Origin: Catajapyx aquilonaris | Lineage: Eukaryota | DNA: 64,000 nucleotides | NCBI GenBank assembly: GCA_000934665.2 | Contig: JYFJ02001744.1 | Location: 1-64,000, forward strand | Direction: 5' to 3' | In this document: one piece after another, positions 1-64,000 of the stretch | Position numbering within the stretch: position 1 is the stretch's first letter | How the letters are laid out: each line of letters starts with the position of its first letter | Notes under the pieces: model-generated | Database searches by the model: none | Told to the model about the DNA's origin: nothing | Seen by the model: the letters and a program-made list of their open reading frames with translations, nothing else | Made by a program: the position numbers and the translations under genes

Positions 1-394
1 TCTGCCTGCGCACTCACTCACTCGATTTGTAAACAGTGGCAACCATGGAAGCGCTCTCCATGGGCTGATGTTTGAATTGGCCCGCCGGACAGGGTTGCCA
101 GGTAACGCCGCCGCCGCAGCCGCTGGAAAAAAAATTCAGCGACGGCTAATATGTCCAGCACTGTGCAGCCATATTGAAAGCAGAAATTTATGTTTTCGTT
201 GCGTGACGATTCGGCTATAACAGACCTCGGTTATAACAGACTTTTTCCGCAGTCTCTTGAAGTTTGTTGTATCCGGATTCAACTGGACTATTAACCCTGT
301 TCGCTCCCTGCTATATCGCCATCGCCAGGTATTACCGGCCAACTCTTAAGCTGATTTAATTATGAAATTATGTTACAGTATGCGGAATATCTAC

Positions 395-722
395 CTTGAG
401 AAATGTGCCAGACTAATATTTGCTGCAATCGTTGCATTTCGCGAAAATTAAGTACGTTGGGAGTTTTCAGATGTGACGGAAGCAAGCCGCAGATAAGTAT
501 TGATTGAATTCTTGCGAAGTACCACGATTTCAGAAAATTCGTCTGGTACAGTTCTCAATGTATATATTCCGTATATTTTAGCGTATAGGCTATTTCATAA
601 TAATTAAATCAGACTAACCGTTGGCTGGTAGCACTCGACTTTCGTTTTTTTACGACTATCTCTGTGAAAATCAATTTAGGGACTTCTAAGCGACGAAAAT
701 CGTCTCCAATACATTCATAGTG
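395..722. mobile_element. DNA-transposon terminal fragment ending ...TTCATAGTG (CACTATG on the opposite strand; Transib- or CACTA-like)
   Basis: Colinear similarity to 37545-37855 (shared TTCAGAAAATTCGTCTGG, AATTTAGG-ACTTCTA); both copies stop matching at CATAGTG. Confidence 0.55.
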
Positions 723-774
723 CAGACTGTATAGTGTAGAGCATAAGTTATGTGTACTGTCAAAAAAGAACTGA

Positions 775-1117
775 AATTAGATCAAAAACTTTCCCTTCAG
801 TAAAAAAAAAAAAGTAAGACCTCTGTGGCGGAATGAAGGTACTGAAACAAGGCAGGCGCACGTAAGACCTTCACCAATTGATTTAAGCTGTACCATAGGT
901 CTTACTCAAGCAATTACCAATTCACTACTCATGAAATCTCCTTTCTGAAAACAAATTTGTGGAATTTCTGTCGTACTACTAGTTACTTCTAACTTAGCAG
1001 TACCAGTGTAGTGCAATGGTACTGCTAAGTTAATAATGTAGTAATAGTAGTATGACAAAAATTCCACCCATTACTTGTTTATTTATTTTTACTGAAGGGA
1101 AAGTTTTTGATCTAATT
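775..1117. mobile_element. MITE-like element with 32-bp inverted repeats and an internal palindrome
   Basis: AATTAGATCAAAAACTTTCCCTTCAGTAAAAA (775-806) is the reverse complement of 1086-1117; an inner fold-back at ~959-1067 includes AACTTAGCAGTACCA/TGGTACTGCTAAGTT. Confidence 0.7.
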
Positions 1118-1244
1118 ACGTAGTATAATAGTTAGGAATGAGGTGGTTCATAATATTATTTGATGGAAACGTGAACCTTAGTTTTTGCCTACTCTGGCTA
1201 CTCACAGTTTGATCCCCATTAGTTTTTTTTGTCGTATTTTTTAT

Positions 1245-1535
1245 CGTGAACCCGCCATCTTTCGGCGGCGAGCAGAAGCTTAGCTTCCCTTTTGTTCCTG
1301 ACTTCCTGATGGCCGCTGTGTTCTAGTTGACCCGAAGATGTCAGGTGAAAATTCTCCTCCATGGAGAGGTGGGGAAGGTCAGCCCAGTGAACCGCCCCTG
1401 GGCAGGTAATGTGGCGAGGCAGGGTTACGCGCGGCCTGGCCCAGGTGCTTCTAGGCCCCTCATTTAATATAGGATGGAAAGGACCACGGACAGAGGGGTC
1501 CTCGCGAACGGCGTAGGGTGGCCGCCATCTTGTCG
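1245..1535 (+). promoter_or_regulatory. CpG-rich putative promoter/first-exon region of the RIF1-like gene with two YY1-type motifs
   Basis: CCGCCATCTT at ~1252-1261 and 1521-1530, ETS-like TTCCTG repeats at ~1296-1308, high CpG density compared with the downstream gene body. Confidence 0.55.
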
Positions 1536-4500
1536 GTTTCCGGGGCGTCGATTTTATGGATTCTCACACTCTTTACTTGAAAATCATGCTGCTCATGATG
1601 ATTTCCGATATTTATGTTGATAGTCTGCAAATAATTTGGCAGGGGGGAAATTGATTTTACTGGTTTAAGGCTGCGTTTACATGATGTGAGTGAGTCTGGG
1701 ATTGCATCATAGCGTTAAGAGCGCGCTCTAGGCTACGCTATCCATTGTTGCGGGGAGCCCGTCGCGGGCCGGCCCGTGAGTTTGACACTTCTTCCTCTCG
1801 CTGTCACGGCCGCAAATATGGAGGTATCGGCATGAAACTGGAGTATATGGACGGGAAAGAGTTGCGCTTTGAGATGGTGCGCTTATTTTTCTCCTGGGGC
1901 GATATTTGCGGCCGCCGCGGCCAGGTACAGTTTTTGATTTTGACCCGCAATCACTCCTTTCCATGTCGGTACCTGTGAGATTCGAGCCCATGACAAGGTT
2001 TTTACGCCGAATTACCGTAAGTGTGTGAAAGGGCACGAGTGTGGCAGTCTTGGTTTGGCCAAACTTTGGGATGAAAAATACCCCCCTCCATGAACCGCCA
2101 TGAACAATAAGAACTCGCAGGAAGAACGCGACCAGGACGCGACGATCTGGCAGCGCTGCGTTGACTGCCAGTTCCGTAACCACGGCGACTGTGCCACTAG
2201 AAACAAGCGCTGACACTTACGACACATGGTCCAATAAGTGCAGCTGCGATTGATGGCGCAATGCATCTTTCGCAACCGCACAGCCGCCTGAACAGAAAAT
2301 ATCCTTATTCAGCGGAAGATTATGTGGAGTAAACAATTTCCACATACAAGTGTGAATGAGTAAGTGTCAGGTGTTCAGAAAGGCTGTTACATAACTACTA
2401 CGTAAATTGTATAGGCCTCGCTCCGTGACATCATCAAAATATTAGTTCTTATATGTGAATAGGAACATTATGGGCTTCATTTGGTTTACTGGGTCAGTTT
2501 TGTCAACAGAGTTTAAACTAACAGAATTGATAGGTCCCTTAGTAAGGAAAGTCCTTTTTATAGCAGAATTAATACTTTATCAGAAGCCCTCAGCTTAAGT
2601 CAGGGGTTCCCACCTGGGAGTCGTGGCCCCCTAAGGGGGCTGTGGAGCAGGTCCAGGGGGGCCATGAGAGGCATTGTACCATATTTGGTAAATATATTTG
2701 TTGTATTATTTGGCTGCTTCATTAAAGATGTTTGCCTGCTTCATTAAAGATTTATGTATGTTACTTTTGCAAGGGGGCCGTGGAGAAATTTTGAGGGATT
2801 TGGGGGGTCGTGGGTGCAAAAAGGTTGGGAATCCCTGGCTTAAGTGAATGGGGATCAGTGCAGAAAATAGGCACAAGCTGCACAAGAGCAAAGAATACTG
2901 CTCTTGCAGGCAGAAAAGTTGACTGCAGGCGTGACATTTGGTGCTTGAGGAGCATACAGGTTTGGTCGTGGAGTATTTTTGTTAATCCGAATTTTTTATT
3001 TCTGTGCTGGGTTTACAAAAGGGAAACAGTATAGATTGAGCCACTGTTTCAGAATAACAATTTCTTTGCATGTGTTTTTACACCTGCCATGAAGTGAAAT
3101 GTGTATTCTGAACGTTTCTGTTAAGCTTGATGCTTACAAATGGTCAGCCACCTGTAAAGGCAGGATCCACTGTCAAAACATTACTCACTGTTTTCGACTC
3201 CAAGGGTTTGCAGTTCCCTTGAGCACCACACCAGGCCTGGATAAAACCCACATTCCTAGTCACCTGACTAATCTAGATATTATTCAATTGTGGGAAACAC
3301 TTAGTTTAAGATAATTATGAAATTGTATAATGTGAACCTTCTTTGCATAGGAAGGATCAGTTATTGTATAGTTTTGATTGATTACAAGTTTCTATCTCTC
3401 TTCATTAGCATTATACCTGCGACACAGCCAGAAGTACATGCCGCTGGTATAGAAGATAGCCTGGATTTGCCAGCCCAGGAGTTGAGCCAATCAATACTGC
3501 AGCCAAAGCAGGCACTTACTGAGAAGTTGATTAAAAACAAGTCTGAAAAGGCAGTAGGACAAACTGACAAGACTGCAATTGCATTCTTGCCAAAGGACAA
3601 CATTGGAAGTGCAGCAACACCAACAAAGAGAGATGTAACTCTTATGCAGGGTGAGGAGGAAAATGCGAAGTCATTGGATGGATTAGTTGAGAAGGCTTTT
3701 GTACCAATGGAGAACACCCTGCCACCTAAATCCTGTGATGGGAAAGCTGTCAGTGTAACAGGTAACAGAAGGGTACTGAAGGACAAGATGGGAAATGCAT
3801 TGAATGTGCAGAGCGAGGCCTTTCTAGTACATGAAGAGGCTGAAGACACTGTGCAAGGGCAAGTTGGGAATAATTCTTCACAAAGAGAAGAGGTTGGAAA
3901 GTTAACAACTTCTAAAGATACATCTCCAAAGACTTTGGCACAACCTGTGGAGAATAAATTAGGAGATGTTGGTCCAGTGCAAGACATGGGTGAAAACATT
4001 TCAGTACAAACGACGCAAGTGGATAATGAAACCAAGACTACCAGCACTTCAAAAGATCTTACTGTAACTGGTTTGCCCAAGAAGAAGCCTGGTTTGCCCA
4101 AGAAGAAGCCTGGTTTGCCCAAGAAGAAGCCTGGCCGGCGTGCAAAAAGGAACAGGGTGAAAAGTGCACCTCACCCGAGGCCTCGCCAGAAATCATTACC
4201 AACCATTGCTGATGGGGCCGTCTCTGATAGTGAGGCCATCTCACGCCGGACACTGAGGAGTACCAAGAACAAGGAAAGTAGGACTTCTGAATGTCAACCA
4301 CTTAGGCTCAGATCATCTGTATCTGCGTCTTCGGCTGCCTCCCTTGGCAAGTCATCACCAGAAAGGAAGAAGTCCTGCACTGCAACCCTTGACCAGTGGG
4401 TTACTGGAAGTAAGCCAGCCGAAAAAACTGAAATTTCCATTACATCAGAGGCCAGTGGTGGTGGGGAGTGTAGGCTCACAGACCTGGAAGAAAGTGGTAT

Positions 4501-7500
4501 TAAACCTCCTCAAACCGTGAATGGACATGCTTCATTGCCTGTTACGACGACTCGTAAGCGTACTCGGAAGAATGTTGAGAGATATGAGGATGATGCCGAC
4601 TGGATCGCCGGGGGAAATAGTCAATCTGTTTGCACTGAGGGTAACTCAACAGACACAGACTCAGAGGCTTTGCCATCAAGAGCACAGAGGAAGCGACAAG
4701 TGCCTATTAGGTTGAGAGAGGCGCAACCTTTCGAGAGCAGCACAACTATCACAGAGACAGCACGTAATGAGGCATCTGTTATGTCAAGGAAGGATACCAA
4801 GATTTCAGACAAATCCAAAAGAAAAGGTGCCAAGGGGTGGAAAAGCCTGAGAAAAACTGGTGATGGTGTACAAGAAACACTTCCTAGTGATGCACAAGCC
4901 ATGAAAACCAACAGTTCAGATGTTACTGCAGCATTATCTGATAAGCTCAGCCCAACAAGGAACAACTTGGCTTCAGCATCTGATGCTATGGACACCTCCA
5001 CTGCCATTGAGTCCAAAAGAAAAAACACCAAGGGGTGGAAAAGCCTGAGAAAAACTGCTGATGGTGTACAAGAAACACTTCCTAGTGATGCACAAACCAT
5101 GGAAACCAACAGTTCAGATGTTACTGCAGCATTATCTGATAAGCTAAGCCCAACAAGGAACAACTTGGCTTCAGCATCTGATGCTATGGACACTTCCACT
5201 GCCATTGAGTCCAAAAGAAAAAGCACCAAGGGGTGGAAAAGCCCAAGAAAAACTGGTGAAAATGTACAAGAAACACATGCTAGTGCTGCACAAGCCATGA
5301 CAACAAACAGTTCAGATGTTACAGCAGCATTATCTGATAAGCTAAGCCCAACACGGAACAACATAGCTTCAGAATCTGATGCTATGGACACCTCCACTGC
5401 CATCGAGTGCAAGGTTACTGACAGTATGAACAGTGAGGTGAAGCCAGAATGCACTTCACCAAGCGGAACTGCTGAGAGTCCAAAAAGTGCCAGCAAGTCC
5501 AAAACTTCTCAGCTGAGTTCACCAAGTAGTAGAGAGGTCAAACCCACCCAAGTCCTACCGGGATCACCATCAACTTCTCAGCTGAGTTCACCAAGTAGTA
5601 GAGAGAAAGCCAAACCCACCCAAGTACTACTGGGATCACCATCAACTTCCTCAACCTTGATACCAGCGGAGAGTGGTGAAGCCAGTTTATTCCACTTTAT
5701 GCGCTTTTCTCAGGCTCTGACAGGTTCAAGTGCCAAGAACAAGAGCAGAGGTGCCAAAATTCTGACGATGTCCAAGGCAAAGCGAGAGACAGCCTCACTT
5801 GCTGCTGGACCTATAAGTGCAGGTGATGTGTCCCCTGATAGCATGAAGGAAATGAAGGTGAGCCTGACCCGCATAGAAGATGAAAATGGGGTTGATGAGG
5901 TCATCAGGAAGGATGGTCAGAGAGAAGCATCACTACCAACACAAAGGTGAGCATTTCAGTCACTCTTACGATATGCAGTAATGGGAATAACAGCTCAGCC
6001 TACTTACAAGGATACCCGAAGTTGCATGCACTGGCATGACCTCCTGCAGTTGCAATTTTATATCAAGAATATACATTTTTTCATCAGACCTGAAGCTCTC
6101 TCACCCAAGGGGAGAACTGTTAGGGGCACATGTCATATTTTAGTAAAACTTATGGCAATCCATGACCCTAGGTCAAAGGTCACAATAATTGACCATCAGA
6201 AATTGAACCTTGTTTTCAACTAGCATGTATTTTAGATGCCATATTTTGAGCCAGGGTATTACCTATCTCTTAGCATCAAAATCGTAGCTCTACAATATAG
6301 CTACCAAGCTGGACACTGATTTGTGAGAGGCTCTTTTCTGGTTTGCCTGGTTTTTGCATTTGCACTGCTTCTGACCTTGAATCATGAACCCTAGGTTTGC
6401 TGTCCCAAGGAGAAAGACCCTAACTGCAAAACTTGTAAGGGTGAAAGTCGCATGCATGTGGCTTTCACCCTTACTAGTTTTCCAGTTAGGGTATTTCTCC
6501 TTGGGACAGCAGAGGTGGCTGAGAGCTTCTTTGGCCCACACAATATCACATGACAAGTTTCATAACACTATGCAACAAAAAGCAACTTTTTTTCTGTCCA
6601 TGGATATTCAACGCCATTTTACTGTTCCTTAGGTCACACGTAACTCCTAATGACCATCAGGGCAGTCAAAAAATGAAAACCCTCAAATATTGAAGTTTTT
6701 CCCACTCAAGCGGGCCTCAATGTTGCTGGACCATCTCGGATTTTGCTGAAAATAATCACAGCTGTACATACCTATGCTGTAACACTGCATGTCAAGTTTC
6801 AGCCAAATTGCAAAATACCGCGGGGAGGGAAAATATCGCAAAATTTTAAAAATTGGGCCTTTTTTTGGATAAATATTTTTCGGGTATTGCAAGTGGTCAA
6901 AAGCCAATCAACATATACATCAAAGGAAAGCGAAATGCAAGTAGAATGTGCCTATTTAATTTGTTTTTCTCGAAAATGCACCCAGAAAAATCTGTGGGTA
7001 TTCCATCATCACATGGTCAGCACCATGTCCAAGTATTTAGACCCCAATAATATATTAGTGATGTACGTATTTGCTTAAGAGCAGCCATATTTGGTGACAG
7101 GAGTTGTTACCTGCACAAGATTAGATATGTTCAGTGTCAATCCTGGGTCATACATGGCTCGCGAGAAAATAATAGCTATGTTTTCCCAAATTGCCATTAA
7201 TTTTCATGGAGGCAAATTCTTGGACATGTGACACGTTTTTCTGGTTACATTTTTTCAGAGGAAAACAAATTCCATCCTCCTGGTGTTTCTTTTTCAATTT
7301 ATATGTTGATTGGGTTGATTGGGACCACTTCCACTAACTGAAAAAAATTATCCTCAATAGGCCTCCATTTCCAAAATTTTGCGATTTCTTTCCCTCCCCT
7401 TGGCATTTCGCAATTGAGCTATAACTTGATAGACAGTGTTATGGCATACGTGTGTACAGCTGTGATTATTTTCAGCAAAGTTTGAGATGGTCTAGCAACA

Positions 7501-10500
7501 TTTAGGCCCACTTGATTGGGAAAAACTGCTATATTTGAGGATTTTGGTTTTTTGACTGCTCTGGGGTCAAAAACTAATCGAAGACAAAATGAATGGTCAT
7601 TATGAGTTACGAGTGTCCTAAGGAACATGGAAGTAGCGATGAACTTCCATGGACAAATATCGCGTTGCATAGTGCGCAATCAAAAAATTTAGGCTAACAA
7701 GGGAAGTGTCTGTAGGGGTATCAGCTAATAGGCCCGAAAATGCCACTTCAGGTAAATCGCAGGCCAGATATTCATTGGTGAAAATAAAAAGTGCCCCTAG
7801 CCAAGCGTTTTCGAGATATGAGCGACGATAGGTGCATGGCAAACCTGCGCACTAGGCCAGCCTGTGGGTTGAATCCCACCTGTACACCTGCACCGAGTCT
7901 CCAAATTATATGCAGTGAGAAGGCGAGGGCACATATTTATAATTTTCGCCCTTTCCGGCTGTTTAGCAACACTGCAAACAGGTTGACGTTGATATTTCTT
8001 TTCTCATTTGTGTCCTTGTCAACTCGCAATAACTGCTCAATGAAACCGCAACTGTAAATGAATGCGTGTACAAGTAAATGAATGGACACGAACAATTTAT
8101 TATTTACTGAGCTTGTGACTTTTCATTTTTCCGAATATGAAGCCATGGAGAGAGTAGGTAAGCATCTGCAGAAGAAAAAAAAGTTATGCACTTCCCAGCA
8201 AGCTGTTTTGTTCCTGTTGATTACAAAGTGGAAGATATGCGATGATAAACGGTGTTGGGGAGCAAAAGAAAAGCTTCCCGTGGACTTGAATGGGGAGACG
8301 TTGGAGCATGAGGCGGACACTCTACTGACTGCTCTCAGATTTGTCGTTCACCTATCGTCGCTCATATCTCGAAAACGCTTGGCTAGTGGCACTTTTTATT
8401 TTCACCAATGAATTTCTGGCCTGCGATTTACCCGAAGTGTCATTTTCGGGCCGATTGGCCTATACCCCTATAGACACTTCCCTTGTAAGAGCAAATGCCC
8501 TGGAATGATTTCCAGGTGTTTGAATCTTGCAACTTTCATGCTATGCCGGCGGAAAGCGCTTATTTACGCAACCAGTTGCTGCAACATCGCACCAAAATTG
8601 CATGATTTGTGTCCTGGCTAACACCTTACTGTGAGAAAACTCTTGATAAGCAGAGAAGTGTGTATAACATAGTTTTTATTTCAGCTTGCCCAGGAGACAC
8701 TATCCATGCTCCCCGTCTACCCCCAGTGTAGGGATTCTCAAGAAGAGGCCAGCTGACTGGACTAGTGATGCATCACCAACTGCCTCCAAGAAGGCAAGTT
8801 ATTCATGCTAATGAGACTTGGGGATTTTTATTGATGTAAAATTCACATCGGAATTTAAATAACTGATTTTACTTTGTTTTCCCTATTCAGAAACCGAGGG
8901 TAAGCTTTGCAGACCCACCTGTTTCACATGCGTTGATACTGAAGTCAGTAAGCCGGTGCTTGGATATGAATTCCTCTGTTGACGAGGAGGTACCCCCAAA
9001 GGTGGTGCATGACATCCCTGTTTCTTCTGAAGACAATGCAGTTGTACCTGAAGAAGCGTCATCCACACCTGACTCATCCAATGTGTTGCCTTCACAATTG
9101 TTGACACTCGAGGAGGTGACCTCACTGAACAGAGAGGAAGTTCCAATAGCAGAAAAGGTGCCAACAACATCTCAAGAGAGAGCTGTTGCGTGCACCAAGA
9201 TGGGACCTGCATCCATACCACCAGAACCTACAGCTCCATCACTGTCAGGCATTACTTTAGCTTCTTCTCCACCTGACAGCAGCCAGGACACACCTTCCAT
9301 CTCAGCAGAAGAACCAGCTGCTCTCATGGACTCCCAAAATGCAATCTACCCACCTCTGGTTGCATGCAAAGATCCAGTTGAAGCTGTTATTACCCAGATG
9401 ACTTGCTCAGCAATGAAATATTTCGTGCTGAAGATGATGCGTGGAATTGGCATTATGACTATTGGGGATCTGAGCTCAGTATCAGAGGAGAAAGCAATGC
9501 AAATACCAGTCAAAGCACCAAGGATTAAAAACATCAGGATTGCATTGTCCAATTATCATAAAACCATTACTGCAAAAACGAAAGAGAAGGACCCAGTGGA
9601 GGATCAGCTGGCAAGGATACATGGAGAGCACATGGATATTGAACTTTCATCCAACAATGCTCCATCCTGTGTCAATGCAGAAGTGCAAGCTGTAGTTAGC
9701 TGTCACAGTAAACTTGTTCAGGCTGTGGCTAGGTCAAAGGAAAAAGCAGGTAAGACTTGAGTTCTTGAGTTGTATAAGCTTATTTATGAAGAAGTGGTGC
9801 ATCTCTGAAGGAGTCATTGCTGCCTCAAGTTAAAATTGGTGCTGTGTGTATTCAAAGAGGCTCCTACTAGCCTACCCTCCTGTGACATGACAGGACTTGC
9901 ACCATACCAAACATATTAAGCTGTCCCGACAAAGTGCTCTAATTCATGCCAGCAGCACAACATGCCTGTATTCTTTCTTTCCACCAAGTGCAAGTATGGT
10001 ACATAAAAATTCACAACAGGATTGGTGGGTTACAAGTGCTGGCAGGCTTCTCAGAAATGAGTATAGACTGATTTAACATATGGCTACTGGTGAGAGAAGG
10101 GCACCAGTTTCCAATCCTGATTTTCTTAGAACCACCGTCATTTGTTGTGTAAGGTTATGCACAGAAAAAACCCTATGAATTACAATGGGCCCTCCATATC
10201 TGCGAAGGTTTGGTTTCAGCACCCCCCTCCACATGGATACCAAAATCTGTGGATGCCTTCACATAAAATTATATAGCACAAGGAAATATGCATATGTCTA
10301 ACCTACACACATCCTCCTCTATACATACTTTAAATCACCTCAAGATTGCTTATGATACTTAATGCAATGTGAATGCTACAGTCCTTTAACCCTAATAAGA
10401 CGGGCGTCACATATGGTCTACTCTAAGGTGGTTTGGCCATGTGGAGAGGATGAAGGAGGAGGAGATTGTGAAGAAGGTTTATTCTGTGTGGCTTTTTAAT

Positions 10501-13243
10501 TTTTTCTCGCGTAAAAAATCGCGAGTTTTGGACTACACAATCGTGCATAAATAAATCGAATTAACCAGATTAACTTGAATGAAATTATCTTTTTGCGGCC
10601 GCTGAAAAAAAAACTTCGAAAAAAAAAAATCTGACCTCGACCGGCAAATTTTTGGCATACGTAGTTGCCCCAAAACCTCATGAAGAGATTCCACCCTAAA
10701 ATTAGTGCAAAAGATAATTCAATAGTATGTTAAAAAATAAATAATGCTCGTAAATGCCAATTAGCTGCTGGCGGGCGTCTGCGCACTTCAACGCCAGCCT
10801 CCGTGTGGCTGGAGGGGCGCATGCTCCATGGGAGTTTCGAATAGCTGTGGAGTGAGTGAGGGTGGGGGTTGTATATTTGTCCGTTTGGTTGGCATCCCTG
10901 TCCCGTGAGGTATTATTCATGCATACTGGTCTGTGCAGTAGCACCAGCACGACACTTTGATAAACTTCTTGTCAGCCCAGGAGTGACAAAAAATTGGAGA
11001 AAAAAATGCGCAGGCGCGAAACGCACCCTTGCTGCATCAGTTGAGAGGTTCAGGAATTTAAATCTCCGCATGGCATGCCAAGAAGGTCCCATAAATGGTC
11101 TCAGGATCAAGCCTAGACACTACACGATGTTACTCACTAGATTAGTTATGCGTGGTCCCTCAAATGACAATGCAAGCGATTTTTTTTTTTTGTAGATTCT
11201 TGCAAAAACGTGAAAAAACCGCCTGTCTATTATTAGGGTTAAACTAAAGAATGATACAAAGCCACACCAGCCATGTTTTCTGAGCATGCGTAGTAGTATG
11301 CTTGCAGAGCGATTTGGGGACATGAGAGGAGGGAAGAGCCGGGTGGAAGTGGGGGTGACATCATAATGTCCTTTGGTTTAACTAACTGTATGTAAATAGT
11401 TGTTGTATTGTATCGCAGTTCACAGCGCTTAGGGGAAATTCAAGTTTAGATTTTTGGAACTTTTGGGCCTTTCTCGAATCTTTTTGATCTGCAGTTGGTT
11501 GAGTCCACAGATAAGGTGGGCGTACTCTATCAACAAATAAGCCTTGGTTTTGGCATTATACAGTATTTAAGTATCGATCCAGTACCGTACACTGGAGTAA
11601 GCGGTCTGTTGGTTACATGGGCTTAGCCAGTCCACATGGCACAGCTACTGCAGGATGCTGAAATTAATTTTTTCCTGTATTCCCAATTTGCCTTGACATT
11701 TTGTCTTGAGGAGAGAGAAGAATGTTAGGGGGTATTGCCAGGAAGAGTAAGCCAGGGAGTTGCATCCTTGCAGCCTCAGCCAGTAGCACTGGAGAAACAT
11801 TAGGTATTGGTGCAGCCTAGTGTTCACATACTCATGGGCCCCTGGCATCCTTCATTTCCACCATAAAAACAAACTGGTTGATCAAGCAATTCAGAGGCTG
11901 ACTTAAAATAACAAAGAAATAATATTGCAGTGAATGGCATGGCAAAAATGGAGGTGATAAGAAAAAACAGTAGATATAGGAATTTTAGTTATCTGCTGTG
12001 GTAGGCCTATGTCTTTTCCAAGTGGACTGGTGGCCAACGAATGTGTGGTTTACTCTCACTGCGCTATGAGTGCACCAACTTGAAACCAATGAGTCGTAAC
12101 TCCCAAGCCAAGGTGCATTCAGCTTGCCCGTTTATGGAACCTTTTTCACTTGTATAAGTTTTCCCCATTGAATGAGACTGGTTTCAGGAAAATCAGACAG
12201 ACTATTGCACCATTCCCTCGTGAGTGACAAGCACCATATCACTGCTCAAATCAAAGTGGTACCACTTCTTTTCAAACAAGCCTTGGAAAAATAATTGCAG
12301 CATGTTGACATGTCTGTGAATTGAAATGCTCCTGGGTTCAACATTTAAAGCCTTTTGGCAGCATTTTGGGTGACGATAAGTAGACTTGTGTCAGCCTGAA
12401 TACATGCAGGGGACCAGAATGCTCCTTGCCTTCAGTTTGAATCCTGAATGTGATATTCATTAGGTAGATGAAGGGCAGCAATATTAATCTTGTAGGGTTT
12501 TGAAGGCCATTTTGTTCACACTGGTCCATGCTTTCAGTATGTAGAATCAGAGTACACAGCTAGACGTCACAGCAGTCCCTTGGAAATTTTCCGGTGGGAG
12601 CGGCACGAGTGGAGATTGCCACTCGCACCGCCCACGCCGTAAATTTCCAAAGGCCTGCAATATATTATGTCCAGCCGTGTACGAAGTTCATTTTTCAGCA
12701 GTATGTGACATAATTATGCAATTGAATATTTCATTACATTAGCTTGGGAACTCTGTGCTACTATTTTTCCACCCCATCATGATGACACTTCCTTTCTGCT
12801 TTATATGTGATCGCAGTTTTAGCTTTTCCAACAAGGAAATTCATAAGGCTGTGCTATAAACCTAAAGAGTCTTTGTTTCCCTTCCAGCTCAAGCAAGTGC
12901 AACTACGTCAGAGTCATCAACACAGAAGAATCTTCCATCCCTGGAAGAATTCATGGAAAAAGGGCAGCCATTATCAGAATCTGTGGTGGCCATCCTTTTG
13001 TCACAGCCTGCCCCTCCCCAGATGCTGGATCACTGTCTGAATGATTCTCCGATCCCAACCATCTATGACAAATTGGATGGACGGATAGGTATGGACGAGT
13101 TTTCAGACTTCTTCAAGAGGTTTTTCCAGAAGGATAGGATGAAAGAAGGGATTTTCAAGTTATTATTGGAGCAATATGATAATGTGACCATAATGGAAGA
13201 GCTTGTCAAAAGTATGAAAGCAACCAGGGGTGATCATGCCTGA
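1338..13243 (+). CDS. RIF1: RIF1-like protein, C-terminal part only (disordered region, GILK/RVSF PP1 motifs, CII/CIII-like regions). Exons 1338-1405, 3409-5946, 8685-8793, 8891-9749, 12888-13243; 3930 nt, ~1309 aa
   Basis: The spliced translation reads ...SPSTPSVGILKKRPADWTSDASPTASKK|KPRVSFADPP... and IYPPLVACKDPVEAVITQMTCSAMKYFVLKMMRGIGIMTIGDLSSVSEEKAMQIPVKAPRIKNIRIALSNYH, matching the SILK/RVSF module and CII region of metazoan RIF1 as I recall them. All four introns are phase-consistent (2,2,0,1); intron 3 is GC-AG. Exon 1 is the least certain part. Confidence 0.85.
2601..2837. mobile_element. hAT (Charlie-like) MITE
   Basis: Termini CAGGGGTTCCCA... / ...TGGGAATCCCTG with a perfect 8-bp TSD GCTTAAGT (2593-2600, 2838-2845). 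Confidence 0.9.
4068..4134 (+). repeat. Coding tandem repeat, 3 x 21 nt (GLPKKKP)
   Basis: CTGGTTTGCCCAAGAAGAAGC repeated three times exactly. Confidence 0.95.
4814..5407 (+). repeat. Coding tandem repeat, 3 x 198 nt (66 aa)
   Basis: Units start at 4814, 5012 and 5210 (SKRK..KGWKS.RKT...DKLSPTRNN...AIE) and are near-identical at DNA level. Confidence 0.95.
5503..5649 (+). repeat. Coding tandem repeat, 2 x 69-72 nt (TSQLSSPSSRE..KPTQVL.GSPS)
   Basis: Units start at 5503 and 5572. Confidence 0.9.
6595..7655. mobile_element. Diverged fold-back element with ~270-bp inverted arms in RIF1-like intron 2
   Basis: 6595-~6860 is an imperfect reverse complement of ~7360-7655 (e.g. TTTGCTGAAAATAATCACAGCTGTACA on both arms). 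Confidence 0.75.
7698..8485. mobile_element. MITE with ~135-bp TIRs starting CAAGGGAAG and TAA target duplication (Tc4/Tc5-like or PIF-like)
   Basis: Near-identical long TIRs; TAA at 7695-7697 and 8486-8488. The family assignment rests on remembered Tc5 termini and TNA TSD. Confidence 0.85.
10379..11388. mobile_element. Small TA-flanked MITE (CAGT...ACTG) inserted in the MER2-like element
   Basis: TA at 10377-78 and 11389-90; after removing the piggyBac insert the left end CAGTCCTTTAAACTAAAG imperfectly matches the reverse complement of the right end, CAGTTAGTTAAACCAAAG. Confidence 0.6.
10390..11238. mobile_element. piggyBac-like non-autonomous element
   Basis: TTAA|CCCTAATAAGACGGGCG ... 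CGCCTGTCTATTATTAGGG|TTAA. Confidence 0.85.
12555..12679. mobile_element. Small palindromic TA-flanked MITE
   Basis: TA|CACAGCTAGAC ... GTCCAGCCGTG|TA with internal arms TTGGAAATTT/AAATTTCCAA and CGAGTGG/CCACTCG. Confidence 0.6.
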
Positions 13244-13896
13244 AATTGGACCTGCAAGAGACCCTTAAAAATTGCTTGGGGGTTGGTGGGGGGGGGGGGG
13301 GGGGGGTGTTCTATGTACAGCATTGGTGTACATTCTGGGTTAAGATTTGTTTTAATCAGGCTACATGATTTTATGCAGGATTGTTGTAGAGTTATGCTAT
13401 TCCCTATTGCAAGGATGGTCAGACACATTGTTGTCAGCTGCTAATCAGGCAGTGCTGATATTAACTGAAAACTTACACTTGGATCAAAATTGTTACATAC
13501 TGTAAGCTAAGACATCACAAGGATCAAAGATATAGATTTTTCTTCTCAGAAGTCATTTTAATATGTTGCAGTCAATGTTGGCATAGTTTGGCCTAGTTCT
13601 AGAGTGGCAACTAGTACATCCATTGAACTGCATATCAGTTTGAATATCTTAACTGGTGGATCTTATCAGGGGCATCTCTCGATCTGCAGTTGAGATCTCA
13701 GTTGATCTGACAGTGAGTTGAATTAAACATTGCAGCATGGGCCTTTTCCGATCACTTATCTGACTTAATATGTGTTGCAGGGCATAGTAATCTACCCAAG
13801 TTCCACTTCGGATATGTACAGTGTAATAGATACACACTTATAAGTTCTCTATTCTAGGGAATCTACTCCAGAAGTTGGTACGTTACAATGAAACGT

Positions 13897-14683
13897 GGGT
13901 TGTTTCATAAGTCATGGCACGTGTTTTTTTATTAAAAAACGGTAACACGTACAGAGATGACCTTTGCTGAATTTTGAAGCTCCGGCGATTACAATTTGAT
14001 CTGGCATATAGATGTCACCCATATCGTAAGGAGGCAGGGAAACAAAAGGGGGATCGTGACCCCCTCCCTCCCACTGCACCATCGTCCTAAGAAGGCCCGA
14101 GCCTGCCGCGCTTGGAGCTGTTGAACATTGCATGCTGGACACTCAGAGATGGACAACACTGGAGCTTGCTTTCGAGTGGTGGGACAAGTCAGAGCACTAT
14201 GCTTAGGACTCTAAAAGACTGAAAGGTCTCAGGAAGTTGGCATCTTCGCTGGTTCCTCACCATCTCTTTGAGGCGCAAAAGAGCCACCATTTTCCCTTCG
14301 CTTAGAACTCGATCGCATTGAGGGCGATGGTTTTTCTAGATGGTTTTTCCAAACCGTTTGTGGCGATGGATGACACATGGCTCCGGTCATAGTGCTCTTG
14401 TCCCACACTCGAAGCAAGCTCCAGTGTTGTCCATCGCCAAGTGTCCAGCATGCAGCCTCCAACAGCTCCAAGCGCAGGCTCGGGCCTTCTTAGGGCGATG
14501 CTGCAGTGGGGGGGCACGATCCCCTTTTTGTTTCCCCGCCCCCCTCGCGATATGGGAGACATTTATATGCCACATCAAATTGTAATATATATTGCTGGAC
14601 CTTCAAAACTCAGCAAAGGTCATCTCTGTATGTGTTACCGTTCTTGAATTTAAAAATACACGCCATGACTTATGAAACAACCC
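13897..14683. mobile_element. Fold-back MITE with ~300-bp inverted arms, in the probable RIF1-like 3'UTR
   Basis: GGGTTGTTTCATAAGTCATGGC... (13897-~14200) is the reverse complement of ~14387-14683; this explains the mirror-image ORFs 13912-14142(-) and 14441-14647(+). Confidence 0.85.
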
Positions 14684-15800
14684 TAGTAGTTGTGTTATGG
14701 AGAATAACTGAGTTGCAATACATTACCCTGATCAGTTTCCCGGCAAATTGCAAGTAGACTGCCACTAGTTGACTCAGAAGAGAAGAACCCTGCAACCTTG
14801 ACTGTAGTGTTCCAAGTGAAGTCCAAGTCCAAGAGAGGTTATCAATTTTTTGGCAGTAAGCTGCTTATGTAAAGCAGCTACTTTTGAGTTTATTACTTTT
14901 ACAGTTGTCAAATATTAGCTTCTAATATTAGGTTGAGTAGAATAGCCCTCTCATGGCACGCATTCCTATGCAATTAACAGCTTAAGACATCGAAAGTGAC
15001 CATTTTGAACCTCATTCTCCAGAAGTTTGTGGTTGAGTCTATTTTTTTCTGACTAGCTTCTGAAATTTGTGGAGAAAGATGCTTCCATTCATACTAATAT
15101 TACCAGGTAATACGTTTGATAACCTCTAATATGTGTTCCAAAGTAACTGCTTAAGAGTAAGGAGTTGATTGCAAGAAGAAATTGCTAACTGCTATGGACA
15201 CTTCAATTGGAACATGCTGTATGTCCATTGGGCCTGTCCATCCTAATGTGAGGGAGTTGCGTGAAGGTCACCATAGCCATGCGATTCCATCGGACCCACT
15301 TCTACCTGCTCATGTAACCCAAAGGCAAGTGACTGTTTACAGAACCCAATTTTCATAATGATAGCTGCAATCTGTGATCTCTCAGTACTTTCACCTTCGT
15401 CATGTCAAGGTGTAACAGGTCGGGCTGAGGAAGCCATAGGACTGCAGCATTTTTTGAGTTTTTTTTAAAGGTTAAAGTCATTGTGTCACTCCAAATACCA
15501 TCTGGTATGGGAAAATCTTCCACTATCTTGGCACAATAGGTTGGGACCTAATTCCATGATGGCTGCCATATAGGACGAAATTTTAGCTTTGTCTTTAAGT
15601 CATGTTGATGTCCACTTTTGCGGCACAAATTGGCAGTCAGTGTTAGCGTTATCATTCATACCCATTTTCATGAAAGACTGATCATTGCTATGGTTTTTAT
15701 GCCATTTATGTTCACATCGCATTTGTAGGTTTTCTACTGTTTACAGTGAGTTTTTTTTGTCAGCTGGTACCTATTATTTGAAAATTGATGTCCAGGCATA

Positions 15801-15836
15801 AATAAAGAAAGGTGTTGTAATTGTGGTCTTTTTAAT
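15801..15836. terminator. Facing polyadenylation signals: AATAAA (+, 15801-15806) and ATTAAA (-, 15836-15831)
   Basis: Hexamers 25 nt apart between two convergent genes, at the point where the + strand switches from T-rich to A-rich. Confidence 0.5.
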
Positions 15837-16429
15837 GTTATTTAAGTAACAACATCGAAATGGACAGCACTCTTTTATGACAAAATATATACATCACCTG
15901 CTGTTATTGGAGTAGGAGGGGAATGTTGCCTACGTAATTTGTTGCACCAGTCCATGTGCAATAAATAGTGCTTTCAATGTCCACTGATGGGGAATGGTAA
16001 GGGATGATCATAAAAGATGCACTGCACACACTAAAGATGGGTTGCACAACAGTAACTACAAAACAAGTTGTTGGTCAATGTTATTCAGTATCGGTAACAA
16101 TAGTAAAAAAAAACAATGAAAGACAACGACTTGCTTTGGATATATAACGCTCATGCAAGCAATCCTAGGTTTGTTTCTATTTCTAGCAGAACATGCCCAA
16201 GTGTGATAGGAGTATGGGGCTAGGCGATGACTGACAAATGATTGACTTCAGGTGCACTTGATGCATTCTTTTGAATTTTTTGCCAGAGAGAAGGCCTTGT
16301 TAACTGAAACAAAATTTTTGTTAAAGTAGATTACCATGGTACTTATTTGAGCATTTAATTGCGCACATTGAATGTAATGATGCAAATAGGCAAACCACAA
16401 TGTATTATGGTGATGTACTCATTTATGTC

Positions 16430-16545
16430 ACTGCCTTCCGCTTCATGAGGTCCTGTGTTTGAATCCTAGGTCAGGTGCAGGAATTTTAATGACTGGGACA
16501 GATTTCAACAGGTTCTTTGTGCTTGGCTGGATTTCCACAGACATC
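16430..16545 (+). mobile_element. Decayed tRNA-derived SINE remnant
   Basis: GAGGTCCTGTGTTTGAATCCTAG (16447-16469) resembles the SINE B-box region GAGGTCCTGGGTTCGAATCCCGG with its CpGs mutated. Confidence 0.4.
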
Positions 16546-17072
16546 TGATTCTTCATACAGAATTATCGAAGTCATATTTAGATGAAATTGAACTAAACAT
16601 TGGGTAGGAAAAAGTTTTTAATGGTACTTTTTGATGGTTCAATGAGTTTTCGGATTGAGCAATTACAGCTCTTTTAAGATGTGTGGAAAAAAGAGACTCC
16701 ATAAAGAGCATTGCAATCTTCAAACTTCAAAACCTCTTACCCTGAACTAATTTGATTATTATGATGCTGACTGCTTCATGTCAGGACTTTAATATGCTGA
16801 AATGCATTACTGTGGTGATGGATGGGATATGAACACTATGTATGTGGTAGCTTGATCAATCCATCATAATTATGTTAAGAGTTATATCATGACACTTCCT
16901 ATCACAAATGTTCATATTCTGCAGTTATTGAAACTAGCCTCAAAAAGAATATAAAATGAAGAGCTGAGTAAAAACTTCTAAAAACACACACCCACAATGG
17001 CACACATAGCGACTCAATCACCACAATCCTTCTTGAGCACTTGGGTCACTTTTAAGTCACTATTGTCACTGT

Positions 17073-20000
17073 TCACAGAAACTTCATCTGAGTGACATAC
17101 GGCGTTCTGGGTAGCGGCCTGGTTGCCATTCCCCCCTCCCTCCTCCCGCCCCCACTGCACGCCCCTCCTCCTCCTCCTCCCCCACCACAACCTGGGCCAC
17201 CACCGGGCCAGTGGTGGTGGTAATGGTGACTCTTCCCCTCACTCCTCCTGGTGCGGTGATGACGAGTTGTAGCTTCGTCGTCACTCACGTAACCTGCATT
17301 GCTGTAGAGCTCCTTGATGTGGACAGGATATGCCCCACCTCTGACTCCACCTTGACCCTTGCGCTTCCCACCTTTGCTGAGGCTGGACTCACTTGACTCC
17401 TCACCGGAAGTGCCCAAGCCCAAGTCCTTATCAGCAGGGTACCTGTCACGTGGAGGGCGACCTTTTGGAGGAGGTGGTAGCGTCAGCAGGGTCATACCCG
17501 GAAGGAGCTTCCCAGGCTCTAATGGTGGATACGTTGCCACAAAGAATGGGTGAGGTGGAAGGTTTTTCGTGTCTATCTGGAACTTCTTCTTGCGGTAACA
17601 TGACCCAGGTCCTAGTATGGACAGGAGCACTGGTAGTAAAAACAAGCCATGAATGGCCCCAAAGAAGATGACAAGGAAGATGGTCTTGAAGAAAGTGATG
17701 AAGATGTAACTTGGTGCGAATATGAGTGCAATCACACCCAGTATAGTTGACAGAGCTCCCTGGAGAATTGGCATTCCCAAGGCATAGAGACATTCTTGAA
17801 CTCGTTCTTCGGGTGTCAATCCGGATGATGACATGTAGGCATATGAGATGTGGGCTGAGAAGTCAACAGAGAAGCCTATGCACATGATGAGGTTGATCAT
17901 GGAGATGGCATCTAGGTTGACGTTCCAGAGAGTCATGTATCCAACCACACCCGACTCAATTGACATTATGGAGAAGAAGATCCAGAGGCAGCACAATGGG
18001 TTTGGAATGAAGATGAGGGACACCACCACCATTATTCCACCAGCTATCAGGATGCACTGCAGAGACGTTGGAAGAACCAGCAGGAACTGTAATAAAAGTT
18101 ACACATTAGAGGCTTAATCTTGTTGCCATCATCCAGCATCAAACTCATACCTGATCAAAGAAGACAAAGTACGGGTGGAAGACAGTGACATTGAACTTGG
18201 AATCCCTGCAGATCTTTCTGAGAGCCGCCACCATGTCCTTTTCCTTGTTGGCACTGGTGATGTTGACTGCCTGGATAACAAATCTTGAGGCCAAGATCTT
18301 GGTGTAGTTGGCGTTGAACAAGACATCAAGTGCAAATGTGCCACTTAGATACACGTCTCGTAGTGTGTCGATAAAGTCCTGCTCTGTAGATATGTTGTAC
18401 TCCTGGAATTCCCTACTTCTTTCCACGTAACCCAAAAATGAACGCAGCCATGACTCGGTGAAGAGTGAGTTGTTGATGTATGGAGAGGACTCAAATGTTT
18501 GCATCAACTCCTCAATATCACGCTGCACCTCTGGATCAGAGTAATCCTGCTCGCCACTCAGCACAACTTGTATCCTGTACGGGTACTCCCGGAAATACAA
18601 GTCTTCTCTGTCGTAATAGTCGACTGAGTAGGAGTCATATCGAGACAGTTTCCGTCTCTCAAGCCCTTCCTGCACCTGTGTAATGCCCCAACAACCGATC
18701 CCAAGGTAAGCCAAGAAGACCAAGATAACTAGGGCCTTCACCAGTGGATAGTTGAGCACTCGAGCCACCTTGTTCCTGAAGAATAACATAAGGGTGTGCT
18801 CTTTGTTGTCCTCTGGGTTATACGGATCCTTCTGGCTGATCCCTCCTGTGCAGAAGAGACGTCGGATGCAGCTGCGACCAGTGGCCTCCGACTTGGGGGT
18901 GGCCTCAAGGCAGCAAAAAAATGAATGACGGTTGTCCCTCTCATGGTAGCCAGACAATGCGATGCAGCCGCCGAAGAAGGTGATATGCCAAAGATATGTG
19001 CATATTACAGCCGTACCTATAGAATGATCATGAAAAAGTTGGGGATGAGCAGCGTACCGAATATATTTGACATCTTTATACACGAAGTCAACTCGTGCAG
19101 AATTATTATTTCTAGTATTGTTGTTGTTGCAGAAGAATATTCTGCCTATGCCGCAATAACGTTTCTTCTTGAGTGCATCAGTTAAGATAGATAAAAAAGT
19201 GCCATTTTGACACAGTTGTCCACAAAGCTTGACAGCAGGTCAAGCCAGAGTTAACGCATCCGCAACGCACTAGACACAGCGCATTCCATCCTCTGCAAAT
19301 GCCGTTCGCTCACCTGTGTACACCGAAAATATCCGCACACACGGGAAGGGCGTGATGACTCCAACCCAGAAGCTGAGTATGTCCGTGACTGAAGTGATGG
19401 TGATGGACACCGCCGCATCGGCATACATCTTTCCCATCCGGGCCGGTACCGACTCGTGAAGCGTCGTCCTTCGCCAGGCAGCCAGCATCACAAATGTGTC
19501 GTCGATCCCAATGCCTGAAGACAATAGAAAGCAATGTTGCGATCAACTCTCATGTGGCTTCCCATGCATACACATTTCGTAAAATTAGCAATGAATCTGA
19601 AACCAGAGAAACTCCAGATGTCACGGATTCACTGACATGCACTTTGATCGGAACATTTTATGAATTTCTCACTGGTCAATATAAAAAACAAAAAAACGCA
19701 CTTTCATTCACGCCCACACACGCGTTGCATTTCACCAGGCAAGTCCTCACTTTTCTTTCTCCAGGGCGCAACAAGTGTGGATAAAAAAGCAATTAACCAC
19801 GACATATTTCCCATCGTCGTCCTCTTTCTTCCCTACCTCTCCAGCTCGAAGAAAGGAAAAGTACAAGTATTACGTCAATTATGACATCCGTTCCATTTAA
19901 TTTAAAAAATGCTTTGTTATCGTGCGGCTAATTGTTCTTGCACACCCACAGCAATTACAACTTTTAAGCTTAATCAGTCCTGTTAATTGTTGTGCTCATT

Positions 20001-23000
20001 CGCATTCCCTGCTGTGATTGTGTAAGCATGGAAAGCGTCTCTTCCGGCCGATGGGACATCCGGTACTTGCTTAAACTCGTTGGTGACACGGACAAAAATC
20101 GCTGCAATACCGGTACGCGGATTCCTCACGTGTGTGCGGGGTCACTACGACTTACGTATTACACTAACCTTGTTTCATGCATAACGGTCCCGTCCGGTCC
20201 TGCTGATTAGCATTCGACACGTCTGCACCTGTTGTCTGTATTCCAGATTCGTATAAACATGAAGCGTGATTGAAATTTCGTAACGCGTTAATTATCCGGA
20301 TATGGATTTTTTTTCTCTCCCAATTTTTTAAAAGATTTCAAGTAAAAATCCCTGAGGTGAGAGTGAAAACCTGGGTGGCAACCCCAATATTTGCAGGCAC
20401 GCAAGAGTGCATTTTCTCGTCCAGCACTGCTCTTTTCCCCTCAAAAGTACAGTCCATTGCCTCTTACGCAACAGTCCTCCGGTCGTTTTACAGGCAGCCA
20501 CAAGAAGAAAGAGGCGGATTGTTGCTTTCGAAACAAGGGGGGACTGCCATGGCTCTGCTGCTGCCAGCCGTGGCCTCAAATGATTCCCTGGCTAGCCGCC
20601 ACCTCCTCCTCTTCCATTTAGCAATCGCCTAGAAAGCCCGCAGAATCAGGAAGAGAACTGGCCACGTGATCATCGCTGGTACGTGTTGAGTTTACGGGAA
20701 AATGGGCGCGATCGCATCGGTACATGTGTCCAAATGTCCACTGGTTGGACCCTTAGCCTGGATTAAACGTTGATACCGGGGGAACATATGATTGCCCTTG
20801 ATTGCTCTTAGGGCGCACCGTTGCCCTTGATACCAATTATTACAGGTAACCAACAGAGCAACAACACAGTCTCCACATAAGCATCTGCATCTTATGTTGA
20901 ATGAATTTGAATTGTATCTCTCTCGTAAAACTGTGCTGCTTTGCTTCGGAGTTGTTTATTTCCGCCTTGAGGTGATGCAAGGATTTCAGACCGGCTTGGT
21001 GGGGGTTGCTAGACTGGGTGACCACGATGGCTAATCCTCACCCGCCTGTCTGCTGTCCAGGCTAAAATAGGTAGGTCCGATGTGATGTGGGACAGTTTCT
21101 GTACATTACGTACAGTATTCATTATTTTCTATTAACAATTAATGGGCAATAACAGCTGGTAGTGAGGTACACGACCGAATCTTGGACCAAACGCATTAGT
21201 GTGTCCCTATAGATATACACGCGGCAACACATACGACCCATTTTTGTAGGCAACTCTAGATTGTCACGCGCATATGCAGTGGCTGCCTATGGAGCAGGAT
21301 ATGCCAGAGGACATATGAGCGTAATAATGACTATTAATGTGATTTTGCTTTCGCAGCAGTGATCTCCAGGCCCATTTCCTGCTTCCTAGGCAACCACTGC
21401 ATTTGCGTGTGACAGCCATACAAAAATGTATTTTGTTGTGTAGGGGCAGGCAATCTTACATCAAGATATCAATAAATTCTGCATAATTATGAGGACATCG
21501 TATTGCAAATCATCCCCCGGGGAATTGAATATAAATTTTACAATTGACTGAATCCAGGATTGGTTACAGGCACGTTTTACCTTATAAAGAAGGTGGAGAG
21601 TTTAATGTCTGGCAAGGAGCGACCCGGCACACATTCACAAGAGACTCACCCAGCATGAGGAAAGGCGCGGCCATGTTGATGCCGATGAACTCCAGCCCAC
21701 AGTACATGATGAGTCCAAAGGCGGCCCCTGATCCTATGGTGGCGGAGATGACTCCAGCCAGGCCCAGCCAGGGCTTGGATCGCACCCAGTCGGCCATCAT
21801 GCAGGTGGTGATGGAGAAGACCACCATGATGAGGACTGTGATGCTGAAGTAGGGCATGACGGTGGAGGTGTTCCGCTCCAGCTCCGTGGCCAAGGTTCGG
21901 GCGCAGAACCGGGCCACGGTCACCTCCTGGAATTCGCTCTTCTCCAGGGTTTCCAGGAGGGCCGTCTCCCACATGTTGCCTCTATTCGTGTCATCAAGAA
22001 GGAGTCGCCGCCGCCGCAGCGCGACAGGAGAGGATAATAAAAATTAGTGTATGGACAGAGTGAAAATTGCAACAAAGGGAGGGGAACGACTAACACCAGG
22101 TTGCGTTTTCTCCCATATTTGTGTCATGTTCCGCCACCGGGTGCACCAGCCATAATTAAAGCGCGGGGGGGAAGAGCTGAAGTCAGTGGTCAGCATCTGT
22201 GTCATTGCAATTTCTTAACGCGAGAGGAGGACGAAAGAGCAGTGATGATTATGTGTGTAACAGCAATAAAAGCTCATTATAATGGAGATAATTAGGGAAG
22301 ATAATGAAGGCAGGCGATTAAAGGCAATTTGAGAGAAAGAATGATACACGATAAGGAAACGACCGTATCATTTTTTGAAAACGTGACCTGTTATATGCCC
22401 TGGTTGCAGGGAGGAGTATTCGCATCGGTGATATGAAAACTCAGTCACGATGTGTGCTGGTTTTGTTTAGAAACTGTTGTTCCAGTATTTGACCTTGGCA
22501 TTGGAAAGCTATGAGACAGTGATGAAATTAGAATTATTTTGAAACAAATTGTAATTTTGACTAACATCGGCACAAAATACTGCTCATCTGTACAATACTG
22601 TTTTTCTCCCTTTGCATTACATTAGTTACGAAATATTATGAGAGCAGCAAAAGATCTGTTACACCGGAACAATATTTGCATATCGAGTTGCTTTTTTTCT
22701 TCTGTGAATTGATACCACACATGATTGAAATGACCTCAGGGGGTTTGTGAGTTCAGCTCTTCAGATTTGTTGCCACCAATTTCCACGTGCTGTCAAGTAC
22801 ATTAATTAGTGTGCCGTTAAATGGTGTTGAAGGAGCATGAGTGAGTTGGTACAACAATCCTTTACAGAACGCATGCAATTTGCCCACGTTGGATTTTCGA
22901 AAGCGCCGCCCCCTTTGGAAAAAACAGCCAGCATCGAATGTTAGTCTATTGTGAAGAATTTCTTTCATCCACGAAAGCTTTAACTTGTACTTTCAAATGG

Positions 23001-24815
23001 AAAGTGAATCTCACAGGAGAACAACAGTTGAGTGGGAAGGAAATGACTCCGAAATTATTTACATCCAATCAGATTGGTATATGGCGTGAAAATCGTCACG
23101 GTGTGACCAGCCATTCCCAAATATACCAAATGTAACTGCACCGTGACTTGACAAGTCTTAAATTTTGGCTTCAAATATAATTTGCTCGCATTTTTAAATG
23201 TGCCAACAGAAAGTGACATCCGAAGCCCCACCTGTCCTACTTGTGAGCCCTTATCCATGTCCAAACGGGCGTAATATGATTCAATACAAAAAGCTATGGG
23301 ATGTGACCCAACTGGCCATCCCTGCCAAAAAAAGGTAAACAAAAAAAACCACACCGCCAAGCCAGCTCTCGAGAGAAAGTGGACCTGCACAAGCCCATTT
23401 TAAACGCTATGTACAAGACTATACTATTTATTATGCGACGTCCATTGGAGCTGCTGGGCTTGGGGATTCGTTCCTTACCGTTGCATTATTGGATCTCGTC
23501 TGTAAGACCTGGAATTAGACGAGTGCCTCTATCATCTCCGTACTGTGTCTTTTTCCATCCACACGTATACATGTGTATTGTATGCACAGGACTGTACAAG
23601 AGAAGTGGCCTGCAGACCAGATAGTCTGTACAATAGTATTTCTCTACATGTACAGTACAAGTGTGGTTTCGTGGATGTGCTCACCTGTCGTCCTCCTTCT
23701 TGGTGTTGGTGGCCACGAAATAGTTGAGAATGAGCGCCTTGACCTCCAGCACTGTCCCCACTTCGCTGATGGTCACACCCCCAAAGGAAAAGGGAAAGGC
23801 GTAGGTGTTGAAGGTGACTGGGTTGAGCATTATGGGATAGGTGAGGTTCATCTTCCGGGTTTCGATGTCCTCCATCAGGTCGCCCAGCTCCAGGACATCG
23901 TTCTCGTAGCAGCGTTCGTCCGACACCGCACAAATATCCTCATATTTGTACCTGCCATGGATTTGTTTGCATATTAACATGTCAGAAACTGTGAAATTGT
24001 GTTAAACCGTTCTCTGGCTCATAAGCAGTTACTGCGATGCATCTTGAAATTTTTACAGTATAAAACCACAATGAATAAATTCGTTATAAAGAGAACCCGT
24101 GTATATTTGCAAAAGAGAAATTAATGCATGTAATCATTAACGACATAGATGTTTATATGAGATAAGCCTGAGAAACAGAGAGAGCGTGGTGCAACATACC
24201 CTAAATTGGGAAGCGAACTGGGGGAAACAGACGGTATAATACTGACCTGACAGCATCCCACTCGAAGGTGATGTCGTGCAGCAGCTTATCAACCCTGAGG
24301 ATATCATCCCAGATGGTCTTCCTGAGCAAACTCCCACCATCTTTGGCCAATATGATCAGCCTGGCGAACCGTCCAGGACGTGTGATCCGTCCAGGATGGA
24401 ACTGACCACTGTAGTTCATCGGAAAGTGCTCCTCTATCACCGACCTCTCCATCCTGCAACACCAACAAAGGGTTAAGACAACTGTCCTATACACTACTAA
24501 TATTTCGCCCACAATTCACACCATCACATATGGTTCCGTCACAGTTCGCCTGATGCACACTCGGCCGCCGACAACTCCAAGTGTGCATCGGGCGAATTGG
24601 TATGATACCATTACATACTTGGCCTCCCCGTTGATCGGCGAGAAGAGGTACTCGGGGTCATCCTCGTATCTGAGCCTTTGTATACCAGTGGCCAGTATGA
24701 GCGCCACGAAGATGGGCACTATGATGAAGTACGATGGACGCTTGCCGATCTGGTATCCCAGCCAGTAGAAGCTCTTGGTCAGAAGCTGGTCCATGATGCA
24801 CACTCGGGTTAACAT
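17073..24815 (-). CDS. Ptr: Patched-related / PTCHD3-like sterol-sensing-domain membrane protein. Exons 24815-24619, 24453-24247, 23951-23685, 21981-21650, 19514-19314, 19016-18151, 18086-17073; 3084 nt, ~1027 aa
   Basis: APFLMLG|IGIDDTFVMLAAWRRT (SSD GxxxDD motif), MCIGFSVDFSAHISY, VFHPYFVFFDQ, many TM helices; all six introns are GT-AG and phase-consistent. Confidence 0.93.
21238..21428. mobile_element. Palindromic MITE-like element in Ptr intron
   Basis: TGTCACGCGCATATGCAGTGGCTGCCTATGGAGCAGGA (21262-21299) pairs with 21377-21414; outer arms CATTTTTGTA/TACAAAAATG. Confidence 0.65.
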
Positions 24816-26942
24816 CTTGCTGCTGGCCACCACACCGACTGCTGCGGATTACGACGGGACATGATTAACCTTGGAGTGAGAGTGACCAAATCTCGGCTAC
24901 TTTTTTATTTCACAGCGATTTGGAAAAAGCGGGGCAGCACTTCCACCTCCGACTGGGGGATGCGAACCCGCCTTCTGACCCGGTTCGAACTTACACGACT
25001 AACATCCCATTCTTTGCCGGACGCCTTGTTTTAATTGCCGACAGTAGTGTTGGAGGGCTCCCGTGGGAAGAGTGAAAAGAGGTGCTATATGACGTCATCA
25101 GATGGGAGTGAAACGCTCGCTTTTTTTCTCTCTCTCTCAGAGTTCTTTCTACTTCATATGTACACGACTGGTTACATTGCGTGGACATGTACTACTCTAA
25201 TTTTGTAAGCGCGGTTTGCAAAATTTGGGAGCACTTTTTTGCGTCAGTATGCACACTCCAGATATTTATGAGCGTAAACAAGTGTGAGCTGAATTTTAAA
25301 ACTCAACTTGAGCAATTTTTGGAATAGAGAATGGAAATTACTTGTAAACGAGCGTATGAATAGAATTGAGTGAAATTCGTTTATTTTGCATACCCCAGTC
25401 GAATTATCACCCTTAATTATTTTTTTTACATACGTTTTCTTATCGTACTGTACATGATCATACATCCGGGCCTAAAGTTCGATTTTACGAGTTGGTCTCT
25501 AAATTAATAAATAATGAGGGCACATTTCGAGTCGAATTTCGATTGAACAATCATTCCAATAAACTATTCAAACATATTTTAACGTGCAAGGCGGACTTAA
25601 CCTCGTGGGAGTGAAAGTGCACTTCATTATGTAGGGCACAGATCCAATCGTTAGATTTATTTCGGAAGGAAATGAGTAGGCAAATGCTGCGACCTGGCGC
25701 GTTATTTTTCCTGAGGGTCAAGGATTGACACTTTTTTCCAGGGAGTGTTGGGTCCATTTCCTGCAACGCTTTTACCAACGCAACGCCCTGTCTCACCCAG
25801 AAACTTTCTTTCAGGGGAGAACTATACGAGAGCGGTCGATAGTTCAGCGCTAGTTGGTCTGAATTTGCCGCCATGCATTTTGCGCGCATGCAATGTCGCG
25901 TCAGGTGAACGCACATCAACGCACATAAATATACGGGGAGCCACCTGCGTGCATGCACCTTGATAAACAAGAGTGCCGTCATCACCTGGGCAGGTAACAA
26001 AAAAAAAGGAGAATAGAGAAGGAAAAAAAAAGGAGCAACCTACTTGAGCACTTGATAGGAAATACAGGTGTAGCTGCGACGCTCTGTAAGCCTGACAAAC
26101 AACCTAGTTTACTTGGAATGATGGGCAAAAACTAAAGGCTGAATCAGGGTGAGGAACTTATTAAGGTGTATATACTGTATAAGAATCTAGGTGTTTCAAT
26201 ACCGAGGTCGCAAATTGAGGATTTTATGTAAATTATCAGGCAACTCGTTAAAATTGTCCGAATAATTAGGTTGCAATTGAATTATTCGATGACTAATTGT
26301 TGTTACTCTATTAACAATTCAGGCATTCCCACAGGACCAGCTTTTCCAATCGAGAAAGCTTATTTGCCACCTGGTTTTTCGCACCAATTGTCTTTTTTCA
26401 CAAGGGACCAACTGGCACAACGTTGACAGATAAATTGCGATGTACTCTATCCAGCCAAAAAAAGGCGAGACAACTAACAAGTTCCGTTTAAATATTAGTT
26501 TGGTCAACAATTAGTTTCCACTCCCTGGATGAATCTCCCAACATCCCATTGAACTTATTTTTTCAGACAAATTGTCTGGAAAATCTTACAAGTATGTTAC
26601 GCTTATTCAAATGTGCAAATGAACACCTTTTCACTGGTTACAAAACTTGGCGCACTTCACCGTGACACAATTTGTCGCCGTGTCGTTCACATCTCAACCC
26701 AGACGTCCGGACAAAAACCCCCAAATTTCTACACGACCTTCTGACCCCTTGCCTACACACATGGCTGCCCTTTACAAACGAGTCCACTCTTTGGTGTGTG
26801 GGGAAAATGAAAAATTATAATTACACGACACGATCTCTCCCCGAAAAGTTCCCTCTCTGTCATAGAAGGTGAGGCCGGATAGTAGGTTTCTAAATAAAGT
26901 AGCACGAACCCCCTCTTCAAATCGTCTCTTCCGCTCACTCAC

Positions 26943-26955
26943 CTGGTGTCTCTAC
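26943..26955 (-). other. Candidate 13-nt 5'UTR micro-exon of Ptr (GTAGAGACACCAG)
   Basis: Minus strand reads branch point GCTAAT, pyrimidine tract cccttggttgctttcacag, the 13-nt exon, then a consensus donor CAG|GTGAGT. Confidence 0.55.
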
Positions 26956-28306
26956 CTGTGAAAGCAACCAAGGGATTAGCAGTGGACCAGGTTGAGCCAA
27001 ATTTGGCCCAATATACTATGATGGCATTGCACCAAAAACAGATTTCTGGGATGTCCTAGGTGAAAGCAGGAACTTCCATATCTTTTTTTTTCCTTCCCAG
27101 CTCTTTCTTAGAACCTCTTCCTTGGGACCATTTTAAAAAAAAGGATTTCCGGGAATGCTTTTTGGTTTGCTTTTGTTGCAACGTCCCGTTGAGTGCCTGC
27201 AATTTACTCAGCAATTGTAGTAGAACAGATCTTGAGTGGTTCAAGGGCAGGGCCGCGTGTCGACCGCCAACGGGTTTTGCGGTGACAAAAATCAAGCATT
27301 TCTAATCAAAGTAACGGTGGCGACTATTTTCAGAAGGGGATTTGAAAGATTGGCATATTCGGAGCAAGGTGCTGTATTGTTCAGAGAGTCATACATTATT
27401 GAGGTTGAGATAACATCCGGGTTTGAAGTTATAACCAGGCGTGAAATTCGCGGGGAAAAAAAATTCTTTCGCCAACGCAGAAAACTAGAGCACACGATTT
27501 TGACACCTTTCCTTTGTTTTTTTGGGACAAATGTATGTTATTAGCGTAATTGCGCGATGACACCGGTAATTAAGTTATTTGCCTGCATTGCGCTCAATTA
27601 TACAATTGCAAAATGTACCGTTTCGTTTGAAATTGCCAACGACCTTCCGCAACGGTACACAAGGTTTTCACAAGACCCATATAATATTCCTGCAGATTAC
27701 CTAACGGTCTGGGACCAATATCGCTTAATTGCATTGACCAAATCTTCCCATCCCGGAGATGAGGATTTTCGGCCAGTGCAGTGCAGTGACCGCGTTTATT
27801 TTGGGCACCTGGACCTTCAAAAAGGGGGCCGAGGTGAATGGCAAATCTCATGCAGCAGGATCCATTACTAAGCACGTCCCATTTTCACCTCCCCCAACTA
27901 AGGTAGTCCTTTCCCTTGTCCTTTCTTCGGACACTGAGGATGGCGAACGTGGCGCGCGTGCCAAAGAAGGACGTCACTAAAAGGTTACAGAAGTTCCTGG
28001 GTCACTCGACTGACACCACCAGGTGACAGGTGTTGTACACAACAAGAGAATTGCATCCTGGGAGGGAAACCACCAAACCGGACCTGCTTCATCATCACTG
28101 TAACAATTTCAGTCGTACTCTTAGAAACTAGTGAAAGACCTTTTCCAAGAAGTTGTGAGAACACGCGAATCGTCAAGTAGGCTACTGCAGAACCGCCTTA
28201 TTTTTTTAAAAAAAATTGAATATTCCAAGTGTCTGTCCCAATATCTAGCAGGATAGTCTAATAAAAATTGCATATAGGCAGAAGCAATTAAGCGAATGCT
28301 ATAGTA

Positions 28307-28418
28307 CAGGGTGACCCCTGGACACGTATAGGTAGTTGTATTGTATTGTTGATTGACAATTTTCAACCAACAATAAAAGACAATATTACATATGTGACCA
28401 GAATTTAGGGACACCCTG
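28307..28418. mobile_element. Mariner-type mini-MITE
   Basis: TA|CAGGGTGACCCCT ... AGGGACACCCTG|TA. Confidence 0.6.
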
Positions 28419-29981
28419 TATAGGCCCATATACATCAGAAGCAATTTATATGGCATTATTAAAGTAACCTATACGCACTATAATTGTGCTTCAAACTCTA
28501 AGATTCATAAATCATTTCTGCACTGCATCCATATGGTCCTCTAGTTATCAGTAAAAAAATCTAGTTGCATTTTTTTGTAGATAGTGCAACTTCTGCTTGA
28601 GCTAACAACATGGATGCAACGGGTTTTGGCACAAGGGATGGGTATCTTCATTCGGACGTTTTACCCATTGTGCGAGCAGTGATAAAACAATCATCGCTTC
28701 ATCCACGCGTTTTATGGGGACGAGCAACAAAAGCAGGGCAACACAAGCTCTATTTCTCCAGGAAATATAATATGCCGCGACAAAAAAAAAAAAAAAAAAA
28801 TCTGTTCACCGTGATGATTTAGGCTGCAATGGAGAAACCCTTGGTATAAGGACGTGCCGGAATCCACGTGAGACGTGAGACACAATTTCTAGGAGCATTT
28901 CCACGCCATAAATTCGCTCATACACGAGAAGGATTATGAGTCGTCGCTGATGCGATATTCTGCAACTAGGCCAGGTTTTTGCATCCGGTTTCTACGCAAA
29001 TTCATACCGCACAATTCGGCAAATTGGGTCTTGTGACAGTGCGGTGAAAGTAAAAAAAGATGGGCAATCACAAATAGGTGTTGTAACACGTTACCAATTT
29101 TTTTTTTCTACTCACAGTCAGACAATTTAATAACGACTGATCTGGTATATACCTGGGACAAGAGTACACTTTCACCCGGTACTAGTTAGAAACACTTGTT
29201 TTGCTCGCCTCCAAGTTCAGTGAACGATGAAGTGATTCAGTTTGAGCTCGAAGGTCACAATCTGCCCCAAAGTGAAAACTGCACTTCACAACAAGCAAGT
29301 GTCCATTCGGGTCGTTTGCCTCCTTCCCTTGGCCTTGGTTGCTCTTTTCACATATGCTAATTTATTAGCAAAATGGCCATGTGCGACCACTGCACTGTTC
29401 TAGAAAAATAAAGAAAACAAGACATGCAGCAGGCATTATACGTTATGCAACGACCGTTACATGGCATTCGGGTCCGAAATGTTAATTTTTGCGAAGAATT
29501 GTAACCTGCATAAATTCGCACATTGAAGTCTAATGATCAGACAAACTATCAAAAATTTTCTATATGCACATATTTTTCCTGCACCCTTTCCTTCCTGATG
29601 ATCCAGAATCCTGTCCAGAGAACTGGATTCGCAATATCTGGATTATCCGGAAGCATATCACCACCCCCCAATTAAATGTGAGCTTACTCAACGAGGAGGG
29701 GCTAAAATAATGGCAATTGCAGGCACTCCACAAATATTTACGGAGGAAAACCCTCGGAGACTTTCCCGGCATTATTGCAAGCCAGGTGAAACAGTCGACG
29801 CATTTTTTTTTTCTTCTTCGAGTTTATGGGAGAAAGTTCTCGCCGACTTGGTACGTCATCACAAATGCAAATGAGCGCTCCTCAGCATGTACGCTCCACA
29901 CATGCTTCCAATCAAGGAAGCGCTCTTTGAATCGTCCCAAATTATGTAAAAATCCAACCGATGGCCCCCGAAAAGACTCAC

Positions 29982-30321
29982 TGGTATATCCGTGTGTCCG
30001 ATGCACTGCGTACACTATACATGCAGGTGTCATGCCTTGTGTGTCCGAACCCGCCCTAGTGGCTCTTTTTCCGCACTGATTCCGTCGAAATTGCTGGGGC
30101 ACCTCCGTCTTAAAGACTCTCTTGGTTTCGCCTGCTGATGCCAACCCGGACCTCGCGAATTATATTGTTCACACGCACCAATAATTGCCGCTACGGAACC
30201 GGATGACCAAAAAACCCACCTTTTGCTACCTGATCCTAATCAGCATGGTATCGAAGTTGTGGATGGTACCGCTGCGTTGCACTCACACAACCGAGCACTT
30301 CCAAGTCCCGCAGGTGACTGA
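29982..30321 (-). promoter_or_regulatory. Inr+DPE core promoter (TSS ~30319) and candidate non-coding first exon of Ptr
   Basis: Minus-strand TCAGTC initiator (30321-30316), G at +24, GGTTG (within TCGGTTGT) exactly at +28..+32; GTGAGT donor at 29981; matching acceptor ctctcactccaag before 24869. Confidence 0.65.
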
Positions 30322-30356
30322 AGCTCGAAACCGGAGGATTCTTCTGGCGAGTGGCC

Positions 30357-30384
30357 ACCTACCTACCTACCTACCTACCCTACC
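30357..30384 (+). repeat. (CCTA)n microsatellite
   Basis: Directly visible; lies -38 to -65 from the predicted Ptr TSS. Confidence 0.9.
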
Positions 30385-30385
30385 T

Positions 30386-30746
30386 GGAGTGAAAGCAACC
30401 GCTTTACCAATGGCTGAGGGTCTCGCACCGAAGCCAGCGAATTAGAGGAGGTGGCCCATCCAAGCTGCTGCAATAGTCGTTATGTCTTTGTAGGTATAGA
30501 GTGATGCTTGATGCACTCTACTTGCGCTGCGGGCACTTGATCGTGCGTGGGGGAGGTCATGATCAGGTGCAAATTGGACATGGACCACTTCTTTGGCAGC
30601 TTGTTGCGGAGTGGCCAGCTAGCTGCTGGATGCCTGATGGTGGTGGTGTATTTCAGTAGGTCACTGGTGGATCGGAGGATTTAACTGGTACAATATGGCT
30701 TTCAGGGCACTGTGGCAGGCTAATTGGATGTACACTCTGTTTTTTT
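30386..30746 (+). ncRNA. Candidate structured non-coding RNA of unknown family
   Basis: Several mutually compatible helices with G-U pairs, a terminal stem and a T7 run; no promoter or family identified. Confidence 0.25.
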
Positions 30747-33700
30747 ATATCAGGGGCTTATAAATAGACGGGTCTGTGCTTGAAAGCAAAAGGCTTGGTG
30801 CACAGCAAGTTAAGATGTATAACTGCAGTTTATGTTAGTGTGCTGAAATGATATTCAATTTAATGCAAGCATAGCCATTTGAAGTTAATGATGTCACTTC
30901 CATTACTGAAATGGCACAGTAAAAATTGCGCTTGATTTTTGTTAGGCCTATCGCCTATAAGAATAATGCTAAATTGTGATCTATCTGACCACCTACTATA
31001 TACCATTAAGGAAAATGTGATGTTATATCATTTGATGAATCGTAAATTTCATTAAAATTTGGCAAAATACAACGTATGCAACAGCACAAATTCTTCTTCT
31101 AGATGTACCGACGACGGACAAATATTTTGTCCTGAATAATATATTTGCAACGATATTTTCATTACATTCTCTTATAGTGCAGTTGCACCTGTCAATGTTA
31201 TTCCACTTTACGCTCTTGAGTACAATCACCCGAACTACTAATCGCATTTTTTCTGGTGTTCTGAACGACCTACCTATCACCTACTAGTCACCTAACACGA
31301 GTACACCACCCACTAGTCAGCCTTCATTTCACCCTAAATTCTGGAGGGAATGGCGTAAAATGTCCTTGAGTTCATCCTGGCCAATGCGGCAACCTACACT
31401 TCACCTCGCATTTCAGTAAGTGCAGTATTACAGGAGTATTCTCCCCCCCCCCTCCCCCCCCCAAAAAAAAAGCACCAAAATAATGGCTCTTTAGAACGCA
31501 CCCTGGCGTGGCCCTTCATTTATAACTGGTACTGACAGACTTGCAACACTAACGAAACTTGTTGCGAAACGCAATTGCTATAGGAAATGCATGGAGAAAA
31601 ATGGAAGCAATGTGCGAACAAAACTTTCTCCATCCAATCAGAAGATGCTCGTGAATATTTATTTTTTTTCGTTTTATCATGAAAGTATCTCGTATTGGCA
31701 TCTTGCTTCCATTCTTCCTCTATTTGCCCTACAGACACGAATTTACGAACTGTATATAAATACAGTGAGAGTGTAGATAACAAATAATCGGGGACATACC
31801 GTACCTAATCAAATGTGAAGTGATACTCAATCAAATTTTAAGGTGCTGAACCAAAATTTTAAGCGATACAAATAATGAATGCAAAATACATCATAATAAA
31901 TGCGCACTAACAAGTCGGCCTCTGTAATTTCCCGAGAAACGATTGTGCTACAAAGCACCCCTGCAGGAGTCACCAATCTGTGACGACACAGTCCGTCCTT
32001 AGTAATAATTTTCACCTTGACAACACAGTTCGTGTCTTCCAATGGTCCCGGAAAAGAGGTATCATATACCGGTAGCTCATACCGGTTTGATTTTGCGCAA
32101 CAAGACCAGGGCTGGCAGGTAGCCTACTCTTTCTCAAAAAACGAAAAGCAGGCACATTTTATCATGTTGCTTACAAGACAAAGCCTGGTGACAAATCGTG
32201 GTTGCAACTTGGCGACAAGGAAATGACGCTTTATGTGGTACACAGTAAACAAGGTGTACCCCCATTTCGTGCATAAAATAATGTAGCCAGAACAACCTGG
32301 CATCAGTGCCAGGAGAATCTTTTGTGTCAATGGTTCCAAGAATGCTGGTCAAGGACGGTAACATTGACTGAGAGGGCAGGTGAAAAACTGCCTAGTTGGA
32401 ATTTAGAGCTGACCCTCGCTATTATTGTAAAGCGTTCCCTTCTGACACGCCCCTTTTCCCTCCTAAAAAAAGGGCATCTCCTGGGAAGTTGGGTAAGTGT
32501 GAAGAAGTTTTGGGACCCTTTGTCTGCAGGTCTTATAATGACGAGATTGAGCACTTTCCCAGAACTTGAAAAAAATATTTTATAGAAGGCTAGAGGGGCA
32601 CATTATATCATAAAAGCCAAGAGGAGACCAACGTGACGGACCGTGACACGAGCTCATAACTTGCGTCACGTACTTATGAACAGCTCATTAAGAATTTCAT
32701 AATAATTGAATTTCTTAGCCGATTATTATATAATATAATATATAATAATAACATAATAAATTTTATTTCCCTATACAAAGTAGTATTTGGAAAGACCATC
32801 CCCCTCCAAAACTTACATAACAATATCACATAGTTGTAATTTTTTCACTGCACATTAAAAAAATTTATATCTTAGCTGATTATTACATATTGCATAACAC
32901 ATTTCAAATTAGAGAGCTTGTTGCAGTGCACTGACCCTTGAAACGGAAGTAGCATAACTGCGTGGTTCCTTTTTTTCAAGGGGATGTAAAAGTGGAATCA
33001 GAAACCATGCTTTATCTGCCTCCATAAGCATCTAATGACACGTGCTCCTGCATGCATCAATCCACAGGACGAGTACCGTTAACATTTTCATTTTGCCACT
33101 AAAAGATTGTTAAATTTATTGCACCTTTATTGTTTTCCACACTTTCTTTCTCATGGATTTCCTTACCTGTCACTGGAACCAACAGTGGCAACAAAGGTAG
33201 CTTCCAAAAATTCAACAGATCCTCCCCATATTTTCCGATCCTTCGTTTTTTTTTTACTTGGTTCTGGACCTCTTGTCTGTAAGATGCAACGGGACCGGTT
33301 TTTTTTTGTTGTGGCCCCTACCTACAATGGGCCAGCTCAATTTTGTTGGAAGGCCCACCTGCGAGGAATTCCTGGCCGAGTTTAGTCGACAGGCATCCCA
33401 GCCAGGCAAGGAGGGCGGTAATATCCTTTTACCGCATCAAGCGACCCTGACCCAGAAGATCCAACCGTGCAGTTATTTTGGTCTTCGACCCCTAAGCCCA
33501 AAGACGAGGAAGAAGCAACACCCTCTCAGAATCCGTGTCAGGATCATCATTCATGGCAAAGGGGCATGGGAGGAACAAGAGGTTCCGTTAACTCATTTTG
33601 AATGACCAGTGGAGCGTTATATCAAGACACTCGCGTCTTCAGATCCCGATATGTGATGAAGAAAAGTTCCTGAGAGAGCGGTCATTTTTGGTCAGTCTCT

Positions 33701-35817
33701 AGTGACGCTATCTGTGGCGTGCATCCGGCTAAGAGATGTATACATCACCCTGGTACTGAAAACAACGAAACACCATTGTTATTTTATTGCAAGTACAAGT
33801 GCAGTGTGCGTGCATCCGTTAAATGTGGGAGTGAATTATTTTTTTTCTGTCGGGAATAAAAATCGCAAAGCACCTACTTTTCTTTCATTCATAGTGTAAA
33901 CAATATTACAAAGTGCTGTCTAATGATAACAATAACCCAGGCATTTTATACTAAGCATTCACTTCGTGTACGATGATGGACACTGCTTGAACAATGTGAT
34001 TTTCTCATAGTTATTGCAATTATTGTGAGAACATGACAAGTGAATGACCCAACAGAATGAAAGTGTTACATGTTAGCATTAAAATCTCCTCGCAGATTCT
34101 GTATATAACAATTACCAATATTACTGCGATTTATGTCCATCGTAGATATTCTTCAAATATTAAATAATGGCATAATTGTCGGCATATTATTTACGTAACA
34201 CTCTAGGTACATCGCTTAAATGTTCATTTGCCAGTTCTGGTGATTAATAAGGCATCAACCGTTGCAAACTTAACGAAACGTGTCATGCAAAGATGCAGAA
34301 AATTTGTGGCAAAATGAGCTTGGCTCGTTGCAAATACCGACTATTCATCATCAGGAGCTTTCATGTCACGAGATTAAACTTCTTCCCAAGGTGTGCCAGG
34401 ACGTTCATATGTGAATTCATAGCTTCATTATTATGACATCGCCTTGCCACATATCGCCGAGGGAAATCGTCATGAGTCAACTGGCACCATCCCTTTGGGA
34501 AAACAAAAAAGTACGTGCTTCTTGCCAAATGATTTTTTAACTTTTGAGAAGCTGTAACTATTTTCTTTCCATCCCATTGTTCTTTTAGAATTACGTCCAA
34601 AGGAGACTTTTACACCGTTGCGAAACAGAGAAATCTAACAGGTGTGCAATTGGCATCGGAGGTCCTTTTTGCTGATTTTCGATCTCGGTGAATGGGAAAA
34701 GGCTCAAAACTCTACATCGAAAGAGGACAAGACCGACTTTTAACTGAAACAATGCCTATAGCAACCGTGCATATGTCGGTGGCTATAACTCTCTGGGGAT
34801 GACTCCAGGGGATGATGCGAAGAAAAACGTCTAAGCTGCTTAACCTGTTTCTCATTGTTTGCTTCAATGAGGACATGTTCCTCTCAGGGAGGTTTGCATG
34901 TGCTGACACAATATCGCATTCCTAGGGCTAAAAATATGTGCCAAGCAAACAATTAGCTATCGTTAATGCCAATCGCAGGTGTGACAATCCTTTTTTAAAA
35001 TTCTTCAGCATGCTATCCGTTTATGATCGTGCTTCCAGAAATAAAAAATGTTACGCAGTTGGCTGACCACATTTTTGACACAATTCTCTCACGGCATCAT
35101 ACGGTATCGTTCCCCAAATATGTGTCACAAACAGACCCCCACCAAAAGGACGTGTGAAGGGAAGCTCACAATAATAGAGCAATAAAGAACACTAACAATG
35201 AGGTATGCAGGGTGGGAGGATCGGGCGAGAAGTGGAGGAAACAATAAGGTACCATCTTCATGTTTGGCTACCACCAAATGCAGTGCCAGCTGGCGGCAAA
35301 TGGGGGTTGCACAGAACCCCGTTTCCCAACTGGTATTTTCAGAACCGGCTTCGAAGATTGCTCTTGTGCTGTTTTCTTGTGGCTGTTGCCGAATGTCTCA
35401 ACTGCACCACTCCATCTGCAAAACCGGGTCATTACTGTTTACCAAGTGGGTTTATCGTGACGGATGCCAGGCATGTAAACCAATTTATCCTGCACAACTT
35501 GCAATATCAATTCTCTGAAGGAGTGAAAGTGAGCCCTCTGGAATTGCAAACTGCGTAATTTTTGCCTTCTTCCAAGTTAAAAAGGATGGCCCCAGGGTTG
35601 ATTCGTGCCAAATGCAGACATGTGGTCAATTAAATGGTGGCGTTTGAAGGGGAATGTTTTGAATTCCTTTTGCTTCACATTCCCTTGACACTCAGAGTGT
35701 GTGTTTTTTTTGCGTAATTGGCAGTAGTTTCGCTTGGCCTATTTTACGTTTTAATTGATTGTCAAAGTTCAATATCCTGACAAACAACAACAAACAACAA
35801 AAATAATTAGACCGACT

Positions 35818-35818
<1 letters not shown>

Positions 35819-35884
<66 letters not shown>

Positions 35885-35889
35885 TAATA
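35819..35889. repeat. (TAA)n microsatellite
   Basis: Directly visible. Confidence 0.95.
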
Positions 35890-37038
35890 TCTTATGTGCA
35901 GGTCAAAATATTTAAATTGCAATAACGACATTTTCCAGAGACATTTATTGTGTCCATCCAAGCAGATGAAATATTCGAATCGAAAGGGGTATAACATAAC
36001 ATATGACTTGAAGGATTTTGCAATGCGAATAGTTGTAATTTTATTCCCAAGACATACTCCCTGAGGCTGATACTTACCAAAGAGCATTTCGCATGTGTTA
36101 ATGATTTCTCGCTCCTGATTCTGAATTATATGAATGATAACGGGACATAACTGTTAAAATGCATTGCAGCGTATAGTGTGGCGTAACTTTTCAAAATACA
36201 AATGTTAGAATTAATCATTGCAATATGGATCCACTTCCGGAAAAATTCCATCTAGATATTCAAGCAGTGAAAATGTATATACTGTACTAATTTTCATGTA
36301 CATAATAAATTGTAACTAACAGATCAATTCAATGATTCTTCCCATAATGGAGTGAATGTTGATGAATATTTAAGGGTACATTTTATGTCATACGGACTAT
36401 TTCACTTTCATTAATTTAAAGTATTACATAAGGTGAGCTGACACAACGTTGACCAACAACTGCGTTAAATGAAATATTGCGCATTTACCTTTGCAGTCGC
36501 AATTATTCATCTCATACATAAATAATTCGTACCGCATGCAAAACGTTTAAGTAACCCTCGCGGTCCAGATAATTCATCCCCTCTTCCATAGCCAAAATTT
36601 CGACATAAAACTAGCCAAACCCCCAACGTAATAGACCCTGCATATCCTAATTGCCCATCACCGTGACGAACATATTCCCGAAATGCAAGCGCAAATTTGG
36701 CAACCAAAAAATTCCTCTCAGCCGACACAATGGGCAGGAGTGGCCGGATGCCATTTAGCAAAAATTGACCCCGCAACTCTGGAATTCATGTCAATCAAGC
36801 AGCTCCACATTCACACATCAAAATTTTTTGCAACCGAGATTGCGCATGGCAAGTTCATTCAAACGTGGCGCTGTCTTACAGAAGACTCCACGTGGTCGCC
36901 AGTTGGCAGCAAGATCGCTTGCCTAAAAAACAGTGCAAAAAAAATTGGTTGCGTCACGAGTCAAGGGCGTGGCAATAATATTGCGTGTACAGGCGGCCTT
37001 CGCATAATTTTTGAGCAGCAGTGTACCGGGCAGAGGGA

Positions 37039-41186
<4,148 letters not shown>

Positions 41187-42376
41187 TTACAGGATCATTC
41201 CATTCCGGAAATTGGCTCATTGAACATGGGTCCAAATGAATGATGCAACTGGTAGCCTTTTGTGAGAAGAACAAGAATATGCATTTTTTGTGCCGAAGAG
41301 CTTGCTTGAACTGCTTATACTGTACTTGAAATTTAGTTTTGTAAAATCCACCCATATAAAATATTTTTGTTACCACTGAATCTCGCCAGTGTTGTAATTC
41401 TCAGTAATGAGTGATATACGCTTTTAAATGGTGCTGGTGCCTCTTTCTTAACCGCATGCTTTGCATAAGATTCTCAAGATTGAAAGTGGAAAATTAATAG
41501 CGGAAGAGAGTATGAATCTGGTTCCTGCCCTCCACCACCTCTCCCAACCTAAAATTATGGTTACATAATATGCCATTGTAGCCATGCGCAGTTCCGGCAA
41601 CTTTATGTGGAATGCCAGCATTATATACTCATCTGCTAAATGGGCTCTTCGAAAAAAAAAAAGGTGGAATGTACTAAATTAAATAAAATGTATTACCATT
41701 CCAGACTTTGTCATCTGCTGTACATTGTGAATTCAGTCCTCATTGTAATGATCATATTTTGTAGATGACCTGATATTGTACTTACAGCAGTATACTTCAG
41801 GAGAAACTCCTTAAAACATACTTCAGGTATTGTAGATTATGCTTTACTGTTCACTGAAGGACACTCCAGCAGGTAGATTAGTAGAAACGTGTGTTAGCAT
41901 TCGTGAAACATTTGTGAAATTCTTGATTGCGAATGATGAGCACGCATTGTAATTAATTTCATATGTACTGTAGATGTTTTGAGTTTGTATTTCGAGAACT
42001 GAAATGTGCAGAATATCTTCTGCATAATGTAATCACATATGGTATAGGCAGAAAGAGGATGTGATAGCATGACTGCTGCATGAGATTTTGTTCCCTTATT
42101 TGCTTATAGCTGTACAGCCGCCCTGGTACTGTCAGTTGCAATGTATTAATACATGTCATGTGAAGGCCACACAGCATCAGGAAGTTACACATAATAATAT
42201 CGTAACTTTTGTCCCATGTAGTCACACTGTTGGTGAAAACTACAATATATTTTGTCAACTGCTGTAGTTGACCCAAGCAAGCCACTGTGTCAAGATACAG
42301 GTATTGGATCACTGATGAATCCGCGATATACGGTATCATGCTGGTGTCATGTGTTATGGGCAAGTATACTGCCATG

Positions 42377-42382
<6 letters not shown>

Positions 42383-42446
<64 letters not shown>

Positions 42447-42737
42447 TGATACCCCATTATCAGCCCTTTGGGCTTTATTAGGGGGGGGATTTCTCCCAAT
42501 TTTTTGTCTGGAACTCTTTCCATTTTTACTATACTTTTTCATCGGAATTGAGGCAAGGATAGGTAAGGAAGGAAGCGGCTGTGGCCTATAATTACGGTAA
42601 CGACCCCGGAATTATCCTGCGATGACCATGGGAAACCACAGAAAACCATGATCAGGGTCGCCGGCCTCCGGGATTCGAACCCAGGACCTCCCGATTAGCA
42701 GTCGGACACCATACCACTCCACCACTACTGCTTCGGT
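42383..42737 (-). mobile_element. Full-length tRNA-derived SINE with (ATT)n tail and 16-bp TSD
   Basis: A-box TGGTGGAGTGG, Ser(GCT)-like anticodon loop CTGCTAA, B-box GGTTCGAATCC; TSD TACTGCCAT(G/A)ATATAA at 42367-42382 and 42738-42753. Confidence 0.9.
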
Positions 42738-43714
42738 TACTGCCATAATATAAAATTATACGTAATGACATTATTTGCATAGTAGCTACAAGGTGTCGGA
42801 GGTTCTGTCAGTTGAGGTTATAGTTTTAAATACAAAATTGCACTATCTGATTTTACGAGGTCGGCTCATTTACGAAGTTGCTTGCATATTAATTCGGTTT
42901 TGCTACTATCGTGAATATTATGGAATACGACACTAGTTATACCCCTCGACTTATTACCTGTCAAAATACGTAACATAGCATCTACTTGTATATGGCACAT
43001 TTTCTCGAAAATTGGCCATATTGTTAGCGAAAATATCCAAATCACCTACAAAACTTTATAGGCCTACTTGGTATTTGACTATTTATTGTCTTATAACTTT
43101 TGGATAGGTGCATCCCACCTTGTTTTTTTTTTTAAATTTTATTTCTTACTCAAGTAGTTGGCTTGGAGAAAAAAAAGAGAACTGGAACGTTGTCTTATTG
43201 ATTATTCTTCCAACAGCGCCTTTGTTAATCAATCACCAACCAGTTTTCGCATCATCATAGGAATCACTAACTTATATATTCAAAGGCATGACGAAGTGTT
43301 CACGAATAGCATATGCCTCAAGAGAAATCGTGTTCCACCCAGTTATTAAGTAGAAGAGCACAGCTGCCCTTCCCATAAAGTACTTCTGAGGATACTGAAC
43401 ATATGAGCAAAGTTGGAATATATATTACAGGCCCGAAATTCAAACCATCAAACACTGCTGATTATCATGCGCTGATACACCCTAATTCTACGCAATAATC
43501 TGGACTGTTCTGTACACATGTACCCGAACACCTTCCTTATTGTTTTCACGTGATCATTTGGCAATCGCGTGTATTTCACTGGTCCTCACATTTCCCGGGA
43601 AGCGAGACGTCAAAGGTGTGACGTTCAAGTCACGCAGCGCGTCATGCGGAGACATCGCGCACTGTGACCTACGTGCCTAAGGCACCGCGAGTGACAGACG
43701 GGCAGAAGGACATC

Positions 43715-48384
<4,670 letters not shown>

Positions 48385-48989
48385 CGGGCCCATTTGGGAT
48401 GGTTCTCTTGCTTCCGGGAGAATTTCTAGTCGTAAGATGCATTCCATAACAACAAATTATGAATTGCATCCCTTGACTTCGTGATATTTTAATTTCTTGA
48501 TAATGGTAGTCCATTTTGTCTAAGCCAAAAGTGCCATTACTTTGAAAAACTAACTTTTTAGGCAACATACTTTGTACAGTATGTCGTTTGAAATTTGCAG
48601 TCATTGTTTTGACTGCTTTAAACTATTTGATTGAACGTAATTCACTAATTAGATGTGGCCAAGTGGCAGACATGTTGGACTGCAGTGTAGCTTCCTACTA
48701 AAAGGAATATTATGACGGGATGAGATTTTACTGTGGTGCTGTCTTTTATAAATCTATTGACATTATATTCCAGTGTGTTGCATTATATTTTAATTGATAT
48801 TATGGAAATGATTATTCCTGCTGCAAGGGATGTGTATGTAGTGGCACAGTACTAAAATAAGTTGGCGCAACATATAAAATGCAATTCTGTCAATGTAGTT
48901 GTAGCCAGTAATAGTAGTAGTATAGTTGCAGTCAGTGTAATATTGGCTGAGAAGTAGCTATGGATGTAACCCATTCCTTCCTGCCTTAA

Positions 48990-49405
48990 AGGGACACTCC
49001 ACTCAAAAAACAAATTTGGCTCTATAAATCGGGCAAAAAGTCATGAATCCAAAGGGGCAATCCGTTTTTCGCTATGAGGAACGGTAATCCCAGAGCGATG
49101 GGTCAAAGTGGGGAAATTCAAATAGTGCGCTAGAAGCTGGCCATCCTCCAGCGACGCCCTCGGAACCTTGGGAACTGGAGGGCTGTTCCTGCCTGCCTGC
49201 GCACTTAGGCCCATCCCAGAGCGGTGCAGCCCTCCAGTTCCCCTGTTCCCCGTGTGGCGGCGCCGCTCATTAGCAGATGACACACTTTGACACCTCGCCC
49301 TGGGATTACCGTTCTGCGTAGCGAAAGACGAATATTGCACCATCGGATTCAGGATTTTTTGCCAGATTTTTAGAGCCAAACTTGTTTTTTGAGTGGAGTG
49401 TCCCT
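48990..49405. mobile_element. Kolobok-type MITE (TTAA TSD, AGG termini)
   Basis: TTAA|AGGGACACTCCACTCAAAAAACAA ... TTGTTTTTTGAGTGGAGTGTCCCT|TTAA with ~105-bp imperfect arms. Confidence 0.85.
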
Positions 49406-50467
49406 TTAAGGATATCAGGAATGCACGAAAATTGGAAATTATTTTCTTGTGAACATGGGCCAACTCCTGCTGAAGGACTAAGGCATCTTTTTATTCTATA
49501 GTTGAAGAAATATGGTAGTATGGGTTTCTTGACCTCCAACCTGACCAACAAATACCATTTATGGCATTTGAGCATACAGGTACGTGACTACCTGACTTAA
49601 AGTAGAAAAATGTAACTTACTTATTTGAGATCACACGTGTACCTGCTACTTGCTTGAGTTTTCTCAAAGCTTTAGTACAAGAGCTCTGTGTTTTAAATTT
49701 CATTACGCTTTATAAATGTGAGCTTGATTTTCTCTGGAGCCCTTAATTGGTTTTATGAATAATAAGAGTACTTTTATTGATTGCTGTTATAAAATAGGCA
49801 TCTGTATAATTGAAAAGTCACATTTTATGACACTTGTATTAAATTTTGCAATTTTTAGTGAAAAAGAGGGCTTCGAAGAACCATGTGTATCATTTTAATG
49901 TGCAAATTCCTATTGCATCTGGACTTGTGCCATTAATACTTGTAGAACAAAAATAGTGTCAAATGTAGTTATGTTATATTTCACTTTCTTGCTAACATTT
50001 ACACAAACTCAATGCATTGGATAGGAGAAAGTCATACAAGTTTTTCTACGTGGGATGGCACCATTGAGAAGCATAATCTCACCTACAAGAAGGGGACATT
50101 AATTTGCCTCGGATATTTATGACAATATGCCTACAGGGGATTAATAATGATATAAATTATTATTTAGCCAGACATGCCTGCCAGGTCTCAGACACATTAC
50201 TGCAGCCATGGAAGCTGACATGCCAACACTATTTTTGCTGATGACCTTCCAGTATATTTGGCTTGTAGTGAAACTGCTTACTGTGGACGAGCTTGTTCAT
50301 CATAGTGCTCAAACAGTAAATCAGCAGTGCCGAAGTCCTTAAAGTAGGACAAATATTCAGTTATTCCCATATACAGTTGAATCCCAGTTTGTAATAAGAA
50401 GTCTATTAGCACGTAAGGTTCAAACCAGGTTGAAAGGTTTTTAAAAAACTACTGTGGTCTCACTACT

Positions 50468-50629
50468 GTGGTCCGGTTACATTGGCTCCCAAAAATTTGT
50501 CAGACGAAAAGTAGCCCACAACGTTTGTTACTCACCGTTGACAACAATGAATGAACTAAGTGTGGCCCCTGGTGTGGCTAAGCTGCTTTTTGGCTGATAT
50601 TTTTTGGGAGTCAGTGCAACCGGACCCAC
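50468..50629. mobile_element. Small MITE-like inverted repeat
   Basis: GTGGTCCGGTTACATTGGCTCCCAAAAA / TTTTTGGGAGTCAGTGCAACCGGACCCAC. Confidence 0.6.
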
Positions 50630-53600
50630 GTCGGAGAAATTAATTTTGCAAAGCAGTAGATTTATACATTTTAAATGATGTCACCTCAATATATTTGAAC
50701 CTTTGAGTAATGAAAAAGTGTACTTACTGGTTATATTAGACCTACTTGTCCATGACATTATCCATGAAAGCTTGAGCATACTGCATGTTTGTGGTGGCAA
50801 CATTATGTATCCAGTAACTCTACTATGGCCACAATATTATCATGGACACGCTCCCATAAAAAAAACATGTCAAAGTGTCCAGAATAATATTATGCCGATA
50901 GTACAAGCTATATGAGATTGTATATAAATGCTGTAAAGACTATCTTTTTTGTCAAGCACCTTCTATTAGCCATTAGCAGTAACTGATGTAAGCATGTGTG
51001 TGTGAAAAGAACAAAATTGGAACTGATATATTCATACAGATGAAGCTGATTACTTGGTTGATGTGCAGTGTGTCACCAGCATTGTCATTTGTATTGATAA
51101 TGAATTAATAAGACTGCACAGAAATTGTAACTGGAGATGTAAAATATACACAATGTCATACTTAATAAGTAAATATACTTAATAGACCCAACAGAGCAAG
51201 AAGTGCAGCTCTTCATATACAATCTGTAACAGCCCGCAACTGTGTAAAAAATATGTGATTACCTATATGAATAACCAGAATGTTAATGGCTCATCTGTTG
51301 CATTACCGTGATTAATGGGTTTTCAGATAATAACCATTACCTGGGCTCCTTATCCTCAAGGACTTGGAGAAGTACCGTTCTACTTGAATCCCCATAAACT
51401 AAATATACGTCGTTGGATGGCGATCAACTTTTTACCACTCTTCTTCAGTTGCCGCAACACTTACACCTCCTGCCTAGAGGGTGGTATGGTTCAGCTCACA
51501 ATTCTCAAAATATCTTGGTGTTATGCAAGTGAGACCTGTTATTTCTTGTACAGTACATCGTAACTTCATTTGGGGTTGTTGCAGTTATGAACATTTTACA
51601 TGGAATAATGCATTCTCAACTCTGATATTACAGTGGCTTTAATATGACCATTTTTCTAGGATCTGGAATAATCGAAATCATGGGCTGTGTTAATAAGCTC
51701 ATACAGTCGGTAAATAATTTTACACCATAAAAGTACAAGATTACAAACTAGATACATAATATTAATCAACATAATTAATGACTCTTGATCACAAGGAGTC
51801 TTTTGATCAATCATTCCATTCACTTTTTTTCTCTCATCCAAAGGGGGCAATAGTGACTGGCACACTTTTATAACTGCTTTGAGTTTCATGGTGATTGATT
51901 GCTTGGGAATATATTATTTTGTGAAATTAATTAGAAAAGGGAAAATTATTATAAATTGTCAGTACTTAAATTATGTAGCTATCTTATTGGTCGTACGTAT
52001 GAGCAGCGATTATTGCAGGGAAAATGCAGGGGTAATCAATAGTCTGTCAATAATTTATTATGAAGTTTTTGGCATGTGCCAACAACAAATATGTCCACTT
52101 CTGAGTGCACAGCATGCATATGTCAGGTATGGATATTGATTAAAATGACAAAAGTAGAACGTATGAGAATGTCATCTTCCTTTCAATCTAAATCAATGAT
52201 GGATGTGTCATAATTGTGTGCCTTAAGTAGTTTTTCTCGTATTATTTGGGTCAAAATTATTATTAGATAAGAGTCACGTCAGGAAGGAAGTCTTCATGTA
52301 AGTACAGTGTGTAATAAATATTTATAAATGCTGACCCCTTAATATATTTGTTATACGTAAATTAATTTTCAGAACGTTGGGTATATCTAGGCGTACTATT
52401 TCTGGAAAATATTTGAAAATGGCTTGATCAATAAATTCATCTGCAACTAATAAATTCTGGAATAAGGAAGGAATAAAGTTAATTAGGGAGTGAATGTCGA
52501 ATGAAATATTTTATAAACCTGATGCACTGATCGGATGTGGGAGTGCACAAAATAATGCACACAAATACGGGGAGAAAGGGCTGCCAATAACTGCACCTGA
52601 ATATCTTTTAAAATGGGTCAGACCAAATTAAAAGTCTGAGAAATGGCAAATATAACACTGACTGTGCATTACAGTGACGAACCGCATGCACAGAGATAGA
52701 AAGAAGTTATGTCATCGGATGTTGTAGCTATTAATTGGCTATGAGTAATATAGATTATGTCGGTGTTCAATACTTCATGAAGGCAAGGGAAGATATCCTT
52801 TTGGGGGACTCCATAAATTCAGATATCTATTTTTTTTTGCATACATTCATTTTGTGACAATCATTAATAAGTTAGACTAATCCTTTTTGCTGAGTGATGC
52901 TTTTGTTAATGAAGGTAATTAAATTGCATATCACAGATTGACACATTGACTGGCTATTAGGGTTTATGTTGCTAATATTATGGCCTTCTATTATTTGCAG
53001 TGATATTTTGCCAATATTGATTTCCGATGCTGAGGCAAAGTAGCCCTTCACTATGATTAATAGGATCTGGCGATTGCTGCTACTCAAACTTACTGAGTGT
53101 AAGTAATAAGGGCGGGAATAATCTCCTAATATTGCGTTGACATATCAGGTCGTTATTAAGCTGTGTGTAAACTGTAGTAAAAACCCGAACTGATGCCAAT
53201 ATAGGACCAACTCAGGTAATTCTTCATCGATTTATTATTTCTCACGCGCAATAATATGCTCCACTGATACCGTGACAGTCATTGGTCCGGAACGTCGTTT
53301 CAGAAAGAGGTGCTTACAAAGGGCATATTCCTGATAATTTTCATACTGTATAATCTTCCTGTGTAATCGGCATCGTATGGTAATTAACCAAGCGTAATTT
53401 TGTCATATGATGCCGAAAAACTCGTAGGCTAACATAATATTATAATATGAGTAGTTTTTTGTCATCCTCATGTGCGTATACAGTATGGAGTGGAATAAAA
53501 ATTGTAGCCTGTTTAGATTACATGGATGAGGAAATTAAATTATCATTAGTACCTGCCACAATAATCAAAATGTCTGCATCTGAATAAAAATTGCTAATTA

Positions 53601-55618
53601 CCTTTTGTGCATTGATAATTCGTACATGAATCGGAGAAATGTCATCAAGTACTGCATAATTATTATGACACTGTGTACTGTACAAACGGTGCATTGCAGC
53701 CTGCAGTGACCGCAGCGCATTGCTGCACACCTAAGTAAGCAGGGGGAAAAGTAGTCTACTACATGATGAACTAGGGACCCACATTTTGCCAAGCTCGCCA
53801 GGTGATACTGTATACAACTCTAGGTCCATTTCCTGCAAGTGACCTTAAACAAGGTAACTCCACCCATTATATGATACAGAGATTGAAACGAACGGGAAAA
53901 AACAGTTGTAAACAACATTACTTTTCCTGCGGCAATCAGAAGCTGTTTTGCACTGCATAATGCCACGGCCAAATCCTGCTCTTTTAAGCCCTGAGGTAAA
54001 AAATCGGATCTGAATTTTGCTAATTAGCTGCATAATATTTTTGGTACAGTTTGCGCAAACGCCACAGTAAAGAGTATAATGAGGCTTAATTGCAATCAAC
54101 ACCAACAATTATGGCACAATTTGGCAACTGTTAAGTAAATAGAGTCGTAATTGAGGCTGAATACTAGTCGACATTTGTTATAATCCATTGGTAATTAATT
54201 TATTTTTGATTCCCCTAGTGGATCAACAGTACTGAAACAGCAAAATACTGTATTAAAGCTGTACTATCCCATAACTTGGAAGAGATATGCTGCGGAAACA
54301 TTACGTTGTAGAGGAGGAAGAGAGAAGATTGGAACAGATTTTTGCAGCTGTTGTTATCGTCGTGGAATCCTGCAGGTAAACAAAAGGAGCGGCTTAATTT
54401 TAGCCACACTATAAGACAAAGATGGAGCAACTTGTAGATTTTTCAACTCCTGTCCTAATTATGCCCTTGCACATGACAATGCAATCTCTGACATTATTTT
54501 TTAAAGCAACAATGATGTGCGTTGTGTGCTTATTCCGTTGCAGATTCCCTGATTAATTTCAATGCACTTTGTAAGTACAGTACTTCACTTTATTTACAAT
54601 GCTATTTATTATATTAAATCCCAGGGTCGTTTTTGCGGATGGATTATCATTTTTAGCGTCATTCAGGCATGTACAATACACGACTAATAATAAGCATTTT
54701 ATCGACACAGCTCGGTTCCCAGCCTCGAGGCCAAATAGGAAGCATCCGACGATGTGAAGGAAGTTGGCGTAATTAGTGGTCAACAAAAGTTCTGCATTCA
54801 GTGAAGCCTGTCGATTGACGCATAGTTATTTTCAGTATAAGTTACACCTAACTAGATAATCATGCCCGCATAATCGCACATCCCCCATGTGTAATTAGAG
54901 GAAGTGCACCTTCCTGATGTGTTCTAAGATTTTGGTACGTCCGGGAAAAAATGACGTCGAATTTGCATGAACACGTCTTACGTCACACTTTGCATTTAGC
55001 AGGATCGTGATTTTTATCCGGACGTATCTGTACCCGCACAATCGTCCCCATTCCAGTTGTCAGAGTCAAAAGCCACATTGTTCAGCACGTCTTCATTTGC
55101 ATGATCCTTGGAGCGAATTTATAATTAACCACCAGGCACATACGTCATTTCGTACGCATGCATTCACTTGTCATTCATTCGGCAGAATTACAATCCATGG
55201 TCTCCAGCCGGCGACTCCAAAGTTCATGGCACTTTCTCCAGTCACATTTTCTGACCTCCAGGTTCTATGAGGCAATCAAAATTCCTGAAGCTCTCTCTGA
55301 AAATGGACTCTAGTATGGTGGTTGAAGACACTGGCACGTGTTGCCCAAAAATGAGGATAGTAATCAATGCCAGCCATTTTTGGCGCCATTTGGAACCAGC
55401 TGCCGCCAACTCCTCCAATTCAATCGTCCTGCCAAACTTGCACTTTGCTCCAAGACAAAAAAAAAGCCATCCAGTATGTGAAGGCCACATATTAAGGTCA
55501 TGAAAAGTGTCCTTGTAAGGTACCTGGTCACCCCCCAAAAAAATTCTTTGTGCGTATCCCCCCAAAAAATTCCGGGAGCCTAGAGCACGTGAGTCGCACC
55601 CCGGATCGACAACCTGCC

Positions 55619-55710
55619 GCAGTTGCATCCAGACTCCAGACCTGCCAGGACGTGGTCCGGTGCATCGCTCATATTGGCCTCGAAATTTTTTTTGTGTACC
55701 GTCCGGTCAC
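55619..55710 (+). promoter_or_regulatory. Inr+DPE core promoter (TSS ~55621) and non-coding first exon of the M13 peptidase gene
   Basis: GCAGTT initiator-like sequence, G at +24, GGACG(TG) exactly at +28; GTGAGT donor at 55711; acceptor ttttttataccacag before 56156. Confidence 0.65.
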
Positions 55711-56314
55711 GTGAGTATACTTTTTACGTTGCATTTTTTTTCTTTCTTTCTATGCACCCCCCTCTGGTTCTCATCCAGCCCACTTTCCCTCGAGTTGGGT
55801 TGGCAAAGTGCTCATCTCTTTGCGCGGATGGACAGCAGCTGTTGAGCTTTTGCCTGACTTCATGTTGTGCTGTATATATGTGTGCGCGAGAGACGTGGGC
55901 TGAGCAGTTCTCAAGAGGCCGATGCCCCGACCAGGTTGGCGCGGTGTAGTTGGTGCATGACTGAGTCTCCACGTAGCAGTTTTCAAGGACCCACCTTCTT
56001 TCAGGGGGGAGTGTTGAAGTGCAATATTTTGATAGTGGGATGGCTTGAAATGTGACGGTAATCACAGGAATTTATAGTGACCCTGAAATTACACTGAATA
56101 TACGTGGATATCCGGAGGAAGTTGGTGACTATACCCCCATTTTTTTATACCACAGCACAAGATGTTCCAGTCTGGCGGATGAAGATGGCACCTGAAAAAC
56201 AGTGCCGGTTGCTCGTGTGACGTGTTACAAATTACGAGACCATCAGGAGTGTTTATTTCAGTCGTCTCCTGATTTATCTGCCCTTTTTTTCTGAAACCCT
56301 CTGTGATTGGCACA

Positions 56315-59300
56315 ATGTCCAATAGTACCATCAACAAACCTCGAGAGAACGGGCTGGAGTTGGACTCGGCTGAAAAGGAACCGTGTTTGGACTCGGAAAA
56401 GGGTAGGGGGGAAGATGGTGAAGATGGGGATGTTGGAAAAGTGGACAAGTTGAAAGCGGCACTTGCGTTAACTCGAAAAGGATTTGTGGTCCTTGTGGTG
56501 TTGGCGGTGCTTCTACTCATCTTCTTCCTGATCATCATCATCATGGCTGCACTCTGGCCGGGAAGAGGGAGTGGTCACTCGAATGACATGTGTCGTGACC
56601 CGGCCTGTTTCGCCATCTCGGCCGAGGTTAGTGGGATGGGTTTCTGATCATTGTTGTATTCAAGGCTTTAGTTTGAAAGGAAATAGGATCATAAAAAATT
56701 TGTGGATGCCAAATCCTTGTTTTCAATTCTGCACAGCTGCCAATCATTCTAAATTTTCTTGTGGCATATGGGCTCTGTTCTGGTAACCAGAAACAACTTT
56801 GGTGCTGAGATTGATAAAACCGGTTTCGATAGGTGCAGGAATGAATGTGTGGAACCTGTATGCCCTTGAGAATATGCGCCTTCCCGCCTTTTACACTGTG
56901 TGTCTCATCATTCCGCTTACACCAGGAGTTACATCGTTGGAAAGTTTGTATAGGCTTTTCAACAGTGTGCTCCAGGCTAAATTTGAAGATAAGTTGACAA
57001 GCGCGAATTGTGAAACACACGGTATATAGTCAATGTTGACGAACATTTGCAATATTGCTGATAACGTGCGTAACTTTGCAAGGGGAGCTAATTTAATAGG
57101 TCGTATAATTATGCAACGTAAATTTGATAACTGTAACCCACGATAACTTTGGTATAACTTTAATTACCAGTGGTAATTAGCTGATTAAACATTAATTGAT
57201 TACAAGTTAGCCGGTGCCTAAACTACTCAGCCTATGTTGTTGAATTAATTACCCCACAGTTTACTGACTATAATGTTCAAACATGCCCAATACCCGTGTG
57301 AAAAAAAAATTCTGCCTAAAAGTAAGTGAACGACCCTTTATGCTACGGCGAACATTAAATTTGTTCTGGGTTATAAATTATAAATACGACTACGCCCCAT
57401 TGACTAAAAATACTAACGGATGATGAACGGCCACCCACATTAAATCTGATTATACCCCTGTCAATTCGATTATTAAAATCTGCACAAAGATATATCTCGT
57501 CTGAAGATTAGTACCTCAAATGGCAGCCTTGGCCTATCATTGTCGACAGTTCCCATCTTTAAGGTCGTGCGTCTCCCTCCCTTCAAGCACTGCTTTATGA
57601 CATCAAAGGAGACAGATTGGGTTTTAATCCACGCCACCGGAATCTCCCCCAGAATATTCTAAGCCAATCAAACCCGACCATCTGGAAATTTCCGCAGATG
57701 GAGATCAATGTCTCCTAATCTTCAAATTTATACTGTCCGACTGCTTGGAATCGATCCTTCGCTAGATACGGACTGTTTCTTCTTTTGTTGTGTCCACAAA
57801 AAAAAGCTACGGTGTCTTTGGCGCCCCAATGTACTATCTAATTAGAAACGGGGACATCATCTCTCTGTTGTGGTTGCTCTTCATTTGCAAGGTAAATGAG
57901 CAGAGCTGGCATCCGCTTTATGGCGGAGGAGCCATCAGAAACAGCTTCTTGGAAGCCAGGAATAATAATAAAAAGGTTATGTCCGGATGCTGAATGAGAA
58001 AGACTTTTGTTACCAGCCAGATGGTTCTCTGCTCCTTAAAATGGCTGGATACAATTTCCGGTCTGCAAATTACAGATATTGATATCCGGATGGTTAATTA
58101 ATCTGACGGGCGTCATATCGCAATGAGGATTCGCAGCAGTCGGACAGGTTTTTGGTTTGAGGCCAAAATGTGCCACCAAAAATCTTCCGGCTCTTGAAAT
58201 AGACCACTTGTCGAATGACTCCAGAGGCAGCAACTATCCAATCGAATCCGGACGTGCGTATATTTACATTCTGCACATGTTGCGAAACATTATCTTCGAG
58301 AGATTCACTGGGTCAAGATGGCAGTTATGAAGTGTACAAAATCTTTCAAGTGAGGCATAAATTCTATTTCGGCTGACTGTCAAGTGCTCGGTTTGGGCCT
58401 CCTCTTAATTCTGCGAAATTGGATCCAGAATCTCGCCAAAAGGGTCTTTGGCCCCTTATGGAAATTTGACGTGGTTTCGCTCCGGATCTTCCTCTTGTTG
58501 TGGAGTGTTGAAGGACAATGGCGCGTCTTGTGCCCCGTTAGTGAACCTGCTACAGAAAAGGCCAGTCTGGATCTACTCGGTGAAGTGATTCTTCTAGCAG
58601 GTCAAAATCCTTGAAGTACTGTGTTTTCAACGGCTTGTGATGCATCAAATAGCTTTAATAACACTCTCAGTCACGTTTCTTCGAAAAAATGAACTTTATT
58701 TACATCTTGAAGTAACATGACTGACAGTGTACTCGAAGATCTGAAATGTAGCCAACAGAGTTACATTTTCCCCGAGATTGAAATAGTGGAGTATAATCGT
58801 TGAAGCGAACTTTCTGATGCAGTTAGTGCAATAACAAATCCATAAAGGAATGCATTTTTAAAAATAGGGGAAATGCCATTTTCAAGCTTCAAACACTCTT
58901 ATACTCTAAATGACTCCAATGTGACTCTGATCGTTCTGCGTTGTCTTTTCTTGAAAAAGGGGCCATGCCCACCATGATCGGTCATTAAAGCATAAAGCTG
59001 GATTGTAGTACAATTCTATAGGAGGAGAAAGGTTGTTTATTTTCTAGTGGTAGCAATTACGGTGGTTCAATTACAGCTGCTTCACGCTAGCTATTTATGG
59101 TATTTGGGGGCTAGATAATTATTTGCCAAAAATGGCATTTGCTTTTTAATTGAGTGTCGTGTGTAGGAAAAGTTACAGTTCTCATTTTGTTTATTTTAAT
59201 ATACCGGTGACAGCAGTTTTTACACTGTACCGTATGTGACAGAGCCATTATTTCTGTACAGTACACCTGCACAGTATCCATTTATATGACAGCCTGGCAT

Positions 59301-62300
59301 GAATGTTTGCTGCGAAAAAAATTCAGCTGAAATGTTTGCCTGACTTTGAGTATATGACCCCACCGAACTGGTGTTAGCATAGGAAATTATTGAGTAAAAA
59401 GAAATATTGTTAGAGCCAGCCAATTACTACTAACTCTTATATACGCCAGCAGTGAACCTGCAAAACAGGGCCGCTTCATTTTGAATATTGAATTTTAAAA
59501 ATTGATGACTCCCTAGAGTCAGCAAAAAATATCAAAAATGCAAAAGGGGCTTCGGAACGAGATAGCCCCATATTCAGCTAAGCTCCTAATTTATGTCAGG
59601 TGATCGAGAGCTGTAATCCCACCGAACTGGGATTTCATACCAAGCTGACAGCTTCCGATCCACAGCTATTTAAAAATGAGCAGAATTGGTAAAAAAAATA
59701 TAACAAAGCTTCGCATATTTAATTGACATCCCTGCAATGCTGACAGACCCCCTCAAAAAAATTCTGTACCCACCATGCAACATATTTTTAGCTAATATTG
59801 CATCAGCTCTGCCAGAGAGTGGGCAGCCATGAATATGCGCGCCTTTATACAAGCTTTTCCCATCAAAATGCAATTTGTAGGTGGAAAGAGTGCACCGAAT
59901 TGTCAGCCATGTAACGGTTAATTTCCTAGCTTCATTTACCCCTTGAATTTTTATGCTGTCACTGCAAAATTAGTCCTGCCATTTTTTTAAAACTATGGAA
60001 CAAACTGCGTAGAAACACTGCAGTCACGTGTAAGCCATATCCAAGGCTACGTGTAAGATCGGGCTTTTAGATGGCAAAGTATCTTTGCTTGTCCCAGTTC
60101 TTTTGGCCCTCTACCTTTATCCGGATCTTCCGTTCAACGAGACGAGACGGGCTATTGCACAGCAGGAAGGAGCAAGGTAGCCCGACAAACAAACTTGGGA
60201 GTACAGTATTTAGGATTGCGGCACAGATTTAGTGCAAATGTAATTATCGAAGGACCCATGGAGGCTTCAACCCGGCTGCAAATTCCCTCGGCACAGGAAG
60301 GGCAGCTTTTCTCCTTCAACTAATCCGTCTAATTCAGTAGCAGGCGTGGTTTCCTCAGGTGGCGAAACGCTCTAGAATGAAACGATGCTATGCTAATAGG
60401 CCCTTCTGAATCCTACCCATTCAAAGGACATGTATGCTCTGAGACATCCTTTTCGAATCCAGCTTTGTGGGTAGGATTACACATGTTAGGCATGTAAATA
60501 CAGTAAGAAGACAGAATAATTCGGGTGCAAAGTTAGGTATTGATTTTTGTACGACTTTGCTCGTGTATATTCACAGCTAGAATTTCTAGAATTAATGAGC
60601 TCGGTGCGTGTTTTGATTTTCTAGAAAAATGTTAATTTTTTTCGCTGGAGCACTTTCAATTAATTTCTATTTTTCCATCAGCTTGTGCAAATATTTGCTC
60701 TTTCCATTCAACCTTTTTTTTTTACTTACCGGATTCATTTTTGTTGGCATAAGGCTATACACTCTGTACAGTTCACATCGTCTATAAATGAACGAGATCC
60801 AATTTTGTTCGACATAATATAATTATACCCTGTTAGTCGGAAGCATTCTTTCCCCTGATACACATGACAGGTTAGAGTTCACATGATTACCTCTGAGTTA
60901 TACTTATGTAATTGAAGGGACTGTAATTTTAAGACCTGCCAATTTGGCGCTTCCGTATTTCACTACCTTAATAATTCTACGTATGGTATGTACTTGATGG
61001 TAAAATAATACGGTTCTCCAAAGATGTACCGAAGAAAAATATATGAAACATTGCGCGCAGAATAATAAGAGCATTGCGCCAGTAAACGATTCAAATCGAA
61101 TCAAATCCCATCCAATAAAAATATCCTACGTAAATGCATGTCAATGTGCGTCTGATTAAATTAGGCTCTAACTGAGTTAGGGCAGCCAACTCATCCATTG
61201 AAATGGATTAAACTGAAATAAATTAAAATATCACGAGATTGATAGCACTTTTTCAATGTCACCGTCCCTTATTATGCAGTTAAGGCTCAAGTGGACAGTG
61301 AGGCAGGTCCATTGCGACAGGGGGCATAACTCAATAATGCCACATCTGGAAAATGTCCGAAATGAAAAAAAAGGAGAGGAAGAGCAGTGCATCGAAGGTT
61401 GGTGCCTTATTGTCAACCAAGTTGTGTTGTGTGGAGGAGGATGTCCTCAATTTGGTGTTGGCATCGAGCCCAGTGGGCCCCAGAGGCACCAATTAGATCA
61501 CCTTTTCGCCTTGAGTAATGGTTAAGGCTCAGAAGGGAGATGGACGCAATCATGCGGCGAAGACCAATTGCTCTTAACAACCTTTGCCACTTGGGGTCAT
61601 TTTCAATGGCCGCCTGTCAAGGAGACTTTGTGCCCCCGGTATCAACACATCCCGACACTCCCTCAACAAACTACAGAAATGGGACTCAAAAGGAAGGAGT
61701 CTGGATTCTTCCAAAGTTTTATTGTCCCTGCTTTGAGGTCAATGACCCCGGAGGAACCATGCAGCAAATGCAAATTGCTGTAAATTTCCCGTTGCATCGT
61801 ACCAGCATGGTGCAGCTGCGACATTCGGACAGATTGAGTGGTCATTTCCGCCTGGTGACATGACACTCTTCGGGGGTCTATTAAATCATGGGCCCTCGCT
61901 TTGGTTTCGGCTAATGAAAATGTGAGCATGTCAAGTAGTTGGGAGTCGAAGAAGTTGGTCGTGTGCCATGCATACGATGAATAGCGTCTTGAACGATGTG
62001 TGAAGATGCTGGTGATGGACCCACATTGATTTTTTGGCACGCGATCTTCGCGTATAGCAATTTAAGCAGGGTTATTAGCTAAAATCGGATGATTTAAGCC
62101 GCACTGATTTTTTTTGCATAATCGGGTCTTCCACATGGATAATGATGCAAAAAATACACTTATTGTGCTTGCAAAAGCGGCGAATTAAAGCAGGCCCGAA
62201 TGGACCCGAATTACCGATTCGAATAACTAACATGTCATTTTCCTCTGTGCAAAGTGGGAGTGGAGGATACTGCACCCTTATAGTGCCCATTAAAAAGTTT

Positions 62301-63879
62301 AAGGTCCCCTTAATTAACGCTAAGATAGTAGACTATGTTTATTTTGGTCATGCTGCATTTAACAAAGAGCAACATTGTCAAGGCTGGCTCTGTACTTCCA
62401 ATTAGAACTAATTAACGTTCTCCTTTCCCTGTGAATACAATACTGGCGCATAAACGAGCAGTTCCGTCTCTTTACTTCTTTTTTTTTTGCTATTTTCCTT
62501 CCGCCGATTCGCTACGAATTATCTGCCAACTTTCTTGAAAGCAAAGGCAGTTTCCTGGGTTCCATCAATCTTCCGACCCCATCTGTTATTACCAGCCCTG
62601 GAATGTTGCCTTGTAACTTCACCTACTGACTTCGCTGTAGAACAGACCCAGTCCTGTCACTTTTCGCAATCTCCGTCTGTTCCTCGCCAAACAACATATC
62701 ATTGCGGGAAAAACATATACGTTTAAAAAAAAGCATTCTTCGCCTTTCAGTTACTCCAAAGTGTCAATCACAGCGGAGATGCCTGTGAAGACTTCTGGGA
62801 TTATTCTTGCGGAGGATGGATAGAACAGAATCCACTACCGGCGTCCAAAAGCAGATGGGATGTGTATCAAGAGATCACCTTTGCCAGTAAGTAATTTAAT
62901 CGCTGTACATACACACTCCATTGGGCCTGCATTCCTTGTTGGAAGTGCATTCACCCAAGTTAGATCCTAGAAACAAGTTCCTGAGATGAAACGTGCGCAA
63001 GATAACTTATATGCTCACGACTTGGACGCATGAATTATAACGATGAATTTACATAACTTATTTCATTGGGCCTCATTACTCGAAGCATGCACAGAATTGC
63101 TTAAAAATGTAACGACTTTATTCGTCAAATTTTCACCAGCTGCAATGATTAATTCTGCTCCATTTGCAAATTTTTTTACAGCCAGAGACAAAATTAGATC
63201 TTTGATCAACACCGTCCCTTACCCGTCGGAATCCAGCTCTTTGAGTTGGAAAGTACGTAACTTCTACGAGTCATGCATGGCTGAGGAATATATTGAAACA
63301 GATAGGGACAAGCCTATCAAGGACGTCATTCGCTCTCTAGGTGAGTAACATTACTCTGCGAGATTATTTCCGGATCTTCTGGCTGGGTCCAGAAACTTGG
63401 TGGGTGTGACGCGAATGGCTAAAATGTACGGGCCGAATGGGATCGATTGATTACGACCAAAATTTTCTCACCCTTGTAGGAGGATGGCAGATCCTACGAG
63501 AATTGGGCACCTTCGACCCTTTGAATTGGGAATTCATGCGGACACTCCGGGTGCTTCAAGCCGAATACAAAGTCGACGCTTTTTTCAGGATTGAGGTGGC
63601 CCCCGACGATAGACATCCAGCCACAAATATTATCAAGGTAAGGAGTGTCTACAATTCAATTCCGACACGGAACAACCGAACTAGATCGATAGGTTGAATG
63701 GCAGGTAGCAAAATCTGTGTGGCGGCTACCTGCCAATGATTGGATAGGTCGTTATCCAAGACGGATTTTACAGTTCAATAGAGCCCATTAGCATTACTAA
63801 TAACACCTGGTTTCAGATTGTACCTGCCGGCCTGGGCCTTCCTGATCGCAGCTTTTATTACCGCCGACCAGACGGAATA
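56315..63879 (+). CDS. M13 neprilysin/endothelin-converting-enzyme family type II membrane protein, possibly 'gone early'-like; 5' part only. Exons 56315-56626, 62751-62886, 63182-63340, 63480-63637, 63817-63879; next acceptor at 63996
   Basis: Cytoplasmic tail, single TM helix, CRDPAC, then ACEDFWDYSCGGW, FYESCM, LGGW, LGLPDRSFY; phase-consistent introns. Confidence 0.9.
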
Positions 63880-64000
63880 GTACGTATAAACCTTTGCCAT
63901 TATTCACACCCCACCAGCGTATAATTGCATTTGGTAACCTAATTCCATTAATTAGACTTACATTGTGGAGTGATCACTGACTTGGCTTGTTTGCAGTCTC

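Follow-up and report, generated by a model that had tools for sequence, protein, structure and literature searches.

A RIF1-like C-terminal module at the edge of a 64-kb window: ordinary RIF1 cut by the edge, or HEAT-less gene?

Background

RIF1 is a replication-timing gene. The survey in PMC3410773 reports HEAT repeats in all surveyed RIF1 homologues and the SILK + RVxF motif pair in all RIF1 homologues, and describes the CIII/BLM-interaction region as vertebrate-only. In mouse, Rif1 without its N-terminal HEAT portion hetero-oligomerises with full-length Rif1 and behaves as a dominant negative, according to PMC8686075. The HEAT dependence of RIF1 roles has so far been addressed with engineered truncations of this kind, and two of the mouse forms, deltaN984 and C552, resemble the 1309-aa model described here in combining a disordered region with the C-terminal domain and no HEAT. 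These, however, are presented there as artificial constructs or unexplained polypeptides, not as a separate gene of the kind considered below.

Gene structure

The window analyzed, meaning the whole 64-kb stretch of DNA from Catajapyx aquilonaris, contains a RIF1-like gene close to its left edge. Its five exons (Table 1) join to 3930 nt, an uninterrupted frame of 1309 codons closed by a stop. A first-pass annotation had described this gene, and all of its features were found where it had placed them, with the 1309-codon frame open; the CpG-rich 5' DNA, the two YY1-type motifs and the CpG-poor gene body that it reported are likewise present.

Table 1. Coordinates of the features of the RIF1-like gene and its 5' region within the 64-kb window
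Feature	Position	Strand	Remarks
Putative first coding exon, 68 nt (MSGENSPPWRGGEGQPSEPPLG)	1338..1405	+	ATG at 1338, donor CAG/GTAATG at 1405/1406, phase 2
2538-nt exon, 846-aa low-complexity disordered region	3409..5946	+	
109-nt exon with GILK (SILK-type PP1 motif)	8685..8793	+	
859-nt exon, RVSF (RVxF PP1 docking) at start, CII-like domain encoded at ~9320-9600	8891..9749	+	
Last coding exon, 117 aa + stop	12888..13243	+	
CpG-island-like block, 1.2 kb	1201..2400	.	GC 0.43-0.56, 74 CpG, observed/expected 0.7-1.1
First GCCATCTT motif, YY1-type	1254..1261	-	
Second GCCATCTT motif, context gccgccatcttg	1524..1531	-	

The 2538-nt exon follows an acceptor, ...cattag/C, at 3408/3409 and is open solely in the frame that requires a phase-2 donor. 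Three tandem arrays keep the frame within it: 3 x 198 nt at 4814-5412, 3.2 x 21 nt at 4068-4134 and 2 x 72 nt at 5503-5649. The 846-aa product, which is of low complexity and matches no Pfam family above cut-off, corresponds to the long disordered region that separates HEAT from the C-terminal domain in RIF1. The intron at 8794-8890 is of the GC-AG type, with the donor AAG/GCAAGT on the 109-nt exon, and two other introns measure 2.7 and 3.1 kb. No Pfam family scored above cut-off on the four coding pieces of the gene, and an Rfam search of the whole window gave 0 matches.

Relation to known RIF1 proteins

When the 859-nt exon was used as a phmmer query against 1.84 billion proteins, 113 matches were obtained at E<=1e-3. 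The best had an E-value of 5e-13, and since this was reached against so large a collection, the homology to RIF1 is beyond chance. All 113 matches cover query residues ~125-265 and lie towards the C-terminal end of their proteins, which are as long as 2905 aa; the names among them include 'telomere-associated protein RIF1' from beetles, a damselfly, a sawfly, a scorpion, an oyster and teleosts. Pfam Rif1_N was detected in 10 of the 25 long matches scanned, and more of the long matches, P0001 for example, have a HEAT N-terminus that is visible to phmmer alone. Sequence comparison thus supports a RIF1 identity for the C-terminal module of the window gene.

This module contains a CII domain, predicted to bind DNA, that is homologous to the CII of other RIF1s, with which it shares 24-40% identity over ~70-260 aligned residues among the tblastn matches listed. 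The nearly invariant CII columns L26, C29, T60, G62, L64, P76, P80 and L89 are all kept, and in the protein library searched the closest relative reaches 39% identity over CII. Just upstream of CII, 44 of the 59 matches of at least 900 aa have [SG]ILK...RVSF; as in those RIF1s, which space the two motifs by about 20 residues, the window's GILKKRPADWTSDASPTASKKKPRVSF conforms to the pattern, its two halves lying in exons 8685-8793 and 8891-9749. It is therefore a SILK + RVxF pair of the RIF1 type, which in metazoans sits C-terminally, and is predicted to dock PP1. The arrangement also agrees with that of other RIF1s in having ~1000 aa of disordered sequence ahead of the module and the module itself C-terminal.

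The last 117 aa differ from other RIF1s in having no detectable counterpart there: comparison of the last exon with 127 RIF1-family sequences gave no significant match (best E 0.026). We found no CIII/BLM-interaction region in the window gene, a feature that is not defining outside vertebrates. A search of exon 8891-9749 against proteins of 502-2000 aa yielded no longer homologous protein, the best ESM Atlas score (0.75, a bacterial hypothetical cluster) was uninformative, and the PDB sequence search gave chance rows alone, at E 0.13 or more.

The 5' end and the search for a HEAT domain

The first-pass annotation had proposed that the gene begins with the 68-nt ATG exon, spliced in frame to the 2538-nt exon. 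The coordinates, donor and phase of this exon are right, and its ATG has an A at -3, but the in-frame splice is no better than chance. Region 1-3408 contains four ATG-started phase-2 mini-exons whose donors are just as good, and in a set of 200 shuffles 81% yield at least one; the 68-nt exon is therefore no evidence for a start here. This result favors an ordinary full-length RIF1 and counts against any reading in which translation begins at 1338. The annotation's own caveat holds in both its parts, as the acceptor ...ctgtgttctag/ttgacc at 1326/1327 and the open frame following it are real, and a CTGAC branch-point-like site precedes the acceptor. It should be noted that the putative first exon could instead belong to a 79-nt internal exon (1327-1405). 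The frame is also open from base 2 to a donor, CAG/GTAACG, at 101/102 that is phase-compatible with the 1327 acceptor, which counts in favor of a gene continuing to the left. The left-edge ORF itself (2-100) was considered as a HEAT exon and rejected, its best E-values against the RIF1 set being 0.91-1.6 at scattered positions. An unspliced start at the in-frame ATG at 3317 was rejected as well; the sequence there is AT-rich, hydrophobic and intron-like, just ahead of a good acceptor.

Other RIF1s carry a HEAT/Rif1_N part (PF12231, a HEAT region of about 1000 aa), whereas no exon for one was found anywhere within the 64 kb. With the 67 RIF1 matches of at least 900 aa as queries, tblastn hit the window at 8500-9700 alone, apart from one stray match. 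Pfam gave nothing above cut-off for the 60 ORFs of at least 35 aa in 1-3408, and eight N-terminal RIF1 HMMs run against the 2756 six-frame ORFs of the window reached a best E of 0.15. These results argue for a HEAT-less gene and against one cut by the edge, but the window holds 1337 bases of upstream DNA only. Among arthropods, named full-length RIF1s have 2088-2905 aa, and their CII lies ~900-1000 aa past the end of HEAT; the distance from the start of the 2538-nt exon to CII, ~1020 aa, corresponds to this post-HEAT length, which argues for an ordinary RIF1. Two exact-pattern scans of metagenome contigs for the DNA left of the window gave 0 matches each. Presence or absence of HEAT hinges on that DNA and on transcript 5' ends.

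CpG content of the 5' region

CpG observed/expected is about 1.0 over 1-2400, including 1-800, and falls to 0.0-0.5 from 2401 onwards, with values of 0.1-0.5 over the next 16 kb; of the 32 500-bp intervals in 2501-18500, only one reaches 0.9. The boundary near 2400-2500 lends moderate support to a real 5' end here. CpG content is normal in a MITE-like element at 333-630 and low in an inverted-repeat element that lies within the depleted zone, at ~2590-2845; this resembles a genuine methylation boundary. A comparable pattern marks the 5' ends of the two copine genes in the window, where CpG is normal at the first C2 exons and becomes depleted ~0.5-1 kb further in. All of this speaks for a stand-alone gene, with 2.4 kb or more of undepleted DNA at its upstream end, and against a gene that merely continues past the edge. 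On the other side, CpG-normal patches also occur within the gene's own introns, at 7501-8500, where there is a foldback element, and at 10501-11500. The Ptr gene in the window, only weakly CpG-depleted for ~7 kb, shows that normal CpG content can extend over a long 5' stretch of a gene here.

The CpG-island-like block is a candidate promoter region, or else unmethylated DNA within an intron. Both copies of GCCATCTT in 1-3400 lie within it, which again favors a transcription start here over an intron of a longer gene. However, the plus strand reads GCCATCTT at both sites; the form that we take to be the usual YY1-type consensus, AAGATGGC, is therefore on the minus strand, and the motifs point away from the direction of the RIF1-like gene. 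In a sensitive blastn comparison of 1-2600 with the rest of the window the block had no repeat copy, the element at 327-722 alone recurring, at 37.6 kb. ORFs in the block gave no Pfam match, protein homologue or transposon protein signal, and a search among proteins of 89-284 aa found no homologue for a 162-aa minus-strand ORF (1731-2216). These negative results count in favor of a HEAT-less gene with its own promoter.

Interpretation

The likeliest reading, though it falls just short of an even chance, is an ordinary full-length RIF1 whose HEAT exons would lie left of base 1. The window edge would then cut an intron longer than 3.4 kb, a length that is unremarkable in this gene because its known introns reach 2.7 and 3.1 kb, and the 68-nt ATG exon would be a chance match or part of the 79-nt internal exon. 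Downstream of the HEAT part, the product would consist of the long disordered region, a GILK(x20)RVSF module presumed to dock PP1 (protein phosphatase 1), a CII-type domain of putative helix-hairpin-helix fold that would bind DNA and oligomerise, and a lineage-specific tail. The universal occurrence of HEAT in the surveyed homologues cited above agrees with such a gene, and annotating the locus as a divergent arthropod orthologue would then be a matter of routine.

Database models that carry CII but no Rif1_N resemble the window gene at first sight. Those of Bemisia tabaci (1321 aa) and Acanthaster planci (1076 aa) retain CII with SILK-RVSF, and a 1585-aa model of Anabrus simplex retains CII. 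In Bemisia, an older fused model of 2406 aa was replaced by models of 1065 and 1321 aa, the latter equal to residues 1086-2406; because a single ORF spans residues 922-1546 of the fused model, split annotation is the likelier reason for the missing HEAT. Two further C-terminal-only models are named as bird or tuatara RIF1, and one of them is marked partial. Such partial or split annotations favor an ordinary RIF1 at this locus too, while the RefSeq model of Anabrus, with no detectable HEAT, gives some encouragement to a HEAT-less gene.

We regard it as possible, but rather doubtful, that RIF1 has split in this lineage and that the window contains a stand-alone gene of ~1309 aa, either split off from RIF1 or a truncated paralogue of it, and driven by a promoter at ~1.2-2.4 kb. 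Its transcripts would begin around 1150-1337, in the CpG-island-like block. PP1 docking would be retained, as would DNA binding or oligomerisation through CII, and the protein could act alone or as partner or competitor of a HEAT-bearing RIF1. The fully open 1309-codon frame behind a usable ATG and donor is in keeping with such a gene, and the dominant-negative mouse truncations described in PMC8686075 offer a functional precedent. A literature search on RIF1 domains, on truncated or internal-promoter isoforms and on crustacean Rif1 yielded no natural HEAT-less RIF1 gene, and the survey that found HEAT in every homologue weighs in the same direction. To our knowledge, no natural HEAT-less RIF1 gene has been verified. 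If real, this gene would be the first in the literature searched and a natural separation-of-function allele. Recruitment through HEAT would no longer be coupled to PP1 delivery and DNA binding, or the protein would be a natural dominant-negative partner of the HEAT-bearing form. It could then help to show which roles need HEAT among PP1 targeting to origins, chromatin or lamina association, and oligomerisation.

An unlikely variant is a single RIF1 gene with two promoters, in which HEAT exons lie to the left and the block at 1201-2400 is an internal promoter whose transcript starts with the 68-nt exon and encodes an N-terminally truncated isoform. It would account for a CpG-island-like block with its motifs inside a would-be intron, and for a usable acceptor at 1327 beside the ATG at 1338. 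N-terminally truncated Rif1 polypeptides occur in mouse oocytes and 2-cell embryos, but the authors of PMC8686075 found no transcript evidence for the short forms. An internal promoter also does not explain why the DNA to the left of the block (1-800) is CpG-normal, and the 68-nt exon, being no better than chance, counts against this variant too.

The position at the window edge and the wealth of MITE-like elements in the upstream DNA would fit a locus that is a decaying 3' remnant or pseudogene copy of RIF1, or one that the assembly has broken off from its 5' part. Either is very improbable given 1309 codons without a stop, tandem repeats that stay in frame, intact splice sites and the retention of the PP1 motifs and nearly invariant CII residues.

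Predicted fold of the CII region

The AlphaFold model of the CII region has a mean pLDDT of 79, with a core above 93 encoded at ~9340-9580. Foldseek gave no match at E<=0.001; the top two rows were RNA polymerase alpha C-terminal domains at E about 1, with TM scores of 0.66-0.68 by target. In VIA, Z scores of 5.0-6.3 were obtained over 57-68 residues, with the RAD51 N-terminal domain, SAM and the alpha C-terminal domain tied. The predicted fold thus aligns with small DNA-binding domains of the (HhH)2 type, but with the families tied and the scores within the range of common helical arrangements, this likeness between models may be taken as a resemblance of fold only. One of the homologues, P0006, itself matches Pfam RNA_pol_A_CTD.

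Identity and gene model of the RIF1 C-terminal half

At the level of predicted protein sequence, the visible part of the gene is confirmed as RIF1 in its C-terminal identity. When exon 8891-9749 was compared by phmmer with 1.84 billion representatives, 113 matches were obtained at E<=1e-3 (best 5e-13; two at <=1e-10, none at <=1e-30), all on query residues ~125-265 and near the C-terminus in long proteins. Pfam Rif1_N, the N-terminal HEAT domain, was detected in 10 of 25 long matches taken from the 113 and scanned, and phmmer searches using residues 1-1000 of each of three RIF1s showed that further matches, including the RIF1-family protein P0001, also have the HEAT part. The source name is 'telomere-associated protein RIF1' in beetles, damselfly, sawfly, scorpion, oyster and teleosts. 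The PP1-docking pair [SG]ILK...RVSF lies immediately upstream of the match to CII, the C-terminal domain, in 44 of the 59 matches of at least 900 aa, and GILKKRPADWTSDASPTASKKKPRVSF in the window is a typical instance of this module. Alignment with 24 short matches showed that the nearly invariant CII columns are retained; the closest library protein has 39% identity in CII. Matches, names, module and columns together bear out the RIF1-like identity proposed in the first-pass annotation. By analogy with the family, GILK/RVSF would dock PP1 and so counteract DDK phosphorylation of MCM, and CII would serve in DNA binding and oligomerisation. The CII stretch was modelled by AlphaFold with a core pLDDT above 93, and the model resembles small (HhH)2 domains, in fold only: RNA polymerase alpha-CTD took the top two Foldseek rows (E about 1), and in VIA the RAD51 N-terminal domain, SAM and alpha-CTD were tied (Z 5.0-6.3).

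The ATG, donor, acceptor and exons of the earlier gene model were correct. The five pieces join into 3930 nt, an open frame of 1309 codons plus stop with no internal stops, and the sole open frame of the large exon requires two bases from an upstream exon. The 97-nt GC-AG intron at 8794-8890 falls between the GILK and RVSF codons; with its GC donor, GILK and RVSF stand 20 residues apart, as they do in homologues, and no GT donor keeping the frame was found for this intron. The large exon is of low complexity and has tandem repeats that keep the frame, with units of 198, 21 and 72 nt; the 66-aa units appear recent because they are 90-95% identical. For the last exon no relative was detected. 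A run of ~25 G residues occurs at 13283-13310, ~45 nt past the stop, in the presumed 3' UTR.

Features of the RIF1 locus and its neighbours
Feature	Position	Strand	Remarks
Putative first coding segment	1338-1405	+	ATG at 1338; 68 nt; donor CAG/GTAATG at 1405/1406
Large exon	3409-5946	+	2538 nt; good acceptor just before 3409
Exon	8685-8793	+	GC donor at 8793 (AAG/GCAAGT)
Exon	8891-9749	+	phmmer query
Last exon	12888-13243	+	
Tandem repeat, disordered exon	4068-4134		3.2 x 21 nt (PGLPKKK), in frame
Tandem repeat, disordered exon	4814-5412		3 x 198 nt, 66-aa units, in frame
Tandem repeat, disordered exon	5503-5649		2 x 72 nt, in frame
MITE-like inverted repeat	333-630		Upstream of large exon; CpG-normal; related copy at 37559-37855
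MITE-like inverted repeat	775-1117		Upstream of large exon
MITE-like inverted repeat	about 2590-2845		Upstream of large exon; CpG-poor; by eye, absent from repeat-tool output
Palindrome	6398-6511		57-nt arms; intron 5946-8685; CpG-poor
Nested inverted repeats	6582-7668		Arms 76 and 175 nt; intron 5946-8685; CpG-poor
Foldback	7687-8496		161-nt arms, 89% complementary; intron 5946-8685; CpG-normal
Patched-related gene (Ptr/PTCHD3-like)	about 17073-24794	-	Convergent with RIF1 3' end
Copine-like copies, tandem	39139-40250; 43761-45542	+	C2-domain ORFs in each
Long trinucleotide runs	35692-36153; 41959-42456	-	Poly-Tyr in stop-to-stop ORFs

The 5' end

No HEAT exon was found within the 64-kb window, which offers only 1337 bases upstream of the ATG. 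With 67 RIF1-family proteins as tblastn queries, 74 of 75 matches fell at 8500-9999 on the plus strand and one was a stray. Pfam gave nothing above cut-off for 60 of the 62 ORFs of at least 35 aa overlapping 1-3408, the two omitted being those on the large exon; eight RIF1 N-terminus HMMs run against 2756 six-frame ORFs gave no match better than E 0.15 and none at all within 1-3408.

The in-frame splice of the 68-nt ATG exon, offered earlier as a sign of a true start, is not evidence, because the real 1-3408 contains four mini-exons that start with ATG, end in phase 2 and have an equally good donor, and at least one appears in 81% of 200 shuffles. The accompanying caution about an acceptor before 1327 was justified: a pyrimidine-rich tract and CTGAC lie upstream of ...ttctag, so that the stretch 1327-1405 could serve as an internal exon of 79 nt. 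From base 2 an open frame runs to a donor, CAG/GTAACG (101/102), whose phase fits this acceptor, a fit that by our estimate chance alone would give in roughly a quarter of cases; the encoded left-edge peptide has no RIF1 similarity. An in-frame route from the window edge into 1327 still exists.

CpG content was as described, rich at the 5' side and poor in the gene body. Observed/expected CpG is ~1.0 in 1-800 and 0.7-1.1 in the island-like block at 1201-2400, drops to 0.0-0.5 at position 2401 and remains low as far as about 18.5 kb. Only 1 of 32 500-bp windows in this 16-kb domain reaches 0.9; patches of about 1 kb occur at 7501-8500, overlapping a foldback element, and at 10501-11500. Within the window the block is single-copy, and it contains neither an ORF of transposon type nor one with a protein homologue. 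The outermost MITE-like elements upstream of the large exon flank the boundary from opposite sides. Both copine genes are likewise CpG-normal at their first C2 exons and depleted ~0.5-1 kb further in; the rule is not strict, since the Ptr gene is only weakly depleted over ~7 kb. Among the arguments for a 5' end here, this boundary alone carries weight, and in our estimate it weighs for a 5' end by a factor of about five. Both YY1-type motifs were confirmed: within 1-3400, GCCATCTT occurs only at positions 1254 and 1524, and its minus-strand reading is AAGATGGC, the usual form. If functional, they could equally serve a divergent or antisense transcript.

Cut gene or separate gene

The reading that we rank first, at slightly under an even chance, is an ordinary RIF1 gene truncated by the edge of the window. 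A separate HEAT-less RIF1 gene would account for the CpG boundary but is rather unlikely: the RIF1 homologues surveyed in PMC3410773 all have HEAT repeats, and an intron of more than 3.4 kb is ordinary. The same paper reports the SILK/RVxF pair for all RIF1 homologues, C-terminal in multicellular animals. An internal promoter, for which the CpG block is the candidate, is improbable, and a remnant or assembly break very improbable; a small remainder of the odds goes to none of these readings. These rankings follow from combining that prior with the CpG boundary.

Named full-length arthropod RIF1s have 2088-2905 aa, with ~900-1000 aa from the end of HEAT to CII; the corresponding stretch here, which runs from the large exon as far as CII, measures about 1020 aa. 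This fits the remainder of a canonical RIF1 cut at the border of HEAT and disordered region, and would suit cut gene and fission alike. Public annotation includes C-terminal-only RIF1 models; two are named as RIF1 of birds or tuatara, and one of these two is marked partial. In Bemisia a 2406-aa model was superseded by models of 1065 and 1321 aa, yet one ORF covers residues 922-1546; the 1585-aa Anabrus RefSeq model has CII, with HEAT not detectable. A natural RIF1 gene without HEAT did not turn up in literature searches on RIF1. According to PMC8686075, when mouse Rif1 is deprived of its HEAT part it associates with the full-length protein and has a dominant-negative effect; a natural HEAT-less RIF1, if one exists, would be expected to act similarly.

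Neighbouring genes and repeats

Six exon blocks of the Ptr gene map to decapod and insect orthologues (37-74% identity); its best whole-ORF matches are decapod crustaceans at 55-61%, with insects just below. These matches place the source of the DNA among pancrustaceans, with a crustacean outside the sampled decapods as the probable reading. The first C2 of each copine-like copy matches Pfam C2 at E 4e-16 to 3e-18; CpG-normal DNA precedes each copy, and a long depleted stretch follows the second, to about 53 kb. The RIF1 intron between 5946 and 8685 is dense in foldback or MITE-like elements (6398-8496). The poly-Tyr trinucleotide runs probably represent microsatellites, not coding sequence.
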